64,000 nt of DNA from an uncultured Candidatus Saccharibacteria bacterium. GTDB taxonomy: Bacteria > Patescibacteriota > Minisyncoccia > Phycocordibacterales > UBA5272. Below, piece by piece: positions 1 through 64,000 of this stretch. The notes below the pieces were generated by a model. The model did not search any database. It saw nothing but the letters and a program-made list of their open reading frames with translations, and was not told where the DNA came from. Numbering within the stretch: position 1 is the first letter of the stretch; the number at the start of each line of letters is the position of its first letter. The DNA is taken from contig CAYWEW010000003.1 in assembly GCA_964457775.1 (NCBI GenBank), positions 30,776 through 94,775 of the forward strand. Direction: 5' to 3'. Made by a program: the position numbers and the translations under genes.

Positions 1-1103
1 AGACCTTGTTCTAGGAGTTGATTCATGAAAATCGTTTCCATTCTTCTGGCATTTGGATAATCTGAGTGTTTACCACCCGCAACTTCCGTGTACCAACCAG
101 AAAAATCACTAATCGAAACATTTCGACCAAAGGGTAGAAGTTCTTTATCTCTCTCGTCCTCTAGTTCACAGCACTTTTTGTGATAGATTCTACGAGCTTC
201 ACTTTCTTTTGGTGATAGTTTAGCTTTATTATAGACCTCTCTTATTACGTCATCACTAGTTTCAGTTAATGATTCTACGAAAGCTCTCGCTGATTCGGCC
301 AAAAGTTTAAGATAAAGAGCCTTATATACTTTTGAAACATTGGGAACTCTGTCATACTTGCGTACTAATCTCTCGGCGTCATCTGATGTTTCGCAGTTGG
401 CAGTTTCTTCTGCCATTTTTTCAAGCGCTATTTTTTCAAGAGTGAATAATATTAGATCATGAGATTTTAGGGAAAATGACACTGAATCAAGTAATGCAAT
501 CACTTCTTCTGGGGTTTTGCACAGAAGTAATTTTTGTCTTGCTTCAGCATCTTCAAAAGCCGTCTTTAGATTTTCGCAGCGCTTGTTGAAATCGTGGTCG
601 TATGTTTTAAGTCTCTTCACAAGACCACTAACATCTTTTACTGTCTTACATTCTTGTAACCATTTGTGTCTTAATTTTTCTTCAAAATTGCGAAGCAGTC
701 CGTGGTATATGCCTTTTGCTTCACACCCCTCTGGGGCAGATTCATAAAGTGCTAAGGCGTCTTCATATGTTTTGCAGTTGGCAGCTTTGGTTACTGTTTC
801 GCGGTCCGCAAATACCTTCCAGCATTCAAAATAGATAGCATCAGCTTCTCTCTTGTGTGGTCTCTGGGAGTTTCTATAAAGTGCTAGCGATTCTTCTTCG
901 GACGTGCACTTTGAAGTTTCTTCTACAGCAATTAGTTTTGCAACTTCTTCCCATCTGTCTTCAATAATTTGTTGAATTTCACTTCCCCACGGAGTCAAGG
1001 CATGCAAATTGCATAATCTCAGTGGATCAGATATTTCTGCAATTCTACCTCTTACTTTCTCAACAACTTTACTTCTTATGATTGGAGGCGTCTTCGTTCC
1101 CAT
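1..1103 (-). CDS. hypothetical repeat protein (N-terminal part; start codon rc-ATG at 1101-1103, gene runs off window)
   Basis: Reverse-strand translation from cat at 1101-1103 gives a continuous ORF to position 1. It contains ~40-aa tandem repeats with a recurring ANC(E/K)T..DA..L motif. It was not in the ORF track because there is no stop inside the window. Confidence 0.5.
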   Translation of the reverse strand, partial: MGTKTPPIIRSKVVEKVRGRIAEISDPLRLCNLHALTPWGSEIQQIIEDRWEEVAKLIAVEETSKCTSEEESLALYRNSQRPHKREADAIYFECWKVFADRETVTKAANCKTYEDALALYESAPEGCEAKGIYHGLLRNFEEKLRHKWLQECKTVKDVSGLVKRLKTYDHDFNKRCENLKTAFEDAEARQKLLLCKTPEEVIALLDSVSFSLKSHDLILFTLEKIALEKMAEETANCETSDDAERLVRKYDRVPNVSKVYKALYLKLLAESARAFVESLTETSDDVIREVYNKAKLSPKESEARRIYHKKCCELEDERDKELLPFGRNVSISDFSGWYTEVAGGKHSDYPNARRMETIFMNQLLEQG

Positions 1104-1182
1104 GGTGATTCTCCTTCTGGTTATTGAAAAGTACATATACCAAGAAGAATCCTATCATATATAATTATTGTCACAAAATTAT

Positions 1183-1213
1183 AAAAGCCCCGACACCGAA
1201 GTGGGGGGCTTTT
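1183..1213. terminator. GC hairpin aaaagcccc-N12-ggggctttt flanked by A/T runs, bidirectional intrinsic terminator
   Basis: Perfect 9-bp stem; T-runs follow on both strands. Confidence 0.5.
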
Positions 1214-1434
1214 GGGAGTAAGTTTAGTTTCTGGTCAAATGTTGTGCTCGAGCCGAGCCAGCTCATATGAAAAGAATTCTAGACTAATTCCCAGTTCGTC
1301 CGGCGGACGAACTTATCTTGATACCCCTGTACGCATACCAACTTAATGGATTCTGCAAGGGGTTGGCGGGGTTTGTGGAAAGAACTTAGGTTTGGTCGCG
1401 GATGCGCACCATTTTGACCTCCTCTTTGATTGAC
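1186..1434 (-). ncRNA. candidate small RNA / leader transcript (unknown class)
   Basis: Lies between a consensus sigma70-type promoter (1441-1469, minus) and the hairpin terminator at 1183-1213. There is no ORF of at least 60 aa other than a read-through artefact, and it is locally GC-richer than flanking DNA. It begins with a strong SD (AGAGGAGG) and an 8-codon mini-ORF (MVRIRDQT). Confidence 0.35.
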
Positions 1435-1440
1435 TTGTTA

Positions 1441-1469
1441 ATTATATCATATATAAGTATATCTGTCAA
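1441..1469 (-). promoter_or_regulatory. sigma70-like promoter, TTGACA-N17-TATAAT on minus strand
   Basis: rc of 1464-1469 = TTGACA, rc of 1441-1446 = TATAAT, spacer exactly 17 nt. Confidence 0.6.
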
Positions 1470-1503
1470 GTAGGTAAAAATTGCTTTAAAATGAGGGGAA
1501 TTT

Positions 1504-1550
1504 AAAAAACAAAAATGCGGATGACGTAAGTCATCCGCATTCATTTTTTT
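1504..1550. terminator. intrinsic terminator (aatgcggatgac-gtaa-gtcatccgcatt, U-runs both sides)
   Basis: Perfect 12-bp stem 1514-1541 with T7 after it on + and T-run on minus; sits 8 nt past the stop of the minus-strand gene 1558..1797. Confidence 0.7.
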
Positions 1551-1557
1551 GTCTAAT

Positions 1558-1797
1558 TTACCTTTTAGGAATTTCATATGACCAGTCGTCACTTCCTGGA
1601 CACATTTCTGTTCCTTTTCCGATTCTGTGAGATTCGAGAAAACATTTTTTGGGTTCATTCCCTGAATCAAAATTAACAACCTTAACATCACTTCTGTTAC
1701 AGTGAGGGCAGGTTGTTTTTCCGATTACGTGACGTGTATGAAGAAGTCTTTCCTTCGGTGTTAATTCCTCGATTACTATTTCATTTGTCAGACTCAT
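1558..1797 (-). CDS. small Cys-containing (zinc-ribbon-like) protein
   Basis: 79-aa ORF with CPHC..C..C; strong SD AAGGAGTG 5 nt upstream of ATG; terminator immediately downstream. Confidence 0.5.
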   Translation of the reverse strand: MSLTNEIVIEELTPKERLLHTRHVIGKTTCPHCNRSDVKVVNFDSGNEPKKCFLESHRIGKGTEMCPGSDDWSYEIPKR

Positions 1798-1819
1798 CTC
1801 TCACTCCTTATGTTTTTGT

Positions 1820-2233
1820 TTATGAATAGGCTATGTCAGTCATTTCTCCCGTACTTTTTAGTAGTAACCAAATGTATCTTGGATGGCTTGACCTTAGTTC
1901 ACGAGAAAACCTACGAAACACATTTCTTTTTACTTTTTTACTTTTTGACATTAATCTCAAAAAGTTAAACAGTGTTGTTATTTTTTCTTCCTCCAAAATT
2001 AAAAGTGCTTTGAGTGATAGAGGGAACCAAGACTTTAAACTCAAATCCGTAGCTATCCTGTTTTCATTCATATAACGTAGTGCTCTTAAAGCACCATCTC
2101 TAGCTTTCTCAAATTGATTTTTTGTGCAAGGTTTGTGATTCAAATTATTAATCTCGGTATTGATTTTTGATAAAAACAATTTCAGAGAGTTGATAATAAA
2201 CCCTCTTTTGTATGGAGCTGAATATTTTGTCAT
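1820..2233 (-). CDS. hypothetical protein (137 aa)
   Basis: ORF co-oriented with and 22 nt upstream of the zinc-ribbon gene; GGGG SD-like 6 nt upstream; no recognisable motifs. Confidence 0.35.
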   Translation of the reverse strand: MTKYSAPYKRGFIINSLKLFLSKINTEINNLNHKPCTKNQFEKARDGALRALRYMNENRIATDLSLKSWFPLSLKALLILEEEKITTLFNFLRLMSKSKKVKRNVFRRFSRELRSSHPRYIWLLLKSTGEMTDIAYS

Positions 2234-2322
2234 AACTACCCCTAATAATTTGTCTGTATATAATCTACTATTAATATATCACTATGTCTATACAGTGAAT
2301 AATTGCTATACTAAAAATCACT

Positions 2323-3207
2323 ATGGTAGATAAATATACAGCAGTTTGGGTGTCGCATTCGTCAATGGGGGATTTTCTAAAATGCCCTCGTCTTTATTAT
2401 TTGCATAATATGTATAAGAGTCCAAAGACTGGACATAAAGTTTCTATTGTTAGCCCACATATGTCACTTGGTATTGCTGTGCATGAAGTATTGGAAGGTC
2501 TAGCTGAATACCCAGCTAATGAAAGAATGAGCCGTGATCTTCGTGCGAAGTTCGAAGAGTCATGGTTAAAAGTTACAGGAAAGAAAGGTGGTTTCACTAG
2601 TAATGAAGAAGAGGAAGAATTTAAGCAAAGAGGAAAGGAGATGATTAATAATGTTATCAAAGATCCGCGATTTTTGGTTAATAAATGTATTAAGCTTAAG
2701 CGTGATACGATGCCGTGCAATTTTTATTTGAGCGAGGATCACAATATTATTTTAAACGGTCTAGTTGATTGGTTGGAATATTTACCACTTACAGATTCAC
2801 TTCATATTATTGATTTTAAAACTGGAAAACATGAAGAAAAAGAAAATTCTCTTCAGCTTCCAATATATCTTTTACTTTGTAATGCGCTTCAAAAAAGAAA
2901 AGTAACCAAAGCAAGTTATTGGTATCTTGAAAGTGATAAGATGGTTGAGGCTACTCTTCCAGATATAGAAACAGCAGAAAAGAATGTTTTAGAAGTTGCG
3001 ATGAAGGTAAAAGAGGCTAGAAGAATTGCAAAGAATGAAGGGGAGGGTAAAGTTTTTGTTTGTCCTGAGGGCGCTTATAATCCTATAACTAAGGAAGGTG
3101 GATGCATGAATTGTAGGCCTTATGAATGGATAATAAACGGTGATGAGAGAATGGAATCAGTTGGTGTTGGGGGATTTAGTCAGGATATGTATATTGTGAG
3201 GAAATAG
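2323..3207 (+). CDS. PD-(D/E)XK nuclease, Cas4/RecB-like with 4-Cys cluster
   Basis: N-terminal C-P-x motif (FLKCPRLYY), catalytic IIDFKTG, QLPIY (QhxxY) motif and C-terminal C-x13-C-x2-C. Confidence 0.8.
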   Translation: MVDKYTAVWVSHSSMGDFLKCPRLYYLHNMYKSPKTGHKVSIVSPHMSLGIAVHEVLEGLAEYPANERMSRDLRAKFEESWLKVTGKKGGFTSNEEEEEFKQRGKEMINNVIKDPRFLVNKCIKLKRDTMPCNFYLSEDHNIILNGLVDWLEYLPLTDSLHIIDFKTGKHEEKENSLQLPIYLLLCNALQKRKVTKASYWYLESDKMVEATLPDIETAEKNVLEVAMKVKEARRIAKNEGEGKVFVCPEGAYNPITKEGGCMNCRPYEWIINGDERMESVGVGGFSQDMYIVRK

Positions 3208-3211
3208 AGTT

Positions 3212-3724
3212 ATGCTTAACTATATGAAAAATAATAATTTAATAATCGGTGTAGGTGTGGTTATCTTAGTAGTAGTGGCCTATTTTCTTGGTACTAAAAA
3301 TAACACAACTCAAACTGAAGTGTCAGGATCCGTTGTTTCTAATACAACAGATTCTACATCAACTTCAACTGCAGTCATAAAAAATACAAATGTAAAACCT
3401 GTTGTAAAGACAACAACCACCACCACATCAAGTAATTATATTAAAATAGATCAAAGAGTTTTGTTAAGTGGTGTCTATGTTACGCCGAGTAAAGTTACAT
3501 ATGATAGTAGGTGTGCAAAGGATGTGCAATGTATACAGGCAGGAACTGTTGAATTAGGGGTTTTGCTTGAAAGCGGAAGTCTGTCTCAAAGCGTAATTAT
3601 AACTCTTGGTAAGCCGTTTTATTTCGCTGAAAGACAAGTAACTTTAACAAGCGTTACTCCTAGTAAGTTATCAACTAAAGTTTTAAAAGACTCTGATTAC
3701 AGATTTTCAATTACTGTTAAGTAA
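3212..3724 (+). CDS. membrane-anchored Thr/Ser-rich protein
   Basis: N-terminal TM helix, poly-T/S linker, then a Cys-containing globular C-terminus. Confidence 0.55.
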   Translation: MLNYMKNNNLIIGVGVVILVVVAYFLGTKNNTTQTEVSGSVVSNTTDSTSTSTAVIKNTNVKPVVKTTTTTTSSNYIKIDQRVLLSGVYVTPSKVTYDSRCAKDVQCIQAGTVELGVLLESGSLSQSVIITLGKPFYFAERQVTLTSVTPSKLSTKVLKDSDYRFSITVK

Positions 3725-3736
3725 TAAAAATTTAAT

Positions 3737-4360
3737 TTAATACTTTAATTTAAAAGCTTTCTTCGCTCCTGGTGGAATGTCTTTTATTTCCTCGAATTTA
3801 TATTTTGATTTTTTGTCACAATTATTTTTAACTGACTCTGTAACTAGTATTTCATAAGCACCGGCGGTGTCCTCTCCTAATTTACTTGCGGCATTTACTT
3901 CGGCACCATAGACATCATTGTCTCCAATTTTTAGAACCTTGCCATAGCCTAGTCCTACACATAACAAAACCTGTTCTTCTTTTGTTCTATTTTTGTTGTA
4001 TTTTGCTAACACCTTCTCCATTTGTATTGATGCTTGTATTCCTTTTTCAATATTTCTAAATATAACCAAGTAACTGTCACCTTCAGCTTTAAGAAGTATG
4101 CCGTCATGATTTTCCAATATTGGTATTAGTAGTCGTTGAGATTCATGTATGGTTTGTAGAAAATGTATAATACCAAATTTTTCAACATGTCTAGAAAATC
4201 CTGATAGGTCAGTGAACATTACACACCAGTCTTCTCCAAATAGGTCCCAGATTCTTTTGTCTATCAACTCTCTGTTAGCACCTTTTTTGAGACGTTCATT
4301 AATGAGGTTTTCTAGTCGGTCTTCTGATGCTGAAGTGAGTATAAGTTTTTTGTATGACAT
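3737..4360 (-). CDS. minimal class III nucleotidyl (adenylate/guanylate) cyclase, no sensor domain
   Basis: VMFTDLSGFS, KAEGDSYLVIF, VGLGYGKV and GDNDVYGAEVNAASKL match class III cyclase metal-binding, substrate-Lys and transition-state motifs; only ~45 aa precede the catalytic core. Confidence 0.7.
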   Translation of the reverse strand: MSYKKLILTSASEDRLENLINERLKKGANRELIDKRIWDLFGEDWCVMFTDLSGFSRHVEKFGIIHFLQTIHESQRLLIPILENHDGILLKAEGDSYLVIFRNIEKGIQASIQMEKVLAKYNKNRTKEEQVLLCVGLGYGKVLKIGDNDVYGAEVNAASKLGEDTAGAYEILVTESVKNNCDKKSKYKFEEIKDIPPGAKKAFKLKY

Positions 4361-4463
4361 GGATTACATATAATTATATTATTAAGTGTATTCCTTTTTT
4401 AGAAAATGTAAAAAGAAAATGGGATGGTTCGCGAGGCGAACCATCCCATTATGATTTTTGAAA

Positions 4464-6041
4464 CTAAAGAACTTTGTTTGCGTGATCCGCAAGGCGTGAA
4501 CGTTCACCTTTTAGCAATGTTATATGACCACTATGTCTCCAATCTTTAAAACGATCAACGAGGTGTGCTAGGCCTGAAGACCCTTCAGTGATGTAAGGGG
4601 TATCAATTTGCGCGAGGTTACCCAGACAAACAATTTTTGTTCCTGGTCCGGCACGAGTAATAAGTGCCTTCATTAACTTCGGTGTAAGATTCTGAGCCTC
4701 GTCAATAATTAGAAACTTATTGAGAAAAGTTCTTCCGCGCATAAAGCCCATAGACTTTATTTTTATACGACTGCGCACTAGGTCCATTGTTGCTGCCTTA
4801 CCCCAGTCACCGCCGTATTTAACCCCGTCACCTTTTTCTGTGCATTGGTTACCACTATTAAGTACATCAAGATTATCTTCAAGCGCACCCATCCACGGAG
4901 TCATTTTTTCTTCCTCTGTTCCAGGAAGAAAACCAATTTCTTCTCCAAGTGGAACTGTTACGCGGGTAATAATTATTTCTGAATAACGTTTTGTTTCAAG
5001 AGTTTTAGTGAGTGCAGCAGCAAGTGCTAGTAATGTTTTTCCAGTACCTGCTTGGCCAAGAAGGGTAACAATGTCAACGTCTTCGTCGAGTAAAAGATTG
5101 AGTGCAAAGTTTTGTTCACGGTTACGAGCAACTATTCCCCACACTGCACTTTTTTGATGAGTGTAGTCATTTGCTGTTCGTAGTGTGACAAAGCGAGGCT
5201 CCTTCTTTATAACTTGCGCTTCGAATTTTTCCCCACCAACTGAATAAACAAATTCATTAGGTTGTAGGGATTGAATTAAATGACCAGATACTTCGTATAT
5301 AGAATTTTTCCCTTCTTTTTTTACTTCAGGACTTTTGGGTTGATTGTTCCAGAAATCATCAGGAAGTTCTTGCATGCCTTGATACAGCATATCAGCATCT
5401 TCTATTACCAGGTCATTGCGATAATCCTCGACCTCTATTCTTAGCATTCGTGCCTTGATACGCATAATGGTATCTTTGGAAACAAGAACAACTTTGTACC
5501 TGCCTTTGTACTTCGTGACTAAATGGCTTACAACAGCAAGAATTCTGTCGTCACCATTCTTAGCAGTGTCTTCCGCAGGTACATCTTCAGTTTGTAGAAA
5601 CAAAGAGCCTGTAGCAATGCCACCAGAAGCTTCAAATAATGGTATGCCATCGTAGATATTAATTGTCGAATCAGTGGAAAGAATTTCCTCTAACGTTCGA
5701 GATATTTGACGAGAATTTCTATTTTTTTCTTCATGACCTTTTTTGTTGTCATCAAGCTCCCGAACTGTTTGCATTGGGAAATAAACATGATGTTCTTGGA
5801 ATCTGTATACACAAGTTGGGTCATGCATAGGTACGTTGGTATCAAGTACATACATGCACAACTCAGTAGGCACATTAAGAACTTTTTGCTTTCTTTGTGT
5901 TTTTTGCACGAAGGGTATTTGGGGCTTTTTACTGCTACCAAAATTTTTGGCAGCAATATCAGTTTGTTTGCTAAGCTGTGCCCTCCTACCACTCCTTGCA
6001 CCACCCACAGAACTGATTGGTTTACCTTTTGGACTTGCCAT
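4464..6041 (-). CDS. PhoH-like ATPase with N-terminal PIN domain (YlaK-like)
   Basis: PIN signature LVLDTNVPMHD; Walker A GQAGTGKT; PhoH box IDEAQNLTP...GNLAQIDTPYI; SD AAGGGAG upstream. Confidence 0.85.
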   Translation of the reverse strand: MASPKGKPISSVGGARSGRRAQLSKQTDIAAKNFGSSKKPQIPFVQKTQRKQKVLNVPTELCMYVLDTNVPMHDPTCVYRFQEHHVYFPMQTVRELDDNKKGHEEKNRNSRQISRTLEEILSTDSTINIYDGIPLFEASGGIATGSLFLQTEDVPAEDTAKNGDDRILAVVSHLVTKYKGRYKVVLVSKDTIMRIKARMLRIEVEDYRNDLVIEDADMLYQGMQELPDDFWNNQPKSPEVKKEGKNSIYEVSGHLIQSLQPNEFVYSVGGEKFEAQVIKKEPRFVTLRTANDYTHQKSAVWGIVARNREQNFALNLLLDEDVDIVTLLGQAGTGKTLLALAAALTKTLETKRYSEIIITRVTVPLGEEIGFLPGTEEEKMTPWMGALEDNLDVLNSGNQCTEKGDGVKYGGDWGKAATMDLVRSRIKIKSMGFMRGRTFLNKFLIIDEAQNLTPKLMKALITRAGPGTKIVCLGNLAQIDTPYITEGSSGLAHLVDRFKDWRHSGHITLLKGERSRLADHANKVL

Positions 6042-6194
6042 GATTCTTACTCCCTTGTGGTTAATTGAAAAAGAACAAATTACCTAGCGTATACTATGCC
6101 TTTTTAAGGATTATGCAAGTTTTGTTGTGAGTACATTAGAAGTAATTAAAAAGTGCGATATAATTAATATATGTTATTGGAATAATATAATTAT

Positions 6195-6581
6195 ATGGAA
6201 GGAAAACCACAAACAAATTCAACAGAAACAAAAATGGAAAACAATGAGCCTTTAGGATTAAAGGAGTCAGTTACGGAATTTTTAAAATCAAAAGGGGTGG
6301 ATACGGAAGTTTTTAAACCTGTTGTTAATATAACTGACAAAGGTTATTTGTCAGTTGAGATTTATAAGGATGGAAAGAGTGTATTTAATGGATATTCAGC
6401 ATCTGAACCATTTAGTGTTGGAAAAGAAAAAATAATTGAAGGGGCAAAAGAAGCGGTTGGTTATTGGGTTGATAGTCAAGCTCCTGTAATGGAAGATATG
6501 AATGCAATCAGGGAAGATATTCATAAGCAGTTAGAATTAGTAAAAGCGAATATGGATAACCAAGACCAAAAGGCGGCATAA
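6195..6581 (+). CDS. hypothetical protein (128 aa)
   Basis: Clean ORF, no recognisable motif. Confidence 0.5.
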   Translation: MEGKPQTNSTETKMENNEPLGLKESVTEFLKSKGVDTEVFKPVVNITDKGYLSVEIYKDGKSVFNGYSASEPFSVGKEKIIEGAKEAVGYWVDSQAPVMEDMNAIREDIHKQLELVKANMDNQDQKAA

Positions 6582-6588
6582 ATAAAAA

Positions 6589-7155
6589 TTGTACAAGTTG
6601 AAAAAGACCATAATACTAAATAGTAAGAAAATTGAGTACACATTAAAAGTTTCAGAAAGAGCAAAAGGAATAAGATTAGCTGTGTACTATGACGGTAGTT
6701 TTGTGGTTACTATTCCTAAGAGAGTAAAGGAGAATGTTGCTGAAGAGTTTATTCTTCAAAAATCAGAATGGATATTAAGTAAACTGGAACATTTCAAAAA
6801 TTGTCCAAAAAAAGAGGTAATTAAACACACAACAAAAGAAATAAAGGAATATAAAATAATAGCGGGGGAGTATGTTCGTACTCGTTTGGAATATTGGAAT
6901 AAATTTTATAATTTTAGCTATAATAAAATCACCATCAAAAATGTAAAATCAAGATGGGGGAGTTGCTCAAGGAAAGGGAATTTGAACTTCAATTATAAAA
7001 TTGCACTTCTCCCACAAGAGCTAGCTGATTATATTGTTGTACACGAGCTCTGTCATTTAGGTGAAATGAATCACTCATCAAAATTTTGGAACCTTGTCGC
7101 ACAAACAATTCCTGAACATAAGGAGCTACGTAGACAGCTTAAGGGCTCATTATAG
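6589..7155 (+). CDS. YgjP/DUF45-family (M48-like) metal-dependent hydrolase
   Basis: RWGSCS...HELCHLxxxNHSxxFW motif (HExxH) typical of DUF45/YgjP. Confidence 0.75.
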   Translation: MYKLKKTIILNSKKIEYTLKVSERAKGIRLAVYYDGSFVVTIPKRVKENVAEEFILQKSEWILSKLEHFKNCPKKEVIKHTTKEIKEYKIIAGEYVRTRLEYWNKFYNFSYNKITIKNVKSRWGSCSRKGNLNFNYKIALLPQELADYIVVHELCHLGEMNHSSKFWNLVAQTIPEHKELRRQLKGSL

Positions 7156-7177
7156 TTCGTCATGCTATTATTAAAGT

Positions 7178-7576
7178 ATGAATACTAATTATGTTAACTA
7201 TAAAGATTTAATTAAGCCTGATTGGGCACCGCCTTCCTGGTTGTTCGGACCTGTTTGGAGTTTTCTGTATATTATTATTGCAGTCTCATTTGGTTATGTA
7301 GCTTACAAATATTTTAAAGGAGAGGTATCCTTCATGGTTCTTCTTCCGTTTATTTTGAATCTATTTTTTAATTTTATATTTACACCAATTCAGTTTGGAT
7401 TGAAAAATTTACCATTAGCAGCACTAGATATACTTTTGGTCCTTATTACATTAACTTGGTCATTGGTAGTAATATTTCCAATTATTGTTTGGGTTGCTTA
7501 TGCGAATATTCCATATTTGATATGGGTTTCTTTTGCTACAGTTTTGCAATTAACTATTACATTTCTAAATAAATAA
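7178..7576 (+). CDS. tspO: TspO/MBR-family tryptophan-rich membrane protein (short form)
   Basis: KPDWAPPSWLFGPVWSFLYII matches the TspO N-terminal signature; multi-TM. Confidence 0.65.
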   Translation: MNTNYVNYKDLIKPDWAPPSWLFGPVWSFLYIIIAVSFGYVAYKYFKGEVSFMVLLPFILNLFFNFIFTPIQFGLKNLPLAALDILLVLITLTWSLVVIFPIIVWVAYANIPYLIWVSFATVLQLTITFLNK

Positions 7577-7581
7577 TAAAT

Positions 7582-8088
7582 ATGAAATCTGAGAAAGTAG
7601 TTGTGAATGACATTATGCAGAACAACTATGTATATGAAAGAACTGAGATAATTGGCAAGAATTTTGATTCTTTATTTCGTCCAGAGTTGACTCCAAAGGA
7701 AATGTTGGAGCTCGGTGTGTTTGGTGGTAAATATATGACTGACTGTAAAGATGAATTTCCAAAAAGTTGGTTTAAGAATGCAAAGTTAAATAGTGAGAAA
7801 TATGATAAGTCACTGAATTATTTTGGTGTAAAAGCAAGTCAGTCTCTTGCCGATTGGAGAAAGAGTGGGTGGTTACACAAGGATGATCCACGTGGATGGT
7901 TTCAGTGGTACTGTAGGTACTATATGGGAAGAAGACATGTTGATGATGGAAGACAAATAAAAAGATGGTTTAATATGAAGCGACATATTATTTGGCTACA
8001 AGGTGCTTGCAGAAGAGGAGATGAATCGTGTAGACCGAGACAACGCCAAGCTTTGCTTCATTGGGCGTATGATAGTAGGAAATTATAA
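7582..8088 (+). CDS. conserved hypothetical protein (Trp/Arg-rich C-terminus)
   Basis: 168-aa ORF; GWFQWYCRYYMGRR motif; family not recognised. Confidence 0.5.
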   Translation: MKSEKVVVNDIMQNNYVYERTEIIGKNFDSLFRPELTPKEMLELGVFGGKYMTDCKDEFPKSWFKNAKLNSEKYDKSLNYFGVKASQSLADWRKSGWLHKDDPRGWFQWYCRYYMGRRHVDDGRQIKRWFNMKRHIIWLQGACRRGDESCRPRQRQALLHWAYDSRKL

Positions 8089-8172
8089 ATTACAAAAAAC
8101 ATAAATCTGTTAAGTAAGAATTTATATTTTTTTGAAAAAAATTTTTACTATAAATAATATTTGTACAAAATA

Positions 8173-8538
8173 TTATTTACTGTAATAAGAATTAATTTTT
8201 TCTTCAAGAGAATTAAAATCAGCATCAGCAACTCCAAAATGTCTACAAATTTGGGAACGTATATCACCTTGTTCAAATTCCTTTCGGAAATTTTCTTGTT
8301 GTCTAGGGTCTTGAGTATCATAGTTAGATTTCTTTCTAAGTTCCCTTGTGACCAAATCTATTAGTCCGACAGCGGGACGCTTAAGAACATCTTCTTTTTG
8401 ATTTTCCATAACCGCGATTATGGCTTCATTGATGTACTCATTTCTTTTTTCTATAAGTTCATATTTGTTCGGGTGTTGTGGAGAACCATCAACTAGATTG
8501 GTGTCATTATAATTATGAAAAGAAGAGTATTGTTCCAT
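8173..8538 (-). CDS. hypothetical protein (121 aa)
   Basis: Only minus-strand ORF in an otherwise + region; no motifs. Confidence 0.4.
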   Translation of the reverse strand: MEQYSSFHNYNDTNLVDGSPQHPNKYELIEKRNEYINEAIIAVMENQKEDVLKRPAVGLIDLVTRELRKKSNYDTQDPRQQENFRKEFEQGDIRSQICRHFGVADADFNSLEEKINSYYSK

Positions 8539-8646
8539 ATTTTGTGTTTATTTATTATTAAATAAGTATATCACTTATTTATTACAGAATTATATCTAAT
8601 TTACAAATTATTTAAATTACAATAAATATGCTATAATGTCTAGATT

Positions 8647-9396
8647 ATGACAGAAAAGGTATATTTATACGGACGAAATCCTCTAAAGGAGGCAATTCTT
8701 GCGAGTAAACGTAACGGTTCTTCAGTTATCGAGAAACTTTTTTTGACCAAGCAAGCAGAAGATGAACCGAAAGTGATGAGTCTAATTCAAAGTAATAATC
8801 TAACTTATGATGTTGTTACATATCAAGAAATAGAAAGTATGGTTGGTCGTGGTGTTGTGCATCAGGGTGTTTGTGCATTACTTGATGAAAGTACTCTTTA
8901 TACATCACTCGAAGAAGTGATTGCAAAGTCTAAAGCAAATGAAAGGAACTCACTTTTTGTATTATTAGATAAACTTCAAGACCCGCATAATGTTGGGGCG
9001 ATTATTCGTTCTGCTGTTGCTTTCGGGGCTGATGCAATATTGCTTCCTGAAAATGATCAGGTTCTTATAAATGGCACAGTTATCAAAACATCTTCAGGGA
9101 TGACATTCGCACTTCCGATTGTAAAAATTGGTAATGTGAACACTACTCTTACAAAATTAAAAGATAACGGATTTTGGACGTATGGATTAACTGGAGAAGG
9201 AGATACAAAATTACACAAAGCAAAATTTGATACTAATACTGTAATTGTTGTTGGTGGTGAGGGTGAAGGTATAAAAACAAAGACTCTTGAGTTGTGTGAT
9301 TTTAAATTGTCTATTGAAACGAATTCATTATGTGAATCGTTGAATGCGTCAAATGCTAGTGCTGTTGTGTTATACGAATGGCGTAAGCAAAATTAA
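8647..9396 (+). CDS. rlmB: 23S rRNA (guanosine-2'-O)-methyltransferase RlmB / SpoU-TrmH family
   Basis: SpoU motifs DKLQDPHNVGAIIRSAVAFG, IVVGGEGEGI, NASNASAVVLYE. Confidence 0.8.
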   Translation: MTEKVYLYGRNPLKEAILASKRNGSSVIEKLFLTKQAEDEPKVMSLIQSNNLTYDVVTYQEIESMVGRGVVHQGVCALLDESTLYTSLEEVIAKSKANERNSLFVLLDKLQDPHNVGAIIRSAVAFGADAILLPENDQVLINGTVIKTSSGMTFALPIVKIGNVNTTLTKLKDNGFWTYGLTGEGDTKLHKAKFDTNTVIVVGGEGEGIKTKTLELCDFKLSIETNSLCESLNASNASAVVLYEWRKQN

Positions 9397-9505
9397 TAAA
9401 ATACATGCCTTTAAAACAAAATGAAAATAAGGGGTGGCCAAGGAGCGAAGAGCGACGATGGGTTCCGCAGCTAGCAAGCGAAGGAACAACGAGATAAAAT
9501 AATTT

Positions 9506-10765
9506 ATGCCTAACAAAATAAACGAAAACAAAATATGGGACGTAGTCGTTATAGGTGGCGGTCCTGCGGGTATGATGGCAGCTGGCCGCGCTGGTGCGAA
9601 AGGAAAGAAAGTTTTACTTCTTGAAAAGAATACTGTTTTAGGTAAAAAACTTCTCATTACAGGAGGGGGTCGTTGTAATATTACAAACAACAAAGCAACT
9701 ACACGTGACATGCTTGCAAAATATAAAGGTAATGATCAATTCTTATTTTCTGCGTTTTCACAATTTGACGTACCAACAACACTTTCATTTTTCAAAGATA
9801 AAGGTTGTCCAACTAAAGTAGAAAATGAAGGAAGAATGTTTCCAGTGTCAGACAAAGCTCAATCAGTTTACGATGTTCTGTATGAATATATGAGAGAGGG
9901 TAAAGTTGAAATTAGAAAAAGTAGTATAGTTGGCGGTCTAAAAGTTGCGAAAGGTGGTGAAGGAGTAATTATTAGTACAAAAAGTGGAAATGATATTCAT
10001 GCAAGGTCTTGTATATTAGCAACAGGTGGAACATCGCGTCCAGAAACTGGCTCAACAGGTGAGGGTTTCGCCTGGCTCAAAAAGCTAGGTCACACTATTA
10101 TCGAGAATGATGCAGCCCTTGTTCCTGTTGCGTTAACGGATACATGGATAAAAAAGTTAAGTGGGAATACTTTGGATGATATTAAATTAACTACATTTCA
10201 AAATAATCAAAAACAAGAAAGCTATAAAGGTAAATTATTGTTCACACATTTTGGCATTAGTGGTCCAACTGTGCTTAATATGAGTAAAGATATAGGTGAG
10301 TTGCTCAAATATGGAGAGGTGGATATAGTTATCGATTTATTTCCATCTATTGATAATGGAACACTTAAGTCACGATTACAATCTGTTCTCGTAGAAGATA
10401 GTAATAAAAAATTAAAGAATGTTCTCTCAAGAATTATACCGTCATTTTTGGTTTCCACAATTCTCTCTCTTTCAGAGATTGACGGACAGACATTTAATCA
10501 TAGTGTGAGTAGTGAGGACAGGGTGAAGTTAGTGAAGCAGATGAAAGAAATTAAACTTCACGTGAAAGGTTTACTCGGAAAAGAAAAAGCAATCGTAAGC
10601 TCAGGGGGGGTTACTCTTACTGAAGTTGATATGAAGACAATGGAGTCAAAAATTGTAAAAGGACTTTATATTGTTGGAGATGTTTTAAATATTGATAGAC
10701 CTTCAGGTGGCTACAGTCTTCAACTTTGCTGGACTACAGGGTGGGTAGCTGGTCAAGCCGTGTAG
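9506..10765 (+). CDS. FAD-dependent oxidoreductase, HI0933/BaiN-like
   Basis: N-terminal dinucleotide fold DVVVIGGGPAGMMAA and LLITGGGRCN motif. Confidence 0.8.
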   Translation: MPNKINENKIWDVVVIGGGPAGMMAAGRAGAKGKKVLLLEKNTVLGKKLLITGGGRCNITNNKATTRDMLAKYKGNDQFLFSAFSQFDVPTTLSFFKDKGCPTKVENEGRMFPVSDKAQSVYDVLYEYMREGKVEIRKSSIVGGLKVAKGGEGVIISTKSGNDIHARSCILATGGTSRPETGSTGEGFAWLKKLGHTIIENDAALVPVALTDTWIKKLSGNTLDDIKLTTFQNNQKQESYKGKLLFTHFGISGPTVLNMSKDIGELLKYGEVDIVIDLFPSIDNGTLKSRLQSVLVEDSNKKLKNVLSRIIPSFLVSTILSLSEIDGQTFNHSVSSEDRVKLVKQMKEIKLHVKGLLGKEKAIVSSGGVTLTEVDMKTMESKIVKGLYIVGDVLNIDRPSGGYSLQLCWTTGWVAGQAV

Positions 10766-10870
10766 AGCGGCGAAGAGTTCCAGATTCAGTATAATCAAGT
10801 CTTGGACTAAAGCTAGCAAACGAAGGAGTAGATTATGTGACCACTAGGGTATATACAACAGTAAATATAC

Positions 10871-10902
10871 AAAAGAAAAAGCGCGACCCTTCGGGTCGCG
10901 CT
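10871..10902 (-). terminator. intrinsic terminator (gcgcgaccc-ttcg-gggtcgcgc preceded by A-run)
   Basis: 9-bp GC stem 10881-10902; T-run on minus strand; 6 nt past the stop of 10908..11189. Confidence 0.65.
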
Positions 10903-10907
10903 TCGCA

Positions 10908-11189
10908 TTAATGTTTTTGTGAAGGTTGTTCGTGTGGAAGAGTTAATGAAAATACTTTACCCCATCCTTGATGATGCAGCATTCCTTCATTCATTGTACT
11001 TATCAGTATTCCGAGCCAGGTGTCATCTTTCGCAGTAATTTCTACGCGATAATTATCAAGATGTGTCTCCATTTCATCTGGAGATATTTTTACTTCTGCT
11101 CCTCGAGCTGATTCAAGTTCGTAAAAGAGAGCAAAAAAATCAGGCAAATGTTTTCTGTTTAGGGTTGCTGAGTAAGTTCCCATGCTCAT
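10908..11189 (-). CDS. hypothetical protein (93 aa)
   Basis: ORF co-transcribed with 11203..11409; terminator downstream. Confidence 0.4.
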   Translation of the reverse strand: MSMGTYSATLNRKHLPDFFALFYELESARGAEVKISPDEMETHLDNYRVEITAKDDTWLGILISTMNEGMLHHQGWGKVFSLTLPHEQPSQKH

Positions 11190-11202
11190 ATATCCTTAAA
11201 AG

Positions 11203-11409
11203 TTATCTGCATTCTAGAAATCTTCCACGATGAATATGGCCAGTTATTCCATCTTCAAGTTCAATGCAAAGATTGGAACCAGAAATATCTTTTACTTTGT
11301 ATCTACCTCCAATTTCTACTTGATATTCCCGTGCTGTGTACCCCGTTGGTAGTTCAATCAAAGTGACAAATTCTCCAACTAAGCTGCGGATATTATTAAA
11401 CATCGTCAT
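11203..11409 (-). CDS. hypothetical small protein (68 aa)
   Basis: ORF 14 nt upstream of the preceding gene; no motifs. Confidence 0.35.
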   Translation of the reverse strand: MTMFNNIRSLVGEFVTLIELPTGYTAREYQVEIGGRYKVKDISGSNLCIELEDGITGHIHRGRFLECR

Positions 11410-11482
11410 TCCTTTTTGAAAAGAACTATTCGAAATCTACCATTTTAGGAATATTTGTCAAAGAAGATATGAATTTTAAAAT

Positions 11483-11493
11483 GTGTTAGAATA
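11483..11493 (+). promoter_or_regulatory. extended -10 box TGTGTTAGAAT, 5 nt before the mreB ATG (leaderless mRNA)
   Basis: The same 11-mer recurs before ychF (28906) and dnaJ (47501). Confidence 0.5.
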
Positions 11494-11498
11494 CTTCC

Positions 11499-12548
11499 AT
11501 GTTTGAGCGATTTTATCGACAATTTTCTAATGATATTGGTATCGATTTGGGTACTGCAAATACTCTCGTATATCTTCGAGGGAGAGGTATTGTAATTAAT
11601 GAACCATCCGTGGTTGCTATTAATACCAAAACTGACCGAGTGGTTGCTGTTGGTTTGGAAGCAAAGAATATGATGGGTCGCACACCTTCACATATTCGTA
11701 TTGTTCGCCCGCTTGTTGATGGGGTTATTTCTGATTATGAAGTTACAGAGGAAATGCTTTCGTATTTGATTAATAAAGCTAACGACACAGTTAAGAAACT
11801 TCTACGCCCTCGTGTTGTTATCGGTATACCAGTTGGTATTACTAATGTTGAAATGCGTGCAGTGTATGATGCAGCGAAATCAGCAGGTGCTCGTGAAGTG
11901 TACATTGTTGAAGAACCAATGGCTGCTGCAATCGGTGTTCATATGCCAGTGCATGAACCAGTTGGTAGTATGATGATAGACATAGGGGGTGGAACAACTG
12001 ATATCGCTGTGATTGCACTTTCGGGAGTTGTGCGGGCAAAAAGTATAAAAATCGCCGGAGATGTTTTAACTGAAAATATTATTGCTTATATGAGAGATGA
12101 GTTCAAAATGTTAGTTGGTGAAAAAACAGCTGAGCATATAAAAGTAAGTATTGGTTCAGCTTTACCAGATGAGAATGGTGAAGAGTTAAGTGTAAAGGGT
12201 CGTGATTTAGTAACTGGTCTTCCTCGTGAAGCGATTATTACTGACGTAGATATTCGTGAAGCAATGTACAGTTCCATTTCGCAATTGGTTGATGCTATAC
12301 GTGAAGTTTTGGAAACAACGCCACCAGAAGTACTCGCAGATATTATGCATAAGGGAATGACATTGTCCGGTGGCGGAGCTCTGATTAAAAATCTTCCACA
12401 ATTATTGGAGATGCAATTAAAAGTCCCAGTAACTGTTGCAGACGATCCGCTTACTGCGGTTGCTCGTGGTTGTGGAATTATTTTAGAAGACGTTACTCTT
12501 TATAAGGATGTATTAATACAAGACACTAATGACATATCTTTCAGGTAA
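11499..12548 (+). CDS. mreB: rod shape-determining protein MreB
   Basis: DIGIDLGTANT and actin-fold phosphate motifs throughout. Confidence 0.95.
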   Translation: MFERFYRQFSNDIGIDLGTANTLVYLRGRGIVINEPSVVAINTKTDRVVAVGLEAKNMMGRTPSHIRIVRPLVDGVISDYEVTEEMLSYLINKANDTVKKLLRPRVVIGIPVGITNVEMRAVYDAAKSAGAREVYIVEEPMAAAIGVHMPVHEPVGSMMIDIGGGTTDIAVIALSGVVRAKSIKIAGDVLTENIIAYMRDEFKMLVGEKTAEHIKVSIGSALPDENGEELSVKGRDLVTGLPREAIITDVDIREAMYSSISQLVDAIREVLETTPPEVLADIMHKGMTLSGGGALIKNLPQLLEMQLKVPVTVADDPLTAVARGCGIILEDVTLYKDVLIQDTNDISFR

Positions 12549-13329
12549 GGCAAATAAAAGAAAAAAGAATACTCGTTACTTTATATATATCAGTATTATA
12601 TTTTTGCTAGTTATTTTTTGGTCTGCCTTTAAAAATATTTTTTATCCAGTCCTTGAACCATTTGTTATGAGGTACGCGATTACGAAAACAGCTTTCAGTG
12701 ATATTCCAGAATTTATCCATACTTACACAACCTCAATGTCTGAACTTGTTCAAAGAAACAAAAATCTTGAAATTGATATTGAATACCTCGAAAATAAAAT
12801 TGCTGAAAAAGATGCGAAACTAAAAGAGTTTAATTTTATAGTAGAAGAAAATGGTTTAATACCGACGGAGTCAACGATTGTTATGTATCCACTAATGCAA
12901 GATGTTACAAAAATTTACTCAACAATAATTCTCTCAAAAGGTTTTAAAGATGGAATAGAAAAAGATATGTATGTTTATGTTAGGGGGCTACAGCCAGTCT
13001 GTGTTATAAAAGAAGTCTACACTTCAACGTCGTTATGTGAACTTATATCAAAGTCAGACACAGTAACTGAAGTTGTTGTGAAAGGGAAAGCAAGTTCTAC
13101 AATTGCATTTACAGTAACTGGTCGTGGTGGCGGAACTTTTCTTGGAGATGTGGCGCGTGATACACAAGTTGAAATCGGGGATGAAGTTTATTTAAAAAGT
13201 GATCAATCAATGAAGCTAGGTAAGGTAGTTAATGTTATGAATAATAATCAAGATACATCATGGCGTGTTTTTGTAAGTGGAGTGTACAATCCTGTTACGT
13301 CTTCAATTTTTTATACTCACAAAAAATAA
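12529..13329 (+). CDS. mreC: rod shape-determining protein MreC
   Basis: Position after mreB; N-terminal TM, coiled coil, beta-rich C-terminus with GRGGG. Confidence 0.65.
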   Translation: MTYLSGKANKRKKNTRYFIYISIIFLLVIFWSAFKNIFYPVLEPFVMRYAITKTAFSDIPEFIHTYTTSMSELVQRNKNLEIDIEYLENKIAEKDAKLKEFNFIVEENGLIPTESTIVMYPLMQDVTKIYSTIILSKGFKDGIEKDMYVYVRGLQPVCVIKEVYTSTSLCELISKSDTVTEVVVKGKASSTIAFTVTGRGGGTFLGDVARDTQVEIGDEVYLKSDQSMKLGKVVNVMNNNQDTSWRVFVSGVYNPVTSSIFYTHKK

Positions 13330-13488
13330 ATGAAAATTAAAGTCTTTATTATTGGATTAAGTGTTACGTTGGCAGTATTTTTGGATGTGGTTCTGTCTAA
13401 TTCAGAATATCCGATACTTACTTTATTTGTATGTGGTATAGTATTTTTATATGAGTATATTTCGCCGTATATCTACAGGTCGTACTAG
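13330..13488 (+). CDS. small 52-aa two-helix membrane ORF at the mreD position
   Basis: ATG 13330 abuts the mreC stop; hydrophobic; below the ORF-track cutoff. It overlaps the annotated mrdA start unless mrdA starts at the Met at 13571. Confidence 0.25.
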   Translation: MKIKVFIIGLSVTLAVFLDVVLSNSEYPILTLFVCGIVFLYEYISPYIYRSY

Positions 13489-15241
13489 AAAAATTAGTTC
13501 TCATGAAATAGATCCAGAAGATGTTTTTTTGGATTCCCAAAATTTGTCCTCATTGAATATTGATCAGATGCAAGGCCATTTTGAACGGCCACTTGGTAAG
13601 CATGTTTTCTATATTTTTTTAGTAGGAATTTTTATTCTTCTTGGTTCATATACTTACAGACTTTTTAGTATGCAAATTATTAATGGAGAGGTATACATTA
13701 AAAAAGCAGATAATAACCATTTAAAAAAATTACCACTCTTTGCACTTCGCGGAACTATTACTGATAGAAATGGAGAATTGCTTGCATGGAATACACTAGG
13801 TAACTATATTTATAAAGATACAAACAGTACATCTTCAGAAAAAGTTTCTGTAGATGATATCCCAATGCGTGTATACACCGAAGAAGAAGGTTTCTCACAT
13901 TTGCTTGGTTATGTGAGTTATCCAAAGCGCGATACTAGTGGTGTTTTTTGGCAAGATGAATATATAGGCAAAGATGGGGTGGAGAAACAGTATCAGACTT
14001 ATTTGCAAGGAACAAAAGGAGAAAGAATTATAGCTATAGATGCCCTTCATCAAATAGAGGCGCAGAATGTAGTTGTATACCCAGCTCACGGTGCTAATTT
14101 ACAACTTAGTATTGATAAAGAAATACAATCAAGGTTATATAAAGGCATAGAAGGTCTTGCTAAAAAAGCATCCTTTGTTTCTGGTGCTGGAGTGATTATG
14201 GATATTCATACAGGAGAAATTTTAGCGATAACCAGTTATCCTGAGTATGACAACAATATGATGACTAACGCTAAGACAAAAGAAGAGAATAAAAAGGTTG
14301 GAGAAGATTTGCTTGATAAAAGACAAAAGTTTTTGAATAGAGCTGTTAGTGGATTGTTTACGCCGGGCTCCACTGTAAAACCTTTTATTGCAATCGCAGC
14401 CCTTATGGAAGATGTTATTACACCTGAACAGAATATTTATAGTTCTGGTAAATTAGTTATTAAAAATAAATACGGTGGACCAGATACTGTTTTTAAAGAT
14501 TGGAAGGCTCATGGATATACTGATATGAGAAAAGCTCTAGAACAATCGTCTGATGAATATTTTTATCAAGTTGGAGGAGGTTATAAAGATCAGAAAGGCC
14601 TTGGGATTGATAGAATAAATAAATATGCTCGAATGTTTGGTTTTGGAACAACAACAGGAATAGATTTGCCTGCAGAGGCAAGCGGCAATATTCCATCACC
14701 AGAATGGAAAAAGAAAATATTCGGAGAGGATTGGCTGGTGGGTAATACTTACCATACTTCTATTGGTCAATACGGTTTTCAATTATCAGCTCTTGAACTT
14801 GTGCGAGGAGTTGCTGCAATTGCAAATGGAGGTTACCTCGTAACACCGCATGTACTTAAAGGACTGCCAACATCTAGTACGTCTATTGATTTGCCAGAAA
14901 GGGATTTGAAAGTTATAAGAGAAGGAATGCATCTTGTTGTTCATGGTGATGGTGGGACAGGTAAACCACTTAACATAACAGGAGTTGATGTTGCGGCAAA
15001 ATCTGGAACGGCGGAGTTGGGTGTTAGTAAGCAGTTAGTTAACTCTCTTATTACAGGATACTTTCCATACGAAGAACCAAAGTACGCTTTTGTTGTTGTA
15101 ATGGAAAAAGCAGATAGACATAATACTTTCGGTGCGGCTCACTCAATGAAGGAATTACTTGCCTGGATGAGAGACAATACCGACTATACAAAAACCTCTA
15201 AAGAGATTGAAAGTAAGAAAGATTTTATAAAAGATTTTTAA
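13451..15241 (+). CDS. mrdA: penicillin-binding protein 2 (class B PBP, elongasome transpeptidase)
   Basis: SxxK (STVK), SxN and KSGTAE motifs; position after mreBC. The start may be 13571. Confidence 0.85.
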   Translation: MSIFRRISTGRTRKISSHEIDPEDVFLDSQNLSSLNIDQMQGHFERPLGKHVFYIFLVGIFILLGSYTYRLFSMQIINGEVYIKKADNNHLKKLPLFALRGTITDRNGELLAWNTLGNYIYKDTNSTSSEKVSVDDIPMRVYTEEEGFSHLLGYVSYPKRDTSGVFWQDEYIGKDGVEKQYQTYLQGTKGERIIAIDALHQIEAQNVVVYPAHGANLQLSIDKEIQSRLYKGIEGLAKKASFVSGAGVIMDIHTGEILAITSYPEYDNNMMTNAKTKEENKKVGEDLLDKRQKFLNRAVSGLFTPGSTVKPFIAIAALMEDVITPEQNIYSSGKLVIKNKYGGPDTVFKDWKAHGYTDMRKALEQSSDEYFYQVGGGYKDQKGLGIDRINKYARMFGFGTTTGIDLPAEASGNIPSPEWKKKIFGEDWLVGNTYHTSIGQYGFQLSALELVRGVAAIANGGYLVTPHVLKGLPTSSTSIDLPERDLKVIREGMHLVVHGDGGTGKPLNITGVDVAAKSGTAELGVSKQLVNSLITGYFPYEEPKYAFVVVMEKADRHNTFGAAHSMKELLAWMRDNTDYTKTSKEIESKKDFIKDF

Positions 15242-15299
15242 AATAAAGTATATTGTTACTATTGTCAATATTACAAAAAAGACGTTTTCATGCTACTAT

Positions 15300-15770
15300 T
15301 TGAGAAACAAATTTATGGAATATTTAACATTAGAAAAGAAAAATGAATTAGAAAATGAGCTTTTACAGCTCAAAAGTGTTCGTCGTAAGGAAATTGCAGA
15401 TTCTCTTGAATATGCAAAGTCTCTTGGTGATTTGTCAGAAAATGCTGAATATCATCAAGCTCGTGAAGACCAAGCTAATTGTGAGGATCGTATTTCTCAT
15501 ATTGAGCAAATTCTTAAGAATGCAGTTATTATGGAAACAGGTGTTAGTGGTGTTGTAAGTGTTGGTTCAACGGTTACAGTGTTAAAAAAAGGAAGTAAGG
15601 AAGAAAAGACTTTTGCTCTTGTTGGTAGTGAAGAAGCAGATTCTGTTTCTGGTAAAATTTCAAATGAGTCTCCGCTAGGGCAAGCATTACTTGGAAAGAA
15701 AAAAGGCGACAAAGTAATTGTTCACGCACCAAAAGGAGAAGTAGAATATTCAATTGTATCAACTGTTTAG
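15300..15770 (+). CDS. greA: transcription elongation factor GreA
   Basis: GreA N-terminal coiled coil LGDLSENAEYHxAREDQ and C-terminal FKBP-like domain. Confidence 0.9.
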   Translation: MRNKFMEYLTLEKKNELENELLQLKSVRRKEIADSLEYAKSLGDLSENAEYHQAREDQANCEDRISHIEQILKNAVIMETGVSGVVSVGSTVTVLKKGSKEEKTFALVGSEEADSVSGKISNESPLGQALLGKKKGDKVIVHAPKGEVEYSIVSTV

Positions 15771-15832
15771 TTCGTAGTTACTGGTTACTAGTTGGTGGTA
15801 AATACAAAAGCGACAACAAAGTTGTCGCTTTT
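15731..15832 (+). repeat. direct repeat copy 1 (greA 3' end + terminator)
   Basis: 81 nt identical to 17902-17982, plus a ~20-nt diverged extension. Confidence 0.85.
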
Positions 15833-15834
15833 TG
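15808..15834 (+). terminator. greA intrinsic terminator (agcgacaac-aaa-gttgtcgct + T5)
   Basis: Perfect 9-bp stem followed by a T-run. Confidence 0.7.
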
Positions 15835-15899
15835 TGTTTAGTTTTATTGAATAAGTTTTCCCAAGGATAATGTTACACTGTATGTGTAGTATATAATTA

Positions 15900-17840
15900 T
15901 TGTTTTATATTCTACTTAAATATATAACAAGTGTGTATTCTCAAATTTACATAATTCAGCGTCTCCTAAATATAGCTCTGCCTTTTTTTGCTCTAATATT
16001 GCTTGTTGCAATCATTTTTTTTATTTATAAACTTTTTACGACAACAGATGAAGTTCGGGCTATAAATATGAGACGGATGACATTTAGTATAGTATCCATA
16101 TTTCTTGTCGTTATTCTTTGGGTTGTAGTTACTTTTTTAGGTTCTTCTACATATTTATTTAATAATTTTACCCACCTCTTTAAGGCATCTATATCTAATG
16201 ATTTGCATGCAAATCCAAATTTAGGGGGTGGGCCACTTGTTGTTTCCTTGACTGCGCCGGATGAGGTTATGAGAAAAATGGAAAATTGTACATATAGTAT
16301 TGGTTGGTTCGGGTCAAGTGGTAATGGTCTTTCCGTTGATTGGGGAGATGGAAAATCTGAGCCTAATCCAAATTCAAATGAAGGTAATAATGGTAAAAGT
16401 TGTACAGAGGTAGTAAAGAAACATATATATACTGCACCTGGAAAGTATACGATTAAAGTCACTAGTTGGCATCCTGGTCCAACTGATGGCGCTGTTATAG
16501 ATTGGATAGGAAAAACAAATGTGGAAGTAACTGTAAAAGATAATATTACATCCTCCATTGAGATTTTATCTCCTTCAGATGGAGAAACTTATTTTTATCA
16601 AAGTGATCCAGTGATTACTTGGAAGGTTATTGCTGGGAAGAAACTTTCACTTGTTAGTGAATTATTAGATAAAAATGATAATGTAATTGTTTCTGAAAAA
16701 AAAGATAACATTGCATTTAGTGGCGAAGGTAGTACTAGGTTTATATTAAGAGGTAGAACATACGATAATTTTTTAAAAAATGGTGATATCGAGACTACGA
16801 CAAGAGTTCGTCTTTTTGATAATAATACTATTGTTGCAGAAAACAGAAGTAAAGTTTTTACTTTATCAGCAAGGCATGTCGACTCAATAAATGAAAAACT
16901 TATAATATCTTCTGTTTCCAGCACTAGTCCATTTAGCGTAAAGGCATCATTTTCTTATTTTAATGCAATATGTGTCTCAAGCGTACTTGATTGGGGGGAT
17001 GGGTCACCTTTAGTAGAAAATATTAAACAAGTTCAAAAATCATGCCCACTAGATGATGAAACTAAAACATTTGAACATGTGTATCAAAAAATAGGTAAAT
17101 ACAAGATTATTTTAAAAACAAACGAATTTGATTTTGATGATGTTAAATTAGTCGTCCCTTATTATTCTAAGACAATTGAAGTTTCAGATGGGGGCATAAT
17201 AATTCCAAAGGATAAAACAGTTCCAGAAGTAGAAGTAGTGATTCCTGTTGTGGTGCCAAGTATTAGTATTAAATATGTATATCCAGATTACCTTAAGTTG
17301 AGTTATGAGAATTTATCAGAGTCAACAGCTGAGCTAATTAGTGAAAAAACAGGAAAAGTCGTGCATAGTATTGGTGTTATTAAGGATATGAGTGGTTCAC
17401 AACGAGTATATTTAAAGTCTATATCTGCTTTAGGAAAAAATTTAGAAAATGGGTATTATTATGTGCGTACCGTATCTAATTCAACATTAAAGCAAGAGGT
17501 TGTTCGTAGTGATCGCTTTTATTTTCAGCCTAATATTAATAATCCAGCAACCTTCATGTACCCTCTAAAGGATATAATTATAAAAAAAGGAGAACCATTA
17601 AAAGTTGATTATAAAATTAATCAAAATGAACTGGACGGTGATCCACTTTCTATCACAATTAGTATTGTTGGTGATAATTCTGTGATTGGGGGAGGGTACG
17701 GTGAAAAAGCAGTAATTGGGGAACATTCTCATGAATGGATTATTGATGAGGTTGGTATATATCGTCCTTACATAAATGTACGGTTTAGAGAAATTTCATA
17801 TACATTTCCTGGAGCGCTTATTACTGTGGTTGGTAATTAA
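15900..17840 (+). CDS. membrane-anchored surface protein with two PKD-like domains
   Basis: VDWGDG...KHIYTAPGKYTIKV and LDWGDG...HVYQKIGKYKI match the PKD consensus WDFGDG..HxYxxxGxYxV. N-terminal hydrophobic segments. ORF-track start is TTG; ATG at 16068 (MRRMTF...) is a likely true start. Confidence 0.6.
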   Translation: MFYILLKYITSVYSQIYIIQRLLNIALPFFALILLVAIIFFIYKLFTTTDEVRAINMRRMTFSIVSIFLVVILWVVVTFLGSSTYLFNNFTHLFKASISNDLHANPNLGGGPLVVSLTAPDEVMRKMENCTYSIGWFGSSGNGLSVDWGDGKSEPNPNSNEGNNGKSCTEVVKKHIYTAPGKYTIKVTSWHPGPTDGAVIDWIGKTNVEVTVKDNITSSIEILSPSDGETYFYQSDPVITWKVIAGKKLSLVSELLDKNDNVIVSEKKDNIAFSGEGSTRFILRGRTYDNFLKNGDIETTTRVRLFDNNTIVAENRSKVFTLSARHVDSINEKLIISSVSSTSPFSVKASFSYFNAICVSSVLDWGDGSPLVENIKQVQKSCPLDDETKTFEHVYQKIGKYKIILKTNEFDFDDVKLVVPYYSKTIEVSDGGIIIPKDKTVPEVEVVIPVVVPSISIKYVYPDYLKLSYENLSESTAELISEKTGKVVHSIGVIKDMSGSQRVYLKSISALGKNLENGYYYVRTVSNSTLKQEVVRSDRFYFQPNINNPATFMYPLKDIIIKKGEPLKVDYKINQNELDGDPLSITISIVGDNSVIGGGYGEKAVIGEHSHEWIIDEVGIYRPYINVRFREISYTFPGALITVVGN

Positions 17841-17880
17841 TTGTGTAGTTTTTATATAGTAACATAGACTGTATATTCAA

Positions 17881-17983
17881 GAAAAGGTGAAGTTGAAGAT
17901 ACAATTGTATCAACTGTTTAGTTCGTAGTTACTGGTTACTAGTTGGTGGTAAATACAAAAGCGACAACAAAGTTGTCGCTTTT
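17881..17983 (+). repeat. direct repeat copy 2 (degenerate greA tail ...KGEVEDTIVSTV* + terminator hairpin)
   Basis: Matches 15731-15832. Confidence 0.85.
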
Positions 17984-18080
17984 GTATTTTATATTTTAGT
18001 CGACTTAGTAATTGGTATCTGGTATTATTAATTGATATTAGTATGTATTAACTACTAACCAGTAACTATAAACTACCCAT

Positions 18081-19538
18081 ATGGCCTCCATCGAAGAACT
18101 TCGCACAGAAAGAATTAAAAAATTAGAGAAATTAAAAGCTCTTGGAATTTCTTCATATCCGAGTTCATCTTCTCGTACTCATGAATTAAAATATGTGGCG
18201 GATAATTTTACTTCACTTGAAAGTCATCAAGATTCAATTATTGTAAATGGCCGTGTTATGTCATCACGTGGACAAGGAGCTATTTGTTTCGTTGATTTGT
18301 ATGACGGAACAAATAGAATGCAAGTTGTTATTAAGTTACCAGAATCAACTGAAGAAGTGATGAATTTTTATCGTGACTACGTAGATATAGGAGACTTTGT
18401 AGAAGTAACTGGAAAAGTTTTTATTACAAAATCAGGTCAGCAAAGTATTCTTGTTAATAAAGTTTCCATGCTATCAAAAGCATTACTTCCACTTCCAGAT
18501 AAATTCCACGGACTTCAGGATGAAGAACTTCGTATGCGTGAAAGATATCTAGATATACTTACGAATCCTGAACTTAGGGAGTTATTAGAAAAGAAGACAA
18601 AATTTTGGGAGGTGACACGCTCATTCTTAAAAGAAAAGGGGTTCTTAGAAGTTGAAACACCAACTCTTGAAGTAACTACAGGAGGTGCAGAGGCTAGACC
18701 ATTTGCTACACATCATTATGATTTTGATTTGCCAGTATTTATGCGTATATCAGTTGGAGAACTTTGGCAGAAGAGATTAATGGCCTCTGGTATCCCGAAG
18801 ACTTTTGAAATAGGCCGTGTATATCGTAATGAAGGTTCATCGCCAGATCATCTCCAGGAATTCACTAACTGTGAATTTTATATGTCATATGCAAATTATG
18901 AAGATGGAATGAAGTTAACTCAAGAACTATATCGCAAATTAGCAGAAGATGTATTCGGTACGACAACATTTACAACACGTGGACACACATTTAATCTTGC
19001 TGATGAATGGACTAAAATTGACTATAGTGAAGAAATAAAACGTCAGACATCTATTGATATAAATACTGCAACCGATGATGAAATAAAAAACAAATTACAA
19101 GATTTGAAAGTGAAGTATGACGGTGTTAATCGTGAGCGATTAATTGATACACTTTGGAAGTATTGTCGTAAGAATATTACTGGTCCATCTTTTGTAATTA
19201 ATCATCCAATAATTATTGCTCCACTTGCAAAGAAGAATACTGATGGTAAAACTGTACAAATGTTCCAACCAGTTATCGCAGGAAGTGAAATTGGACGTGG
19301 CTACTCAGAACTTAATGACCCACTTGATCAAAGAGAGAGATTCGAAGTACAGCAGAAGTTATTAGCTGGAGGGGACGAAGAGGCGATGATGGCAGATTGG
19401 GAATTTGTGGATATGTTAGAACATGGTATGCCCCCTACATGTGGATTTGGTTTTGGCGAAAGATTGTTCGCATTTTTGGCAGATAAACCAGTTCGTGAAG
19501 TACAGACATTCCCACTTACAAGACCAAAAATAATTTAG
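18081..19538 (+). CDS. lysS: lysyl-tRNA synthetase, class II
   Basis: OB anticodon-binding domain plus class II motifs 1-3 (FxEVETP, RNEG, GxGxGxER). Confidence 0.95.
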   Translation: MASIEELRTERIKKLEKLKALGISSYPSSSSRTHELKYVADNFTSLESHQDSIIVNGRVMSSRGQGAICFVDLYDGTNRMQVVIKLPESTEEVMNFYRDYVDIGDFVEVTGKVFITKSGQQSILVNKVSMLSKALLPLPDKFHGLQDEELRMRERYLDILTNPELRELLEKKTKFWEVTRSFLKEKGFLEVETPTLEVTTGGAEARPFATHHYDFDLPVFMRISVGELWQKRLMASGIPKTFEIGRVYRNEGSSPDHLQEFTNCEFYMSYANYEDGMKLTQELYRKLAEDVFGTTTFTTRGHTFNLADEWTKIDYSEEIKRQTSIDINTATDDEIKNKLQDLKVKYDGVNRERLIDTLWKYCRKNITGPSFVINHPIIIAPLAKKNTDGKTVQMFQPVIAGSEIGRGYSELNDPLDQRERFEVQQKLLAGGDEEAMMADWEFVDMLEHGMPPTCGFGFGERLFAFLADKPVREVQTFPLTRPKII

Positions 19539-19625
19539 TTTTATTGTTTACTTTTATATTAAACAATAGTAGTATTTATTCTCGAACATTCAAATAATCA
19601 TGTTTGGATGAATTGTGGAGGATAT

Positions 19626-19955
19626 ATGGGACTATATTCAGTTGTGATTATTTCACATGACGAGCTCGACCATATTGAATCTGATTCAAATTTCGGCAAA
19701 AACCTTTCAAGAGCAATTAAAGGTCGGCGTATTTCGGATAAGCGGACCACAATAGTTCCTGCTGGTGGGTGTGGTAAATCTGCAGAAGTAGTTGGAAAGT
19801 GTTTTCAAGGAAGTGATGCTCAAATAGTCGTTATAGAGGGTGGAACTGGATGGATTGCAAACGGAGATGAAAAGCCAAGTTGGTCATCTCTTACATGGAA
19901 GATGGTAAAAGAAGTTTTTTCAGGAATTATTCCCAAAAGAAACAAAAAAAATTAA
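19626..19955 (+). CDS. hypothetical protein (SD-bearing; ORF-track start 19608)
   Basis: GGAGGA SD 6 nt before ATG 19626; no motifs. Confidence 0.45.
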   Translation: MGLYSVVIISHDELDHIESDSNFGKNLSRAIKGRRISDKRTTIVPAGGCGKSAEVVGKCFQGSDAQIVVIEGGTGWIANGDEKPSWSSLTWKMVKEVFSGIIPKRNKKN

Positions 19956-19972
19956 TGAAAAAGTTCAAAAGT

Positions 19973-20004
19973 ATGCGCGACCACGAAGTGGTCGCGCATT
20001 TTTA
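19973..20004 (+). terminator. intrinsic terminator (atgcgcgacc-N7-ggtcgcgcat + T5)
   Basis: 10-bp GC stem followed by a T-run. Confidence 0.65.
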
Positions 20005-20115
20005 TATTCTTCCTGTTATCCACAGGTATTTTCTAGGAAAAAATATACAAAGTGGAGTATAATGGGTCTTAGTGGGGCTAAGTGGGAGCTTTTCTTCACT
20101 ATTTATTTACTGAAT

Positions 20116-20550
20116 ATGTTAATCGGCCAATACACACACGACCTAGATCCAAAAAAACGACTAACGCTACCATCAAAGTGGCGTTCGGATCTTGGAAAGA
20201 AAGTAGTGGTCACAAGTGGATTAGATAATTCGTTATTTGTTTTCAATGTTAAGGAGTGGGAAGTTTTTGCAAAAAATTTGTCACAACAAGGATTCGGTAA
20301 TATCGACACTCGTAGTTTCAGTCGCTTCATGTTAGGAAATGCGTTTGAAACCGATGTTGATGCTGCTGGAAGAATTGTTATCCCTGATACACTCAAAGAC
20401 TTTGCGCATCTTTCATCAAAAGTAGTCCTAGCCGGTATGTACTCACGTATAGAAATCTGGGATGAAAATGCTTGGAAGTCAAACATCGCAAAAGTTAATG
20501 GTGAAGCAGATGCCTTAGCAGGAAAATTAAGTGAACTAGGTCTCCTATAA
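20116..20550 (+). CDS. mraZ: transcriptional regulator MraZ
   Basis: Duplicated MraZ/SpoVT-AbrB halves (DPKKRLTLP ... DAAGRIVIP). ORF-track start 20062; MLIGQY at 20116 fits the MraZ N-terminus. Confidence 0.8.
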   Translation: MLIGQYTHDLDPKKRLTLPSKWRSDLGKKVVVTSGLDNSLFVFNVKEWEVFAKNLSQQGFGNIDTRSFSRFMLGNAFETDVDAAGRIVIPDTLKDFAHLSSKVVLAGMYSRIEIWDENAWKSNIAKVNGEADALAGKLSELGLL

Positions 20551-20628
20551 AATGAAAATAATATGGAAACAATTTTGTCCCACATATCATTTTTATCTCG
20601 TCCAAAAATAAAGATTAAATTATCCACT

Positions 20629-21519
20629 ATGCATATTCCTGTTCTTTTAAACGAATCAATTGAAGGCTTAAATATAAAAGAGGGTGGCATATATGTTGAC
20701 TGCACAACTAATCGAGGTGGGCATAGTATAAAAATAGCCAAAGCTCTCAAGAAGAGCGGTACATTAATTTGTATTGACCTCGATAAAGTAGCCCTTAAAG
20801 AAGCTGAACAAGAAATTCGTAAAAGTAAGAATGTACCAACATTACATTTTATTCATTCAAATTTTCGCCATCTCCCATCAATATTGAAAGAGTTGGGGAT
20901 TAGCCACGTAGACGGTATTTTAGCTGACTTGGGTCTATCATCTCAAGAGCTAGATGATTCAAAACGAGGTTTCTCATTTCGTTTCGATGAACCGCTTTTG
21001 ATGACATATGATGCCAACCCTACAGAGGATGTAACAACAGCCTTTGATATCGTTAACTACTGGAGTGAATCAACAATTGCAGATATATTATATGGTTTTG
21101 CTGATGAAACGTATCGGGGACGTATTGCAAGTGCAATAGTTAAACGTCGAGAAGAAAAGCAAATCAAAACTACATTTGAGCTTGTCGACGTTATAGCTAG
21201 TGCAGTTCCTACACTCTATCGTCATCGCAAGACACACTTTGCTACCAAAACATTTCAAGCGTTACGTATGGCAGCAAACGATGAATTAGGAAGTATCAAT
21301 GATCTTATAGAATCACTCCCTAACATCCTTGCTTCAAATGGACGCGCATGTATCATTACTTTTCACAGCACAGAAGACAGAATAGTGAAACAAGGTCTTC
21401 GTGCAAAAAGTGACACATTAAAGGCAATTACAAAAAAGGCAATCATCCCGACCGAAGAAGAAATAAATAAAAACCCACGTGCTCGCAGTGCTCAACTTAG
21501 AATCGTTGAAAGAATATAA
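20629..21519 (+). CDS. rsmH: 16S rRNA m4C1402 methyltransferase RsmH
   Basis: MHIPVLL N-terminus, SAM motifs, FHSxED C-terminal motif. ORF-track start is 20563. Confidence 0.9.
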   Translation: MHIPVLLNESIEGLNIKEGGIYVDCTTNRGGHSIKIAKALKKSGTLICIDLDKVALKEAEQEIRKSKNVPTLHFIHSNFRHLPSILKELGISHVDGILADLGLSSQELDDSKRGFSFRFDEPLLMTYDANPTEDVTTAFDIVNYWSESTIADILYGFADETYRGRIASAIVKRREEKQIKTTFELVDVIASAVPTLYRHRKTHFATKTFQALRMAANDELGSINDLIESLPNILASNGRACIITFHSTEDRIVKQGLRAKSDTLKAITKKAIIPTEEEINKNPRARSAQLRIVERI

Positions 21520-21524
21520 ATATT

Positions 21525-21842
21525 ATGTCCCCAAAGTATCAATCAATAACACTATATGAAAGAACAGTACATGCCATGTTTGGTACACTTTCTGTACTTG
21601 CATTAATGTATTGTGTTGTTCTGCTCTCACTTGTTTTTTCTGTGATTGAACGTAAACAAAATACTATAGCTGGACGTGATCTTACATCACAATTAAGTGC
21701 TCTTGAAGCAAATTATGCGAATCAGCTTGCATCTATTAATGAATCAACACTTGTTAATCATCAATTTACACGTATTGATGGCACAACTTTTGCAGTACGC
21801 AAAGATGCAATAGCAAGTTATACTGTGCTCTATGCACGCTAG
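21525..21842 (+). CDS. ftsL: FtsL-like cell-division membrane protein
   Basis: Short bitopic protein (TM + coiled coil) between rsmH and ftsI. Confidence 0.5.
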   Translation: MSPKYQSITLYERTVHAMFGTLSVLALMYCVVLLSLVFSVIERKQNTIAGRDLTSQLSALEANYANQLASINESTLVNHQFTRIDGTTFAVRKDAIASYTVLYAR

Positions 21843-23586
21843 TAACTCTTTGGAATTATCAGACGAACAAAAAATGCGCTCAACAGATAGGGCGCAGTTC
21901 GTATTTATTTTGTGGTTAATTTTCGCATTTATCATTATTGCTCGCGCATTTTATATACAAGTAATACAGCATAATTATTATACCGATCTTGGTAACAAAC
22001 AGTATATTTCTTCTGTTCCAATTAATTTTGACAGAGGAACAATATTATTTTCACATTACAAAGGGACGCCAGTTCCTGCAGCACAACTTAGAACATCTTA
22101 CCGTGTAGCGCTAGATCCAACACAAATAAAAGATGCAGACTTGTTGTATGCGTCTATGTCAAAGTATATTCCATCACTTGATAAGACAATTTTCATCGAA
22201 AAGGCGACAAAGCAAAATGATCCATATGAAGAGATAGCAAAGGGTGTAACAGAAGACAAGGTAGTATTGCTGAAATTGTTGAAATTAAGAGGAGTGTCTT
22301 ATTTAAAAGATAATGAACGTTCATATCCTCAAGATAATATTGGCGCAAAAGTAGTTGGTTTCGTTGGAAGTGATGGCAAATATACAAAAGGTCAATATGG
22401 ACTTGAACGTTATTATGAAGATGTGTTAGGTAGAAATAGTAGTGAAAAAACCGTGAACTTTTTTGCTGAGTTATTTACTGATATTGAAAAAACAATTGTT
22501 TCCAATCGAGATAAAGAAGAGGGTGATATTATTTTAACAATTGACGCAGAAGCCCAAAGAGTTCTTCATAGTACACTCGTAGAAACAAAGGCAGAATGGA
22601 AGTCCGACGTTATTGGTGGAATTATTATGGACCCAAATACGGGAGCAATTATTGCTATGGAAGCATTACCTTCTTATAATCCAAATAATTTTAACGACGT
22701 AAAAGATTCATCTTTGTATATTAATCAAAATATTTCTGGTGTATATGAAATGGGAAGTATTATAAAACCAATTACCATGGCTGCAGCAATTGATTCTGGG
22801 GCAGTTAATGAAGCAAGTACAACATATAATGACACAGGCTTTCGCGATTTGAATGGATATAAAGTTAGTAACTTTGATGGTAAACCAAGAGGAAGAAATA
22901 CATCTATGCAAATGATTTTAGATAAATCATTAAACGTCGGTATTGTTTTTCTTGTTGAAAGACTCGGAGAAAAACGTTTCCAGGATTATTTTAAAAAGTT
23001 TGGTCTTGGACAAGAAACAGGTATTGATGTACCAGGGGAAGCGAGTGGTTTGACCAAAAACTTAGACAGTAAAGTTTTTGTTGATAGTGCGACCGCTGGA
23101 TTCGGGCAAGGGATAGCCATAACACCAATACAAACCATAAGAGCATTAGCTGCACTTGGAAATGGTGGTAAGTTAGTTTCGCCACATATAGTTGATAGTA
23201 TAGTTTACAAAAACGGTGATGTGAAAAAAATAACCGATGAAGGTTTTGAACAAGTTATTTCTAAAGAAACAAGTGAAAGAATCTCCCGTATGTTGGTACA
23301 CGTTGTGGATACATCTCTCAAAGATGGTAATTACAAAATGGATAGATATACAATTGCTGCCAAAACTGGAACAGCTCAGATGGTTAAGCCTGGCGCCGGA
23401 TATTATGAAGACAGATACCTTCACTCTTTCTTTGGATATTTCCCAGCATATGAACCAAAATATATTATTTTCCTTTTCCATACTTATCCAAAAGGGGCGA
23501 AGTATGCGTCCGCAACTTTAACGGATCCGTTTTTCAAGATAGTTAAGTTTCTTATATCCTATTACGAAGTCCCACCCGACCGTTAG
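21832..23586 (+). CDS. ftsI: peptidoglycan D,D-transpeptidase FtsI (class B PBP3)
   Basis: SxxK (SIIK), SN and KTGTAQ motifs; dcw cluster position. Confidence 0.85.
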   Translation: MHASNSLELSDEQKMRSTDRAQFVFILWLIFAFIIIARAFYIQVIQHNYYTDLGNKQYISSVPINFDRGTILFSHYKGTPVPAAQLRTSYRVALDPTQIKDADLLYASMSKYIPSLDKTIFIEKATKQNDPYEEIAKGVTEDKVVLLKLLKLRGVSYLKDNERSYPQDNIGAKVVGFVGSDGKYTKGQYGLERYYEDVLGRNSSEKTVNFFAELFTDIEKTIVSNRDKEEGDIILTIDAEAQRVLHSTLVETKAEWKSDVIGGIIMDPNTGAIIAMEALPSYNPNNFNDVKDSSLYINQNISGVYEMGSIIKPITMAAAIDSGAVNEASTTYNDTGFRDLNGYKVSNFDGKPRGRNTSMQMILDKSLNVGIVFLVERLGEKRFQDYFKKFGLGQETGIDVPGEASGLTKNLDSKVFVDSATAGFGQGIAITPIQTIRALAALGNGGKLVSPHIVDSIVYKNGDVKKITDEGFEQVISKETSERISRMLVHVVDTSLKDGNYKMDRYTIAAKTGTAQMVKPGAGYYEDRYLHSFFGYFPAYEPKYIIFLFHTYPKGAKYASATLTDPFFKIVKFLISYYEVPPDR

Positions 23587-23602
23587 AAGAAAATTACTTC
23601 AT

Positions 23603-23680
23603 CTACTTTGTCGCGAGGAGTTTTTTCTCGGTCAATGTACTATATGTACATTTCTCTCGAAAAAACTCCTCGCTTCGCGT
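23603..23680. repeat. nested palindromic element copy A (outer 14-bp stem around inner atgtac-tatat-gtacat)
   Basis: gcgaggagtttttt / aaaaaactcctcgc perfect inverted repeat; shares ctactttgtcg + tcaatgtacta(a/t)atgtacattt with 55958-56030. Confidence 0.7.
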
Positions 23681-23802
23681 ATATAAAGCAATTTTCTTCT
23701 AATGGTAAAGTGATGTGATCTAATTACAAGAAATATTATGCCTGTACTTTTTTATAAAATATGGTATAATTAGTAGTAATATTAATTACTCCTTATATAA
23801 AC

Positions 23803-24912
23803 ATGAAAAAAGCAGATCCAAAAAAAGAATATTCCAATTTTAAAGGAGCAGGGAAAAGAAACAATTTTGAAAGAGCTCCAAGGTCTGAAAAGGCAACACT
23901 ACGTAAGCCGTATGTAAACAAAAAATCAATTGCTTCATACGTAGATAAAGCTCCATACATAGCACGTACTGAAAAACCTGTTTATAAAGGAAAAGAATCT
24001 CGTTTATCAGGAACACGAACAAGAAATGAAACCAGAGTTTTTTCGGGCTACACACCGCGTACCTCACACGGAGAAAATTCTTCTCGTGTATCATATGCAT
24101 CAAAAGATACTGAAACAAAAAAACAAGTAGTTGTTCCAGATACCTCTTGGGGTGGTGTTGCAGATTGGTATAATAAACACTTGGAAAAAGGTGATGACAC
24201 TTATCATACGAAAGTAATATTCCCGAATATACTAAGGATGCTTGGTGATGTATCAGGAAAGAAAGTTCTTGATATGGCTTGTGGTCAAGGAATATTCGCA
24301 GAGCAATTGCGTGATAAAGGTGCATTTGTTACTGGGGTTGATATAGCCAAAGAACTTATAAAAATTGCTGAAGAAAAAAGTCAAAATATAAAAGAAAAAG
24401 GAACACACAAAGTTTCTTATCATGTTGCGTCAGCTGAAGATTTGTTTATGTTGAAAGATAAAAGTTTTGACGTTGTTGTTTGTATACTCGCTCTTCAGAA
24501 TATCGAAAATTTACAAAAGACAATTGCCGAAGCTAAGAGAGTTCTTGTAAATGATGGAAAATTTATTTTTGTACTTAATCATCCAAGTTTTAGAAATGCC
24601 AAACAAACTTATTGGGGATATAATGAAAAGGACGGTATTCAATATAGACGTGTAGACGAATATATGTCTGAATCACATGTAAGAATTGATATGACACCAG
24701 GAAGTGTAAAAGATAAAAAGTTCACTGTCTCATTTCATAGACCACTTCAAGTTTATATAAAAGCACTCTCAAAATCAGGTCTCGTTGTTGCTCGTCTTGA
24801 AGAATGGGTAAGTCATCGCGAAAGTGAACGAGGTCCTCGTAAATCTGCAGAAGATAAGGCGCGCAAGGAAATACCTTTGTTTATGTGTATTGAAAGTACA
24901 GTTATTAAATAA
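23803..24912 (+). CDS. class I SAM-dependent methyltransferase with ~110-aa basic N-terminal extension
   Basis: Motif I VLDMACGQGIF; N-terminus K/R/S/T-rich and ribosomal-protein-like. Confidence 0.7.
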   Translation: MKKADPKKEYSNFKGAGKRNNFERAPRSEKATLRKPYVNKKSIASYVDKAPYIARTEKPVYKGKESRLSGTRTRNETRVFSGYTPRTSHGENSSRVSYASKDTETKKQVVVPDTSWGGVADWYNKHLEKGDDTYHTKVIFPNILRMLGDVSGKKVLDMACGQGIFAEQLRDKGAFVTGVDIAKELIKIAEEKSQNIKEKGTHKVSYHVASAEDLFMLKDKSFDVVVCILALQNIENLQKTIAEAKRVLVNDGKFIFVLNHPSFRNAKQTYWGYNEKDGIQYRRVDEYMSESHVRIDMTPGSVKDKKFTVSFHRPLQVYIKALSKSGLVVARLEEWVSHRESERGPRKSAEDKARKEIPLFMCIESTVIK

Positions 24913-24949
24913 AGACAATATGCGAAAGATTATGATATAATTTCTAAAT

Positions 24950-25618
24950 ATGAAAAAATTACATCGTCATCTTGAAACTGTGGAAGGTAAATTTATTATG
25001 AGTGTCGTTGCTGTTGTTGTTATATTGTTTGGATATTATTTCTACGCAACTCCATCACAAGATAATTCTAAAATTGAAGAAATTACTATTTCCGAGACAG
25101 ATCATATTCGTGGAAAGCAAGATGCAAAATTAACTATTGTTGAGTTCGGTGACTATCAGTGCCCGGCTTGTGGAGTATATGAACCACTTATTAGACAAGT
25201 TACGGAAGATAATAAAGATATATTAAAAGTTGTTTTTAAACATTTTCCTTTAACTCAAATTCATCAGAATGCCTTACTTGGTGCAAAAGCAGCTGAAGCC
25301 GCTGGATTACAAGGCAAGTTCTGGGAGATGCATGAAATGCTTTTTGATAAACAAGAGGAATGGTCAAAGGGGATGAATGCCCGTGATTTTATTTTGACAT
25401 ACGCCACAACAATTGGTCTTAACACTAAGAAATTTTCGGATGATTTGAATAGTAAAGCGATCGAAGACAAGATTCTTGCAGAATTAAAAGAAGGAACAAG
25501 ACTTGGTGTTCAAGGTACCCCAACATTCTTTCTAAATGGAAAGAAAATTGATAACCCAACCTCACTTGAGGCTTTTAATAAGCTTATTCTAGAAACTGCA
25601 GCGAATCTACCTAAGTAG
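24950..25618 (+). CDS. DsbA-like thiol:disulfide oxidoreductase, membrane-anchored
   Basis: N-terminal TM plus thioredoxin fold with CPAC active site (FGDYQCPACG). Confidence 0.7.
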   Translation: MKKLHRHLETVEGKFIMSVVAVVVILFGYYFYATPSQDNSKIEEITISETDHIRGKQDAKLTIVEFGDYQCPACGVYEPLIRQVTEDNKDILKVVFKHFPLTQIHQNALLGAKAAEAAGLQGKFWEMHEMLFDKQEEWSKGMNARDFILTYATTIGLNTKKFSDDLNSKAIEDKILAELKEGTRLGVQGTPTFFLNGKKIDNPTSLEAFNKLILETAANLPK

Positions 25619-25651
25619 TATTTGTGTTTCCTAACCACTAACCATCCAAAC

Positions 25652-25882
25652 ATGATAAAAGAATTTTTCCTAAAACAAGCTGTTAAGCACGGAACAAAGA
25701 ATCTTCCAAAGGATCAACAGGAGATGCTTCAGAAAGCTGTAGAAAAAGACCCAAAACTTTTCGAAAAGATTGCAAAAGAAATTGATGTTTTGAAGAAAAG
25801 TGGAAAACCAGAGATGTATGCAGCACTTGATGTGATGAAGAAGTATCAGAAAGAGTTGCAAGCTCTTTTTATGGAGAAATAA
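25652..25882 (+). CDS. hypothetical small protein (76 aa)
   Basis: Lys/Glu-rich helical ORF followed by hairpin terminator 25886-25910. Confidence 0.4.
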   Translation: MIKEFFLKQAVKHGTKNLPKDQQEMLQKAVEKDPKLFEKIAKEIDVLKKSGKPEMYAALDVMKKYQKELQALFMEK

Positions 25883-25917
25883 AAAAAGCCACGCATCGCG
25901 TGGCTTTTTAAAATCAT

Positions 25918-26241
25918 CTAGAGTTCCTTTCTGAAATGTAGGTAATTCTCAAGGGGGTGTTCCCGAGCAAACTTTGCATCCAGGTTGTGGCGGATTCTCA
26001 CTGAAGCGACACCATGGCAAATCACATACACCACCCCGACCCATAGCCATTTGATTCCAAAAAAAAGGAACAGCCCGAGTGTAGTAAAAATTCCAAAGAC
26101 AATTAGAATCAGAGCTTGGTAGCGAAAAAAGAAACTGTTTTTGGGAATGAATTCCCGATAAAGATTGTGAGCCCGCATGTTCTCACTAAACCTTAAAGCG
26201 GAATCCTGAGTTTCATAGTTCTTTGTAGTTTCTACACTCAT
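25918..26241 (-). CDS. small 2-TM membrane protein divergent from lexA
   Basis: 107-aa ORF with two hydrophobic helices; palindrome cgacaagttgtcg 37 nt upstream. Confidence 0.5.
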   Translation of the reverse strand: MSVETTKNYETQDSALRFSENMRAHNLYREFIPKNSFFFRYQALILIVFGIFTTLGLFLFFGIKWLWVGVVYVICHGVASVRIRHNLDAKFAREHPLENYLHFRKEL

Positions 26242-26402
26242 TACTTTACTCCTCTAATATTTATTAGGAACATTATTCGACAAGTTGTCGATTTATCTTA
26301 AATTATCATATTTAGAGTAAAAGTCAAATAGCTTATACATTATATGGTTAAATCAAACAAAATTACAAGAAATGAATCTTATCCACAGTTGTTCTATTGT
26401 AC

Positions 26403-26418
26403 TAGAACATTTGTTCTA
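26403..26418. promoter_or_regulatory. LexA operator (Cheo-box type): tAGAACATTTGTTCTa
   Basis: Perfect GAAC-N4-GTTC palindrome 14 nt upstream of the lexA ATG. Confidence 0.7.
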
Positions 26419-26431
26419 GTATGATCATAAT

Positions 26432-26989
26432 ATGAAAGACGAACAAGAACTATCACAATTTTTCGCAGAGAATAAACGTATGCCAACGTACGAAGAGATG
26501 AAAAGTATCTTCGGAGTTGCTTCTAAGAATACCGTTGCATACAGAGTGAATAAATTATTAGAAAGTGGTTTCCTTACTAAATCAGGTAATAAACTATTGC
26601 TTACTGAAAGTGGCTATGTAATGCGACTAGGAACAGTACAAGCTGGATTCCCGACAGCCGCTGAAGAAGATATATCGTCTGAATTATTATCACTTGATGA
26701 TTTTTTGGTTGAAAAAAAGAGCTCAACTTATATGTTAGAAGTAATGGGTGAATCGATGAAAGACGCAGGAATACTAGAAGGAGATCTTGTTTTAGTGGAA
26801 AGGGGAAGAACGCCACGGCGTGGAGATATAGTTCTTGCTCTTGTCGATAACGAATATACACTTAAATATTTGGATTCCGAAAATGGTAGACCAATACTTG
26901 TTCCTGCAAATAGAGCTTTTAAAAAAATATATCCGCAAAATTTAAAAATAGAAGCAGTGCTTAAAGCGGTAATTAGAAAATATAGATAA
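26432..26989 (+). CDS. lexA: LexA repressor (S24 peptidase)
   Basis: N-terminal wHTH, AG cleavage region (TVQAGFP), S24 motifs GESM...K. Confidence 0.9.
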   Translation: MKDEQELSQFFAENKRMPTYEEMKSIFGVASKNTVAYRVNKLLESGFLTKSGNKLLLTESGYVMRLGTVQAGFPTAAEEDISSELLSLDDFLVEKKSSTYMLEVMGESMKDAGILEGDLVLVERGRTPRRGDIVLALVDNEYTLKYLDSENGRPILVPANRAFKKIYPQNLKIEAVLKAVIRKYR

Positions 26990-27171
26990 TAACAAATATA
27001 TGAAAATTTTAAACATATCAATCGAAATAGTTCATAATCCTAAAAATATTGAATCAACATATCTCAGTCGCAGAAGTGACTTTGTTAGAATTTTAAATAC
27101 AGTATCAGAATTTTAAAATGCATTTTATATTTATTTCAAACTTCCTAGCGAGTAACTAATAACTTTTATTC

Positions 27172-27606
27172 ATGACTATCTCCACCAAACAAGCCATCAT
27201 AAGTATCACAACATCTGGGAAAAATTTTTCTCAAATAAATTATAGTCGTCGTATGTATGCAATAATTAGACGTTATACACCAAATGTTGTTGAAGGCAAC
27301 ACAAATGAATGTTTTGCTGACCTTACAGGACTTAGAACCTTTCTTAAGATGAGTTATAAAGAAATGGCACATAATATTGTTACAGATATAAAAAAAGAGA
27401 TTGGAATTTTTTGTGCTATCCACGTTGTAACACAAGATACTTTTTTGATGGCAAAAAACAGAGCAAAGAAATCAAGAAACATTTCTACATATAAAGAAAT
27501 GAATAAGCTTTTTGCTGGAACATTATTCACTACACGCAGAAGTCAAAAGAATTTAGGATCAAAAAAAGTAAGGTTAACCATTCCTTTTTTAGGCAAAGTT
27601 GTGTAA
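27172..27606 (+). pseudogene. truncated Y-family DNA polymerase (DinB/UmuC/ImuB-like) N-terminal fragment
   Basis: NECFADLTG (cf. SIDEAFLDLTG) and EIGIFCAIHVVTQDTFLMAKNRAKKS (cf. GLTCSIGIAPNKLLAKIAS); lacks the first catalytic Asp motif and everything beyond ~140 aa. Confidence 0.45.
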
Positions 27607-27656
27607 ATTTTATTTTATACTAGGTAAATTCAATTGACTATAAATTTGTTAATACT

Positions 27657-27935
27657 CTACACATCAGTAGATCGACGCACTATATCAGATTTATAATTTT
27701 CTGCAGCTGCTTTTATTGCATAATCATTCGAAGCTTCTATTACGATGTCGAGTTTTGCAAGTAGGGCTATAGCTTCTTCACTGGATTGTATACCTTCTGG
27801 ACTACCAAGTACCTCATCGACTTCAGAGAGAAGTCTCCCTGCATGTTCTTCTTTTGTTTCTTTATTGTCTATTCTTGCTTCGTGGTTAAGATTTTCTATA
27901 AATGACTGAAATGCACCATTTTGTTTGTTTTCCAT
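27657..27935 (-). CDS. hypothetical acidic protein (92 aa)
   Basis: ORF only. Confidence 0.35.
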   Translation of the reverse strand: MENKQNGAFQSFIENLNHEARIDNKETKEEHAGRLLSEVDEVLGSPEGIQSSEEAIALLAKLDIVIEASNDYAIKAAAENYKSDIVRRSTDV

Positions 27936-28067
27936 AAGACTTCAAGTATATCAGATTAAGAATATGTAATGCTTTGATAAATTAATATGTAATCTTAATA
28001 AAGTGAACTAAAATATATTAATATTTTAGTGTTATAATGTAATTATTAATAGTAAATGCCTTAACTG

Positions 28068-28880
28068 ATGAATTTTTCACAAGAGCCACCAAAAATTGCA
28101 ATACCTGTAGAAGGAAAACCAGAAAGCGAAGAACATTTTTATGAGAGAGTTCTTTCTCCTCGAGACCCATCTTTGTCTGATATTTTTTTAAAGGTTATTG
28201 ATAAACCTTCAATAAACAACGAAGATAAAATGGAATTATTATCTTTTCATCAGAAAATTAAAGATTTAGAAAAATTGGCGATGACTGACATGTTAACTGG
28301 TTTGCCAAACCGAGTAGAGTTTCATAAGGCCTTGGATTGGTTGTTTGCTATAAATAGCAGACGTGATAATGAAAAAGTAAAGTTTAGTCTCGTGGCATTT
28401 GACCTTGATGGTTTTAAAGCAGTGAATGATAGTTTTGGCCACGAAGCTGGTGATAAGTGTTTGCAATTGGTAGCATCTGAGGTTGGGACTGTTGTCAGAA
28501 GTTCAGATGTTTTTGCGCGAGAAGGAGGGGATGAGTTCCTTATACTATTACCAGATGTTGGTGATGAAGGAGCTCAAATTTTAGCTGAAAAAGTTTTTAT
28601 GGCAATAACTAATAGTGTTACAGAAAAACTTAAAGTTATGTATCCTGGAAATGGAGGGATATCTGCTAGTATTGGCGTAGTTACTTACAAAACAGACAGT
28701 GAAAATAATTATGGTAACTTTGATAAAAATGATTTGGTAAAATATGCTGATTATGTAAGATATATGGTAAAAGCAGCTGGTAAAAAAGGAATACTAACAT
28801 ATGAAGAGGCTAGAAAACTTGATGAAGAATCAGGTAATGAATACTGGAAAGCTTACATAGAAGGTAAACACATAGATTAA
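28068..28880 (+). CDS. GGDEF-domain diguanylate cyclase
   Basis: LTGLPNR, AFDLDGFKAVNDSFGH, REGGDEFLIL (GGDEF) motifs. Confidence 0.8.
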   Translation: MNFSQEPPKIAIPVEGKPESEEHFYERVLSPRDPSLSDIFLKVIDKPSINNEDKMELLSFHQKIKDLEKLAMTDMLTGLPNRVEFHKALDWLFAINSRRDNEKVKFSLVAFDLDGFKAVNDSFGHEAGDKCLQLVASEVGTVVRSSDVFAREGGDEFLILLPDVGDEGAQILAEKVFMAITNSVTEKLKVMYPGNGGISASIGVVTYKTDSENNYGNFDKNDLVKYADYVRYMVKAAGKKGILTYEEARKLDEESGNEYWKAYIEGKHID

Positions 28881-28905
28881 ATTAGTTTATTACAATAATT
28901 ATTTT

Positions 28906-28916
28906 TGTGTTAGAAT
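28906..28916 (+). promoter_or_regulatory. extended -10 TGTGTTAGAAT upstream of ychF
   Basis: Same 11-mer as before mreB and dnaJ. Confidence 0.45.
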
Positions 28917-28962
28917 ACGATGCATTAATAATTCTAAAACTATTAACTAGTAACTATTAACT

Positions 28963-30060
28963 ATGAGTTTATCTATCGGAATTGTTGGACTTCCAAACGT
29001 CGGCAAGTCAACATTATTTAATGCAATAACAAATAAATCAGTTCCAGCTGATAATTATCCTTTTTGTACTATTGATCCATCAGTAGGAGTTGTTCCTGTG
29101 CCTGATGAGAGACTCGCAGTGTTATCAAAAATTTCTGGTTCTAGAAAATTAATTCCTGCCATTGTAGAATTCGTAGATATTGCAGGACTTGTAAAGGGGG
29201 CATCAGCTGGTGAAGGGCTTGGTAATGCATTTCTTTCACATATTCGGGAGACGGATGCAATTGCAGAAGTTGTGCGTATCTATGAGAATAGTGATTTGAT
29301 ACACGTAGAAGGAACTGTTGACCCACTTCGTGATATTGAGATTATCAATATGGAATTAATTCTTGCTGATATGCAAACAGTTGAGAAGCGTAGTCAAACC
29401 ATTGGGCGCGATGTGAAGCGTGGTGATAAAGATGCGATTAAGCTCGCTGGACTACTTGAAGTATTAAAGAAAAATTTGGAGGAAGAAAAACTAGCGAATA
29501 CTATTTCTTTTGATACTGAAGAGACCAAACTCGTACGTGACTTGCATCTGATTACTATGAAGCCATTTCTTTATGTTTTGAATAAGCAATCTGGTGGAAA
29601 AAATCTAGACGAAATGAACGATGAGAGGTTCACTAAGTTAATAAATTATTTCAAAGAAAATAATTTTAAATATGTAATAGTTGATGCCAAGATAGAAGAT
29701 GAACTCAAAGAATTCGAAGGTGAGGAAAAAGAAATGATGCGTAACGAAATGAATGCACATGACAGTGGTGTAGATGGCCTAATCAAAGCTGGATATGACT
29801 TGCTCGGACTCGAGACATATCTTACAACTGGTGAAATGGAAACACGCGCATGGACAATTAAGAAAGGAAGCACGGCACCACGTGCGGCAGCTGCGATACA
29901 CTCAGATTTTGAAACAAAGTTTATTCGTGCGGAAGTTGTTGCATATGATGACTTAGTCAAAGCCGGAAATTATGGAGATGCAAAGGCTCGGGGAGTATTA
30001 AGAACAGAAGGTAAGGAATATATAGTGAAAGATGGGGATGTCATTGAATTTAAGATTTAA
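28963..30060 (+). CDS. ychF: ribosome-binding ATPase YchF/Ola1
   Basis: GIVGLPNVGKST, NKxD-like LNKQS, C-terminal TGS domain. Confidence 0.95.
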   Translation: MSLSIGIVGLPNVGKSTLFNAITNKSVPADNYPFCTIDPSVGVVPVPDERLAVLSKISGSRKLIPAIVEFVDIAGLVKGASAGEGLGNAFLSHIRETDAIAEVVRIYENSDLIHVEGTVDPLRDIEIINMELILADMQTVEKRSQTIGRDVKRGDKDAIKLAGLLEVLKKNLEEEKLANTISFDTEETKLVRDLHLITMKPFLYVLNKQSGGKNLDEMNDERFTKLINYFKENNFKYVIVDAKIEDELKEFEGEEKEMMRNEMNAHDSGVDGLIKAGYDLLGLETYLTTGEMETRAWTIKKGSTAPRAAAAIHSDFETKFIRAEVVAYDDLVKAGNYGDAKARGVLRTEGKEYIVKDGDVIEFKI

Positions 30061-30067
30061 ACTAAAA

Positions 30068-30092
30068 ATCAGCACCGAGGTGCTGATTTTTT
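30068..30092. terminator. bidirectional intrinsic terminator (atcagcacc-ga-ggtgctgat + T6)
   Basis: Lies between convergent ychF and 30092..30370. Confidence 0.6.
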
Positions 30093-30370
30093 CACTGAAC
30101 TGGGACTGTTCCAAAATCTGAAAACTGTTTCCCGTATTTTTCCTTTAGCTCAGATCTTCCTACAAGTAACCTGTTATCGTTTCTAAGTATCGCTTCAACC
30201 AAAGGGTGGTTTTCTTCTAGAAGAAGGAAATACTTTGTCTCAATCCGGCTTTCTTCATTCTTATTATGAACTTCAAGAATGATTGAATCAGCAGATTCTT
30301 CGACAACAAGGACATGCGCAAATCCATTCGAACAACGTGGTAATCTTGCAAAGAGCGTTCTGCCATTCAT
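30092..30370 (-). CDS. hypothetical protein (92 aa)
   Basis: ORF only. Confidence 0.35.
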   Translation of the reverse strand: MNGRTLFARLPRCSNGFAHVLVVEESADSIILEVHNKNEESRIETKYFLLLEENHPLVEAILRNDNRLLVGRSELKEKYGKQFSDFGTVPVQ

Positions 30371-30501
30371 GTCTCATCTCCAAAGTAAGAAGTAGATGGA
30401 ATAACTATATAAAAATACTATACTAAATTTTAAATAATTGCAAAAAAGAGATAATGTAAAAACTCTTTTTTCTTTTCAGTTTTTTAAGGTATAATCATAA
30501 A

Positions 30502-32391
30502 ATGTCTATAACAGTAAATGAAATCCGTTCAAAGTTTTTGAAATATATGGAAGAGAGAGGACATGTTGTTGTACCCTCATCTTCTCTTGTTCCAGAAAAT
30601 GACCCCACTACACTTTTCACTGGTAGTGGTATGCAACCAATGGTTCCTTATCTTTTAGGACAACCACATCCACTAGGAAAGAGAATTGCAGATAGTCAAA
30701 AATCTTTTCGTTCTCAAGACATAGACGAGGTAGGAGATAATCGTCACACTACATTTTTTGAAATGCTTGGTAATTGGTCTTTTGGTGATTATTTTAAAGA
30801 AGATGAAATTAAATGGATGTTTGATTTTTTGATAAATGAACTTAACCTTAATCCGAACAAACTGTATATAACTTGTTTTAAAGGAAATGATTCTTTGGGT
30901 ATTCCTCGCGATACATTTTCAGCAGAGCTTTGGCAAAAGCTTTTTGAGGAAAAAAATGTTGAGGCCAATATAAGCGATACACCAGAAGAAGGTATGAAGC
31001 AGAGTGAGAGAATATTTTATTACACAGAGAAAAAGAATTGGTGGTCAAGAATGGGAGTACCTGCGAATATGGGAGAAGGTGAACCAGGTGGACCAGACTC
31101 AGAAATGTTTTATGATTTTGATATAAGAGAAGAAAAGGGAATTCATGCTAATTCTAAGTTCGCTAATGAACCATGTCATCCGAATTGTGATTGTGGTAGA
31201 TTTTTGGAAATTGGAAACAATGTGTTCATGCAGTACAAGAAGGCTGCGGGTGGATTCGAAGAATTACCACAAATGAATGTTGATCATGGTTCTGGTCTTG
31301 AGAGATATGCTTGTGCGCTTCGTGATGATTCGGATATTTTTAATATAGATGTATTCAATAATCCAAAGGATTATATTCAATTATTATCTGGCAAAAAATA
31401 TGGTGAGAGTGATGAAATAACGTATGCGTATCGAGTTATACTCGATCATCTTCGTGCCGCAACATTTTTGATCGGGGATGATATATTACCTGGGAATAAA
31501 GACCAAATGTACTTCGTACGCAGACTTATTCGTCGCTCAGTAAGATTCGCTCGTAACTTAGGAATCAATAATAATTTTACAAAAGAAGTAGCTCTTTCAT
31601 TTATTGAAGTTTATAGAGATGAGTATAAAAATCTTGATGAAAAGAAAGAAATAATTTTGAATGAATTGGAGAAGGAGGAAGTTAAGTTTAGAAAAACTCT
31701 TGAACACGGAATTAAACAATTTGAAAAAATCGCAAAAGGAGATATAAGTGGAGTAGATGCCTTTGACCTACTTCAAACATACGGTTTCCCAATTGAATTA
31801 ACAGAAGAATTAGCAAAAGAAAAAGGAATTAATATTGATATTAATGAATTTGAAAAGTTGAAAGCAGAGCATTCAGAATCGTCTCGTACAGCAAGTGCAG
31901 GAAAGTTCAAGGGCGGTCTTGGGGGTGATGGAGAAATGGAAATAAAGTATCACACTGCAACCCACATGCTTCATCAGGCACTTCGTACTGTACTTGGTGA
32001 TACGGTAGTACAAAAGGGTTCTAATATAACACCTGAGCGTTTACGTTTCGATTTTGCTTATGGAGAAAAGATGACCGATGAACAAAAGAAACAAGTTGAA
32101 GATTTGATTAATTCAAAAACAAAAGAAAATCTTCCTGTTATTCGTGAAGATATTTCAATAGATGAAGCAAAGTCTCGTGGAGCAATGGGATTGTTCACTG
32201 ATAAATATGGTGACAAAGTAAGTATTTATAGAATAGGTGAAGGAAAGAATAAAGGAGATGATAATTTATTTTCAATTGAAATGTGTGGTGGTCCACATAT
32301 ATCAAACACAAGTGAGTTAGGTGTATTCAAAATAACAAAAGAGGAAGCAGTGTCTGCAGGTGTTCGTCGTATTAAGGCTACCTTATCATAA
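30502..32391 (+). CDS. alaS: alanyl-tRNA synthetase, short form (catalytic + editing domains, no C-Ala domain)
   Basis: AlaRS N-terminal motifs (FTGSGMQP, WSFGDYFK), editing HxxxH (HTATHMLHQAL) and CGGPH motifs; 629 aa; -10 TATAAT at 30490. Confidence 0.85.
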   Translation: MSITVNEIRSKFLKYMEERGHVVVPSSSLVPENDPTTLFTGSGMQPMVPYLLGQPHPLGKRIADSQKSFRSQDIDEVGDNRHTTFFEMLGNWSFGDYFKEDEIKWMFDFLINELNLNPNKLYITCFKGNDSLGIPRDTFSAELWQKLFEEKNVEANISDTPEEGMKQSERIFYYTEKKNWWSRMGVPANMGEGEPGGPDSEMFYDFDIREEKGIHANSKFANEPCHPNCDCGRFLEIGNNVFMQYKKAAGGFEELPQMNVDHGSGLERYACALRDDSDIFNIDVFNNPKDYIQLLSGKKYGESDEITYAYRVILDHLRAATFLIGDDILPGNKDQMYFVRRLIRRSVRFARNLGINNNFTKEVALSFIEVYRDEYKNLDEKKEIILNELEKEEVKFRKTLEHGIKQFEKIAKGDISGVDAFDLLQTYGFPIELTEELAKEKGINIDINEFEKLKAEHSESSRTASAGKFKGGLGGDGEMEIKYHTATHMLHQALRTVLGDTVVQKGSNITPERLRFDFAYGEKMTDEQKKQVEDLINSKTKENLPVIREDISIDEAKSRGAMGLFTDKYGDKVSIYRIGEGKNKGDDNLFSIEMCGGPHISNTSELGVFKITKEEAVSAGVRRIKATLS

Positions 32392-32517
32392 AATTATTTA
32401 TAATGTGTATAACTAATTAGACAATAGTGAAGCTCGGGTGTAAAATTAATTTATGGAGAATATTAACTCAGTTTTTTTGACGAAAATAAAAAATCATAAT
32501 AGTAATTAAAAAAAGTT

Positions 32518-33804
32518 ATGAAGAACCTACCTCAACAACTAAAGGGCATAGCAATAGGAACCATTTTCTTTATTGGTCTATTATATGTAAGTGCATGGAC
32601 TGGAGCTCCAACAGGAACACCACCAGCAAACAACGTAGATGCCCCTGTAAATGTTAGTATTAACTCGCAATATAAAGATGGAGCATTAGGTGTTGGAGGT
32701 TTGATTCGTGGTTATGCAGACGCAATATTTGATGGAGGTGTAAAAATAGGAACAACAACAGACGTTTGTAGTTCAGCATTAGGTGGAACATTGCGCTATA
32801 ACAGCAGTGCTAGATGTGTAGAATTTTGTGATGAGTCATCATGGAAATGTACAAATCAGACAGCTACACCACCAACATGTACTTCGTTTACTTATTCCAG
32901 CTGGTCCCCGTCAGTTTGTGTTAATGGTACACAAACAAGAACTGTAACAACTTCATTACCATCTGGCTGTGTTGGAGGAACGTCATCAACAAGTCAAAGC
33001 TGTACCGTCCCAGATTTTTCTTATACTGCAACTATTTCTGACACACCAAATTATAATTTAAGAGATGTTGTTTTGGCTGCTGGATGGGATGGATCTAAAA
33101 AAGTGGTTGCAACTATTACTATAAACGGTGACGTATATTCAACTTCAAATGCTATTCCTGCCTTCGATACTGGAGATCTACCTGCAGGTTCAAGTGTTAC
33201 AATTATAAATAATGGTAATATTATCGGTAAGGGTGGTAATGGTGGAGTAGGGTATGGATCAAGTTTATGGGCAGGCTTTGGATACGCCTATACAGTTGGT
33301 ACCCCAGGTGAAGATGGTGGTCCAGCACTAAAAGTAAGAGCTATTACAGTTATTAGGAATTATGGTGTTATAGCAGGAGGAGGAGGAGGTGGTGGTGGTG
33401 GTGGATACGCATATAATAATTATTATTATCAGAACTATGGTAGTGCTGGTGGCGGTGGAGGTGGTGGTGGACAGGGATACAACGCAGGTAGTGCTGGTGG
33501 TGGTGGTATTTTAAGTGGATACAGTTCAGCGAGTGGTAATTCTGGTAGCTCTGGAACATTTAGTTCTGCTGGATTGGGTGCTACAGCTGTAAATTCTTCT
33601 AATTCACAAGGAGACGGTGCAGCTGTATATGGAAGTGCTGGAGGAAATGGTGGAACACTTGGCAATCCAGGACAAGTAGGAGGTAGTGGATCTGCTCAGT
33701 ATGCTAGTGGTGGATATCCTGGAGGACTGGCAGGGAATTCAGTTATAGGTAATTCATATGTATCTTGGGAAGTTGTTGGAACTAGATTGGGTCCTGTTAA
33801 TTAA
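32518..33804 (+). CDS. N-terminally anchored Gly-rich extracellular protein (cassette A, paralog of 41344..42315)
   Basis: Hydrophobic anchor then AWTGAPTGTPPANNVDAPVNV...IGTTT, Cys-rich middle, (G)n/GGxGG C-terminus. Confidence 0.6.
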   Translation: MKNLPQQLKGIAIGTIFFIGLLYVSAWTGAPTGTPPANNVDAPVNVSINSQYKDGALGVGGLIRGYADAIFDGGVKIGTTTDVCSSALGGTLRYNSSARCVEFCDESSWKCTNQTATPPTCTSFTYSSWSPSVCVNGTQTRTVTTSLPSGCVGGTSSTSQSCTVPDFSYTATISDTPNYNLRDVVLAAGWDGSKKVVATITINGDVYSTSNAIPAFDTGDLPAGSSVTIINNGNIIGKGGNGGVGYGSSLWAGFGYAYTVGTPGEDGGPALKVRAITVIRNYGVIAGGGGGGGGGGYAYNNYYYQNYGSAGGGGGGGGQGYNAGSAGGGGILSGYSSASGNSGSSGTFSSAGLGATAVNSSNSQGDGAAVYGSAGGNGGTLGNPGQVGGSGSAQYASGGYPGGLAGNSVIGNSYVSWEVVGTRLGPVN

Positions 33805-33840
33805 ATTTATGAATTTTTTTTACTTTAAACTATATATTAT

Positions 33841-34437
33841 ATGTTAGGTTATCCAATAAAAACAATCCTCGTATCTATTCTTATTTTTATGTTAGGAGTT
33901 GTTTCTAGTGTTTTTTTAACTATTTTATATTTCAAGATTAGTGGAAAAAATCCGGAAATGAATTATGCAAATACTAATACAAATAGTGTAAATGTAGACA
34001 CAAATAAACCTATTGTTAAAAATGAAGAAACAAAGCAGAATTTTGAGATGAATTATATAGTTGGAGAAATAATTTCTTTAAGTGGAAATAAATTAAACAT
34101 TAAAATTAATCCAGTATTAAATCCTATTTTTAAAGATAAAGGGGAAAGTGTTGTGGAGGTAACAGTAACAGATATGACCAAATTTGTGTCTATGGTACAA
34201 AAAGACGCGACAATTTTTAAAAAGGAGTTACTAGATTTTCAAAAAATACCCATTGCAAATAGAGATTTTTCTATGTCACCTCAACCCTTCTTAGAAAAGG
34301 AAACATCTCGCGACTTGTTTACTATAGGTAAAATGGTTGTAGTAAAATCAAAGGAAAAAATATCTAGTTCTACCACATCAATAAAAGCAGAATCAGTTGG
34401 TATAGCACCAGAGATACCTAAAGCTACATCACGATAA
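33841..34437 (+). CDS. membrane-anchored beta-rich partner protein (cassette A, paralog of 42350..42934)
   Basis: N-terminal TM; shared blocks with paralog (Y(I/F)VG(E/D)..S.SG, ..KD...F.KE...(F/Y).(K/N)IPI..R). Confidence 0.55.
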   Translation: MLGYPIKTILVSILIFMLGVVSSVFLTILYFKISGKNPEMNYANTNTNSVNVDTNKPIVKNEETKQNFEMNYIVGEIISLSGNKLNIKINPVLNPIFKDKGESVVEVTVTDMTKFVSMVQKDATIFKKELLDFQKIPIANRDFSMSPQPFLEKETSRDLFTIGKMVVVKSKEKISSSTTSIKAESVGIAPEIPKATSR

Positions 34438-34587
34438 AAATATTTATTAGTAGGAGTTTTATATTCATAAAACGAGGCATATTTTAATCTTAATTAGTTT
34501 GTTGAATAGTAGTGATGTTGGTATTTCAAGTAATTAAGAAGAATAAAGGAAACTTTAAACTAAGTATTTTAATGATATAATGAAGGC

Positions 34588-34967
34588 GGTGCAGTAGTTG
34601 TGCGCCAAGTGTTCTTTTTAATGCAATTCAAGATAAGGATCCAATCATGAAAAATTGTGATAAGTGTCTCAAGTCACCCATTGTAACCGGAGCTGATATC
34701 AAGAGTTACAGACACGGTCTCCACATGAATGTGAATACTTTTGCTGGAGTTTTTTAAACCAGTCGGCAGAATGTCTCACGGCTTGAGCGATTGAATCGCC
34801 CACTTACAGAGGAGGAAAAAAGAAGTTTGCGCTTCGTTAGAAAAGACTGGAAATTTGATCCAAAGAAGTGTCGCGAGACTTTGATGGTTGATTCCAGAAA
34901 CCAATAAGCCCATTGATGTACCAAACAGTAACAACAACACTGGAAGTATGTCAGTGGGTTGTTTTTT
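34588..34967 (+). ncRNA. candidate orphan transcript (unknown RNA or cluster of micro-ORFs)
   Basis: Extended -10 TGATATAAT at 34573-34581; hairpin + T6 at 34931-34967; no ORF of at least 60 aa on either strand; GC-richer than flanking DNA. Confidence 0.3.
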
Positions 34968-35020
34968 GTGTATTAGTAACTACCAACTATTTACTATTAG
35001 ATATATACTGAATTAATAAT

Positions 35021-35413
35021 ATGAATGATTCAAAACCACACCTCGCTATTTCTGTTGGAGATACAGCCACACTAATTAACTATATGGTGGATGGTGAAGT
35101 AGTCGTGTCACACACGCATCCAATCGGTTACAAACATATTGAGGCTGATGGTATGAGTATTATTGCCGGATCAAAATTTATAGATGGAATTTTATATGCG
35201 CTAGAATTTATTTCACTACACGATAGAATTCCTACCGAATTTAAATTAGTTTCACCTAGATATTCAAGATGGATAGGCGAAGTAATAGAAAATAATTCTT
35301 ATACACAGTTTTATACTGACGGAGCACCAATAAGTGTTACACTAGAAGGTATAACAGACGCTCCTCTTTCATATGCACGACATTCGCAAACCATACATTC
35401 GTTCAAGCTCTAA
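35021..35413 (+). CDS. hypothetical protein (130 aa)
   Basis: ORF whose 3' end overlaps the next gene by 41 nt in another frame. Confidence 0.4.
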   Translation: MNDSKPHLAISVGDTATLINYMVDGEVVVSHTHPIGYKHIEADGMSIIAGSKFIDGILYALEFISLHDRIPTEFKLVSPRYSRWIGEVIENNSYTQFYTDGAPISVTLEGITDAPLSYARHSQTIHSFKL

Positions 35414-36785
35414 TCGTGACCTCAATTCCCGTGTTGAGCAATTTGAAAGACACTCGTATGAAAGTGAAGATTATGATGAACGTGAAAATGGTCCAGTACA
35501 AATTCCAGTTAGACGTGTTAGAAGAAATGTAAATGATATGGATATGTATCCACGTAGAAGGATGGGTGATGTAAGGTATGAGGACGATGAGCCGTATGAA
35601 GAAGAAAGACACAATCGAAGAGCTAGTGATAATCAAACAAGGAGAATACATCGTGATGGCACTTTAGGTACTTGGATTTTTATAGCGGTAGTTGTTGTTT
35701 TTGCAGTTGTTGCAGGATTATTTACATATATATTCGATAGTGCCACTGTAACAATTGTCCCAAAGTACAAAGATGTTAACGATTACAATAAAACAATTTT
35801 ATTTTCACAAAAGGAGACAGATTCTAGTAGTGTACCTTTCGTTGTAATTACCGCATCATCTACAAAAAGTAAAATATTGGCACTTTCTGAATCAAAAAAA
35901 GTAGAATCAAAAGCCTCAGGTAAAGTCATTATTTATAATAATTATGACTCTACTCCACAGAAACTTATTAAGAATACTAGATTAGAATCTGCGGCTGGTA
36001 AAATTTATCGCATTAATCAATCAGTTACTGTTCCAGGTAAAAAGGGAGATATCCCAGGTAGTGTAGAAGCAACTGTATATGCTGATAGTAATGGAACATC
36101 ATATAACACCCAAGCAACTGATTTTAGTATTCCTGGATTCAAGGGGACACCTCAAGATAAAGCCTTTTATGCAAAAGGCAAGGGTGCAATCTCTGGTGGC
36201 TCGTCAGGTAATGTCTCCTCAGCTTCACTTTCTGATATTAATGCTGCAAAAGATGAACTGGCGTTGGAACTTGCTCAAGAAGTAAAGGCTGCATTAATGA
36301 AAATAAACAAAGAAGGATATATTGGTCTTTATGGAGCCTCAGAAATTACTTATATTGATAATGAGATTGAAGTATTGAATGGAACAACAGGTACATATGA
36401 AGTAACTGCTACAGGACATCTTATACTTGCTGATGCTTCTAAGTTAGCTCAGATTATCGGAAAAGAAGTTAGGGGTTACGCTAATGAACCAGTAAGACTA
36501 GGTTATACAGAAACACTTACATATACAAGAAAAGACACGGACCGTATTTCTACCAGTACAGCACTGTCAATTTTAGTAGAAGGTAAACCTCGCATTATTT
36601 GGGTTAGTGATACAGATAGTATTAAGGAAATGGTTCGCAGTAAGAAGCGAGATGAATTCAAATCTTTAATGAAAAATATAAGTACTATACAAACTGCTGC
36701 AATTAGTTTTTCACCATTATGGCTTTCTACTTTTCCATCTGATGTAGGAAAAATTGCTATTGTTGAGTCGTTACCAAAAAGATAA
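35373..36785 (+). CDS. membrane-anchored protein with basic/acidic cytoplasmic tail and large extracytoplasmic domain
   Basis: Charged 110-aa N-terminus, one TM (WIFIAVVVVFAVVAGLF), then 340 aa beta-rich. Confidence 0.55.
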   Translation: MHDIRKPYIRSSSNRDLNSRVEQFERHSYESEDYDERENGPVQIPVRRVRRNVNDMDMYPRRRMGDVRYEDDEPYEEERHNRRASDNQTRRIHRDGTLGTWIFIAVVVVFAVVAGLFTYIFDSATVTIVPKYKDVNDYNKTILFSQKETDSSSVPFVVITASSTKSKILALSESKKVESKASGKVIIYNNYDSTPQKLIKNTRLESAAGKIYRINQSVTVPGKKGDIPGSVEATVYADSNGTSYNTQATDFSIPGFKGTPQDKAFYAKGKGAISGGSSGNVSSASLSDINAAKDELALELAQEVKAALMKINKEGYIGLYGASEITYIDNEIEVLNGTTGTYEVTATGHLILADASKLAQIIGKEVRGYANEPVRLGYTETLTYTRKDTDRISTSTALSILVEGKPRIIWVSDTDSIKEMVRSKKRDEFKSLMKNISTIQTAAISFSPLWLSTFPSDVGKIAIVESLPKR

Positions 36786-36840
36786 CTAGATAAATAGCTT
36801 GGAATTTTAAGTTATTTTTGATACACTGAGTTACTAATAT

Positions 36841-37053
36841 ATGGATGAAACTGATATCGAAACTATTGAAGGACGTGTAATAGAAGCTCTTCCGAGCACT
36901 TTATTTCGTGTAGAAACAACAGATGGTAAAGTCTTAATCTCATATCTTGGTGGTAGAATGCGTGTTCATAAAATTAAAGTGCTTGTAGGCGACAAGGTGA
37001 CTGTACAGGTAGATCCTTATGGAGGGAAAGGACGCATCATAAAACGAATGTAA
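36841..37053 (+). CDS. infA: translation initiation factor IF-1
   Basis: S1-like OB: GRVIEALPSTLFRVE...GRMRVHKIKVLVGDKVTV...PYGGKGRIIKR. Confidence 0.9.
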   Translation: MDETDIETIEGRVIEALPSTLFRVETTDGKVLISYLGGRMRVHKIKVLVGDKVTVQVDPYGGKGRIIKRM

Positions 37054-37209
37054 TCCTCCGTTAGTTGTAGTTATGTTATTCGTTAGGAAACAAGAATATT
37101 TTTGTATGTATTAAACGAAAAACTAATAACGTCCTAACGAAGAACTGTTAAAGTGCCATCACGTTTGCATTATTTATTAAATTATAGTATAATAACCCGC
37201 ATATTTCTC

Positions 37210-37323
37210 ATGAAAGTACGATCATCAGTAAAAACAATTTGTTCAAAATGTCAAATGCTAAAACGTGGTGGCGTACTTCGTGTTATTTGTGTTAATCCTA
37301 AGCACAAACAAGCACAAGGATAA
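37210..37323 (+). CDS. rpmJ: 50S ribosomal protein L36
   Basis: [37 protein letters not shown] (37 aa, C4 zinc ribbon); below ORF-track cutoff. Confidence 0.85.
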
Positions 37324-37374
37324 TACCGTATTTGATTAAACAGTAACTAGTAAAAACAACTAACAACCACCATT

Positions 37375-37755
37375 ATGCGTATCTCAGGTATCACCCTCCC
37401 AGAAAATAAGCGTCTCGAAATTGCTCTAACAGCAGTTTATGGTGTTGGACGTCCACGTGCCAAGATGATTATCGAAAAATGTGGTCTAGATTTAGGAATG
37501 AGAACAACTGCTTTGACTACAGAGCAAGAAAATCTTATCCGTCGTGAAATTGAACTTTTTAAAACAGAAGGAGACCTAAAGCGTGAGACTCAACAAAATA
37601 TTAAGCGTCTAAAGGATATTAAGGCTTACCGAGGTATTCGTCACATAAAGCACTTACCTGCTCGTGGACAGCGTACAAAGACAAATAGTAGAACAGTTCG
37701 TGGAAACGTTCGTCGTACTATGGGAAGTGGACGCCGTAAGACTGAGAAGACCTAA
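37375..37755 (+). CDS. rpsM: 30S ribosomal protein S13
   Basis: MRISGITLPENKRLEIALTAVYGVG. Confidence 0.95.
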   Translation: MRISGITLPENKRLEIALTAVYGVGRPRAKMIIEKCGLDLGMRTTALTTEQENLIRREIELFKTEGDLKRETQQNIKRLKDIKAYRGIRHIKHLPARGQRTKTNSRTVRGNVRRTMGSGRRKTEKT

Positions 37756-37773
37756 AAATTAATTTATAAATAT

Positions 37774-38208
37774 ATGGGAAAGAAAAGAATAGTAAAAAAG
37801 AATAGTTCTGGAGTTGATAGTGCTCTTAAGGCACGATCACTTGCAAAGGTAATCAAGAAGAAGATTGTTGAAGGAACACTCTTTGTTGAGTCTACCTATA
37901 ACAACACTAGACTCTCACTTGCTGATCGTTCTGGTAATGTGTTGGCTTGGTCTTCATCAGGGTCTCTTGGATTTAAGGGTGCTAAAAAAGGAACTCCTTT
38001 CGCAGCTTCAAAAATTGGAGAACTTATCGGTGAAAAGGCACAGCAAATTGGTCTTAAAGAAGTTGCTGTTATTGTAAAAGGTGTTGGGTCTGGTCGCGAG
38101 TCGGCAATTCGTGGGTTTTCAACCTTCGGTGTAGAAATCATTTCTATTATTGATAAAACTCCAGTTCCACATAATGGACCAAAGCCACGTAAGCCTCGTC
38201 ACGTTTAA
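37774..38208 (+). CDS. rpsK: 30S ribosomal protein S11
   Basis: S11 signature; AWSSSGSLGFKGAKKGTPFAA. Confidence 0.95.
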   Translation: MGKKRIVKKNSSGVDSALKARSLAKVIKKKIVEGTLFVESTYNNTRLSLADRSGNVLAWSSSGSLGFKGAKKGTPFAASKIGELIGEKAQQIGLKEVAVIVKGVGSGRESAIRGFSTFGVEIISIIDKTPVPHNGPKPRKPRHV

Positions 38209-38226
38209 TAATAATTATAAAAATAT

Positions 38227-38847
38227 ATGAGTAGAATTACATGTAAAAGTTGTCGTCGTCTCGGAGAGTCACTATGTGGCCGTGAGAAGTGTGCTTACAA
38301 AAAGCGCCCATATGCTCCAGGAAAACTAGATAGTGAACGTAAGCATCGTTCAAACGTATCTGAATACGGAGAACAGCTTCGTGCAAAGCAAAAAATGAGA
38401 GTAACTTACGGACTCATGGAAAAGCAATTTTCTATGTATGTAAAACGTGCTACTGCAACTCATGAATCTGGAGATGGCTCAGTTACACCAGCACTTAAGC
38501 TTGCTCGTGAACTAGAATCAAGACTTGATAATATTGTATTTAGAATTGGTTTTGCTAATACAAGAGCTCTAGCTCGTCAACTTGTATCACATGGTCATAT
38601 TCTAGTTAATGGACGTCGTGTAAACATTGCTTCTCACCAAATAAAAATTGGAGATGTTGTATCTATCCGTGAGGGTAGTAAGACAGCGAAGGTTTTTGAA
38701 GGGTTAGGAGAGAGATTGACAGCATCTGCACCGAATCATGTTTTCGTAGTTAATCCTACAACTTTTTCAGCAGAAATTAAAAGTGTTGTTCGTGAGGTTG
38801 GTCCAATGTTCGATACACAAAAGGTGCTTGAGTATTACTCTAGATAG
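38227..38847 (+). CDS. rpsD: 30S ribosomal protein S4
   Basis: N-terminal zinc ribbon CKSCRRLGESLCGREKC plus S4 domain. Confidence 0.9.
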   Translation: MSRITCKSCRRLGESLCGREKCAYKKRPYAPGKLDSERKHRSNVSEYGEQLRAKQKMRVTYGLMEKQFSMYVKRATATHESGDGSVTPALKLARELESRLDNIVFRIGFANTRALARQLVSHGHILVNGRRVNIASHQIKIGDVVSIREGSKTAKVFEGLGERLTASAPNHVFVVNPTTFSAEIKSVVREVGPMFDTQKVLEYYSR

Positions 38848-38984
38848 TAAATTACTAGTTTACGGCCAAGCCGCGAACTTGCTAGTTCGAAAGTTGAAAG
38901 TATGTAAAGTGGTCACTAATTTGGATTTAATTTTTACTTTACAGACTTAAAACTTTTGACTTAAGTTTATCCACTACCACATAC

Positions 38985-39013
38985 TTGCATATTTTGCAAT
39001 TTCGGGTTAGAAT
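38985..39013 (+). promoter_or_regulatory. sigma70-like promoter TTGCAT-N17-TAGAAT upstream of rpoA
   Basis: Exact 17-nt spacer; ~80 nt upstream of rpoA ATG. Confidence 0.55.
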
Positions 39014-39095
39014 AGGATAACTTTACTTAATAAGAGGGTCTTGTTCGTGTTTCTGTTTCTTGTAGGAGTATAAACTAATAATTAAGAACACAATT

Positions 39096-40067
39096 TTGCA
39101 TATGTCTTCACATTCTATCATTTTGCCTTCAAAGCCAAGAATCGTTAAAGAAGACGCCACTTCTGGCGTGTATGAAATAGACGGATTATATCCAGGATAT
39201 GGACATACTTTAGGAAATTCACTTCGTCGTATCATTCTTTCATCTGTACCTGGTGCATCTATCACATCATTATCTATTGATGGTGTAAAGCATGAATTTT
39301 CAGCAATTGATGGAATCAAAGAAGACGTTATTGCTATTATTCTTAATCTTAAGAAGACTCGTTTTAAATTACATGGGGATGATGCACAAAAAGCAACTCT
39401 AAATATTAAGGGTGCAAAAATTACCACAGCTGATAATATTTCTCTTCCTTCACAACTTGAAATCATGAACAAGGATCAATATATTTGTGAATCAACTGCA
39501 AAGGATGTTGATCTAGCTATTGAACTTACAATTGAAAAAGGTCTAGGTTATGTACCTCGTGAAGTTCTTTTGAAGGATAAGGCAGATATCGGAACAATCG
39601 TTCTTGATGCATCATTTACTCCTATTCGTCGCGCTAGTTACGAAGTAGAAAACATGCGTGTTGGTGACAGAACTGACCATAACCGTCTTCGTGTTTCTAT
39701 CGAAACAGATGGAACAGTTACTCCACATGAGGTTCTTGAATCATCAATACACACAATGATTACACAACTTCAATCTATTGTTGGTTTCCGTGCTGAAGTT
39801 ATTGATATGCCAAAGGAGTCAAAACAAGAGCCTATTGTTGATTCTTCTGACTCACTTGATCTTACAGATGCAACAAAAGTTAAGATTGAAGATTTGGGAT
39901 TATCTACTCGTACCGAAAATGCTCTTGTTACTGCATCTGTTCGTACGGCAGGAGGACTTGCTCGTAAATCAGAAGCTGACCTTTTAGCAACTGATGGTCT
40001 TGGGGAAAAAGGAATTAATGAAATTAAAAAAGCACTATTTGATTTAGGTCTTACGCTTAAGGCATAG
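39096..40067 (+). CDS. rpoA: DNA-directed RNA polymerase subunit alpha
   Basis: NTD dimerisation motifs plus CTD. Confidence 0.95.
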   Translation: MHMSSHSIILPSKPRIVKEDATSGVYEIDGLYPGYGHTLGNSLRRIILSSVPGASITSLSIDGVKHEFSAIDGIKEDVIAIILNLKKTRFKLHGDDAQKATLNIKGAKITTADNISLPSQLEIMNKDQYICESTAKDVDLAIELTIEKGLGYVPREVLLKDKADIGTIVLDASFTPIRRASYEVENMRVGDRTDHNRLRVSIETDGTVTPHEVLESSIHTMITQLQSIVGFRAEVIDMPKESKQEPIVDSSDSLDLTDATKVKIEDLGLSTRTENALVTASVRTAGGLARKSEADLLATDGLGEKGINEIKKALFDLGLTLKA

Positions 40068-40113
40068 CAAAAAGGTCAGAATCATGATATAGTAGAGCAC
40101 TAATAGACAACGT

Positions 40114-40467
40114 ATGAAACATCACAAATCATTCAGAAAATTCGGACGAGAAAAAAACGAGCGCAAAGCATTTGTGCGTGGACTTCTTGTTAATCTTATT
40201 CGTCATGGTCGCATTGAGACTACACTTGCTCGCGCAAAAGAGATACGTCCTTTTGTTGAGAAGTTAGTTACTCTTGCAAAGGAGGACACTGTTGCACGTC
40301 GTCGTCTCATTATGTCTCGTATTATGAATCAAGATATTGAAACATCAAAGTTATTTGCTGAATATGCTGTGAAGTATAAGGCTGTATCTGGTGGATATAC
40401 TCGTATTCTAAAACTACCTACACGTATTTCAGACGGTGCTGAAAAAGCTATTATCGAATTTGTATAA
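40114..40467 (+). CDS. rplQ: 50S ribosomal protein L17
   Basis: MKHHKSFRKFGREKNERKAFVRGLL. Confidence 0.9.
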   Translation: MKHHKSFRKFGREKNERKAFVRGLLVNLIRHGRIETTLARAKEIRPFVEKLVTLAKEDTVARRRLIMSRIMNQDIETSKLFAEYAVKYKAVSGGYTRILKLPTRISDGAEKAIIEFV

Positions 40468-40477
40468 TTTTACTACT

Positions 40478-40822
40478 ATGAACCACATTATTGACGCAAC
40501 AGACAGACCATTAGGAAGAGTAGCTACAGAAGTAGCAGCACTACTTAATGCAAAAAATAGTATTCATTTCGTAAAAAATCGTGTGGCAGAAGTTTCTGTT
40601 AAAGTAACCAATGCTTCAAAAATTAAAGTAACAGGAAGTAAAATGAAGGACAGTGTTCATAAATCATTCTCTGGTTACCCAAGCGGTCTAAAAGAAATGC
40701 CTCTTTCATATGTTGTTGCAAAGAAGGGTTTTTCAGAGCTTCTCACACATGCTGTACGTGGAATGTTACCAAAGAATAAGTTACAAGATATTCGTATGAA
40801 GAATCTCGTGATTGAGGAATAA
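40478..40822 (+). CDS. rplM: 50S ribosomal protein L13 (start at internal Met of ORF 40436)
   Basis: MNHIIDATDRPLGRVATEVAALL fits the L13 N-terminus; ORF-track start 40436 would overlap rplQ. Confidence 0.85.
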   Translation: MNHIIDATDRPLGRVATEVAALLNAKNSIHFVKNRVAEVSVKVTNASKIKVTGSKMKDSVHKSFSGYPSGLKEMPLSYVVAKKGFSELLTHAVRGMLPKNKLQDIRMKNLVIEE

Positions 40823-40837
40823 TAATTTTAAATATAT

Positions 40838-41245
40838 ATGGCTACAGAAACAAAACAGAGATACATAGAAGCAGTAGGACGTCGTAAGACAGCGATTGCT
40901 CGTGTTCGTATTACACCTGCAACAAAGACTTCTTTCGTTGTTAACGATAAGGATGTTAAGGAATATTTCGTAACAGAAGAACTTCAAATGATTGCTCAAG
41001 AAGCGATTAGTAAATCAGAAGTTGGTGAAAAGTTCTCAGTATCTATTCACGTATTAGGTGGTGGTATTCATGCACAAGCAGAAGCTGTACGTCATGGACT
41101 ATCTCGTACGCTCGTTCTTCGTGATGAAAACATCAAGAACACTCTTAAGAAACTTGGATTTCTAAAGCGTGACTCACGTCAAGTTGAAAGAAAGAAATTC
41201 GGTCTTAAGAAAGCACGTAAAGCTCCAACTTGGTCAAAGCGTTAA
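40838..41245 (+). CDS. rpsI: 30S ribosomal protein S9
   Basis: C-terminal ...GLKKARKAPTWSKR. Confidence 0.9.
   Translation: MATETKQRYIEAVGRRKTAIARVRITPATKTSFVVNDKDVKEYFVTEELQMIAQEAISKSEVGEKFSVSIHVLGGGIHAQAEAVRHGLSRTLVLRDENIKNTLKKLGFLKRDSRQVERKKFGLKKARKAPTWSKR
41219..41245 (+). repeat. direct repeat copy 1 (rpsI last 9 codons incl. stop)
   Basis: aaagctccaacttggtcaaagcgttaa; 26/27 identical to 42965-42991. Confidence 0.8.
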
Positions 41246-41252
41246 TAATAAT

Positions 41253-41281
41253 AAACTGCACATATGTGCAGTTTATTTTTT
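41253..41281 (+). terminator. rpsI intrinsic terminator (ctgcacat/atgtgcag palindrome + T-run)
   Basis: Perfect 8-bp palindromic stem followed by tttattttt. Confidence 0.65.
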
Positions 41282-41343
41282 CAAGTAAGTCAAATGTGGA
41301 TAAGTTACATAATGGGTATCAGTTTTGTGTTACAGTGTCCTAT

Positions 41344-42315
41344 ATGAACAGTGGATCAACAATAAATACAAGAACTCAAGATTCTTTCACTAAGGCATCT
41401 TTGATAATGATATTATCTATAATACTTGGTACTGTAACTTATGCATGGGTAGGTCCAACAAGTATGGCTCCTAACGGAAATGTACCTCCACCGATTAATG
41501 TTGGTTCAGTTCTGCAAGAAAAGTTGGGAGGACTTAAAATATTTGGTGACTTAACTGTTGGAACGACAACTAGTCCAAATGCAACTTTAACTGTCCATGG
41601 GAAAATATATTCTGAATCTACATTAAGTTCTGATACTGCACATACAGTTGTCACTAAGGATTTTATCCCAAGGTGTTCTTCAGGTAAGTTCTTAACAAGT
41701 GATGGGAATCAGCTGTTGTGCAAAACAGCCACAGTTCCTCCTTCCTGCGGAACAGAGTCAAATGTTGGTCCAAACACAGTTGTTACGTTTACATCTTCAT
41801 GTGTGTTCGTTGTTCCTGACGGAGTTAATTCTGTTAATTTGAAAGTGGTTGGAGGTGGAGGTGGAGGTGGAGGAGGGTCTGATTTTGGTGGTGCTAGTAG
41901 TGGGGGACAGAGTGGAACACAGTCATCGTTCTCAACAGTTGTAGCTTTACCTGGTGGTGGTGGAGGTGGAGCAGGGATGCTTCAATATAATTACGTGTGT
42001 TATGGAGGCGCAGCAGGTGCTGGATACCCTTCTGGAACAGAAGGGGTAACTTGTGGATATGGATCGGTTACTGGCGCTTCCAATGGTTCTGGATACGGTT
42101 CAGGTGGGGATGGTAAAACCTCTGCTATTGATGGTGGTGGAGGAGGAGGTAGTGGTGGTGCTGGACAAGTTGTTACACAGACATTAAGTGTCACTTCAGG
42201 TCAAAACATATCTGTTGTAGTTGGGGGTGGAGGATCACGAGGATCTAGTACATATGGTAATGTTGGTACTTCTGGTACAAACGGTGTTGTTACTGCTACT
42301 TATACTACACCATAA
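41344..42315 (+). CDS. N-terminally anchored Gly-rich extracellular protein (cassette B)
   Basis: AWVGPTSMAPNGNVPPPINV...VGTTT N-terminus parallels cassette A; poly-Gly blocks; start at ATG 41344 (ORF-track 41230 overlaps rpsI). Confidence 0.6.
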   Translation: MNSGSTINTRTQDSFTKASLIMILSIILGTVTYAWVGPTSMAPNGNVPPPINVGSVLQEKLGGLKIFGDLTVGTTTSPNATLTVHGKIYSESTLSSDTAHTVVTKDFIPRCSSGKFLTSDGNQLLCKTATVPPSCGTESNVGPNTVVTFTSSCVFVVPDGVNSVNLKVVGGGGGGGGGSDFGGASSGGQSGTQSSFSTVVALPGGGGGGAGMLQYNYVCYGGAAGAGYPSGTEGVTCGYGSVTGASNGSGYGSGGDGKTSAIDGGGGGGSGGAGQVVTQTLSVTSGQNISVVVGGGGSRGSSTYGNVGTSGTNGVVTATYTTP

Positions 42316-42349
42316 TCCAAAATATAATGGAAAAGTTCTTCTAAAATTT

Positions 42350-42934
42350 ATGAGTCCGAATTTAAAAAATATTATTATATATATTCTCATCTTAATTATA
42401 GGAGTTTTTATTGGTGGTTACTCAGTGAATTTATATTTCAAGACCAAAATTCAGAAAATATTTATGAGTAATGTTACTTCTAGCGAATCAGTAAATAATG
42501 ATGTATTTGATAACAATGCTCAAGCATCTAACTCAAAAATTTTAAAAACAAAGTATTTTGTTGGAGATGTTGTTTCTTTTTCTGGTGATACAATTATTAT
42601 AGACTCTGAAAATATATTGTATCCGTTGTCCGTTTCTAAAGAAAAGCACCAAGTAACCGTCAAAATAGATAATAATACAAAATTTATTAGTACCACCTTA
42701 AAAGATAAGGCAATTTTTGAAAAGGAAATGCGTGATTATAAAAATATTCCAATTGACAAAAGAGCGCAGATTACATCACCAAAATCTTTAATTGAAAAAG
42801 AAATACCTCGTAATTCAATTAGTGTTGGTAAAAAAATAGTCATTAAATCAAAAGAAGAGTTAGTTTCTACTACTAAATATTTTGTAGCTGAATCGATTAG
42901 TTTAACTTATGAATTGTCTAAAGCCACAAATTAA
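42350..42934 (+). CDS. membrane-anchored beta-rich partner protein (cassette B)
   Basis: Paralog of 33841..34437; start at ATG 42350 (MSPNLKN...). Confidence 0.55.
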   Translation: MSPNLKNIIIYILILIIGVFIGGYSVNLYFKTKIQKIFMSNVTSSESVNNDVFDNNAQASNSKILKTKYFVGDVVSFSGDTIIIDSENILYPLSVSKEKHQVTVKIDNNTKFISTTLKDKAIFEKEMRDYKNIPIDKRAQITSPKSLIEKEIPRNSISVGKKIVIKSKEELVSTTKYFVAESISLTYELSKATN

Positions 42935-42964
42935 ATACCGGGGACTCTTTTAAGGAAACCTCTT

Positions 42965-42991
42965 AAAGCTCCAACCTGGTCAAAGCGTTAA
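42965..42991 (+). repeat. direct repeat copy 2 (rpsI 3' end duplicate)
   Basis: aaagctccaacctggtcaaagcgttaa followed by its own hairpin terminator. Confidence 0.8.
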
Positions 42992-42995
42992 AAAC

Positions 42996-43022
42996 AAAAA
43001 CCTGTCATTTGACAGGTTTTTT
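42996..43022. terminator. intrinsic terminator (cctgtca-ttt-tgacagg flanked by A5/T6)
   Basis: Hairpin with flanking A/T runs on both strands. Confidence 0.6.
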
Positions 43023-43044
43023 GTTTTTAGAATTACATATTTGT

Positions 43045-43506
43045 ATGCTAAAATTAATTCATATGAATAATCTAGAAAAAAATACACCACAAAATAATGA
43101 ACCAGAGAATCCAGGGAGAAGAGGTTTTCTTGGGAAGATGTTCGGAGCTGCTGCACTTGGAACAGTTGCTGCTATGGCTGGAAATAAATATATTAAACAA
43201 GAGCTCGAGAATAATAATGAAATTAATAATCTATACTTATCTTTTAAAGATAAAGAAAATGATATTCACAAAGTAAACGAAGCTACTGCTTTATTAATAG
43301 AAGAAATGAATAAAAGCAGTATTGACCAGGTAAAAATTTCAGGAATGGGTCATCCAAATGATCGTATAGATATTTTGAGGGACTTTTTAACCAAACACCT
43401 TAATTCCAAAATTGGAAATAAATATTCATTTAAGAATAGAATATTTTCATCTGGTGTTTATAAAAGAGAGGACTTAATTGATATTTTGAGCGCCACAACA
43501 AAGTAG
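43045..43506 (+). CDS. hypothetical secreted protein with twin-arginine (Tat) signal
   Basis: PGRRGFLGKMFGAAALGTVAAMAG = S/T-RRxFLK-type Tat signal; start 43045 or 43063 (ORF-track TTG 43009 lies inside the terminator). Confidence 0.5.
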   Translation: MLKLIHMNNLEKNTPQNNEPENPGRRGFLGKMFGAAALGTVAAMAGNKYIKQELENNNEINNLYLSFKDKENDIHKVNEATALLIEEMNKSSIDQVKISGMGHPNDRIDILRDFLTKHLNSKIGNKYSFKNRIFSSGVYKREDLIDILSATTK

Positions 43507-43581
43507 TTTTGTAATTTTAAATTAGCCGTGTTAGTGTAGTTTTAGAGGTTTCAATTAGTTGTCTAATTTGTGGAGGAAAAA

Positions 43582-43836
43582 ATGAATACACGTGAAATAA
43601 TTGTAAATCTTGATGAAGACTCAGTAAAGAGAATCGGAATACTTTTTGGAGATGATGTTACGACAATGGAGGGTGCTGAAGATTTTTTTAAACTAGCGAT
43701 GGTAACCCTTTTATCAATGGGTGAAGAGATGAAAAAGGGGAGAATAATTGTTTCTATGAACCCAAACGCGGTTGGTGGTTTTACAGGATTGAAATTTGAT
43801 TTCCCAAAGCCAAAACCAATATGCAGAGTCAAATAG
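43582..43836 (+). CDS. hypothetical small protein (84 aa), SD-bearing
   Basis: GGAGGA SD 43572-43577, 4 nt before ATG. Confidence 0.45.
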   Translation: MNTREIIVNLDEDSVKRIGILFGDDVTTMEGAEDFFKLAMVTLLSMGEEMKKGRIIVSMNPNAVGGFTGLKFDFPKPKPICRVK

Positions 43837-43846
43837 ATTTTAAATC

Positions 43847-43878
43847 AAACAGCACTTAGGTGCTGTTTTTGTTTTTTT
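43847..43878 (+). terminator. intrinsic terminator (acagcac-ttag-gtgctgt + T-run)
   Basis: Hairpin followed by a T-run. Confidence 0.6.
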
Positions 43879-43939
43879 ACTTAATTATGCTAGTGTTCTT
43901 GTAGAAATACTGCACATTCATATTTAAAGGAGAAACAAA

Positions 43940-44743
43940 GTGCTTGGATATCTTCTTGAAAAAAGACCACAAGAAATTTATAGACTTGAGTTAAATGAAA
44001 ATGGTTTTGTTTTTAAAATTCGAAATGCATTTTTTGAGTACTTACTCAATTGTATTAAAAAAGAGGAAGACAAAATTCATTTAATAAAACTTGCAAATGA
44101 TGTAGTTGAAGGCGTAGTCATTTTCTACATAAATTTGCCATTTATCAGATATCCAAATTTTTCACACAAATCAACAGATTGGAAGAGTTTGTGCAAATGT
44201 GCAGAAGATATGAGTTTTCTATTTCGTCTGCTTAATTATCCACCAACAGACTTGGATTTGGTAGGTAATCACTCATACTGTTTAAGTGAAAAGACACAGC
44301 TCATGACTATTTCTACTAGTCATTATAGTAATGACGGTTTTCACTCTTCTCCGATTGAAGTTGGGTTTAGTAGAAAGGCTTGTGAACTTCTTGTTACTTC
44401 ATTTAAACAGGATACACACTTTAAAGAATGTGAGGAGTCTGCGCATAGTGTGTACTTTGGTTTATCCTCCAAAACAAAAAGTGAATTTGAGAGAAGTAAA
44501 AAGACTTTCCTAAAATATTCCGGAGGATTCATGGGGATAACTGCCATGGTAAGAGGCGGAGGCACTCCACACTTCGTTGTTCCAGGAAACTGTGCTTGTT
44601 TGGGTGCAAATCCAGATAGGTTCAAGTTTGATAGGGATACGCATTCTCACAACATGGATTCTTCATTACAACAGATGAGTATGCTCGCATCTTTGGTTAC
44701 GTTCTGGAATAAGGTTCTAATTCCATTACAGGACGGAAGCTAA
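43940..44743 (+). CDS. hypothetical Cys/His-rich protein (267 aa), SD-bearing, GTG start
   Basis: AAGGAGAAACAAA then GTG; no recognised family. Confidence 0.5.
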   Translation: MLGYLLEKRPQEIYRLELNENGFVFKIRNAFFEYLLNCIKKEEDKIHLIKLANDVVEGVVIFYINLPFIRYPNFSHKSTDWKSLCKCAEDMSFLFRLLNYPPTDLDLVGNHSYCLSEKTQLMTISTSHYSNDGFHSSPIEVGFSRKACELLVTSFKQDTHFKECEESAHSVYFGLSSKTKSEFERSKKTFLKYSGGFMGITAMVRGGGTPHFVVPGNCACLGANPDRFKFDRDTHSHNMDSSLQQMSMLASLVTFWNKVLIPLQDGS

Positions 44744-44756
44744 TCATTTGATTTTG

Positions 44757-44785
44757 AATCACCACACTTGCTGTGGTGATTTTTC
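44757..44785 (+). terminator. intrinsic terminator (atcaccaca-N5-tgtggtgat + T5)
   Basis: Hairpin followed by a T-run. Confidence 0.6.
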
Positions 44786-44929
44786 TTGACTTTTTTTTCA
44801 ATATAATTTATATATTATATGTGCGAGAAAAATGCTATACTGATAATAACGGAATTACGGAAACGACAGATAATTCAGGAATACAGAAATGTGTATATTA
44901 GTAAGATTTTGTAATGATATTGAGTACGT

Positions 44930-45562
44930 ATGAATAATAATGATGAAGAAATAATTAAAGATGATGTAACACAAGAGGAACAAACAGAAATTAAAAAAGA
45001 ACAAATAACTAGTGACGACACAGACGATATTTCTTTTGAAGAAGTAGATGAAGATGGTGAGCAAAATGTAAAAGTTACTATTAAAAAACTTCGTGAAAAG
45101 ATTAAGAAATTAGAAAGTGAAAAGCAGGAATACTTAGATTTAAGTCAACGCACAAGAGCTGACTATGTTAACTTCAAAAAAGAAGTTGAAAGCAATCTAG
45201 TTTCGAACAGGAAGTTTGCTACAAAGAGATTTATTGAAGAGTTGCTTCCAGTACTTGATTCATATGATATGGCACAAGGAAACGCAGAAGCCTGGGAGAA
45301 GGTAGATAAGAATTGGAGAGTTGGAATTGAATATATTTTTAATCAATTCAAAACCGTGCTTGAAAATGAAGGAGTAACACAGTTCGGAAAAATTGGAGAT
45401 AGTTTTAATCCGGAATTACATGAAACAATGCTGTCAGTGGAAGTTAATAATGAAAATGAAGATGAAAAAATTGTGAAGGTGTTACAAAATGGATATAAGA
45501 TGCACGATAGTATATTACGTCCAGCTCGTGTACATGTTGGTCAGTTTAAAAAAGAGAATTAA
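44930..45562 (+). CDS. grpE: nucleotide exchange factor GrpE
   Basis: Coiled-coil plus GrpE C-terminal beta domain (NGYKMHDSILRPARV). Confidence 0.9.
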   Translation: MNNNDEEIIKDDVTQEEQTEIKKEQITSDDTDDISFEEVDEDGEQNVKVTIKKLREKIKKLESEKQEYLDLSQRTRADYVNFKKEVESNLVSNRKFATKRFIEELLPVLDSYDMAQGNAEAWEKVDKNWRVGIEYIFNQFKTVLENEGVTQFGKIGDSFNPELHETMLSVEVNNENEDEKIVKVLQNGYKMHDSILRPARVHVGQFKKEN

Positions 45563-45590
45563 TTTAGAAATTTAAAATAATATAAAACTT

Positions 45591-47498
45591 ATGGCAAAAA
45601 TAATTGGAATTGATTTAGGAACAACAAACTCAGCAGTTGCAATAATCGAAGCAGGGCAACCAAAAATCATAGAAAATACTGAAGGTAATCGTACAACTCC
45701 TTCAGTTGTTTCAGTAAATAAAAACGGTGAGCGCGCAGTTGGCCAAATAGCAAAACGTCAAGCAGTAACTAATCCAGAAAATACAATTTATGGAGTAAAG
45801 CGCTTCATGGGTCATTCATTCACAGACAAAGAAGTGCAAAATGATATTCCTCGCGTTGCTTACAAATTAAAAGCAAGTAGTAATGGGGGTGTATCTATTT
45901 CATTAGGTGGTAAAGATACTCGTCCAGAAGAAATCTCCGCGATGATTTTACAAAAAATTAAGACAGATGTAGAGGCAAAAACAGGTGAGACAATTACTCA
46001 AGCTGTTATTACTGTTCCTGCATATTTCAATGATGTACAACGTCAAGCAACTATTGATGCGGGTAAAATCGCAGGACTTGAAGTTATGCGTATCATTCCT
46101 GAACCAACAGCAGCAGCTCTCGCTTATGGATTCAACAGTACCAAGAATGAAAAGATTGCAGTGTATGACTTCGGAGGAGGAACATTTGATATTTCTATTC
46201 TAGAAGTAGGTGATGGTGTTGTAGAAGTAAAATCAGTTGACGGTGACTCACACTTAGGAGGACGTGACATTGACCAGAAGTTCGTAGAATATATTGCTTC
46301 TGAATTTAAGAAAGATCAAGGTATTGATGTTTCAAAAGATGCGCTTGCATTACAGCGTCTTGATGAAGCAGCAGAAAAGGCAAAGCATGAACTTTCTACA
46401 CAATTAGAAACAGAAATTAATCTTCCATTTATCACTTCTGGGGTTGATGGTCCAAAGCACTTAGTTGTGAAAGTTACTCGTGCGAAGTTAGAAGAAATTG
46501 CAAAAGAATTTGTTGACCGCTCAATTGAAATTACAAAGCGAGCACTTGAGGCATCTCCATTTAAGAAAGAAGAAATTCATGAAATTATTATGGTTGGAGG
46601 ACAAACTCGTATGCCTATGATTGTGGAAGCCGTGAAGGCATTATTTGGTAAGGAGCCAAATCGTTCAATTAACCCAGACGAAGTGGTGGCGCTCGGTGCT
46701 GCTGTTCAAGCTGGAGTATTACAAGGAGATGTGAAAGACGTTCTTCTTCTTGACGTTATTCCACTTTCACTTGGTATTGAAACTATGGGAGGTGTTGCAA
46801 CCAAGCTTGTTGAAAGGAATATGACTATTCCAACAGCAAAGTCACAAATTTTCTCAACAGCATCAGACAATCAAACCTCCGTTGAAATTCACATTACTCA
46901 AGGTGAAAGACCACTTGCTGCTGATAATAAGTCACTAGGTAGATTTATTCTTGACGGTATTCCACCAGCACCACGAGGTATGCCACAAGTTGAAGTTACA
47001 TTCGACGTAGATGCTAACGGTATCTTAAACGTTGCTGCGAAAGATAAAACATCTGGTAAGGTTCAATCCATTCGTATTGAAGCATCATCTGGTCTATCTG
47101 ATGAAGATATAAAGAAAATGCAAAACGATGCTGAAGCACATGCTGATGAAGATAAAAAGAAAATGGAACTTGTTGAAGTAAAGAATATGGCAGACACAAT
47201 GGTTCATACCGCAGAAAAAGCAATCAAAGATGCGGGGGATAAAATTTCTGAAGAAATAAAGAAGGAAGTTACAGATGCTATCGCGGAAGTGAAAACGGCT
47301 CGTAATGGAGATAATAAGGAAGTGCTTACAAAAGCAACTGAGAATCTTTCAGAAAAAATGATGAAAATTGGTGAGGCTATGAAATCAGCCAATGATCAAG
47401 CAACTCAATCAAACGCTACAGAAACAACTGAAGCTCCAAAAGAAGAAGGAAATGATGCGTCAGAAACAAAAAAAGATGACACAGGTGCAAATGCATAG
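45591..47498 (+). CDS. dnaK: chaperone DnaK (Hsp70)
   Basis: [22 protein letters not shown]... full Hsp70. Confidence 0.97.
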
Positions 47499-47500
47499 TT

Positions 47501-47511
47501 TGTGTTAGAAT
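47501..47511 (+). promoter_or_regulatory. extended -10 TGTGTTAGAAT, 9 nt before the dnaJ ATG
   Basis: Recurrent 11-mer; implies an internal dnaJ promoter with a leaderless or near-leaderless mRNA. Confidence 0.45.
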
Positions 47512-47520
47512 ATTCTTATC

Positions 47521-48606
47521 ATGGCAACAAAAGACTATTACAATCTACTTGGTGTAGATAAGAGTGCTTCGAAAGACGATATTAAAAAAGCGTTTTATAA
47601 ACTTGCTGCAAAATATCACCCTGATAAAAAAGGAGGGGATGAGGCGAAATTCAAAGAAATAAACGAAGCGTATCAGACACTTTCTGATGAGAAAAAAAGA
47701 AAGGAGTATGATACTTACGGACAAACATTCAATGGACAAGGCCCGATGGGTGGTCAAGGAGGATTCGGTGGTTTCGGAGGATTCAATCAATCAGATTTTC
47801 AAGACATGCAATTTGATTTTGGGGACCTTGGAGATATATTTGGAGACATGTTCGGAGGGGGCGGAGGTTCTCGCCAAAAACGTGGACGAGATATTTCACT
47901 TGAAATTGATGTACCATTTACAGAGGCAATTTTTGGAACAGAGAGAAATGTTTTGCTTTCAAAAGTAAGTACTTGTAAAACATGTACTGGAAGCGGTGCA
48001 AAAGTTGGAACTAAAAAGAAAATTTGTACCACATGTAATGGTCAAGGAAAAGTTCACGATGTGAAGAAGACATTCATGGGTAATTTCCAGACAGTTCGTA
48101 CATGTGATAGTTGTCGTGGAGTAGGGCAGATTCCAGAAGAGAAGTGTCATGATTGTAAAGGTCATGGTGTGTCGAATGTTCGTGAAGAAGTTAATATCGC
48201 TATTCCAGCTGGAATGGGTAATGGTGAAATGATACGTATGTCACAAATGGGTGAAGCAGTGTCAGGTGGAGTATCAGGGGACTTATATGTAAAGATAAAT
48301 GTTACACCTCACAAGATTTGGAAGCGCGAAGGAAACGACTTAGTTATCACTCATGAGATTAAATTGACAGATGCGCTTTTGGGTGTAAAACATACAATTG
48401 ACGGATTAGATGGAAAAGTCGAAATAGATGTCCCAGCAGGAGCTCAGACAGGCGAAATTTTGCGTGTAAAAGGCCGTGGAGTGCCCCATATTCACGATAA
48501 AGGGCGTCGTGGGGATATATTAGTAAAACTAAATATTCACATGCCTAAGAAGCTTTCTAGGAAGGCTATGGAGCTTGTCGAAGGTCTACAAAACGAAGGG
48601 TTGTAG
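47521..48606 (+). CDS. dnaJ: chaperone DnaJ
   Basis: J-domain HPD, G/F region, four CxxCxGxG zinc-finger repeats. Confidence 0.95.
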
Positions 48607-48751
48607 GTGGGAATAAATGAAGTAGCATTAATACAAAAAGGATATGCGTGAAGCATATCTTTTTTTGTATTATTTTTCATCTATTGTTGACCTTGTATAA
48701 ATAAAGGTCTAGAATATTAAAGTTGCGTTCTTTTCTAAAAAGGGGGGTGTC

Positions 48752-49426
48752 ATGATTGATAAAGGGGTTCAAAAGGCGAGTGTATTTATTCAGCAAATGA
48801 ATGCCTTATTTGGTAGAACCAGAATTGGTGGCATAGTTAACGAATATGTAGATTTTTTTGACTTACTGCTTTCAAAAAGTAGTCATGATGTTAACAAACT
48901 TCTTCGACAATATTTGGTCAGAACATTGGCATCAAGTAGGTACATTAGAAGTATTAATTCTGGTGAACTATATGTTGTTTTTTATGATGGGGGAAGTTAT
49001 TGTTTGCGTGGGGACGAACTTCTTAATCCTGATATAAAAATACCATCATATAGCGAAATATTCTCAGAGCATATATGGTATCAAAAAACGGGATATAGAC
49101 CAAAAATTGCAGAGGGTTACAAAACAGTTGATGACCTCATAGAGGCGAGAATTACATCTGCTTTGAAGATGATTAATTTTCTAAGAGATACTCTGGAAAG
49201 TGGGGTATCACCATGGGACTATGTTCATCTCTCTACTGATGGGCAAAAAATAAAGGAGGAATTAATTTGTCTTGTGGGGGGAATGATTAATCAAACAGAG
49301 GCAGATATTAAAATAATTGAAGAAAATGAAGGTCCAGCTTTTTTGCTTGATGATTACAGAAAAGACTTAAGAAGAAACAAAATAATCAGTAGATGTTTAA
49401 CTAAAACGGTTATTCCAAAAAATTGA
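48752..49426 (+). CDS. hypothetical protein (224 aa), SD-bearing
   Basis: AAAAGGGGGG SD before ATG. Confidence 0.5.
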   Translation: MIDKGVQKASVFIQQMNALFGRTRIGGIVNEYVDFFDLLLSKSSHDVNKLLRQYLVRTLASSRYIRSINSGELYVVFYDGGSYCLRGDELLNPDIKIPSYSEIFSEHIWYQKTGYRPKIAEGYKTVDDLIEARITSALKMINFLRDTLESGVSPWDYVHLSTDGQKIKEELICLVGGMINQTEADIKIIEENEGPAFLLDDYRKDLRRNKIISRCLTKTVIPKN

Positions 49427-49524
49427 ACCCAACGACATGGTTCACAAATTAAAGCCCTAGAATATCTTCGGGCTTTTCTTTTTTCTGCTAGTTGATACAC
49501 TTATAGAAAATAAAATTAAAATTT

Positions 49525-50961
49525 ATGCTTGTACAATACGCAGTTATTGCATACGTGCTCATAATGTTACCAATTGGAATTTACGCTAGTCGAAAAGTTA
49601 AAAATACAGGAGACTATGTTTTGGCCGGTCGGTCACTTCCGTTTTATATGGCTCTCGCTACAGTGTTCGCGACATGGTTCGGTAGTGAGTCTATTTTGGG
49701 TGCTAGTACAAAGTTCGCAGAAGGTGGATTCAGTAATGTAATTGAAGATCCATTTGGTGCAGCACTTTGTTTAATTATTGCTGGACTTTTTTTCAATAGA
49801 AAGTTGTATGAATTAAATTTTTTGACAATCGGGGATTATTTTAAAAGTCGTTATAACACAATTATTGCAGTATTCCTGTCAGTAGCAATTATTGTTAGTT
49901 ACTTCGGTTGGGTGGCTGCACAGTTTCTTGCATTAGGGCTAGTTCTTTCATTAGTTATTCCAGCCCTTTCCTTAAAATGGGCGATTTTACTTGCAGCTGC
50001 AATTGTAACTCTATATACATTCTTTGGAGGAATGCGCTCTGTTGCGTTATTGGATACTATACAGTCGGTAGTTATTATTATTGGTCTTGGGGCTATTTTT
50101 GCGTATGCACTTTCAAAAATAGGGGGAATTGATATGCTTATTAGTCAAACACCTAAAGAGTATTGGAAGGTTACACCGAGTTTGTCCGGCTCATTAACTG
50201 AGTGGATAATATTCGTAACAGCTCTTATGACTATTGGTCTAGGTTCTATACCTCAACAAGATGTTTATCAACGTGCCATGAGTGCTAAGTCTGCAACAGT
50301 GTCCGTCTGGGCATCGGTTGTAGGCGGTCTTCTCTACTTTAGTATTGTACTTATTCCACTTTTTATTGCTGGCATTGCTCGTATTTTGTATCCTGATGTT
50401 CTTGCAAATGACCCACAAAATCTAGTATTAACACTTGTGCAAGATCACACCCCGGTAGTGATACAAATTTTGTTTTTTGGAGCACTTGTTTCTGCTATTA
50501 TATCAACCGCATCTGGTGCTTTACTTGCGCCAGGAACACTGCTAGCTGAAAATGTTATCAAGCCATTTTTTACGGATATTTCTGATAAATTGAGATTGCA
50601 TATTATTCGTACCGCTGTTGTTCTCGTATCTTTTGGTGGAATATTTTTAGCACTTAAAGATGATGCCCGTATTTATGATTTGGTTTCTAGTGCGTATTCC
50701 GTCACACTTGTTGCAGGGTTTATACCGCTTGTAGTAGGTCTATATAGTAAGAAAGCTAATTCATTTGGAGCTCTCCTTTCTATTGTTCTTGGAGTATGTA
50801 CATGGCAGTATTGGAATCTTTATGTAACAACATCAGAAATACCTGGTACATTCGTTGGATTTATTGCTTCTATTGTTGGAATGATTTTGGGAACAGTTAT
50901 TGGAACATTTATTTTGGAAGAGGAAAAGATTATGCCTAAAAAAGAAGGAGAAATTTCTTAA
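49525..50961 (+). CDS. sodium:solute symporter family (SSF) transporter
   Basis: GDYVLAGRSLP...FATWFGSESILG N-terminal SSF signature; ~13 TM. Confidence 0.85.
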   Translation: MLVQYAVIAYVLIMLPIGIYASRKVKNTGDYVLAGRSLPFYMALATVFATWFGSESILGASTKFAEGGFSNVIEDPFGAALCLIIAGLFFNRKLYELNFLTIGDYFKSRYNTIIAVFLSVAIIVSYFGWVAAQFLALGLVLSLVIPALSLKWAILLAAAIVTLYTFFGGMRSVALLDTIQSVVIIIGLGAIFAYALSKIGGIDMLISQTPKEYWKVTPSLSGSLTEWIIFVTALMTIGLGSIPQQDVYQRAMSAKSATVSVWASVVGGLLYFSIVLIPLFIAGIARILYPDVLANDPQNLVLTLVQDHTPVVIQILFFGALVSAIISTASGALLAPGTLLAENVIKPFFTDISDKLRLHIIRTAVVLVSFGGIFLALKDDARIYDLVSSAYSVTLVAGFIPLVVGLYSKKANSFGALLSIVLGVCTWQYWNLYVTTSEIPGTFVGFIASIVGMILGTVIGTFILEEEKIMPKKEGEIS

Positions 50962-51045
50962 TAATCGTAAAATTAAATATTGATATAAGTATTGTTTTGT
51001 GTTAGTTTTATTTAGGTTGTTACTTACATAGATAAGGAGAAACAA

Positions 51046-51552
51046 ATGGAAATACGCACATATGAAAATGTTCAAAAACTTCCAGGCGATTATACTTCTG
51101 AACTTTCTGAGGTTTTTATAACCAGTGAAAGTTTGATGGCAGAGGAACAGGATTCCGAATTACGCGATTTCTTGCTTGCTCTTTTGGAAATTAATTTGCG
51201 TCTAACTGCTCACGTTTTTCTTGATAGAAGACAAAGTTCACTTGGAGGAAGTAAGATTCGCATTGTGATTACTACTACTCCTACACTGAAAGGTATAATT
51301 TGGGGTATAGGTTATGATCCCTCACCTGAAGGTGGTCAATATGTTGAGTCAATACATGTGGATGTTGATATTTCAAAAGTAGGTGATGATTTTAAGGAAG
51401 AATATAAACTTCAGAAAAAAGATTTTGAAGGATGGAAAAAATTCTTCCTTAATATTTTTGAGATGATGCGTGAAGAGAGTAAATCTCGCATAAAAAGATC
51501 AGAAGAACTTCTGATATGCTTAACACCAATTCAAACTGAAACCACCCAGTAA
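51046..51552 (+). CDS. hypothetical protein (168 aa), SD-bearing
   Basis: AAGGAGAAACAAATG (same 13-mer as before 43940); hairpin terminator 51541-51572 follows. Confidence 0.5.
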   Translation: MEIRTYENVQKLPGDYTSELSEVFITSESLMAEEQDSELRDFLLALLEINLRLTAHVFLDRRQSSLGGSKIRIVITTTPTLKGIIWGIGYDPSPEGGQYVESIHVDVDISKVGDDFKEEYKLQKKDFEGWKKFFLNIFEMMREESKSRIKRSEELLICLTPIQTETTQ

Positions 51553-51599
51553 CACTGGGTGGTTTTCTTATTTTATACTTATTTGTTACACTGTATAAC

Positions 51600-52580
51600 A
51601 TGTCAAAGAAAATCTTAGTTTCTGGAATCAAACCAACAGGGAGACTTCATTTTGGGAATTACTTTGGTGCAATGAAGCAGAATATTGACCTATCAAATTC
51701 TGGAGAATATGAGAGTTATGTTTTTATTGCTGATTATCACGCTCTCACAACTGTCCGAAATGGTGATGAGTTGCGACAGCAGACTATAGAAGCCGTTGCT
51801 TCATACATTGCTTGTGGACTGGATGTTTCAAAAGTTGTTTTGTTCAAGCAGTCATCTGTTCCTCAAGTTACTGAACTAACTTGGATTTTTAATAACCTCG
51901 TAACTATACCGTACATGATGAGAGCTCATGCATTCAAGGATAGAGAGGCAAAAAACGAAGAAGTTAATTTAGGTCTTTTTGATTATCCAGTACTTATGGC
52001 TTCTGACATTTTAATTTACGGTGCTGATATTGTTCCAGTAGGGGCTGATCAAAAGCAACATGTAGAATATGCTCGTGATATCGCTGGATATTATAATCGT
52101 GCGTATAATGTTGAAGAATTTAAATTACCGAAAGATTTGATAATTGAAAATGTTGCCTCACTCCCTGGTGTAGATGGCCAAAAGATGAGTAAGGGGTATA
52201 ACAATCACATTGAACTATTTTGTTCTGATGAAGATTTAAAAAAACGAGTGATGAGTATTGTCACTGATAGTGCGAGTCCAGAAGACAAGAAGAATCCAGA
52301 TGAAAATAATATTTATAAAATTCATAAACTTTTCTTGAATGAAGAAGAGGATAAAAATTTGCGTGAAAAGTTTGAAAATGGTGGATATGGATACAAGCAA
52401 GCAAAGGATGATTTGCTTGTTACTATTATGAAGTGGAGAGAGGGAAAGAAAGAGAAGTACGATGAACTACTATCGGACACATCTTTTATACTTAATCTCT
52501 TAAAAGAAAATGGTGAATCTGCGAGAATTAAAGCAGAAGAAAAAATGATTATAGTTCGTAAGCAGATTGGATTGGAATAA
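51600..52580 (+). CDS. trpS: tryptophanyl-tRNA synthetase
   Basis: HIGH-region TGRLHFGNY, KMSKG. Confidence 0.92.
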   Translation: MSKKILVSGIKPTGRLHFGNYFGAMKQNIDLSNSGEYESYVFIADYHALTTVRNGDELRQQTIEAVASYIACGLDVSKVVLFKQSSVPQVTELTWIFNNLVTIPYMMRAHAFKDREAKNEEVNLGLFDYPVLMASDILIYGADIVPVGADQKQHVEYARDIAGYYNRAYNVEEFKLPKDLIIENVASLPGVDGQKMSKGYNNHIELFCSDEDLKKRVMSIVTDSASPEDKKNPDENNIYKIHKLFLNEEEDKNLREKFENGGYGYKQAKDDLLVTIMKWREGKKEKYDELLSDTSFILNLLKENGESARIKAEEKMIIVRKQIGLE

Positions 52581-52809
52581 TAATATGAACATGGAAAAGA
52601 TACCAGAACAAATACCGATGGATTTTGGAGATACATCAAGTAATCAACAAGCGAGTGCCACGGCTCTCTCTTGGAAAAATAATCCCAATATAAAACCAGA
52701 TGCATCACAGTTTCCTGATAGTGAAAATATAATTAATATTGAATTTAGAAACGGTGAATGGATGGTAATTTATAGACCAGATGATGCTGGTGAAATGTAT
52801 AAGCGATAA
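52567..52809 (+). CDS. hypothetical small protein
   Basis: ORF only; start may be at 52585. Confidence 0.3.
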   Translation: MDWNNNMNMEKIPEQIPMDFGDTSSNQQASATALSWKNNPNIKPDASQFPDSENIINIEFRNGEWMVIYRPDDAGEMYKR

Positions 52810-52853
52810 CCGCTGTCTATCCCAGGCCTTGCTTAGATAGATAAATTTATATT

Positions 52854-52881
52854 TTGATTTTTCACTAAAATTTGTTAGAAT
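52854..52881 (+). promoter_or_regulatory. promoter TTGATT-N16-(TG)nTAGAAT
   Basis: Good -35/-10 with extended TG. Confidence 0.5.
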
Positions 52882-52887
52882 TTTTGC

Positions 52888-53155
52888 ATCCAGTCACTGA
52901 TGTTTAGTGTCTCTCCGTTAAGGATTCAGTCGTGGAAGGGCTGTTTAGATACCGGTTAAGGAATACATGCTCTGATGACAACAACTTCCATGAATTAGGA
53001 AAAGTGTTGTCTCGTGGTAAAATCCACAAAAGTCGCTCCACCGAGAAGTGTTGTACGGGTTCAAAGAGTTATATCAGTTTCGCGATTCGGAAAGATTCAC
53101 AACCTCGCGCCGAATACATCCCCGCAAACAAAACATCAGTTTGCGGGGATTTTTA
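52888..53155 (+). ncRNA. candidate ~270-nt structured RNA of unknown class ending in an intrinsic terminator
   Basis: Promoter upstream; ccccgcaaac-N9-gtttgcgggg + T5 at 53120-53154; no plausible ORF; repeated ccg(g)ttaagga motifs. Confidence 0.35.
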
Positions 53156-53159
53156 TTTC

Positions 53160-53187
53160 TTGCATGCTTATACATATGTGATAGTAT
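53160..53187 (+). promoter_or_regulatory. promoter TTGCAT-N16-TGaTAGTAT for the aspS leader
   Basis: Starts directly after the preceding terminator. Confidence 0.5.
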
Positions 53188-53193
53188 AAATAT

Positions 53194-53353
53194 AAGCATT
53201 GATGAAGCTGACAACTTCGGAGCAAAGGTTAAATTTAATAAATAAGAGTGGCTACAATAAGTAGCAAGGTATGGTGGCACCACGGTTCTCCGCAATCGTC
53301 CGTACACAAATATACACTAGTTGTATATTTTGTTTACGGACTATTTTATTTTT
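53194..53353 (+). promoter_or_regulatory. T-box riboswitch leader (Asp specifier GAC in a short stem-I hairpin) controlling aspS
   Basis: T-box core AAGGUAUGGUGGCACCACGG at 53266-53285 (cf. AAUUAGGGUGGNACCGCGG). Terminator hairpin gtccgtacacaaatatac / gtatattttgtttacggac 53299-53341 plus U-run abuts the ATG. GAAG-CUGACAA-CUUC hairpin at 53204-53218 puts GAC+A in a 7-nt loop. Confidence 0.5.
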
Positions 53354-54763
53354 ATGACAAGAACTTATATCAAAGACATTTCTCAAAATATTGGAAGTGA
53401 AGTAACAGTTAAAGGTTGGGTTGATGTTAGACGTGACCAAGGGAAAATGGTTTTCCTAGATTTACGTGATGTTACAGGCAAAGTACAAGCTGTAGTACTT
53501 CCTAACCATGTAGAGGCACTAGAAGTCGCACAAAAGGTCCGTCCAGAATGGGTGCTCGCAGTTACAGCACAGGTTAATAAGCGCCCAGAGAAGAATATAA
53601 AGGTAGGTGTTGTAGGGGGTGATGTGGAACTTGAAGTTTTGGCAATTGAAGTTTTGAATGAAGCTACTACACCCGCTTTTGATATTTCTACGGACGGATA
53701 TGAAGTTGGTGAGGAGGTACGTCTTGAATATAAGTATCTTGATCAACGTCGTGCTCGCATTTTACATAATATAAAAATGCGCCACAAGGTAGTGAAATAC
53801 ATTCGTGACTATTTCGATGCGAATAATTTCTTTGAAGTAGAAACACCATTACTCACTAATCCAACACCAGAAGGCTCACGTAGTTATTTGGTCCCATCAA
53901 GAGTACATACTGGTAGTTTCTATGCTCTTCCACAATCTCCACAACAGTATAAGCAGTTGTTAATGGCGGGAGGATTTGAAAGATATTTCCAAATAGCCAA
54001 GTGTATGCGAGATGAAGATACTCGTGGTGATAGACAACCAGAGTTCACTCAATTAGATATTGAAATGAGTTTCGTTACTCAAGAAGAAGTGATGAAAACA
54101 AATGAAGAATTGTTAATTAAATTAGTCACTGACTTATTCCCAGATAAAATAATTCAAACTATACCATTCCCAGTATTAACCTATAAGGAAGTAATGGAAA
54201 AGTATGGAACAGATAAGCCGGACCTAAGAGAAAACAAAGAAGACAAGAATCTTTTGGCTTTTTGTTGGGTAATTGATTTTCCAGCATTTGAAAAAACAGG
54301 AGAAGATAACGTGGACGGAACAGGTGAGTGGACTTTTACCCACAACCCATTTACAGGAGTAAAGAAAGAATTCACCGCTGATTTAATTGAAAAGAAAAAT
54401 ATTGGAAGTATTATTTCTACTCAATATGACGTTGCTATGAATGGATATGAATTAGGTGGTGGAGGTATACGTCTTCATAAAGCAGAGGAGCTTAGAAAAG
54501 TTTTTGAAATTATGGGGTATAGTGATGAAAGAATTGAAAGTAATTTCGGTCATATGTTAAAAGCTCTCGCATCAGGTACGCCACCACATGGAGGAATTGC
54601 ATGGGGATTAGACAGGCTACTAATGATACTTCTTAATGAACAAAATATTCGTGAAGTAATGGCATTTCCAAAGACAGGTGAAGGGCGAGATATACTCATG
54701 CAAGCACCAAGTCCTGCACCAGATAAGACACTTAGAGAATTAAAAATCTCAATTACAAAATAA
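53354..54763 (+). CDS. aspS: aspartyl-tRNA synthetase, short (GAD-less, archaeal/ND-type) form
   Basis: OB domain plus class II motifs (FYALPQSPQQYKQLLM, GGGIRLHK); 469 aa. Start at MTRTYIKD (ORF-track 53321 overlaps the terminator). Confidence 0.9.
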   Translation: MTRTYIKDISQNIGSEVTVKGWVDVRRDQGKMVFLDLRDVTGKVQAVVLPNHVEALEVAQKVRPEWVLAVTAQVNKRPEKNIKVGVVGGDVELEVLAIEVLNEATTPAFDISTDGYEVGEEVRLEYKYLDQRRARILHNIKMRHKVVKYIRDYFDANNFFEVETPLLTNPTPEGSRSYLVPSRVHTGSFYALPQSPQQYKQLLMAGGFERYFQIAKCMRDEDTRGDRQPEFTQLDIEMSFVTQEEVMKTNEELLIKLVTDLFPDKIIQTIPFPVLTYKEVMEKYGTDKPDLRENKEDKNLLAFCWVIDFPAFEKTGEDNVDGTGEWTFTHNPFTGVKKEFTADLIEKKNIGSIISTQYDVAMNGYELGGGGIRLHKAEELRKVFEIMGYSDERIESNFGHMLKALASGTPPHGGIAWGLDRLLMILLNEQNIREVMAFPKTGEGRDILMQAPSPAPDKTLRELKISITK

Positions 54764-54798
54764 GTATAATTAGGTCTGTTTCGTGCTAATATTAGTAT

Positions 54799-55941
54799 AT
54801 GAAAAAGTTTTTAATTATTACTTTTATTTTTCTATCCTTTACTGAAGGTATTTTTGCAGTCACAAAAACTACATTTGAAAAAGCAGTCTGGATTCCATAT
54901 TGGAGAAAAACAGAAGGAGCAAGCACCACACTTGCCAACCTCGATAAACTTACTCAAATTAGTCCTTTTGCTTATGAACTTCAAACCGATGGTTCAATTA
55001 AGAATGTTTTAAAAATAGAGGAGGAACCATGGACAACTTTAATTACCGAAGCAAAAAAGAAAAAAGTTAAAGTGTACCCAAGTATACTTTCGTATCCTCA
55101 TAATGAAAAAGAGAAGTATTTACAATATCTTTTATTTTCTCAGAAAAAGAAAAGACAAGCTCATGTAAAGGAAATAGTTGCTCTTGTTAAGAAAAATAAA
55201 TTTGATGGTATAGATATTGACTATGAAGCGAAGCTTGCTGAGTCGAGACCATACTTCTCTGCTTTTTTAACGGAACTATCTACTGCACTTCATAAAGAAA
55301 AGAAACAATTAATTTGTACTGTCGAGGCTCGTACACCACCAGATAGCAGATATGCAACTACTTCAAAAGAAATACTTGCAAGGGTTGAATATTCTAATGA
55401 CTATAAAGTAATTGGTAAGGTTTGTGACCAAGTGCGTATTATGGCTTATGACCAAGCAGGAGATGATGCACGTCTGACTATTCACAACACGAATCTTGGG
55501 AATGTTTATAAGCCTGTTGCTGATATTGAGTGGATAAAAAAAGTCGTAACACATGCTATGTGGGATATTCCTGCAAAGAAAATTATCTTAGGTGTTCCAA
55601 CATATGGATATAAATATGAAATTATTCCTTCAGTAGGGACTTCATCACAAAAGTATTCCAGAATTGGTTCTATGAATTGGAATTATGCTGATGAACTTGC
55701 AAGGAGCTTGAATATTTCACCAGTTCGCAATAATTCTGGAGAAATTAGTTTTACTTACTCTACTAGCACAGGAGTAAGTGGTGAACAATTAGGAGGAATG
55801 AAACAATACTTGGTTTGGTATTCTGACGCTATATCTATCGCTGACAAAATACGTATTGCAAAATTATACAAAATTGGAGGAGTTGTTGTTTTTAAGATTG
55901 ACGGTGGTAATGATCCGAAAATTTGGGAAGTGTTGAAATAG
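54799..55941 (+). CDS. secreted glycoside hydrolase family 18-like protein
   Basis: Signal peptide; catalytic motif FDGIDIDYE (DGxDxDxE). Confidence 0.7.
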   Translation: MKKFLIITFIFLSFTEGIFAVTKTTFEKAVWIPYWRKTEGASTTLANLDKLTQISPFAYELQTDGSIKNVLKIEEEPWTTLITEAKKKKVKVYPSILSYPHNEKEKYLQYLLFSQKKKRQAHVKEIVALVKKNKFDGIDIDYEAKLAESRPYFSAFLTELSTALHKEKKQLICTVEARTPPDSRYATTSKEILARVEYSNDYKVIGKVCDQVRIMAYDQAGDDARLTIHNTNLGNVYKPVADIEWIKKVVTHAMWDIPAKKIILGVPTYGYKYEIIPSVGTSSQKYSRIGSMNWNYADELARSLNISPVRNNSGEISFTYSTSTGVSGEQLGGMKQYLVWYSDAISIADKIRIAKLYKIGGVVVFKIDGGNDPKIWEVLK

Positions 55942-55957
55942 TAATAAATTACCCCAC

Positions 55958-56030
55958 CTACTTTGTCGAACATAAGTTTTTATCGATCAATGTACTAAAT
56001 GTACATTTTCCTCTAAAAATTTTCATTCCC
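55958..56030. repeat. nested palindromic element copy B (degenerate outer stem; inner atgtac-taaat-gtacat)
   Basis: Shares ctactttgtcg and tcaatgtacta(a)atgtacattt with copy A; 17 nt after the GH18 stop. Confidence 0.65.
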
Positions 56031-56126
56031 CTAGTATCTGTAATAATTTTGTCTATTCAAATATTTTAAAAAATCACTAATAATTATCAACTAGTAACCA
56101 GTAACTATTAACTATATACTAGTTGT

Positions 56127-56858
56127 ATGGAATTCACAGTAAAATTAGACCGATATGAGGGTCCATATACAAAACTTCTTGAATTGATTGAACAGAGGAA
56201 ACTTTCGATTACTGAAATATCACTAGTCTCTGTTGCTGATGATTATATTTCATATATAAAAACTCTTGAACAGAAAAACTTGGTGGATATTTCACAATTT
56301 ATTGTTGTTGCCTCTACTCTAATTTTGATGAAGGTAAAATCTTTGCTCCCGGGAATTGTATATACCGAAGAAGAAGAAAAACAGGTGCATGATTTGGAAA
56401 GAAAGTTGGAGCTTTATGCTATCTTAACAGATGCATGTCAAAAAGTAGCTTCATTCTATAACAAAGGACCTCTTCATTCTCGTGAATATGTTAAATACAA
56501 AGGTCAACCAGTTTTTGTGCCAGATAGTCGTGTTACAAAAGAAATGCTTCAATCTATCGCATCGCTTACGCTTATGTCTTTTGTTACACCAAAGCAACTA
56601 GTGAAAGTTGCTGTAGAACAAGCGTTGCGTATAGAAAATGTAATTGAGAGTCTTCTGGAGAGAGTGCGAACTATACCTCAGGTAACATTACAAAGTTTAG
56701 CTAATGGTGCAGGGACAATAGAAGAGCGCAAGAAAATACTTATTGTTAATTTTATTGCAATTTTGGAACTACTGCGCACTGGTTCAATTAATGTTGAACA
56801 ACATGCAGACGGGGGAGAAATTAGCATAGTCTCAAGTCTTAAAGTCAAAAGTCCTTAA
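56127..56858 (+). CDS. scpA: segregation and condensation protein A
   Basis: ScpA N-terminal LxxYEGPxxxLLELIxxxKL. Confidence 0.85.
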   Translation: MEFTVKLDRYEGPYTKLLELIEQRKLSITEISLVSVADDYISYIKTLEQKNLVDISQFIVVASTLILMKVKSLLPGIVYTEEEEKQVHDLERKLELYAILTDACQKVASFYNKGPLHSREYVKYKGQPVFVPDSRVTKEMLQSIASLTLMSFVTPKQLVKVAVEQALRIENVIESLLERVRTIPQVTLQSLANGAGTIEERKKILIVNFIAILELLRTGSINVEQHADGGEISIVSSLKVKSP

Positions 56859-56991
56859 AGTGAACACATTCGAATTTACTTTTAACTTTATGGACTTTAT
56901 AGACTTTTAACTTTGTTATTCGCCTTACAATATTTTAATAAATTAAAAATGACTACTTATCAAAATTATTCGTGATACACTTATACATATT

Positions 56992-57498
56992 ATGCTTCAA
57001 AAAATAGTTACAGTACTTTTCTTATCAGGAGAACCATTACCTATTGCAACAGTTGCTAGTATTATTGGTGTAACTAATCTTGAAATAGAAAATAGTCTTG
57101 ATGAGCTAAATAAATCATTGAACAGTATCGGCCTGTCATTACTTAGCGCAACTGATGGTATTTCTATTGTTACACATTCCACACAAGCTCCACTTGTAGA
57201 GAAATTTTGGAAAGAAGAATTAAAAGGAGACTTGACTCCAGCAACACTGCAAGTATTAACACTAGTAGCTTATCTTGGCGTAAGTTCAAGAGAACAGATT
57301 TCCTATATAAGGGGTGTGCAATCTTCGCAGTCAATTAGAACTCTAACAACTAGAGGATTAATTTCAAGAATTGGTGAAGCTTGTACCTTAACGTCAGATG
57401 CGCTTAAGCAGCTTGGTGTTACAAAGGTTGAAGATCTACCGGACTATCAAAGGATACATACTGAATTAATTGAAAAACTTGAAGGATACAATCCATAG
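56992..57498 (+). CDS. scpB: segregation and condensation protein B
   Basis: Two wHTH repeats; LFLSGEPL motif. Confidence 0.85.
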   Translation: MLQKIVTVLFLSGEPLPIATVASIIGVTNLEIENSLDELNKSLNSIGLSLLSATDGISIVTHSTQAPLVEKFWKEELKGDLTPATLQVLTLVAYLGVSSREQISYIRGVQSSQSIRTLTTRGLISRIGEACTLTSDALKQLGVTKVEDLPDYQRIHTELIEKLEGYNP

Positions 57499-57508
57499 TA
57501 GTTTTGTT

Positions 57509-58444
57509 ATGATCAAGCACTCACGTCATCATAATATAGATAATGCAATTGTGTATGGGTTAGCTGTTATTTCTGTTCTAATCCTCTCCAATATTGAAAA
57601 ACCTATTTTTTATTTACAGAATAAGTTTATTCCTAAAATAATTACTCATCAAAAAATAGAAACAGCTAATAGTTCAATTTTTAATAAAAGTGCATTTAAT
57701 AATATAAAAATAAAAGGAAAAGCATACGTTGTTTATGACATTGTTGCCAAAGAGGTAATATCAGAAAAAAATGGAAACGTCGTTCTTCCAATAGCTAGTA
57801 TTACAAAAGTCATGACTTCTGTTAGTGCGAGAATGCATAATGATGGAAATAAAAATATAAAGATATTGTCATCGAGTATTGATGGGGCATATGATCTTGG
57901 ATTAAAAAAGGACCAAGTGTGGACCCTAAATGAATTATTAAAATATACTCTAATATTTTCATCAAATGATGGTGCACAAGCTATTGCTGATGTATTAGGT
58001 GGAAGGAATTTTTTTGTATCACAGATGAACAGTGATGCATTATCACTCGGACTCCCACTACACTTCACACACCCGGCTGGATTAGACGTTGATGGAAAAA
58101 TTGGAGGCGAGGGTTCAGCTTTATCTGTTGCAAAGTTAGTAATGATTGCACATAAACTTTTTCCAGAAATATTTGACGTCACTACAAAAACTAGAGCAAG
58201 CATGAATTCAAGTAGTGGTAGAATATCAGGCATACCAAATACTAATCAACACGTCTATAGTTTTAGAGGTATACAACTTTCAAAAACAGGATTCACAGAT
58301 GATGCAGGTGGGAATTTAGTGATTATAGTAGATATTTCTATTGGACACCCTGTAGCTATTGTTGTTTTAGGCTCAACTAGGGAAGAAAGATTTTCTGACG
58401 TTGACATATTGTATAAGGCGTTGCAAAAAAGTATTACTAAATAA
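57509..58444 (+). CDS. dacA: D-alanyl-D-alanine carboxypeptidase (S11 family, low-MW PBP)
   Basis: SITK, SSND, KTGFT motifs; ORF-track start 57470 overlaps scpB. Confidence 0.8.
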   Translation: MIKHSRHHNIDNAIVYGLAVISVLILSNIEKPIFYLQNKFIPKIITHQKIETANSSIFNKSAFNNIKIKGKAYVVYDIVAKEVISEKNGNVVLPIASITKVMTSVSARMHNDGNKNIKILSSSIDGAYDLGLKKDQVWTLNELLKYTLIFSSNDGAQAIADVLGGRNFFVSQMNSDALSLGLPLHFTHPAGLDVDGKIGGEGSALSVAKLVMIAHKLFPEIFDVTTKTRASMNSSSGRISGIPNTNQHVYSFRGIQLSKTGFTDDAGGNLVIIVDISIGHPVAIVVLGSTREERFSDVDILYKALQKSITK

Positions 58445-58523
58445 TTTAAACTACTATACTTTTTCTTAAATAATGTATACAACTCAAGCATTAATTTAAT
58501 ATCTAATATGATATACTTAATTC

Positions 58524-59594
58524 ATGCTAGCATTAGACCCGTTTAAAGTACTTCTTCCGGCAGTTATATCTTTTGCTATTGGAATTATTATTGCCCCCGT
58601 AATTGGGCGTTTTTTAATAGAGAATAAACTTTGGAAAAAGAAAAATGTCACAAAAACAATTGACGGCAAAGAGGCTACAATTACTGCGTCACTACATAAT
58701 GATGAGAAGTTACCCGTACCGCGTTTAGGTGGTTCAGTTGTATGGGTTTCAGTTTTTGTAACAGCACTACTAATTTGGTTTATTTCAAAAGTTTTCCCCA
58801 TACCATTTACTGAGAAATTAGTTTTTATTTCTCGTAATCAAACATGGTTGCCATTAATGGCAATGTTCGTCGGTGCCGTGGTCGGAGCAATTGATGACCT
58901 GTTGGTTGTTGAAGCATTTGGTAGTAAATTAAATTCATATATAGGGGGAGGCCTCTCATTTCCAGTTAGATTAATCGCTGTTTCACTTCTTGGGCTTTTT
59001 GCTGGGTGGTGGTTTTATGCAAAACTAGGTGTTGACGCTGTGTACATTCCTTTTTATGGACATATTCATCTTGGTGGATTACTGTTTATTCTTTTCTTTG
59101 TCGTCGTGACTCTTGCAACTTTTTCTACTGGGGTTATTGATGGAGTAGATGGTTTATCTGGTGGTGTAATGTCAGCAGTTTTTACAGCATATGGCATGAT
59201 TGCCTATGTCCACGGACAAGTAGATATTGCAGCATTTTGTTTCGTCGTACTTGGAGGAATTATGGCATTTTTGTGGTTTAATATTCCTCCCGCACTTTTT
59301 TATTTAACGGAAACAGGAATGTTGGCACTTTCCTTGTCATTATCTGTTATTGCTTTTTTAACTGATGCAGTTATGTATCTACCCATCATTGCTTTTCCAC
59401 TCATGATGACAACAGTGTCTGTTATTCTGCAGCTTGCGTGGAAGAAGATTTTTAAGAAAAAATTATTCATTGTTGCACCATTACATCATCATTTCCAAGC
59501 TAAAGGTTGGACGTCAGCAAAAGTAACAATGAGATATTGGATTGTTTCTTATATGTGCGCATTGCTTGGTGTAGTAATTGTATTGGTTAGTTAA
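58524..59594 (+). CDS. mraY: phospho-N-acetylmuramoyl-pentapeptide transferase
   Basis: GAIDD, VIDGVDGLSGG motifs; 10 TM. Confidence 0.9.
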   Translation: MLALDPFKVLLPAVISFAIGIIIAPVIGRFLIENKLWKKKNVTKTIDGKEATITASLHNDEKLPVPRLGGSVVWVSVFVTALLIWFISKVFPIPFTEKLVFISRNQTWLPLMAMFVGAVVGAIDDLLVVEAFGSKLNSYIGGGLSFPVRLIAVSLLGLFAGWWFYAKLGVDAVYIPFYGHIHLGGLLFILFFVVVTLATFSTGVIDGVDGLSGGVMSAVFTAYGMIAYVHGQVDIAAFCFVVLGGIMAFLWFNIPPALFYLTETGMLALSLSLSVIAFLTDAVMYLPIIAFPLMMTTVSVILQLAWKKIFKKKLFIVAPLHHHFQAKGWTSAKVTMRYWIVSYMCALLGVVIVLVS

Positions 59595-59599
59595 TTATT

Positions 59600-60700
59600 A
59601 TGTTTAAGAATGTAGACAAAACACTATTAATAACAGTTATATTAATTCTCGTAACTGGTCTTGTAACCTTCGGTTCAGCGGCACTCGGTGTACTTGCAGT
59701 TAATGAAGTAAAATTTTATTCAATAATAAAAACACAACTAATATACGCTCTTGTTGGTGGAAGTTTAGCATTATGTCTTGGAGCCCTTATACCTTTTGAG
59801 TTTTATAAAAAGTATGCATTCGTATTGTTCGGGTCAGCTCTTTTTGTAACATCACTAGTTTTTGTTCCTTTTTTATCTAGATATCACGGTGGAGCACACA
59901 GATGGCTTGATTTGGGCCCAGTTTCTGTTCAGCCAAGTGAATTTCTAAAATTTACTTTTGTGGTTATTGTTGCGTATTGGTGCACAAAATACAGAAACTT
60001 ATTTAAAAACTGGCAATATGGATTATTACCATACGCACTTTCAGTTGTAGTTGTTTCAGTTATTTTGTTATTGCAACCTGACTTCGGCACATATTTTATT
60101 ATTATGACAGCATCATTCGCTACATATTTTATTGGAGGTGCACGTAAACGACATATTCAGATACTTGTAATAACAGGAATAATTGGTTTTGCTCTACTCT
60201 TAATGGTAAGACCATATATGATGGAAAGAGTAAAAACATTCATTAACAACACACATGACCCTCGGGGATCTTCATGGCAGCTTAATCAATCCTTAATTGC
60301 ATTAGGTGGTGGTGGATTAACAGGGAGAGGGCTCGGACAAAGTGTGCAAAAGTTTAATTATCTTCCAGAACCAATTGGAGATTCTATTTTTGCAGTTTTT
60401 GGTGAGGAGGTTGGATTTTTTGGTGCACTTTATATCATTATTCTATATGGTATAGTAGGTAATAGGGGGTATTATATTTTTAGAGAAACAAAAGATCAAT
60501 TTGGTCGTTTACTAGCAATTGGTATAGTTTCAATTATTCTTGCTCAAGCAACACTAAATATTGGTTCTATATTAGGTCTGTTGCCTTTAACAGGTGTGCC
60601 ACTACCATTAATTTCACACGGAGGGACAGCATTAATGGTTACATTGTTTGAGTTCGGTGTTTTGTTAAATATTTCTAAATCAATTCAAAAATATTCATGA
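59600..60700 (+). CDS. ftsW: SEDS-family peptidoglycan glycosyltransferase FtsW/RodA
   Basis: SEDS motifs (QPSEF, GGGLTGRGLGQS, PEPIGDSIFAV). Confidence 0.9.
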   Translation: MFKNVDKTLLITVILILVTGLVTFGSAALGVLAVNEVKFYSIIKTQLIYALVGGSLALCLGALIPFEFYKKYAFVLFGSALFVTSLVFVPFLSRYHGGAHRWLDLGPVSVQPSEFLKFTFVVIVAYWCTKYRNLFKNWQYGLLPYALSVVVVSVILLLQPDFGTYFIIMTASFATYFIGGARKRHIQILVITGIIGFALLLMVRPYMMERVKTFINNTHDPRGSSWQLNQSLIALGGGGLTGRGLGQSVQKFNYLPEPIGDSIFAVFGEEVGFFGALYIIILYGIVGNRGYYIFRETKDQFGRLLAIGIVSIILAQATLNIGSILGLLPLTGVPLPLISHGGTALMVTLFEFGVLLNISKSIQKYS

Positions 60701-61803
60701 AAATAGTAATTACAGGAGCAGGGGGTGGACATTTTTATCCGCTAATCGCGGTGATTGAAAGTGCAAGAAAGCAGACTTTTGTTCAAAAAATAGTAGAGCC
60801 AGAAGTTTTCTTTTTTTCTGATAAACCATATGATGAAAAAGCATTATTTGAAGAGCAGATAAAATTCGTGCATGTACCTGCAGGAAAATTGCGAGTCTAC
60901 CCTTCATTTGAAACAATAACGGATATTTTTAAAACATTTTATGGATGTATTATTGCTGTTTTAAAATTATACTCAATATACCCAGATGTAGTTTTTGCAA
61001 AAGGGGGATATGCTAGTTTCCCTACACTTTTCGCTGCCAAGATTCTCTCTATACCTGTCGTAGTTCATGAAAGTGATACTATTCCTGGACGAACAACTCA
61101 ATTTGGTGGTAAGTTTGCATCTCGTGTTGCTATTTCTTATCCTGAAGCGTCCCCATTTTTCCCAAAGGAAACAATAGCATTAACTGGTCAACCAATAAGA
61201 AGCGCACTAATACCACCAGAAAATTTTAAAAGAGAGTATGGTAATAAAGAACGTCCAGCTATTATGATTTTGTGTGGCTCACAAGGAAGTCAGAGAATTA
61301 ATGAAGCAATCCTCGAGATACTTCCTCAACTACTTGATAGATATGATATTGTGCATCAAACAGGAATTGCTAATTTGGAAGAAGTTAAAAAGTTAACAAC
61401 AGAAATGTTAAAAGAGCACAAATTTAAAAATCACTATTTTGTTGATGGTTTTATTGATTTGTCACTATTTTATCCAAAAGTAGATATGGTAATAACACGT
61501 GGTAGTTCTGCAATGTTCGAAATTGCATTATGGCAACTACCGATGTTAGTTATTCCTATCCCACAAAGTATAAGTCGAGACCAATGTAGTAATGCATACG
61601 CAATGGCTAGTCGTGGAATAGCCTCTGTTCTTGAAGAAAATAATCTTGGTCAAGCGATAATTTTTACAGAAATTTCTCGTATTTTGGATAATAAGGAAAA
61701 CTATATGAAGATGTCAGAATCTAGTATGAAACTTAATAATAGTAGAGAATCTGCAAATGTTATAGCTAGAGAACTGATAAGAATTTGCTTGTCACATAGT
61801 TAA
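60697..61803 (+). CDS. murG: UDP-GlcNAc:lipid I GlcNAc transferase MurG
   Basis: GGGHFYP N-terminal G-loop; GT28 C-terminal domain. Confidence 0.9.
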   Translation: MKIVITGAGGGHFYPLIAVIESARKQTFVQKIVEPEVFFFSDKPYDEKALFEEQIKFVHVPAGKLRVYPSFETITDIFKTFYGCIIAVLKLYSIYPDVVFAKGGYASFPTLFAAKILSIPVVVHESDTIPGRTTQFGGKFASRVAISYPEASPFFPKETIALTGQPIRSALIPPENFKREYGNKERPAIMILCGSQGSQRINEAILEILPQLLDRYDIVHQTGIANLEEVKKLTTEMLKEHKFKNHYFVDGFIDLSLFYPKVDMVITRGSSAMFEIALWQLPMLVIPIPQSISRDQCSNAYAMASRGIASVLEENNLGQAIIFTEISRILDNKENYMKMSESSMKLNNSRESANVIARELIRICLSHS

Positions 61804-61895
61804 CGGTTAATAGCTTATGGTCTATAGCATATAGCTATAATACAATACAAAAAGAAAACCCGCCGAAACGAGTTTTCGTGTCGACGAGTAGATAT

Positions 61896-62147
61896 TCAAC
61901 CTGGACCAATTTCATTTTCTTTACTGTTATGAAGTATGAACATTCGTGCGCCGTACAAAATTCCTGTGCAGGCAAGAATGCTTAGTCCAGAAAGCACAAC
62001 AGCCATAGACAACATATCAAAACTCATCCGTGGCGTTATCCATTCGCGATTGAAGCCGAAAATAAGCGAAATTGGAAGTGATGCAAATCCAATGAAAATC
62101 ATGAAAGCTGCGACAGCAATCAAAAACATTTCAAAGCGATTAAACAT
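61896..62147 (-). CDS. small 2-3 TM membrane protein
   Basis: Hydrophobic 83-aa ORF, only minus-strand gene in the last 30 kb. Confidence 0.4.
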   Translation of the reverse strand: MFNRFEMFLIAVAAFMIFIGFASLPISLIFGFNREWITPRMSFDMLSMAVVLSGLSILACTGILYGARMFILHNSKENEIGPG

Positions 62148-62398
62148 AAGAGTTTCTCCTTAAAATTTAATGAGCAGGCAACTCTTCTATTATCACATAT
62201 TTATAGCACAATGTCAATAGTGATAAAAGTCTTGAACATATAGAATATTAATTAGAATGTAGTATGTTGCCATTTTGGACATATCTAAATATTATTAATT
62301 TTAAACATAATATATGATATTTATATTTAAATATACTTATCAATAATTTTCTAATTGCTAATGGCAACAAGCTGTTCACGATGATATACTATGTAAAT

Positions 62399-63718
62399 AT
62401 GGTTACATCAAAAATAGTTACACGTTTTGCTCCTAGCCCAACAGGTCTTCTTCATATGGGTAATTATCGTACCGCTGTTTTTGCATACTTATATGCTCGT
62501 AAAAATGGAGGTAAATTTATTCTTCGTATAGAAGATACTGACCGCGAACGTAGCAAAAAGGAATATGAGGATAATATAATAGAAAGTCTAGAATGGTTGG
62601 GTCTTAATTATGACGAAAAGTATCGCCAAAGTGAACACGTAGAATCTCACACAAGACATCTGCAAAAATTGATTGATGACGGTCATGCATATATATCCAA
62701 AGAAGAGGCAAAAGATGGAAGTGGGGTGATGAGAGAATTGGTAAGATTTAAGAATAAAGGGGAAGTGGTAGTTTTTGAAGATGCAATACGTGGACGAATA
62801 GAAACTGATACAACAGACTTAGGTGATTTTGTTATTGCAAAGTCAATTACAGAACCACTTTTTCATATTGCTGTTGTTGTTGATGACCACGAAGAAGGGG
62901 TGACACATATACTTCGAGGAGAAGACCATATTCCGAACACTCCACGTCAAATTCTAATCAGAGAAGCGTTAGGATTTCCTCAGCCAGTGTATGCGCATCT
63001 ACCATTAGTATTATCAGAAGATAGAACTAAGCTCTCAAAGAGAAAAGGAGCTCTTCCTGTAACCGCGTATCGTGACATGGGATATTTGCCTTCAGCAATT
63101 ATAAACTTCATGACTTTCATTGGATTTAATCCAGGAGGAGAAAAGGAGATTTTTACACTTGATGAATTAGTTGAAGTTTTTGATTTGGTAAAAATACACA
63201 AAGGAGGAGCAATTTTCAATAAAGAAAAACTTTCATGGATGAATAAAGAACATATAAGATTACAGTCAGTTGAGACGCAATATAATACTGTGAAAATTTA
63301 TATGGAGAAATATCCAGAAGATATTTTGAAGAGACTATTACCAGCAGTTATAGATAGAATTTCTACTTACGGTGAATTAAATGAAATTAAGAATTTGGAG
63401 TTCGGGTTTTTTATAAATACACCTGTTTATAATGTTGAGAAAATTACTTGGAAAGATGCTGGAAAAATTGAAGCTTCACAACACTTAAAATCAGTAAAGG
63501 AATTATTAACTAAAGCAGATTTCACATCACCTGAGACTATCAAGCAATCAATTATAGGTTATGCAGAAGAAAAAGGTAAAGGTAATGTTCTTTGGCCACT
63601 TCGTATGACTTTATCTGGTCAAGAAAAGTCAGTAGATCCATTTACAATTTGTTATGTATTAGGAATTGATGAAGTTATTAAACGTATAGATTCAGTATGT
63701 CAATTGCTTGATGCATAA
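62399..63718 (+). CDS. gltX: glutamyl-tRNA synthetase (short form)
   Basis: RFAPSPTGLLHMGN (HIGH), KLSKR; start at MVTSKIVTRF (ORF-track 62381). Confidence 0.9.
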   Translation: MVTSKIVTRFAPSPTGLLHMGNYRTAVFAYLYARKNGGKFILRIEDTDRERSKKEYEDNIIESLEWLGLNYDEKYRQSEHVESHTRHLQKLIDDGHAYISKEEAKDGSGVMRELVRFKNKGEVVVFEDAIRGRIETDTTDLGDFVIAKSITEPLFHIAVVVDDHEEGVTHILRGEDHIPNTPRQILIREALGFPQPVYAHLPLVLSEDRTKLSKRKGALPVTAYRDMGYLPSAIINFMTFIGFNPGGEKEIFTLDELVEVFDLVKIHKGGAIFNKEKLSWMNKEHIRLQSVETQYNTVKIYMEKYPEDILKRLLPAVIDRISTYGELNEIKNLEFGFFINTPVYNVEKITWKDAGKIEASQHLKSVKELLTKADFTSPETIKQSIIGYAEEKGKGNVLWPLRMTLSGQEKSVDPFTICYVLGIDEVIKRIDSVCQLLDA

Positions 63719-63727
63719 ATTAATATT

Positions 63728-64000
63728 ATGATACGCAGCTCTTTTTTAAATTCAATATTTCTCACAATGTTAATGTTTGCACTAAGTACGCCATTTGTTT
63801 CACTTGCCCAAACAGCAGAAGATAACCAAACAGCTGAACAGCTTCAGTCCGATTTGAATTCATTGTCTGATAAAATTAAAGCATTAGATGCTGAAATAAA
63901 AAATTATAATTCTAAGGTTGCAAAAACTCAAGGTGAAGCTAAGACACTTAAGCAGGCTTTGGCTCGCCTTGAAGAAAGACGTGTTGGGCTTATAAAAGAT
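63728..64000 (+). CDS. secreted coiled-coil protein, N-terminal part (possibly M23-peptidase/EnvC-like)
   Basis: Signal peptide then heptad-repeat coiled coil; runs off window. Confidence 0.35.
   Translation, partial: MIRSSFLNSIFLTMLMFALSTPFVSLAQTAEDNQTAEQLQSDLNSLSDKIKALDAEIKNYNSKVAKTQGEAKTLKQALARLEERRVGLIKD

Follow-up and report, generated by a model that had tools for sequence, protein, structure and literature searches.

Leaderless and Shine-Dalgarno (SD)-led initiation occur side by side in the bacteria placed in group C by GeneMarkS-2 (Actinobacteria, Deinococcus-Thermus), and the SD-poor Bacteroidota form its group B (PMC6028130). Closer to the organism studied here, the CCTCCT anti-SD motif was detected in only 48% of Parcubacteria and is mostly missing where uL1 is absent; bS21 is also often absent (Tsurumaki et al. 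2022, PMC9297842). That survey covers no mRNA start contexts. Bacteria of the CPR are uncultured and have pared-down ribosomes, translation initiation in them has scarcely been studied, and our literature search found no description of a partitioning between leaderless and SD-led genes in this group.

We analysed a stretch of 64,000 nucleotides, referred to in full as the window, from contig CAYWEW010000003.1 of an uncultured Candidatus Saccharibacteria bacterium (positions 30,776 to 94,775), and compared its gene starts with those of related loci. Read from the sequence, they probably belong to two translation-start systems: a core of leaderless or otherwise SD-free genes, and a set of lineage-specific genes led by SD sites. 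The contig is that of a tiny-genome bacterium of the Paceibacteria (CPR, Patescibacteria).

The 43940 gene and its Shine-Dalgarno site

Deep sampling was achieved for the family of the 43940 gene only; the other SD-led genes have 0-3 homologues. The unit is laid out as follows.

43847..43878, + strand: intrinsic terminator from a terminator scan, with a 9-bp stem and a T-run, ending the upstream 84-aa gene
43888..43896, + strand: predicted extended -10 promoter TGCTAGTGT, with an inferred transcription start near 43903
43903..43939, + strand: predicted 5'UTR, some 36 nt long and rich in A and T, without structure when folded against shuffles
43927..43939, + strand: 13-mer comprising the SD core AAGGAGA (43927-43933) and the A-rich spacer AACAAA
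43940..44743, + strand: coding sequence of 267 aa with a GTG start, a predicted protein of a conserved, Paceibacteria-restricted family

As the terminator ends the 84-aa gene, the 43940 gene would form a separate transcription unit. Equivalent elements of hairpin and T-run lie upstream of the orthologues in the related loci L009, L094 and L095, and predicted orthologue promoters of the same form are found at the same distance (TGCTAGATT, TGGTAGTGT, TGATAGTGT and TGGTAGGAT), the rest of the upstream DNA being unalignable. The UTR sequences of the orthologues are not conserved either, and that of the 43940 gene folds with a minimum free energy of -5.8 kcal/mol (z = +0.95 against shuffles). Neither this folding nor the Rfam search gave any sign of a riboswitch or thermosensor in this leader, and no Rfam family matched anywhere in the window. 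A structured leader that sequesters the SD was also considered and rejected, since four UTRs fold no better than their shuffles (z from -0.36 to +0.95).

The AAGGAGA element forms a duplex of -8.8 kcal/mol with CACCUCCUUU, its GGAG lies 7 nt from the start codon, and both an SD and the predicted promoter are kept in 8/8 examined members of the family at 39-49% protein identity. The element thereby combines the motif complementarity, the 5-9 nt spacing and the conservation in diverged orthologues of a canonical site. Judged on its sequence, the stretch 43927-43942 is a genuine SD site followed by a GTG start codon. The N terminus of the protein, MLGY.L, is conserved across 26 sequences (alignment A1) and begins exactly at the SD-defined position, which fixes the GTG at 43940 as the start.

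The family comprises 27 full-length clusters at 36-62% identity, alongside 174 representative clusters, and is marked by the invariant motif VPGNCACLG.NP..F...SH. The AlphaFold2 model of the 43940 protein has a pLDDT of 90.6; no PDB fold matched it, and no Pfam or PHROG family was assigned to the protein. Six of eight members occupy the same interval, between rpsI and grpE, where the core proteins on either side are 72-92% identical, and all genomic contexts of the family are CPR-like. The member in locus L179 adjoins an integrase.

The 13-mer AAGGAGAAACAAA occurs in two exact copies in the window, at 43927-43939, where it abuts the GTG directly, and at 51034-51046, where its final A is the A of the ATG at 51046; allowing up to one mismatch gives 4 matches against 0.30 expected. 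These copies, like every SD that the sequence-only reading had listed, were recovered where it had placed them and with canonical spacing. Its further suggestion, that the shared 13-mer points to a common source or a duplicated expression module, did not survive comparison. The 43940 and 51046 proteins are unrelated, and the flanks reach a local-alignment score of 15, where shuffles give 11.7 +/- 1.9 (p = 0.08), so the duplicated module was discarded as an explanation. An identical pair is rare by expectation (about 0.003 pairs if the columns of 34 SD sites are taken to vary independently). Three sites in the genome, namely the two 13-mer sites and the SD of the 62147 gene, have the 10-mer AAGGAGAAAC in common, and AAGGAGAA with an A-rich spacer is the commonest SD form in the clade; for this reason we take the two copies to have converged on a locally optimal sequence, beside which common descent of the short element itself is still conceivable. 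Elsewhere on the contig, outside the window, a genuinely duplicated module of promoter and SD is present.

SD-led and leaderless-type genes along the contig and across the clade

A strong SD, defined by a duplex dG <= -8 kcal/mol against CACCUCCUUU, precedes 12 of the 85 genes in the 79.5 kb of contig sequence surveyed, compared with 3.0% of random positions and 5.1% of internal ATGs (binomial p = 9e-6 and 1e-3). Besides the 43940 unit, the window holds the following cases, with promoters as predicted.

43529..43836, + strand: SD-led unit with an 84-aa orphan coding sequence; promoter TGTTAGTGT at 43529-43537, SD GGAGGA at 43572-43577, ATG at 43582
48710..49426, + strand: SD-led unit with a 224-aa orphan coding sequence; -10 box TAGAAT at 48710-48715, G-rich SD AAAGGGGGGTG at 48739-48749, ATG at 48752
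51000..51552, + strand: SD-led unit with a 168-aa coding sequence; promoter TGTTAGTTT at 51000-51008, SD AAGGAGA at 51034-51040, ATG at 51046
4464..6056, - strand: PIN-PhoH gene; ATG at 6041, SD AAGGGAG at 6050-6056
1558..1809, - strand: zinc-ribbon-like 79-aa gene; ATG at 1797, SD AAGGAGTG at 1802-1809
1..1116, - strand: 369-aa repeat-containing orphan running past the left end of the window; ATG at 1103, SD AAGGAG at 1111-1116
25918..26254, - strand: 107-aa membrane orphan; ATG at 26241, SD GAGGAG at 26249-26254
61896..62161, - strand: 83-aa membrane orphan; ATG at 62147, SD AAGGAG at 62156-62161
19617..19955, + strand: ambiguous SD case; GGAGGA at 19617-19622, 3-4 nt before an alternative ATG at 19626

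The sites at 1111-1116, 26249-26254 and 62156-62161 (all on the - strand), together with three just left of the window, add to those recognised earlier. Two of the listed cases differ from the public annotation, in which the 19626 reading frame starts at 19608, so that GGAGGA lies inside it, and an overlapping + strand frame is called at the 62147 site. The 26241 membrane orphan is divergent from a leaderless lexA-like gene, with a GC3 of 0.46 and a negative codon score. The products are varied, ranging over membrane proteins, a zinc ribbon, PIN-PhoH and soluble orphans.

No homologue of the 84-aa 43582 gene was found in related loci, nor a database homologue of the 48752 gene. Such absence is at least partly the result of rapid divergence, as the gene at the 48752 position in locus L005, the closest relative, shows only 25% full-length identity, although with a GGGGGG SD in place, compared with 92-93% identity for its flanking genes. 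The 51046 gene has three homologues at about 57% identity, and its orthologue in L095, in the same position directly upstream of trpS, likewise retains an SD (AGGAGTG) and a promoter (TGTTAGCTT). For PIN-PhoH, the sole Pfam-annotated gene with an SD, a scan of metagenome contigs returned only non-CPR contigs (50-70% GC, 56-63% identity) and no Paceibacteria orthologue.

The association of SDs with gene class is strong. Eleven of the 12 SD genes have no Pfam domain, which corresponds to 11/34 non-Pfam genes as compared with 1/51 Pfam genes (p = 1e-4), and the SD genes have a higher median GC3 (0.293 vs 0.227, p = 3e-5) and a lower codon score (0.12 vs 0.31), a compositional effect that is weaker across relatives. 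Across 80 related loci, genes of low conservation are the only ones to show a GGAG/GAGG peak, which falls at -11 to -8, and SDs are found in 46/473 low-conservation genes and 5/979 high-conservation genes (OR 21, p = 3e-18); within the close clade the counts are 21/104 poorly conserved and 0/206 conserved genes. The difference persists where the intergenic region is at least 60 nt (12.7% vs 0.8%), and among conserved genes with a same-strand intergenic region below 30 nt only 2/352 have an SD. Over 36 clade sites the GGAG-to-start spacer is 5-9 nt with a median of 6, and the clade consensus is (A/T)AAGGAG(G/A). The clade-wide ORF caller took the first ATG as the start and ignored SDs, and its output matches public calls for 76/85 stops and 70/85 starts. 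Conservation was scored only within 10 kb on either side of grpE, and since core genes placed elsewhere count as non-conserved, the test is conservative. SDs are also enriched on the minority strand (8/16 vs 4/69 genes on the contig; OR 5.3 across the clade). Strand as the driver was rejected, because its effect vanishes within low-conservation genes (p = 0.18) and is secondary to gene class.

Starts of the other type are exemplified by three genes.

11484..11501, + strand: leaderless-type mreB start, with TGTTAGAAT, 6 nt, then ATG
47503-47523: leaderless-type dnaJ start with a 9-nt spacer
51584-51602: leaderless-type trpS start with a 7-nt spacer

The core genes that were scored (mreB, lysS, dnaK/J, grpE, infA, rpsM/K/D/I, rplQ/M, rpoA, trpS, aspS, gltX, mraY, ftsW and murG) have dG values of -3.2 to +2.9 kcal/mol, i.e., no SD, and SDs are scarcer in the core than in the background. 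Core starts either follow a -10 box at a distance of 6-9 nt, as in a leaderless gene, or have an AT-rich junction, which is the form taken inside operons. Across the clade, -10 hexamers peak at a 6-nt spacer (10% vs about 1% background) in non-SD genes only, and a -10 box near the start is present in 18-54% of genes, depending on gene class, compared with 1.6-2.5% in controls. The -10 hexamer of SD genes lies 17-60 nt upstream, with one exception at a 6-nt spacer. The housekeeping genes appear to lack ribosome-binding sites and to be leaderless for the most part. Upstream of SD genes TAGTGT, TGTAGT and TAGTTT are enriched (OR 6-8, p = 5e-5 to 1e-3; 52 genes, with many hexamers tested), and leaderless genes use TATAAT, TATACT and TAGAAT. 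A classic -35/-10 scan missed the predicted promoters of SD genes, which are of the extended -10 type.

Several proposals of the sequence-only reading can be set against these data. That a distinct initiation signature marks a distinct gene class is borne out by the Pfam split, and the codon-usage and GC3 comparison that it had called for separates the same genes. An SD-less core is not peculiar to the window, since SDs occur in 0.5% of genes common to at least 30 related loci and in none of the conserved genes of the close clade. The proposal that SD genes are differently regulated fits their having a predicted promoter of their own 30-50 nt upstream and a 5'UTR, compared with the leaderless core. 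The description of such genes as recently acquired, however, fails for the 43940 gene, given its 27 clusters, its shared interval in six genomes and the retention of the SD in every member examined.

Explanations of the split

We propose the following arrangement for the two start systems. Conserved housekeeping genes would be transcribed from a -10 box placed 6-9 nt ahead of the start codon to give leaderless or near-leaderless mRNAs, or would start at AT-rich junctions inside operons, with SDs below chance level. A minority of genes would carry 25-50-nt leaders on which the small subunit is recruited by SD:anti-SD pairing with the 16S tail. These would be the lineage-specific, fast-evolving and compositionally atypical genes, many of them encoded on the minority strand and lodged in the variable stretches that separate core genes. 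In the 43940 unit the predicted order runs from the upstream terminator through the extended -10 promoter, the leader of about 36 nt, the SD and the GTG to the 267-aa coding sequence. Each SD gene could act as a self-contained expression cassette: an SD can function whichever nucleotide transcription starts from, whereas a leaderless start needs an exact promoter-to-ATG spacing. A bolder version, in which the leaderless core and the SD-dependent accessory cassettes are two separable translation channels that can be tuned independently, strikes us as rather doubtful. Taken to its extreme, this version would place the clade among the Parcubacteria whose 16S rRNA has no canonical anti-SD, with the conserved SDs then read by an unconventional partner, for instance a protein factor or a variant copy of the rRNA.

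The class might instead be a co-regulated set, in which a distinct promoter form and SD-dependent, 30S-type initiation would let accessory genes be switched apart from leaderless housekeeping translation; the switch could be how much IF3 and how many free 30S subunits are on hand, or how accessible the anti-SD is. This is possible, though we lean against it. The almost complete split between core and accessory genes and the distinct upstream hexamers would fit, as would the shift of the Mycobacterium balance between leaderless and SD-led translation with stress that is described in PMC8485053 and PMC3898074; yet the hexamer enrichment comes from 52 genes and many tests, the UTRs have no conserved structure and the gene functions are varied. 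Recent horizontal transfer from SD-using donors (hosts, phages or other bacteria), with the SD as a donor relic of no selected role, would account for the atypical GC3 and codon scores, the lack of Pfam or PHROG families, the patchy presence among 13 close relatives, the integrase beside the L179 member and the variable intervals, of which the 43940 interval also holds a 1.75-kb cassette bordered by a duplicate of the rpsI 3' end. We nevertheless regard it as unlikely. A recently inserted cassette would differ in composition, as the SD genes do, but would be absent at the same position in relatives, whereas this family occupies one interval in six genomes and keeps both SD and promoter at 39-49% identity, and the L005 gene has diverged to 25% identity with its SD retained. 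No mobility genes were seen near SD genes in the window, and the contexts of the 43940 family are all CPR-like. The IMG/VR viral contigs hold no relatives of the 43940 and 51046 families, and a phage origin of these two was rejected.

It is also conceivable that the 16S rRNA of this clade lacks the anti-SD, and that the purine-rich element is read in another way or serves a non-translational role. The motif goes undetected in about half of Parcubacteria (PMC9297842), core SDs are depleted below background, and the clade may belong to the uL1-lacking, anti-SD-poor Parcubacteria. The sequence covered holds no 16S gene, with universal 16S motifs in none of 94 loci and no rRNA in the window; rpsU is absent from the 79.5 kb examined. 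The 3' ends of 16S genes in metagenome-assembled genomes (MAGs) can be truncated, however, and missing motifs may reflect this. Moreover, the consensus (A/T)AAGGAG(G/A) is a perfect complement of CCUCCUU, the sites keep the canonical spacing of 5-9 nt and conservation in orthologues is most simply explained by a canonical anti-SD, which makes the loss of the anti-SD quite improbable. Chance or an annotation artefact, arising from SD-preferring gene callers and spurious frames in AT-rich genomes, is the least tenable account and is already largely refuted. Two SD frames do have codon scores of zero or less (26241 and one at window position -6843), and 19626 and 62147 clash with public gene calls, but the enrichment stands well above both controls, the motif position is sharply peaked, the N terminus shared by 26 sequences begins exactly at the SD-defined start, and clade-wide starts were set at the first ATG with no SD information used. 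We retain the two start systems as the probable reading, in which the motifs, their spacing, enrichment and link to gene class and the upkeep of SDs in diverged orthologues are observed, and the transcription starts, the pairing with the 16S tail and the cause of the split are deduced.

With this split, sequence alone can mark out the accessory, fast-evolving portion of these genomes, which may include host-interaction genes. It also affects start calling in such MAGs, in which callers trained on SDs would mis-set core starts and leaderless models would miss SD genes. That the mode of initiation separates housekeeping from accessory expression becomes a testable proposition.

Comparison with known initiation systems

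Among SD-poor Bacteroidota a few genes reportedly carry SDs, as in the autoregulation of rpsU/bS21 in Flavobacterium johnsoniae (attributed to Baez 2019, Jha 2021 and McNutt 2023). The likeness lies in the genome-wide avoidance of SDs and in rare SD-bearing exceptions that are possibly read differently by the ribosome. However, Bacteroidota mRNAs are leadered with a non-SD motif, whereas the core starts here abut predicted promoters and most first genes look leaderless despite the same SD depletion. The exceptions also differ in kind, being conserved regulatory targets in Bacteroidota and orphans here.

The Parcubacteria reported to lack the anti-SD (PMC9297842) share their superphylum with this clade, and if an anti-SD were lost or fell out of use, a core free of SDs, like the one seen here, would be expected. 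Here, by contrast, a subset of genes keeps conserved SDs. Some present reader of these SDs is thereby implied, and this bears on the reports of anti-SD loss in the group.

With group C (PMC6028130) this clade shares a Pribnow box 6-8 nt from first-in-operon starts and a second population of genes with canonical SDs. A -10 box within the 6-10 nt that defines the group is indeed found before first-in-operon starts, but SDs do not mark the remaining genes. In group C the SD serves operon-internal and many core genes, whereas here it serves none of the conserved genes (0/206 in the close clade); the SD-less set includes operon-internal ribosomal-protein, dnaK and mur/fts genes, and SDs are confined to fast-evolving, lineage-specific genes with promoters of their own. 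Mycobacterium tuberculosis resembles this clade in that the mode of initiation tracks gene class and may permit a global shift of translation (PMC3898074, PMC8485053). The assignment is reversed: accessory and toxin-antitoxin genes are mostly leaderless in M. tuberculosis, whereas here the core appears leaderless and the accessory genes are SD-led.

Shine-Dalgarno sites and the genes that carry them

The window has a GC content of ~35% and carries nearly all of its genes on the + strand, namely mreBC-PBP2, greA, lysS, mraZ-rsmH-ftsI, lexA-like, ychF and alaS, then infA-rpmJ-rpsM-rpsK-rpsD-rpoA-rplQ-rplM-rpsI, grpE-dnaK-dnaJ, trpS, aspS, scpAB, mraY-ftsW-murG and gltX, together with many small genes without a Pfam domain; no tRNA or Rfam family was found within it. 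The window corresponds to 30848-94847 of a public contig 119,867 bp long (JACCDT011196272.1, assembly GCA_013565695.1). Over 79.5 kb of this contig (window plus extension, with public gene calls and Pfam matches), 12 of 85 genes pass as having a strong Shine-Dalgarno (SD) site, defined by a duplex energy of -8 kcal/mol or lower against an assumed anti-SD, CACCUCCUUU. The same threshold is passed by 3.0% of random positions and 5.1% of internal in-frame ATGs, and the GGAG-to-start spacer is 5-9 nt with a median of 6 (36 sites in this genome and its relatives). Every SD named in the sequence-only reading lies at its gene, and six can be added: inside the window, those before 1103-, 26241- and 62147-, and a further three immediately left of it. 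The site at 19626 is ambiguous, since the gene starts at 19608 in the public annotation. The core genes on the contig indeed all lack an SD, including those internal to operons.

SD genes are distinguished by the lack of a Pfam domain (11/12 versus 23/73 of the others, Fisher p = 1e-4), by location on the minority strand (8/12, p = 9e-5) and, in the comparison proposed by the sequence-only reading, by a higher median GC3 (0.293 versus 0.227, p = 3e-5). Their GC3 also exceeds that of SD-less hypothetical genes (p = 0.002), which are core-like in composition. The products include five small multi-pass membrane proteins, one zinc ribbon and one PIN-PhoH protein, and Pfam, PHROG and structure searches returned no function for the SD genes. 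The PIN-PhoH gene (4464-6041, - strand), the sole SD gene with a Pfam annotation, is among the most GC-rich in the window (40.6%), and its best JGI metagenome matches, at 56-63% identity, come from non-CPR organisms whose contigs have 50-70% GC. Either the gene has a foreign origin or its product is highly conserved between phyla. At 61896-62163, ORFs overlap on opposite strands: the public annotation is a + strand ORF of 75 aa (61936-62163) without a start signal, and the - strand encodes an 83-aa membrane protein (61896-62147) with a strong SD, AAGGAGAAAC. The public call is probably a strand mis-call.

In non-SD genes the -10 hexamer peaks at a 6-nt spacer to the start codon (10% versus ~1% background), so that the core looks largely leaderless. 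In SD genes it lies 17-60 nt upstream, save one at the 6-nt spacer, and most SD genes other than that at 43940 have a predicted TGnTAnnnT or TAGAAT element 30-50 nt upstream. The predicted SD-gene promoters favour the hexamers TAGTGT, TGTAGT and TAGTTT (OR 6-8 versus other genes, in a small sample of 52 genes; -75..-18 upstream of SD genes in the window's own contig and related loci L005-L084, e.g., 43529-43545 and 43888-43896), and the predicted -10 of leaderless genes is TATAAT, TATACT or TAGAAT. SD-gene promoters may represent a separate class or a different sigma preference.

SD frequency and gene conservation across the clade

When species-representative genomes were scanned with GrpE, every match was a Patescibacteria/Paceibacteria MAG (the labels being Nomurabacteria, Taylorbacteria or Paceibacterota), and 13 of these are close relatives at 62-81% GrpE identity. 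The clade-wide set comprises 80 related loci and the extended window contig (81 sequences, ~1.4 Mb), with genes from our own simple ORF caller, in which the start is the first ATG, picked without SD information. Setting SD frequency against conservation class, a check suggested by the sequence-only reading, reveals a strong skew toward poorly conserved genes, with conservation scored solely inside 10 kb of grpE. GGAG/GAGG 4-mers show a sharp peak at -11 to -8 in genes found in at most 2 other loci and are essentially absent there from genes shared by at least 10.

SD-led genes by conservation class
Comparison; poorly conserved; conserved; test
In no other locus versus shared by at least 30 loci; 11.0%; 0.5%
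In at most 2 other loci versus shared by at least 10; 46/473; 5/979; OR 21, p = 3e-18
Intergenic region of at least 60 nt; 12.7%; 0.8%; p = 1.6e-11
Close clade; 21/104; 0/206; p = 2.5e-11

The 43940 gene, its 13-mer and the variable intervals

The gene at 43940 is headed by the following features, all read on the + strand, and its 5' UTR folds no better than shuffled sequence.

43847-43878, clear intrinsic terminator, upstream of the gene
43888-43896, predicted extended -10 TGCTAGTGT, downstream of the terminator
inferred 5' UTR, ~36 nt long
43927-43933, SD, followed by an A-rich spacer
43940, GTG start

The 267-aa product belongs to the one SD-gene family sampled in depth, with 27 full-length family clusters at 36-62% identity; a profile search raises this to 174 representative clusters. 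The family shares the invariant motif VPGNCACLG.NP..F...SH, and the start marked by the SD coincides exactly with the beginning of a conserved N terminus, MLGY.L. AlphaFold2 gives a confident model (pLDDT 90.6, pTM 0.91). Foldseek found nothing similar in the PDB, and even distant members have no Pfam domain. The family may be a fold or a class of enzyme not yet described. DNA was recovered for seven further members of 39-49% identity (loci L009, L091, L093, L094, L095, L179 and L180). All seven carry a strong SD at canonical spacing and most a predicted extended -10 at equal distance; the rest of the upstream DNA is not alignable. In six genomes, the window included, the gene lies between rpsI and grpE, flanked by core proteins that are 72-92% identical. 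The SD is thus under purifying selection, and its retention together with the shared position indicates a gene that is old, vertically maintained and fast-evolving, rather than recently acquired as had been suggested.

The 13-mer AAGGAGAAACAAA does occur exactly at both 43927-43939 and 51034-51046. Its proposed origin, from a common source or a duplicated expression module, is not borne out: the two encoded proteins are unrelated and the upstream flanks have no significant similarity (p = 0.08). SDs in the clade most often take the form AAGGAGAA plus an A-rich spacer, and AAGGAGAAAC is shared with a third site in this genome. We read the identity as probable convergence on a local optimum, not as a duplicated module.

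A truly duplicated promoter and SD module, driving unrelated genes, is present outside the window, ~3.3-5 kb to the left of its first base. This bidirectional intergenic stretch of ~90 nt is ~90% identical between copies (2640-2770 and 4284-4406 of L088, the locus left of the window; window ~-5040..-4910 and ~-3395..-3275), with a predicted leaderless promoter and first codons MKNN on the + strand and a predicted promoter TGTTAATGT plus SD on the minus strand. The copies head unrelated minus-strand genes of 146 aa and 195 aa, and one heads a 43-aa ORF mimicking the N terminus of a UvrD-like helicase.

The 51046 family is small (three homologues, ~57% identity); its L095 orthologue occupies the same place, immediately before trpS, and also carries an SD behind the same predicted promoter element. 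The 48752 protein has no homologues in the database. The corresponding position (dnaJ-X-SSF) in L005, the closest relative, holds a gene that is only 25% identical over its full length, between flanks of 92-93% identity, and that keeps a GGGGGG SD; the orphan status is therefore partly extreme divergence. Other small SD-led genes occupy the same intervals in relatives, e.g., four in a row between rpsI and grpE in L180 and three SD-led hypotheticals on the minority strand in L095. The rpsI-grpE and dnaK-dnaJ intervals are hot spots there (L180 3240-6684; L095 3069-4500 and 6994-8772), holding at most four such genes in a row, each with a predicted promoter and often a terminator, and their contents vary from genome to genome.

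In the window, the rpsI 3' end and stop codon occur twice, in a 50-nt direct repeat (41209-41258 and 42955-43004; 84% identity, spacing 1746 nt) whose second copy is followed by the terminator hairpin. The intervening 1.75 kb holds hypothetical genes 41344-42315 (Gly-rich) and 42350-42934, both missing from L005, and resembles a cassette that entered at the 3' end of rpsI and duplicated its target. The Gly-rich proteins 41344-42315 and 32518-33804 carry long GGxGG repeats, with tandem GGTGGAGGT-type DNA repeats at 41842-42237; one of the two matches Pfam GP38, and they may be surface or pilus-associated.

Anti-SD status and comparison with known systems

The CCTCCT anti-SD was detected in just 48% of Parcubacteria (Tsurumaki et al. 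2022, PMC9297842) and is mostly missing from a large group without uL1 (PMC9297842), which is why its status in this clade matters. On the canonical consensus, canonical spacing and conservation among orthologues, we argue that the clade probably still reads SDs.

Mixed leaderless and SD-led initiation is already known; neither leaderless dominance nor a core/accessory SD split was found described for CPR bacteria in the literature searched. In SD-poor Bacteroidota, SDs are kept on a few conserved regulatory genes and the mRNAs are leadered. That type may be compared with GeneMarkS-2 group B, and genomes mixing leaderless and SD-led genes form group C (PMC6028130). Group C, however, has its SDs on core genes and on genes inside operons, a distribution that we tested for here and did not observe. 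In M. tuberculosis (PMC3898074, PMC8485053), the class bias is opposite to that described here.

Follow-up and report, generated by a model that had tools for sequence, protein, structure and literature searches.

The stretch of DNA between trpS and aspS raises the question of what is made from a promoter-to-terminator unit of about 265 nt that precedes the T-box leader of aspS. The first-pass annotation of the window (the whole 64-kb stretch of DNA that was analysed) had offered three answers, namely an independent small RNA (sRNA), a second tandem regulatory leader and a divergent housekeeping RNA. The genomes of Patescibacteria (CPR) are tiny, and few regulators can be recognised in them. 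A literature search for small RNAs or T-boxes of CPR bacteria found nothing, and we know of no regulatory RNA that has been characterised in this phylum. The locus is laid out as follows.

51600-52580: trpS, the upstream gene
52585-52809, forward strand: ORF of 74 aa, starting 4 nt past trpS; a neighbour that lies outside the RNA
52854-52881, forward strand: predicted promoter, with the -35-like TTGATT (52854-52859), a spacer of 16 nt according to the scan, and the extended -10 element TGTTAGAAT (52873-52881)
about 52888-53155, forward strand: candidate RNA unit of about 265 nt, between the 74-aa ORF and the aspS T-box
53118-53158, forward strand: predicted intrinsic terminator, with a 12-bp stem and a 9-nt loop, followed by UUUUUAUUU
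53160-53350, forward strand: separate promoter and a minimal T-box leader of aspS, which has a terminator of its own; a neighbour that lies outside the RNA
53354-54763: aspS, the downstream gene

The small ORF was the handle by which homologs of the RNA were located. Its family comprises eight loci (seven homologs and the window) and encodes 56-74 aa. The RNA follows the ORF in four of these loci, and the other four (L092, L094, L095 and L096) are without it. Three other contigs only (L086, L087 and L093) carry the RNA, which makes four known members. When CM R1 of the core was built from the window, L093 and L086, its only further match in 649 kb was L087, recovered independently with 37 bits and E 3e-6. 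The RNA measures about 265 nt in the window and about 205-215 nt in L086, L087 and L093; what all four members keep is the extended -10 element, the terminator and a conserved core. The alignable parts are 76-89% identical, as compared with 75-90% for the flanking coding DNA. The small ORF itself has no Pfam family, and its predicted structure is a beta-hairpin (pLDDT 72) for which the fold search gave no match.

Outside these four loci the distribution is very restricted. Judged by its AspRS relatives, the window belongs among Paceibacteria/Nomurabacteria-like Parcubacteria (CPR). Synteny of trpS and aspS is mostly retained in the 80 species-representative genomes, and the spacer between the two genes is hypervariable: in about 90 related loci its length lies between 5 nt and about 2.5 kb, and it holds unrelated small genes on either strand. 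No blastn or nhmmer match to the RNA was obtained in the 80 syntenic loci of GTDB species representatives, and the CM search of the relatives' trpS-aspS spacers was also without match. Within the syntenic spacer, the RNA is absent from about 90 relatives, including those with 79-91% identical AspRS; in the relative whose AspRS is 91% identical, the spacer measures 42 nt and contains neither small ORF nor RNA nor T-box. The JGI metagenome scan gave 0 matches with the core pattern and one match with the module-B pattern, which was rejected as a chance match inside a GC-rich gene. The IMG/VR viral-contig scans gave 0, 0 and six matches, and all six were likewise rejected as chance matches in coding DNA. 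Searches of phages and plasmids by blastn returned no match and so gave no sign of a mobile-element origin; terminal repeats are missing on either side of the unit.

In the locus L092, similarity to the window sets in again exactly at 53151, within the U-run of the terminator; the T-box there is 97% identical to that of the window, as against only about 79% on the trpS side. By this breakpoint and the contrast in identity, the spacer is a recombination joint and the RNA an accessory cassette. Since the RNA was lost in L092 and is absent beside the 91%-identical AspRS, any function of it would be dispensable or very niche. Judged from the loci searched, one narrow Paceibacteria/Nomurabacteria-like (Parcubacteria, CPR) lineage holds the entire family.

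The unit has signals of its own at both ends. The promoter TTGATT-N16-TGnTAGAAT, which had been claimed at 52854-52881, is present exactly in that form, and the predicted transcription start lies near 52888. The sigma-70 scan alone was at chance level (12 sites versus 10.4 expected). For the extended -10 pattern TGnTA[GT]dAT, 13 of the 27 forward-strand copies are intergenic, where intergenic sequence makes up 14% of the DNA. All five copies of the exact 9-mer TGTTAGAAT are intergenic, three of them at 7-81 nt before a gene start. TGnTA[GT]dAT is a genuine recurrent promoter signal of this genome. A TGTTAnnAT/TGTTATATT element is kept upstream of the RNA in all four members: the extended -10 of L087 is identical to that of the window, and L093 and L086 have TGTTATTAT and TGTTATATT, respectively, at the equivalent position. 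In L093 the terminator of another unit precedes the RNA, so this copy would need its own start. The hairpin after the small ORF forms a weak terminator, which makes read-through from trpS likely.

At the 3' end, a strong intrinsic terminator had been proposed, and a perfect 12-bp stem is found there. Its arms are ATCCCCGCAAAC (53118-53129) and GTTTGCGGGGAT (53139-53150), followed by TTTTATTT, and the hairpin 53118-53150 has a folding energy of -20.5 kcal/mol (z -6.9). The simple terminator scan missed it because the 9-nt loop exceeds the 8-nt limit of that scan. All four members have the terminator, with dG values from -18.9 to -20.5, and its stem covaries, through a double change from G-C to A-U and, in L093, through a loss of one pair that shortens both arms. 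The U-run lies 3' of the hairpin on the forward strand only.

Between promoter and terminator, the RNA may be divided into the following predicted elements, all read on the forward strand.

52887-52902, forward strand: hairpin P0 (CAUC-CAGUCACU-GAUG), identical in L087 and L093
52905-52964, forward strand: conserved core, with a possible P1, with P2 and with P3, then CGGUUAAGGA (52953-52962)
52907-52912 and 52947-52952, forward strand: possible P1 of the core (GUGUCU/AGAUAC)
52914-52924, forward strand: P2 (UCC-GUUAA-GGA); L086, L087 and L093 have a GUAA tetraloop here
52927-52943, forward strand: P3 of the core, with CAGUC (52927-52931), the loop GUGGAAG (52932-52938) and GGCUG (52939-52943)
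52977-53027, forward strand: module A, with A1 (GACAACA...UGUUGUC, 52977-53011) and A2 (GUGG-UAAAAU-CCAC, 53014-53027)
53033-53044, forward strand: P5, with the stem UCG/CGA and the 6-nt loop CUCCAC (53036-53041)
53085-53090 and 53110-53115, forward strand: module B hairpin (AUUCGG/CCGAAU), with an overlapping alternative helix CGCGA/UCGCG

The comparison among homologs that the first-pass annotation had asked for yielded compensatory changes in the stems of P3 and P5 as well as in the terminator. P3 reads CAGUC/GGCUG, CAGUU/GACUG, CGAUC/GGUCG and CCUUCUUAUU/AAUAAAGAGG across the members, with two-sided changes in three of its six pairs and 96% of cells paired, and its loop GUGGAAG is invariant in all four. 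The stem of P5 is UCG/CGA in the window, UCG/CGG in L093, GUUG/CAAC in L086 and GCAA/UUGC in L087, around an invariant loop CUCCAC; two-sided changes occur in three of its four pairs, versus 0-1 in slid controls. The covariation shuffle controls reached these values in 3-10 of 500 runs, a count that comes from four members only and is not a probability. The two loops are complementary to each other over 5 nt (GUGGA with UCCAC), and this complementarity between two invariant loops is suggestive of a P3-P5 contact. Because the G.U pairs in P3 and P5, and also the U-run, are compatible with the forward strand only, the RNA strand is the forward one.

The remaining helices are of lower standing. 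The pairs of P1 and P2 never vary, and both helices are unproven; P1 as the base of a three-way junction was dropped, as it is invariant and broken in L093. P0 is weakly indicated, by a swap of the whole hairpin in L086 (where another 6-bp hairpin, CACUCA-GACCU-UGGGUG, takes its position) without pairwise covariation. RNAalifold selects the module B helix, yet its pairs are invariant. Two further elements of the window sequence, the long-range 5'/3' helix of its MFE structure and a 13-nt complementarity to the terminator loop, were rejected since both are missing in the homologs. Folding of the core is no better than that of shuffles (z about 0), and the whole RNA has a z of -2.0, with a better value of -3.9 for the reverse strand. 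The G+C content of the unit is up to 0.42-0.46, versus about 0.34 in the surroundings.

The members also differ in whole modules. Module A is common to the window and L086 only and is not found in L093 and L087, and module B is common to the window, L087 and L093 and is not found in L086. The window copy holds all modules. Thus, the stretch from core to terminator is a mosaic among the members, and its length varies from about 85 to 155 nt. Both internal repeats that had been noticed, ccgttaagga and ccggttaagga, were found in the unit. The former (52915-52924) is kept in all four members as CCGU(U)AAGG and the latter (52952-52962) in three of four as CGGUUAAGG. The only direct repeats in the unit are this short ccg(g)ttaagga pair and one 12-nt repeat of two copies.

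The absence of an ORF from the unit, as first noted, was borne out: every forward-strand ORF reads on across the terminator, and the homologs conserve none of them. The conserved stretches differ by 1-nt indels (CCGUUAAGG versus CCGUAAGG), and in module A a 1-nt indel between the window and L086 (GUGUUGUC versus GUGCUUGUC) shifts all reading frames. The sole start with an SD-like sequence before it lies in the P3 loop; it is a GUG, and AAGGA stands 7-10 nt ahead of it in all four members. Its frame has 85 codons in the window, 33 in L093, 6 in L086 and 3 in L087. Together, the 1-nt indels and these early stops exclude a coding function.

Comparison with known families was also negative. No match above the Rfam gathering threshold was found in the whole 64 kb. 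Among 4227 Rfam families, none matched the unit at E<=10 and none matched the RNA of the three homologs at E<=1; over 52500-53500, cmscan at E<=10 placed nothing on 52882-53155 on either strand. ARAGORN found no tRNA and no tmRNA. No CsrA (by tblastn), Hfq, YbxF or KhpA was found in the 64-kb window. Looked at for a protein sponge of the CsrB/Rsm type, which would have many GGA motifs in its hairpin loops, the unit has about five GGA triplets in 265 nt, versus about three expected from a composition estimate, and one of them lies in a loop (GUGGAAG).

Several explanations compete for these data, one of them a cis-acting leader of aspS. The unit would then be a tandem sensor, or the missing Stem I/II part of one long T-box leader, and transcripts would pass its terminator when the signal is present. 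All four loci do have the unit immediately ahead of aspS. The F-box consensus of T-boxes is CCGUUA, a hexamer that the window copy contains. The only version given in a review is CCGUCA, from N. farcinica (PMC7583486). The adjacent T-box is unusually minimal and has neither Stem I platform nor Stem II (PMC7583486). Against this, the RF00230 match is confined to 53190-53306 and covers the whole model, 1-219 (46.3 bits, with a gathering score of 93; E 8e-9), so the Infernal run did not merge the unit with the T-box as its stem I. A separate promoter, TTGCAT (53160-53165)-N13-TGATAGTAT (53179-53187), lies between the RNA unit and aspS and divides the former from the T-box. The two elements also occur independently. 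T-box leaders are found in L086, L092 and L093, with the RNA of L086 and L093 again outside the RF00230 match; L087 has the RNA without a T-box and a promoter directly ahead of aspS; and six loci (L092, L002, L004, L005, L019 and L037) have a T-box without the RNA. The F-box idea was dropped, since the hexamer occurs in the window copy only and the other three homologs read CCGUAA, which forms a GNRA loop. Direct reading of the four homologs gave no antiterminator with a UGGN bulge and no GGUGGNACC-type sequence, and none of them has a segment complementary to the 5' arm of the terminator, AUCCCCRCAAAC. With no competitor of the terminator and a variable distance from core to terminator, the unit is unlike an attenuator; likewise, what would mark a riboswitch or cis-attenuator is not seen here, with no alternative terminator fold, a promoter before aspS and a spacer of 85-155 nt. 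The second tandem leader of the first-pass annotation is therefore an improbable reading. Attenuation through a leader peptide, or a small protein gene, is more improbable still. The AAGGA before the GUG is kept in all four members and the window frame includes Ser-Asp-Asp-Asn-Asn-Phe, with a DDNN run (GAT GAC AAC AAC) that would suit an AspRS attenuator. However, that frame ends after 3, 6 and 33 codons in the homologs and continues in the window across the terminator and the next promoter, the covarying stems do not preserve amino acids, and the DDNN segment, which L093 and L087 lack, is out of frame in L086, so that the leader peptide was dropped as unconserved. A housekeeping RNA (6S, SRP, RNase P or tmRNA) too divergent for the models could have this size, divergent RNAs are possible in CPR, and Rfam gave no gathering-score match across the 64 kb. 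But neither Rfam, at the permissive thresholds above for the unit and its homologs, nor ARAGORN gave any signal, the syntenic site beside 79-91% identical AspRS lacks the element, whole modules are dispensable and the predicted fold is multi-branched, unlike the rod of 6S RNA. This origin has hardly any chance of being right.

Two other explanations deserve more weight, although both appear unlikely. The unit may be no separate gene at all, and instead a long 3' UTR and terminator region of the operon of trpS and the small ORF, or the decaying remnant of an insert at a recombination hot spot, with a fortuitous promoter. The hypervariable spacer with inserts that differ by genome, the coming and going of modules, the absence of the RNA from L092 and from the closest AspRS relatives, the likely read-through past the weak terminator and the modest energy z-scores all fit this view. 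On the other side, the compensatory changes seen in the P3, P5 and terminator stems, together with the invariant loops, indicate selection on structure; those changes, and an aligned identity equal to that of the coding flanks, argue against a neutral remnant. The extended -10 element in all four members and the position of the L093 copy behind another terminator also speak for a separate gene. We consider this explanation a minority one, with a real though small share of the probability. A slightly smaller share goes to a compact RNA that works through its shape, by binding or sequestering a protein, binding a ligand or catalysis, and that is built on the GNRA hairpin and P3-P5 kissing in the manner of raiA. 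It could draw on the GUAA tetraloop hairpin of three of the four homologs (GUUAA in the window), on two invariant and mutually complementary loops carried by covarying stems, and on the recurring (G)UUAAGGA motif plus five GGA triplets as possible protein sites. Yet a precise tertiary fold would rarely show wholesale gain and loss between its helices, the folding energy of the core is unremarkable and the GGA count is near chance. A linked partner protein is also lacking, as the small ORF is equally frequent without the RNA and the window encodes no CsrA or Hfq.

These comparisons favour the first of the original proposals, an independent sRNA. Several features expected of a stand-alone sRNA are present in the sequence, with a promoter of its own that is of the type used by this genome, a strong covarying intrinsic terminator, no conserved ORF, hairpins with compensatory changes and an occurrence independent of the T-box. 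We estimate a probability of about 0.55 that the unit is an independently transcribed sRNA gene, likeliest a trans base-pairing regulator. That selection acts on a discrete RNA gene here, whatever its mode of action, can be held with somewhat greater confidence. The family looks like a new, undescribed sRNA family, very narrow, and accessory rather than essential.

For such an sRNA, a mode of action can be outlined. The RNA is modular, consisting of P0, a core with a GNRA-type hairpin and P3, 0-2 variable hairpins, P5, a further hairpin and the terminator. As a regulator it would work in trans, by base pairing and independently of Hfq, with the exposed CUCCAC loop serving as a seed that could pair with GUGGAG/GGAG-like sequences in the translation-initiation regions of its targets. 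The GUGGAAG loop, which P3 would present in a start-like context (AAGGA, 7-10 nt, GUG), may mask this seed by a 5-bp kissing contact or may keep the RNA compact. Seed pairing through CUCCAC is a tentative proposal that we regard as doubtful in itself. A target search in the 64 kb gave exact complementary k-mers at chance level and no target, and 6-mer sites complementary to the loops are too common to inform.

A bolder version would make the start-like context itself the active part. The RNA could be a translation-start mimic, with AAGGA-N7-10-GUG in the P3 loop locked by kissing with CUCCAC, and could bind ribosomes, AspRS/TrpRS or tRNA. We consider it a long shot. The anticodon loop of E. 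coli tRNA-Asp is CUGUCAC, and the loop of tRNA-Trp is CUCCAA. The P0 loop CAGUCAC is one base off the former, but the tRNA-Asp-like 5' loop was dropped because it is replaced in L086. The P5 loop CUCCAC resembles the latter.

If the start-site mimic were true, it would constitute a new trans-acting class tied to both flanking synthetase genes. The candidate sRNA gene, cleanly delimited and with two covarying hairpins whose invariant loops are complementary to each other, would be a concrete object, easily synthesised, with which RNA regulation in CPR bacteria could be probed. Its significance is limited, as it is known from four metagenomic contigs of uncultured organisms and is lost in close relatives.

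Compared with known systems, the family appears to be new, yet the gene would be of an ordinary kind, a bacterial small RNA. It shares with the T-box leader RF00230 a position upstream of an aminoacyl-tRNA synthetase gene, a terminator at its end, 7-nt-loop hairpins sized like the specifier hairpin of the adjacent T-box and, in the window copy, the F-box-like CCGUUA hexamer. Unlike a T-box, it has no Stem I with K-turn and specifier, no T-box sequence in a UGGN bulge, no antiterminator and no CM match. Type III antitoxins of the ToxI kind, which form a tandem array of near-identical repeats beside the gene of an endoribonuclease toxin, are also a poor fit, since there is no such array and the adjacent 74-aa ORF, which has no family, occurs without the RNA in four of eight loci. 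raiA motif RNA, ROOL, GOLLD and OLE are orphan structured ncRNAs that came from comparative genomics. In contrast to these, whose Rfam models do not match it, the RNA is much smaller and far rarer, gains and loses big parts among close relatives, and has covariation support for two helices only; like them, it is intergenic and predicted to be independently terminated, its helices covary, it has a GNRA loop, and two of its loops may be in contact. RsaE/RoxS and S. aureus RNAIII are Hfq-independent sRNAs of Gram-positive bacteria that pair via C-rich loops. Unlike them, the RNA has a complementary partner for its loop within the molecule, is known from the four metagenomic contigs only and resembles no Rfam sRNA in sequence or by CM. 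Like them, it is predicted to be a stand-alone gene with its own promoter, a strong intrinsic terminator and several hairpins, and it carries a conserved pyrimidine-rich loop, CUCCAC, that is complementary to ribosome-binding sequences of the GGAG type.

The spacer between trpS and aspS was compared across the related contigs L001-L096, and it is a hot spot. Its length varies between 5 nt and about 2.5 kb, and in different genomes it is occupied by unrelated small ORFs on either strand. When the window was aligned with L086 and L092, the identity was about 79% on the trpS side, whereas it reached 95–97% on the T-box/aspS side, and this jump in sequence identity indicates recombination within the spacer. 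The elements concerned are:

Window 52581-53353: trpS-aspS spacer
Window 53160-53350: aspS T-box leader
L086 934-1049, L092 2963-3078 and L093 3628-3744: aspS T-box in relatives
L002, L004, L005, L019 and L037, each at about 2830-3000: aspS T-box in relatives

The candidate sRNA gene in this spacer contains a 12-nt direct repeat (GAAAAGUGUUGU / GAGAAGUGUUGU) at 52999-53010 and 53043-53054, which joins the variable hairpins common to L086 (module A) with the segment after hairpin P5 that is common to L093. The repeat may serve as microhomology for exchange or loss of RNA modules. The 5' region of the RNA (52896-52908) is also complementary to the terminator loop (53128-53140) over 13 nt (92%); this pairing is limited to the window copy because the loop sequences differ in the homologs.

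A small protein (window 52585-52809), conserved and 56–74 aa long, starts 4 nt downstream of trpS and carries an optional in-frame insertion of 14–18 residues (GDTSSNQQ...). No Pfam family was found for it, only a beta-hairpin was predicted for its fold, and only eight loci are known, all of them metagenomic. Between this ORF and the RNA homolog, L093 harbors a second promoter-to-terminator unit of about 160 nt (3172-3365), which is unrelated to the RNA and gave no match in Rfam. It is closed by a long-range 12-bp helix (GGUUCCUUAAUGC / GCAUUAAGGACC), and UUAAGGA is present again inside it.

Elsewhere in the window, a further region poor in ORFs (34440-35020, about 580 nt) contains two tiny ORFs (about 36 and 26 codons) with SD-like sequences and a U-run at about 34960. 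Several extended -10 elements were observed across the window only 7–10 nt upstream of the next ORF's start codon, and this short distance suggests that many mRNAs are leaderless in this organism. The elements are:

34573-34581: extended -10 TGATATAAT, within the ORF-poor stretch
7163, 8629, 11484, 24933 and 47503: examples of extended -10 close to a start codon

The aspS T-box is extremely reduced in architecture, in the window and in the relatives listed with it above. Its 5' part consists of a K-turn and a 5-bp stem capped by the 7-nt terminal loop CUGACAA, in which the specifier GAC (Asp) is followed by A. Covariation was found in the T-box stem of L093 (UGGGG/CCUCG). In L002, L004, L005 and L019 the loop is UUAACAA (about 2850-2880 in each), and the specifier GAC is replaced by AAC (Asn) upstream of the same short AspRS (469 aa), which would fit a putative non-discriminating AspRS that also charges tRNA-Asn.

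The aspS T-box scores 46 bits against an Rfam gathering score of 93, and it is therefore overlooked by standard annotation. Short aspS T-box leaders (98–159 nt) of more distant Parcubacteria (L027, L032, L072, L073, L074 and L076) score 34–53 bits, every one below the gathering score, and T-boxes seem to be systematically under-annotated in this phylum. Both the distal Stem I platform and the Stem II/IIA-B domain are missing from the aspS T-box; 3' of the specifier-loop hairpin, an A/U linker of about 22 nt leads to the canonical RRRxG-Stem III-AA, the UGGC bulge and then the terminator.

Follow-up and report, generated by a model that had tools for sequence, protein, structure and literature searches.

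The question raised by this locus is whether the leader of its aspS gene is a working T-box riboswitch and, if so, how an RNA of such reduced build would recognize its tRNA. T-boxes are a model for RNA–RNA recognition of a whole tRNA. According to the view drawn from structural work three contacts are needed, one with the anticodon, one with the elbow or through a Stem II clamp, and one with the acceptor end, and in the same work an ultrashort Stem I is presented as a solution of Actinobacteria that is translational and confined to ileS. Published work on the actinobacterial ileS T-boxes reports that a truncated Stem I has hardly any affinity for tRNA once Stem II is missing, and that transcriptional T-boxes require an elbow-binding platform (PMC7583486).

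A preliminary description of the DNA analysed here, a stretch of 64,000 nucleotides with a G+C content of about 35% from a Patescibacteria genome of the Paceibacterota/Nomurabacteria kind (hereafter the window), had proposed a T-box with a minimal Stem I directly in front of aspS. This proposal was borne out by Rfam alignment, by custom covariance models and by covariation. On the strength of these sequence comparisons we consider it probable that positions 53195-53353 of the plus strand form a functional T-box riboswitch of reduced build, which would be specific for tRNA-Asp and control aspS.

The presumed regulated gene, aspS (53354..54763, plus strand), encodes a bacterial-type aspartyl-tRNA synthetase (AspRS) of 469 aa. 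The protein scored 596 bits against the NCBIfam model NF001750 (cutoff 443), and because this 590-position model was matched in two stretches, the enzyme was recognized as an AspRS without the GAD insertion. Against NF003483 it reached 220 bits, below the cutoff of 353, which places it outside the archaeal-type 'aspartate--tRNA(Asn) ligase' family. The earlier assignment to the ND-type AspRS was therefore not upheld at the level of the protein family; what can be said for a non-discriminating function comes from the specifiers discussed below.

Anatomy of the aspS leader

A putative promoter was found at 53160..53187 on the plus strand, with the −35 element TTGCAT at 53160-65 and the extended −10 element TGaTAGTAT at 53179-87. 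It was not listed by a generic promoter scan because the −35 element is weak, and the motif TGnTAGTAT is kept in all six leaders of the window's clade (alignment A1). Transcription would start at about 53194-53195. The segment upstream of 53160 (52810-53160) gave no match in a blastn search against all loci.

The transcript would open with a Stem I module at 53195..53224 (plus strand, like all the elements that follow), which consists of a K-turn and a helix and which Rfam aligns to the base of Stem I. The K-turn (GA motif) was called from sequence-level evidence alone; it comprises the covarying C-stem pairs G53196-C53223 and C53197-G53222, a 3-nt bulge (AUU, 53198-200) and the tandem sheared pairs G53201.A53221 and A53202.G53220. 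A wobble pair, U53203.G53219, leads to the Stem I helix of 4 bp (GAAG/CUUC, 53204-07 with 53215-18). The helix is capped by a loop of 7 nt, CUGACAA (53208..53214), in which the specifier GAC (Asp, 53210-53212) is followed by a conserved purine, A53213, just as had been read in the preliminary description. Being made of 4 bp and a 7-nt loop, this Stem I has no distal platform, that is, no AG bulge and no distal loop. Between it and the purine string the window has a linker alone (53224-53245, 22 nt), with neither a Stem II carrying an S-turn nor a Stem IIA/B pseudoknot; the linker is A/U-rich and unpaired in the minimum free energy (MFE) structure of the aptamer, and Rfam deletes the matching region of its model.

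The 5' part of the discriminator (53246..53267) is formed by GAGUG (53246-50), Stem III (GCUAC/GUAGC, 53251-65) and AA (53266-67), and thereby displays the purine-string flank of Stem III, RRRxG...AA, as this motif is defined in PMC7583486. Stem III covaries in leader L095, where it reads GCCAC/GUGGC. The antiterminator (53271..53303) follows, with helix A1 (53271-74 with 53300-03), the T-box bulge UGGCACC of 7 nt (53275-81), helix A2 (53282-86 with 53295-99) and a loop at 53287-94. The sequence AUGGUGGCACCACG at 53271-53284 agrees with the T-box consensus AGGGUGGNACCGCG at 12 of 14 positions, and both mismatches retain pairing, as U.G in helix A1 and as A-U in helix A2. The near-consensus T-box sequence with a UGGN bulge that had been placed at 53266-53285 is indeed there and reads AAGGUAUGGUGGCACCACGG. 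Its UGGC is complementary to a tRNA end GCCA, and not to the ACCA that had been suggested as its partner.

A terminator hairpin was recognized at 53298..53341. It is long and lies where the preliminary description had put it, but it is not perfect, as its 18 pairs are broken by two single-base interruptions. It is followed by the U-rich tail UAUUUUAUUUUU (53342..53353), in which the U tract is broken up by A's; the ATG of aspS at 53354 comes directly after, and there is no Shine–Dalgarno (SD) sequence. For its 5' arm (53298-53304) the hairpin draws on bases that in the antiterminator make up the 3' strands. The antiterminator with its UGGC bulge can form and has six bases, 53298-53303, in common with the terminator, so that the two folds are mutually exclusive. 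The computed energies were −19.2 kcal/mol for the terminator and −3.5 kcal/mol for the antiterminator; a weak antiterminator that needs the tRNA in order to win is the usual T-box design. Folding of the single sequence by MFE did not recover the T-box architecture (aptamer z-score, +0.44), and for this reason the fold was assigned from comparative evidence. A simple terminator scan missed both terminators because of its loop or bulge limits; the upstream unit ends at 53120-53155 in an ordinary terminator built in the same style.

Covariance-model and motif searches in the window

When the whole 64-kb window was searched with Rfam at gathering thresholds, no family was matched. In a search of 641 nt, the T-box model RF00230 aligned end to end at 53190-53306 with 46.3 bits (E = 5.1e-9), matching the base of Stem I, Stem III, the T-box sequence and the antiterminator. 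Judged by the gathering score of 93 the element thus falls short, yet positions 1-219 of the model are spanned; the low score is explained by the deletion of about 74 model positions, which belong to distal Stem I and to the Stem II/IIA-B region. We also used a covariance model, R2, made from related leaders with the window's own clade left out. This model matched 53194-53304 end to end with 37.1 bits (E = 1.4e-7 for the whole window), the runner-up reaching 13.2 bits, and the two custom covariance models gave the element 70.5 and 37.1 bits. The 12-nt core GGTGGNACCRCG was found exactly once in the 64 kb, and when up to two mismatches were allowed the other matches in the window were chance matches in coding regions.

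No second T-box was detected in the window, where model R1, run with its filters off, gave nothing else above 13.9 bits; lysS, alaS, trpS and gltX are therefore not under T-box control. The window holds no tRNA genes. The intergenic regions 5' of alaS and gltX contained small minus-strand ORFs and nothing of note.

Homologous leaders and covariation

Orthologues of aspS were found in 80 loci from Paceibacterota/Nomurabacteria MAGs. A T-box lies directly 5' of the gene in 14 of these, as seen by motif search and confirmed by R1, and R1 found none elsewhere in the 80 loci. The other 66 leaders, that of the closest orthologue (L001) among them, do not have the element, which must therefore be dispensable, and this counts against our main reading. 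The motif GGGGTGGTACT found 5' of aspS in L040 was rejected as a T-box since it lies inside a coding sequence.

Metagenomes were scanned with a pattern composed of a short Stem I, the triplet RAC (required), a short linker and the T-box core. Of the 34 loci returned, 26 were real (R1 scores of 44.9-86.3 bits) and 8 were chance matches; the latter (L082, L085, L090, L094, L096, L102, L111 and L114) are G+C-rich coding DNA with no R1 match and no AspRS nearby, and were rejected. All 26 leaders precede an AspRS gene wherever the DNA reaches the downstream gene. The 1,308-nt locus L081 ends after the first codons, which agree with the N-terminus conserved among the AspRS proteins of its group. Three types of AspRS follow the metagenome leaders: the short bacterial type, the full-length type of 590 aa, and the archaeal-type non-discriminating enzyme (L097, L108). 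Presence of the element in orthologous leaders had been named as a check on the T-box assignment, and it was thus found in 14 of 80 of them and in 26 metagenome loci besides, with covariation.

After removal of duplicates there were 37 distinct leaders, namely that of the window and 36 further ones with an ultrashort Stem I, 27 of which are also without Stem II. Across these T-box variants the Rfam RF00230 scores were 31-47 bits against the gathering score of 93, so routine annotation misses them.

The Stem I module was examined in a gap-free alignment of 28 leaders. Its pairing was kept in 83.6% of cells, compared with 57.5% after shuffling, and the covariation score was 0.719 versus 0.26, with none of 500 shuffles as high; controls with a slid register gave 0.08-0.12. 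Many double changes were seen in the three central pairs of Stem I and in the pairs of the C-stem. Helices A1 and A2 are paired in 100% of cases in 28 leaders, with compensatory changes such as AUGG/CCGU, AGGG/CCCU, CGGG/CCCG and AAGG/CCUU, and the bulge is UGGC in 36 of the 37 distinct leaders. The bases that do not vary across the leaders are the UGA and GAG of the K-turn (U9 G10 A11 and G29 A30 G31, 28 leaders), specifier positions 2-3 with the A that follows them (A20 C21 A22; alignment A2, 28 Stem I modules) and the T-box core. Taken together, the model alignments and the covariation support the assignment of the aspS-leader element as a T-box with an ultrashort Stem I and a specifier in the terminal loop.

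Specifier switching and the cognate tRNA

Fifteen leaders had been found without any constraint on the specifier, and in these the triplet was GAC (7 leaders) or AAC (8 leaders) and nothing else. Both occur in the window's own clade, where GAC is present in the window, L037 and L095, and AAC in L002, L004, L005 and L019. As orthologous AspRS genes are thus preceded by an Asp codon in some cases and by an Asn codon in others, at exactly this place in the loop, the triplet is identified as the specifier. The AAC specifiers in these four close orthologous leaders also suggest that the short AspRS may charge tRNA-Asn as well, and the switch would be a regulatory clue that the enzyme serves both tRNAs; to this extent the non-discriminating function proposed earlier was retained. 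An Asn codon before an AspRS gene that feeds the tRNA-dependent Asn pathway has reportedly been described for Clostridium acetobutylicum.

Among tRNA-Asp and tRNA-Asn genes adjoining related T-boxes there was a single tRNA-Asp, in L062 (Paceibacterota). It has the anticodon loop CUGUCAC with the anticodon GUC, and G73, and is complementary to both the GAC of the specifier and the UGGC of the bulge.

Proposed mechanism and the missing tRNA contacts

The anatomy suggests the following course of events. Transcription would begin near 53195 from the extended −10 promoter, and the nascent RNA would fold into the K-turn and the 4-bp hairpin, whose 7-nt loop would offer GAC to the GUC anticodon of tRNA-Asp. 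The flexible linker of about 22 nt would then bring the discriminator (GAGUG-Stem III-AA with helices A1 and A2) within reach of that tRNA's acceptor end. If the tRNA is uncharged, its G73-C-C-A end would pair with the UGGC bulge and stabilize the weak antiterminator, and RNA polymerase would read through into aspS. With a charged tRNA, or with none, the much more stable terminator (53298-53341 and the U tract) would take up the 3' strands of A1 and A2, and the transcript would stop ahead of the aspS ATG. We infer that the leader binds tRNA and senses its charge in this way, and that transcription starts and terminates at the sites given.

As the element has neither an elbow platform on Stem I nor a clamp made by Stem II or IIA/B, recognition would rest on two short duplexes. 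It may be that the predicted Asp/Asn T-boxes, whose aptamers have 111 nt (window) or as few as 84 nt (L031 and L091), are the smallest natural sensors of this kind, acting co-transcriptionally through two duplexes, and on this proposal our judgement is evenly divided. The duplexes would be the kissing of the anticodon by the anticodon-loop-like 7-nt loop and the pairing of the UGGC bulge with GCCA, and neither an elbow platform nor a Stem II clamp would be used. Possible sources of the affinity are a codon pre-stacked by the anticodon-loop-like 7-nt loop, extra loop–loop pairs, or a helper protein.

The last two of these also make up the alternative that survives best, which is compatible with the main reading. 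The T-box would work, and an additional factor, either a K-turn-binding or tRNA-binding protein or loop–loop pairs beyond the triplet, would stand in for the missing domains. The literature holds that Stem II or an elbow platform is needed for useful affinity (PMC7583486), and the invariance of the K-turn bases also speaks for this alternative; no candidate protein was identified. With regard to extra pairs, 5'-UGACA-3' of the loop could pair five-fold with 3'-A37 C36 U35 G34 U33-5' of the L062 tRNA-Asp, and a U precedes the specifier in 24 of the 28 leaders of alignment A2. Against this, U33 and A37 of a tRNA are as a rule unavailable for pairing, and modification of A37 is frequent. Moreover, all 28 leaders without Stem II carry a module of the size of a 7-nt loop (YYRACAA/C), and the loop is of 7 nt in 27 of them (in L113 the module has one nt less and the loop reads as 8 nt), whereas 6 of the 9 leaders with Stem II have a 6-nt loop; this anticodon-loop size also counts for the alternative, although the correlation ignores shared ancestry. 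We regard the participation of such a factor as possible rather than probable.

Mode of control

Transcription attenuation is the mode of control that we favour. In all patescibacterial (Parcubacteria-type) leaders a strong hairpin shares bases with the antiterminator and leads into a U-rich run; the sequences of the hairpins differ. An SD-like motif precedes only 5 of the 45 genes in the window, and as SD sequences are hardly used here, a sequestrator would have nothing to hide.

The alternative is that the hairpin at 53298-53341 blocks the access of ribosomes, with the antiterminator acting as an anti-sequestrator. It draws on the position of the start codon, 9-13 nt past the hairpin in the window's clade, on the weak U tract of L002 (UUAACUUUAUG), and on 13 related leaders from rumen metagenomes which lack a U tract and in which the CCCC of helix A1 can pair with an SD-like sequence, AGGGG or AGGGA. 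However, in the window there is no SD to be sequestered, 40 of the 45 genes being without one, and the hairpin and U-run are kept even where 25-30 nt separate the hairpin from the ATG (L027, L031, L032). The ordinary terminator at the end of the upstream unit, which is of the same style, also speaks for termination. Mainly translational control is in our opinion rather unlikely. Since only 12 nt separate the end of the hairpin from the ATG and the U tract has flaws, an additional effect on initiation is possible under transcription attenuation as well.

Stepwise loss of domains

The leaders could be arranged by the domains that they retain. Those of grade A (L032, L072, L073, L068, L076 and L074) have an ultrashort Stem I, a Stem II-like helix, a IIA/B-like segment and Stem III; the Stem II-like helix is a covarying stem around a conserved internal loop, AAGAAA/AGUAGAA, and its assignment as Stem II with an S-turn is based on the sequence pattern and on stem covariation judged by eye. 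L024, L086 and L092 have Stem II only. In grade B, which consists of the window's clade and L113, Stem II is absent and Stem III is kept. In grade C (L027, L031, L089, L091, L097, L098, L108 and L110) both Stem II and Stem III are absent and the purine string is kept. The aptamer of the window (53194-53304) measures 111 nt, and those of L031 and L091 measure 84 nt.

In a rough neighbour-joining tree of AspRS, which carries no support values, the genes with a T-box were scattered among those without one, and at three or more points Stem II-less forms stood beside Stem II-bearing forms. Such a pattern fits an ancestral T-box followed by repeated loss of domains and by repeated complete loss, and the recurrence of the Stem II-less form at three or more places argues that the reduced form is viable.

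The same series can be read as decay, the leader being the relic of a once complete T-box that has ceased to sense tRNA and is now a constitutive partial terminator or without any effect. The patchy distribution (14 of 80 orthologous leaders, with the nearest relative lacking the element), the visible loss of Stem II and then of Stem III, and the reduced nature of patescibacterial genomes all agree with this. What makes a relic improbable is that the remaining functional elements are intact and covary across clades whose AspRS proteins are 30-80% identical, that the specifier stays Asp or Asn and the bulge stays UGGC, and that the overlap of terminator and antiterminator is preserved despite differing terminator sequences; in addition, a constitutive terminator of −19 kcal/mol before an essential single-copy gene would be costly. 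That a T-box-like consensus happens to lie beside an ordinary terminator is hardly credible, since, although the Rfam score is under the gathering score, the E values are 5e-9 (Rfam) and 1.4e-7 (the independent model R2), the window has a single copy of the 12-nt core, and covarying homologous elements precede AspRS genes in 40 other loci.

Relation to known T-boxes

The likeness to the ultrashort class of actinobacterial ileS leaders (Mycobacterium, Nocardia) that the preliminary description had pointed out holds for Stem I. In both cases Stem I is cut down to a K-turn and a few bp, and its terminal loop holds the specifier with a conserved purine after it; when the window leader is numbered from its probable start at 53195, nt 18 is the C of the specifier and nt 19 the purine, in agreement with C18 and A19 of N. 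farcinica (PMC7583486). Both also lack an elbow-binding platform and share the same discriminator with Stem III and a UGGN bulge. The likeness ends there, for the ileS class has an essential Stem II S-turn and IIA/B pseudoknot and the window element has neither. Likewise, the ileS class is translational, with an SD sequestrator, whereas the window leader has a terminator-like hairpin with a U tract and no SD. The members of that class all regulate ileS and respond to tRNA-Ile (preprint, bioRxiv 10.1101/2023.02.28.530422; for the class also PMC7583486), in contrast to aspS and GAC (Asp) in Patescibacteria.

In having neither Stem II nor IIA/B, and in its probable use of transcription attenuation, the element resembles instead the glycine T-boxes of Bacillus glyQS, and the order of parts in the window is glyQS-like: Stem I, single-stranded linker, Stem III, antiterminator and terminator. 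The glycine T-boxes are described as the only ones without Stem II and IIA/B (2024 paper, PMC11297988). They differ in keeping a long Stem I with an elbow-stacking distal platform and the codon GGC, where the window has a 4-bp Stem I and GAC (AAC in relatives). It is the G+C-rich GGC codon that is thought to let glyQS do without Stem II (PMC7583486); GAC and AAC are less G+C-rich, which is a point against our main reading.

With the canonical aminoacyl-tRNA synthetase leaders of Firmicutes (RF00230), those specific for Asp or Asn included, the window leader shares the K-turn, a specifier in agreement with the synthetase, the T-box sequence with its 7-nt bulge, and a terminator that competes with the antiterminator. 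Compared with them it is about 100 nt shorter, has no S-turn internal loop around the specifier, no AG bulge, no distal loop, no Stem II and no IIA/B, and its Rfam score is half of the gathering score.

Full-text literature searches found no published report of a T-box in the Candidate Phyla Radiation, Patescibacteria or Parcubacteria. What appears to be new is the combination of an ultrashort Stem I of the ileS class with a glyQS-like absence of Stem II, which we did not find described. To this are added the terminator platform, the Asp/Asn specificity and a phylum for which we found no T-box on record. Here a conserved and covarying family keeps the contacts with the anticodon and the acceptor end alone and appears to act through a terminator. 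If sensing by two duplexes were true, the elbow platform and the Stem II clamp would both be accessories, and two current rules would fall, the one demanding a long Stem I of transcriptional T-boxes and the one demanding Stem II wherever Stem I is truncated. There would then be a natural reduction series in Patescibacteria, and possibly in MAGs of gut Alphaproteobacteria, and switching between GAC and AAC would mean that the same AspRS is tuned to the supply of tRNA-Asp or of tRNA-Asn. The family offers a minimal scaffold for testing the contribution of each domain, a compact part for synthetic tRNA sensors, and a natural series of stepwise domain loss.

The nearest counterparts are the sister leaders in Patescibacteria (grade A above), which resemble that of the window in preceding aspS and in having an ultrashort Stem I, a GAC or AAC specifier, a UGGC bulge and a terminator. 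They retain the Stem II-like helix and the IIA/B-like segment, which the window leader does not, while leaders of grade C such as L027, L031, L089 and L091 are reduced beyond the window in that Stem III has been lost too.

Minimal T-box leaders in three AspRS lineages

Thirteen metagenome loci (L081, L083, L084, L087, L088, L099, L101, L103-L107 and L109) carry an ultrashort-Stem-I T-box with neither Stem II nor Stem III upstream of a gene for a full-length AspRS of 590 amino acids, as at L084:3426-3600. Many of them come from rumen samples. Because a U tract is absent from these leaders and the CCCC of the antiterminator helix A1 can pair with an SD-like AGGGG/AGGGA sequence, their expression platform appears to be translational. 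Members of the cluster to which this AspRS belongs are named 'MAG: Alphaproteobacteria bacterium' at NCBI; to our knowledge, T-boxes are not expected in this class.

Stem II and Stem III have also both been lost from a group of aspS leaders in Patescibacteria (L027:615-706, L031:2845-2928, L091:1468-1551, L089, L098 and L110). Here the purine string AAAGAG...AAAGU joins helix A1 directly and the aptamer is just 84-97 nt long; the terminator and its U tract are intact. Minimal T-boxes were in addition found before genes for the archaeal-type non-discriminating AspRS, with the specifier AAC at L097:1439-1532 and GAC at L108:4725-4826, both on the minus strand, and the two proteins score above the cutoff of family NF003483. 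The minimal leader type is therefore common to three different AspRS lineages.

Genes adjoining the leaders

Several ultrashort-Stem-I leaders have tRNA genes immediately 5' of them: tRNA-Met at L068:2710-2784 and, in the rumen group, tRNA-Thr(GGU) at L083:2206-2279, L087:1607-1680 and others. The leader may be co-transcribed with an upstream tRNA gene or lie close behind one. In three relatives (L003, L006 and L007) the leader is absent and the upstream gene passes almost directly into aspS. The end of this gene resembles that of the gene upstream of aspS in L002 and its position is that of trpS in the window; it is probably trpS.

Genomic context in the window

The 64 kb contain no tRNA genes, and none of the four further aminoacyl-tRNA synthetase genes, lysS (18081-19538), alaS (30502-32391), trpS (51600-52580) and gltX (62381-63718), is preceded by a T-box. 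An SD-like motif was found within 22 nt of the start in only 5 of the 45 larger genes (e.g. those at 8647, 13451, 26432, 30502 and 47521 were among the 45), and many have a -10-like box (TATAAT, TAGTAT or TAGAAT) just 5-12 nt 5' of the ATG, which suggests that SD-independent, leaderless or very-short-leader mRNAs are the norm in this organism.

The putative promoter of the T-box is separated from trpS, and from an 80-aa ORF that overlaps trpS, by a stretch of about 270 nt without a convincing ORF (52854-53156, plus strand). This stretch contains a promoter-like TTGATT-16-TAGAAT (52854-52881) and a strong terminator (53120-53155). Rfam gave no matches to it, and no similar sequence was found among the 114 comparison loci. 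Its folding energy is -75.3 kcal/mol (z = -2.15). Possible identities are a small RNA of an unknown kind and the remnant of a gene that has decayed.

Follow-up and report, generated by a model that had tools for sequence, protein, structure and literature searches.

To our knowledge, no function has been found for the heptameric tandem repeats of bacteria since 1990, the year in which Mazel et al. reportedly described the cyanobacterial STRR units CCCCAGT, TTGGTCA, and CAACAGT. In the account given by Rehm et al. (2015, PMC4692102), the STRR sequences are three tandem heptanucleotides described in Calothrix in 1990, and heptameric repeats are over-represented among bacterial SSRs, the latter point being cited there from Mrazek 2007. 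The Xanthomonas/Nostoc arrays of GGGAATC / GGGGAYT units are intergenic, consist mostly of four units, and occur as close inverted pairs (Rehm et al. 2015, PMC4692102). Their position is kept between related species, their sequence and length are variable, and their orientation follows the genes, the coding strand being G-rich downstream of ORFs and C-rich upstream of ORFs (PMC4692102). A G-quadruplex explanation has been proposed for these known G-rich arrays (PMC4692102).

The arrays described here, which were found in a window of 64 kb (the whole stretch of DNA that was analysed) and in related genomes, share with the STRR and Xanthomonas/Nostoc arrays the 7-nt unit, the number of about 4 units, the intergenic location, the close inverted pairs, the kept position, and the orientation rule. 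The form NNNNAGT is also shared, as can be seen when comparing AACTAGT and AACCAGT of the window with the STRR units CCCCAGT and CAACAGT. In contrast to these earlier examples, the arrays are AT-rich, are present in a CPR bacterium with a small genome, and adjoin the starts of SD-less genes. AT-rich arrays are unable to form G-quadruplexes, and the G-quadruplex explanation is therefore not general. The motif is the AT-rich counterpart of the cyanobacterial STRR and the Xanthomonas heptameric intergenic repeats.

Two kinds of leaders described in other systems are also of relevance for the comparison. In the SD-less Bacteroidia, initiation depends on low structure, upstream A residues, and the depletion of extra AUGs (Baez et al. 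2019, PMC6847099), and heptad leaders poor in G would offer such properties. Similarly, the SD is barely used in the lineage described here, and the sequences near the AUG are A-rich, predicted to be weakly structured in three of four leaders, and have few alternative start codons; however, no tandem periodicity is described for the Bacteroidia leaders, and A-3 is not conserved here, T being found instead at position -1 in 69% of the window genes. The omega leader of TMV is a G-poor, unstructured translational enhancer, which is CAA-rich and has ACAAUUAC direct repeats. It resembles the arrays described here, as a resemblance only, in that a leader of repeated sequence, rich in A/C/U and poor in G, adjoins the AUG on its 5' side, and it differs in its viral/eukaryotic origin and in having no known 7-nt register.

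Results

The motif is a tandem heptanucleotide array

The sequence-only reading of the window had pointed out a 19-mer before scpA, identical to the reverse complement of a sequence inside both greA-tail repeats. This identity is found again: the exact 19-mer AACTAGTAACCAGTAACTA is present in the 64-kb window at 56089-56107 (plus strand) and at 15775-15793 and 17926-17944 (both minus strand), the minus-strand coordinates given previously being one base off. Because both minus-strand copies are located inside a 115-nt direct repeat, they count as one event and not as independent occurrences. The same reading had proposed close variants before the starts of lysS, ychF, and rpsM, which holds for lysS (a copy with 1 mismatch at 18050-18068, plus strand) and for ychF (copies with 2 mismatches at 28938/28945, plus strand), whereas the rpsM sequence is a loose A/C-rich relative only. 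The assigned gene identities of scpA, ychF, lysS, greA, and rpsM are correct, and an SD-like motif is absent from all four leaders (scpA, lysS, ychF, and rpsM), as had been stated.

The motif is clearly non-random, as 7 matches at <=3 mismatches are observed, compared with 0.04 expected from 100 dinucleotide-preserving shuffles (largest value 1). The suggested enrichment near starts is also seen, since three of the five occurrences of the core TAACNAGTAAC in the window are on the sense strand and have a start codon <=40 nt downstream of them (p about 1e-4). The word CTAG is not avoided in the genome (146 observed versus 118 expected), and the motif can therefore not be read as the island of some rare word. 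No known RNA family and no tRNA were detected in the window by Rfam (gathering thresholds) and ARAGORN.

When the sequences around these copies are analysed with TRF, a period of 7 is found at 28938-28964 (3.9 copies, 90% matches), at 56076-56115 (5.7 copies), at 15775-15793, and at 17926-17944, and a lag-7 self-similarity scan also shows the tandem 7-nt register at the scpA, lysS, ychF, and greA-tail sites. The sites are as follows.

15768-15802, plus strand: greA trailer array, copy 1, units TAGTTCG, TAGTTAC, TGGTTAC, TAGTTGG, TGGTAAA, as read on the greA transcript
17919-17953, plus strand: greA-tail array, copy 2, within the duplicated 3' piece of greA that follows a 2.15-kb insertion
18050-18077, plus strand: lysS leader array, units AACTACT, AACCAGT, AACTATA, AACTACC, then CAT, with the ATG at 18081
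28938-28965, plus strand: ychF leader array (TRF), units AACTATT, AACTAGT, AACTATT, AACTATG, with the ATG at 28963 inside the last unit
37341-37374, plus strand: rpmJ-rpsM spacer, CAGTAAC, TAGTAAA, AACAACT, AACAACC, ACCATT, loose, A/C-rich, and G-poor
56089-56123, plus strand: scpA leader array (TRF), units AACTAGT, AACCAGT, AACTATT, AACTATA, TACTAGT, then TGT, with the ATG at 56127

There is little doubt that the motif is a tandem heptanucleotide array of the STRR-like heptameric class, and it is one heptad family with the unit AACYAnT in 4-5 units. The leader arrays end 0-3 nt before the ATG of scpA, lysS, and ychF, and the unit order AACTAGT, AACCAGT, AACTAnn, AACTAnn recurs in three dispersed arrays of the same genome. 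The greA trailer array is the reverse complement of the leader arrays; its copy 1 has the greA stop codon as its first three letters, with 4 nt left between its end and the terminator hairpin, and copy 2 is located 105 nt upstream of the lysS leader array. The rpmJ-rpsM spacer, in which neither TRF nor the lag-7 scan detected an array, is only a weak relative of the heptad arrays. The 7-nt periodicity and the link to the bacterial heptameric repeats had not been recognised in the sequence-only reading.

Host, translation signals, and predicted leaders

The relatives of LysRS, with 63-82% identity, all belong to Patescibacteria/Paceibacteria MAGs (with Nomura-, Yonath-, Taylor-, and Zambryskiibacteria labels), and the host is, judged from this protein, a Paceibacteria (CPR) bacterium. 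An SD-like motif at the right distance is present before 6 of the 64 window genes, in agreement with the anti-SD being undetectable in about half of the Parcubacteria (PMC9297842). The few strong SDs of the window are found almost only at orphan ORFs. Twenty-four of the 64 window genes are of the leaderless type, having a -10 box that ends 5-11 nt before the ATG, and in the relatives C is enriched at positions -5 to -2 before the starts. A 16S rRNA gene was not found in the window or in the 200+ loci of fetched sequence, and a literature search for CPR-specific leader motifs returned none.

The promoters predicted upstream of the three leader arrays are listed here.

18000-18028, plus strand: lysS promoter, TCGACT-17-TG-TATTAT, conserved in relatives as TCGACT-17-TGnTATnAT
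28889-28916, plus strand: predicted ychF promoter, ATTACA-16-TGT-TAGAAT, from which the leader would be about 40 nt long
56056-56084, plus strand: candidate scpA promoter, TTCAAA-17-AATAAT, with an alternative at 56020-56047

The lysS promoter is upstream of the array, which is therefore part of a 5' leader of ~45 nt when considering the predicted TSS. In the case of scpA, a TATACT box is also present inside the array, at 56115-56120, 6 nt before the ATG, and it is possible that scpA is leaderless when transcribed from this embedded box. The leaders of ychF (-2.9 kcal/mol, z +0.86), lysS (z +0.57), and rpsM (z +1.21) are predicted to be unstructured and fold no better than shuffled sequences. 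The scpA array has a predicted hairpin (-11.1 kcal/mol, z -2.2) that takes in part of the AUG, because ACTAGT is self-complementary.

Distribution of the arrays among relatives

The distribution was determined for the window together with 80 relatives' loci (751 kb in total, referred to by L numbers), which were collected via lysS, an array being called for a segment with >=15/21 self-matches at a given lag. In this sample, 56 intergenic arrays are found at lag 7, compared with 0-10 at the other lags of 5-13 (mean 5.6), and only 9 arrays at lag 7 are found in coding DNA. Clearly, the period-7 arrays are a lineage-wide, intergenic, and strand-specific feature of this Paceibacteria group.

The units differ widely between these arrays. 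The lysS leader array of L010 reads TCTAAAA, TCTAATC, TCTAAAA, TCTACTT, TCTACCCCT-ATG, that of L018 reads ACTAACC, ACTAGCA, ACTAGTC, ACTAACC, and the units AACTGTA, AACTAAG are found in L021 and GAAATTT in L051. Heptads vary between and within genomes (TCTAAAA, ACTAACC, GAAATTT, ATTGGAA, and CAGATAT being examples), and several heptad families are present inside one genome in L029 and in L075. When the orthologous lysS leaders are compared, the position of the array is nevertheless kept despite the turnover of its sequence, with a common 3' boundary CTAYCCC(T)-ATG, and across the lysS leaders and greA trailers of the 80 relatives the intergenic position is conserved and the sequence and number of the units are variable. 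Conservation of the motif position in orthologous UTRs, a check proposed in the sequence-only reading, is thus seen before the lysS ATG, where arrays recur in relatives with a heptad sequence that differs between species.

In the 43 close genomes, lysS is preceded by a heptad leader in 15, by a leaderless promoter in 18, and by an SD in 0, and in the 36 more distant genomes it is coupled to the greA stop in 19 and leaderless in 11. The distance of the lysS leader arrays to the -10 box is variable, from 12 to 31 nt, and their distance to the ATG is fixed. When considering all 56 arrays, 22 end <=15 nt from an ATG, compared with 15% expected (p = 6e-6), and a modest excess is preserved without lysS (12/46, p = 0.03). 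Many arrays are located away from starts, namely after terminators, upstream of -35 boxes, and after stops, and in L028, L045, L013, and L029 they flank the lysS promoter on both sides.

Beyond the window, the same genome was covered for 7.7 kb upstream (L205) and about 1 kb downstream, and L205 holds one more array of the same family. Perfect units are found there, just outside the window, as (AAGCAGT)x4 at 314-368 of L205, and also in L059, as (CTAATCT)x4; such perfect 4-unit runs suggest a recent expansion. A change of copy number was not seen in the scpA array of one strain with 99.3% identity, in which the array is identical.

Stops in all three frames are present in 59% of the start-proximal arrays, compared with 17% of mononucleotide shuffles. 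The array as a three-frame stop element was considered as an explanation and rejected: about 45% is expected, by our own estimate, for AT-rich 7-periodic sequence, and the array of L035 has no stops. The three-frame stops are therefore seen as a by-product. The G-poverty of the arrays and their avoidance of start codons do not go beyond the expectation from base composition.

The orientation of the arrays follows transcription

The start-proximal arrays, with an end <=15 nt from the ATG, are A/C-rich and G-poor, and C exceeds G on the sense strand in 17/22 of them. The stop-proximal arrays, at or just after a stop codon, are of the complementary 'TAG-N4' type, usually followed by a terminator hairpin, and G exceeds C in 10/14. 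The same orientation is found outside the lineage sample, in a metagenome scan for AACTANTAACYAGTAACTA, which returned >119 contigs of 24-74% GC and 97 usable independent sites. When an ORF start is <=40 nt downstream of such a site, 28 have the AACTA orientation and 7 the reverse orientation, and when the stop of a long ORF is upstream, the reverse orientation is seen in 29 and the AACTA orientation in 14. In these unrelated contigs, an SD-like motif is present in 4/28 array-preceded genes, compared with 54/163 neighbours (p = 0.048). This strand rule is tied to transcription, which points to a constraint acting on RNA (or coupled to transcription) and speaks against a DNA operator of the symmetric type.

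The greA tail: duplication, insertion, and complementarity

The region between greA and lysS contains a direct repeat and two terminators.

15731-15845, plus strand: 115-nt direct repeat, left copy, with the last ~40 nt of greA, the array, and the terminator
15806-15842, plus strand: greA terminator, copy 1, intrinsic hairpin and T-tract
17882-17996, plus strand: 115-nt direct repeat, right copy, 91% identical to the left copy
17951-17998, plus strand: greA terminator, copy 2, intrinsic hairpin (18 pairs) and T-tract

The two repeats flank a 2.15-kb insertion with an ORF of 646 aa (15900-17840), for which only a weak PKD match is found. An equivalent TAG-type array is present between the greA stop and the terminator in the insertion-free loci L005, L010, L021, L023, and L029, and the array is therefore a normal part of the greA-lysS spacer. 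As read from this comparison, greA has its ordinary post-stop array, and this array came to be present in two greA-tail copies when the greA tail was duplicated by the 2.15-kb insertion. A second gene-tail duplication of the window (41209-41258 / 42955-43004) is without the heptad motif.

Complementarity of the greA-tail array extends over 27 nt (93%) for the scpA leader, which is 40 kb away, and over 26 nt (88%) for the lysS leader. The predicted duplexes with the greA tail have energies of -43.3 (scpA), -34.7 (ychF), and -32.8 kcal/mol (lysS), compared with a median of -11.7 for 73 leaders, and that of the rpsM leader is -22.5 compared with the same median; no other site in the window comes near the values of scpA, ychF, and lysS. 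Complementarity between the greA tail and the lysS leader of the same species is also found in the window and in L005, L008, L010, L011, L013, L021, and L023, with heptads that differ between the species, and the self complementarity scores of these eight species are 9-19, the cross-species 99th percentile being 10. In MFE folds the greA-tail and lysS-leader arrays are paired around the terminator and the promoter (in the window, copy 2 with 18050-18075), and in L029, L031, L039, and L045 the inverted arrays directly lengthen the terminator stem.

This pattern has the look of covariation. However, when the mismatches of 12 inverted array pairs are counted, 11 are of the G.U type, 11 of the A.C type, and 30 of other types; a wobble bias is not seen, and there is thus no sign of selection on an RNA helix. 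The complementarity of the greA tail and the leaders is expected where the same heptad family is present in opposite orientation, as is generated by the strand rule itself, and a common repeat family accounts equally well for the complementarity within species. An internal promoter for a greA-tail sRNA was also considered; the candidate box TAGAAT (15741-15746) owes its presence to conserved V-E-Y codons and is not kept in the relatives, and this candidate was rejected.

Discussion

The favoured explanation, which in our view falls just short of being probable, is a joint one, in which slippage-born heptad arrays are kept as RNA-level leaders for SD-independent initiation and the greA-tail copies are a duplicated post-stop array. 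The arrays would arise and turn over by replication slippage, which would explain that species differ in their heptad sequence and yet keep the position, and such an origin is supported by the perfect runs in L059 and L205. Before lysS, ychF, and scpA, the arrays would be retained because, forming the final ~30 nt of the 5' leader, they act on the level of RNA. In this position they would provide a landing zone for SD-independent initiation that is weakly structured, start-codon-free, and stop-rich, the organism otherwise relying on leaderless mRNAs. The part of this explanation concerning the start-proximal arrays, by which they are kept as unstructured, start-codon-free leaders that permit SD-independent initiation, is inferred from position and composition only and is tentative, being quite possible. 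A role as translation-initiation enhancer, one of the three functions put forward in the sequence-only reading, is plausible in this respect, on circumstantial evidence: the arrays adjoin the ATG, are G-poor, are unstructured in three of the four leaders, and occur in an SD-poor lineage with the alternation of leader types seen for lysS, whereas the scpA hairpin does not fit. Weak points for the leader role are this hairpin, the start-codon counts, which are at the level of composition, and the modest excess without lysS. As many arrays are located away from starts, a leader role is not sufficient for the class as a whole; it does not account for the period of 7 either, which is explained only by the mutational hypothesis.

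It is rather unlikely, as an alternative to the joint explanation, that the arrays are neutral or tolerated heptameric microsatellites, generated by polymerase-related slippage and doing nothing positive, in which case the strand rule would arise because the opposite orientation, being G-rich, TTG/GTG-containing, and structure-prone, is harmful in a leader. This would be in agreement with the excess of heptameric SSRs seen in many bacteria, for which a polymerase-footprint slippage origin has been proposed (as given by PMC4692102 citing Mrazek 2007), and with the Xanthomonas/Nostoc arrays, for which reporter and transcriptome work found no function (PMC4692102). The quick turnover of the heptads between species, the occupation of several intergenic positions, and the start-codon counts, which composition alone explains, also fit a neutral origin. 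However, the preserved position and common 3' boundary of the orthologous lysS leaders in many species and the enrichment beside starts speak against it, and the same unit order in three dispersed arrays is unexpected from independent slippage. Another explanation, unlikely in our estimate and kept as a live but secondary one, concerns antisense RNA: the UAG-N4 array of the greA 3'UTR would pair with the lysS, scpA, and ychF leaders and block their starts, either within the greA mRNA, as a 3'UTR-derived sRNA with its end at the terminator, or in cis on transcripts that read through, and the pairing could be opened when greA is translated as far as its stop codon. CpxQ and DapZ of enterobacteria are 3'UTR-derived sRNAs that pair with the ribosome-binding regions of several mRNAs, and the greA tail is similar in having, directly before an intrinsic terminator, a single-stranded 'seed' with complementarity to the starts of three further genes; it differs in that the complementarity, known here from sequence alone, is far longer (26-27 nt) and carries no wobble or compensatory signal. 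The extent of this complementarity, the duplex energies far outside the distribution of the 73 leaders, the strong terminator hairpin and U-tract after the array (an sRNA-like anatomy), and the within-species complementarity in eight species, with MFE folds that pair both arrays, all favour pairing. Against it, besides the lack of wobble bias in the 12 inverted pairs, the partner array is labile, L045 having the leader family of L010 without the partner, scpA and ychF have no nearby partner array, and part of the greA-tail array is taken up by a local hairpin. Moreover, whenever a repeat family has copies in inverted orientation, these are complementary as a matter of course.

A protein that reads the 7-nt register on RNA is improbable as an explanation, candidates being OB-fold/cold-shock proteins (bS1, Csp) or a HutP-like oligomer on the pre-terminator UAG-N4 array. 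Cold-shock domains cover 6-7 nt, and the RNA sites of HutP are (UAG-N4)3, with UAG separated by 4 nt beside a terminator, which is similar to the UAG spaced by 4 nt ahead of the terminator seen here. Such a protein would account for the 7-nt period and for arrays typically having 4-5 units, the strand specificity is in line with reading at the RNA level, and the bS1 of CPR bacteria has 3-4 S1 domains (PMC9297842). However, the heptads are widely diverse between and within genomes, and no single sequence-specific reader fits this diversity. At the level of DNA, an operator on which a cooperative ribbon-helix-helix-type regulator binds the heptads and controls lysS, ychF, and scpA, corresponding to the global regulator suggested in the sequence-only reading, is very improbable. 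Operators made of 7-bp heptads are known, as in the case of the omega repressor of pSM19035, which binds such heptads in direct or inverted orientation, and the arrays share with these operators the 7-unit register and the direct and inverted arrangement near promoters, including the arrays on both sides of the lysS promoter in L028, L045, L013, and L029 and the near-identical sequence at 3-4 loci of the genome. They differ from the omega operators in strand bias, heptad diversity, and anchoring to the ATG. This strong orientation bias relative to transcription, the anchoring to the ATG and the stop codon instead of the -35/-10 boxes, the same heptads in contigs of 24-74% GC, and the several heptad families within one genome (L029 and L075) count against an operator, and no RHH protein was found among the 20 window proteins scanned against Pfam. 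The third function suggested previously, the attachment or recombination core of the insertions, would account for the presence of the motif inside both copies of the 115-nt duplication that flank the 2.15-kb insertion. This function is rejected and keeps next to no probability, because the array is present at the empty sites of the insertion-free relatives and absent from the second gene-tail duplication; the leader copies of ychF and scpA are, in addition, without an adjoining insertion.

The feature described here is real and non-random, and it belongs to a known but unexplained repeat class, here in a lineage that is new for this class and in an informative setting. The AT-rich arrays show the same strand rule as the G-rich Xanthomonas/Nostoc arrays, without the G-quadruplex explanation, and they are tied to the starts of genes without an SD, in a lineage otherwise making use of leaderless mRNAs. 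For annotation, this is a warning that such motifs in CPR genomes are repeat arrays, not operators or att sites. The repeat class also leads to testable hypotheses, namely a leader function at the RNA level and antisense pairing of leader and trailer. A more far-reaching version, which we regard as doubtful, is that the arrays are a dedicated, lineage-spanning SD-independent ribosome-recruitment element with a 7-nt register (read, for example, by the 3-4 OB-folds of CPR bS1), that the UAG-N4 post-stop arrays act as antagonists, and that the greA 3'UTR masks the lysS, scpA, and ychF leaders and thereby co-regulates these genes. If true, a periodic recruitment element with its antagonists would be the first function for a 35-year-old puzzle of heptameric repeats, and it would explain the abundance of these repeats in lineages with weak SD usage (CPR, cyanobacteria, and possibly Bacteroidota).

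Heptad arrays beyond the window

Arrays of the heptad family are also present outside the window. One lies on the contig of the window, 7.4 kb before the window begins: directly after a terminator, the minus strand of the fetched locus L205 (positions 314-368) carries AACTAAC AACCAGT (AAGCAGT)x4 AACTACT, and the perfection of the units suggests that this array expanded recently. Arrays of AACTAnT units are also found in many unrelated metagenome contigs, with GC fractions from 0.24 to 0.74 (loci L085-L203; for example L123, L137, L168 and L194). In a group of such contigs of about 50% GC, the hairpin GTTACTAGA...TCTAGTAAC recurs directly before the AACTAnT array, and in L087 a single gene is bordered at its 5' end by an array in sense orientation and at its 3' end by the complementary array.

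Promoters and start-codon context

The lysS leader also has a conserved stretch outside its array, TATATGTATAGTATTTGTATT, between the -10 box and the heptads, which is identical in the lysS loci of three relatives (L029, L044 and L045); its counterpart in the window, at 18029-18049, is TAATTGATATTAGTATGTATT. In the relatives, the lysS leader often ends in CTAYCCC(T)-ATG, and C is enriched at positions -5 to -2. In the window, T occupies position -1 in 69% of starts, and the extended -10 box TGTGTTAGAAT is recurrent, for example upstream of 11499, 28963, 47521 and 52932. In about 24 of 64 genes (about 38%), a -10 box ends 5-11 nt before the ATG, which is the leaderless arrangement.

Genes with a strong Shine-Dalgarno (SD) motif are few in the window, and all of them are orphan ORFs without a Pfam family, three of which share AAGGAGAAAC. 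Among the annotated window genes, an SD-like motif is seen only for mraZ (20062).

Orphan ORFs with a strong SD motif
43940
48752
51046
25918, minus strand
30092, minus strand
61896, minus strand

Nested inverted repeats and tetranucleotide frequencies

Between a gene that ends at 23586 and one that starts at 23803, the spacer contains nested inverted repeats (23579-23706), with an inner hairpin at 23613-23673 (28 nt, 82%) and an outer pair at 23579/23679 (28 nt, 86%), labeled I10 and I15 in the repeat search; these may form a structured RNA or a complex terminator. When the whole window is compared with a Markov model, GATC occurs at about half of its expected frequency (80 observed versus 158 expected) and TCGA is also low (96 versus 141), whereas CTAG is not avoided (146 versus 118). 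These counts hint at restriction-modification pressure.

Gene-tail duplications and a possible family of cassettes

A second gene-tail duplication is present in the window, in which two 50-nt copies, 84% identical, enclose an insertion encoding glycine-rich ORFs.

41209-41258, first copy, tail of the gene 40838-41245
41230-42315, glycine-rich ORF
42221-42934, glycine-rich ORF
42955-43004, second copy

Both ORFs have paralogues in the GP38-like/Gly-rich pair at 32518-34437 (repeat families D1, D2, D4 and D11). Taken together with the greA-tail repeat around its own insertion, this duplication points to a cassette family whose members insert at the ends of genes and duplicate the gene tail.
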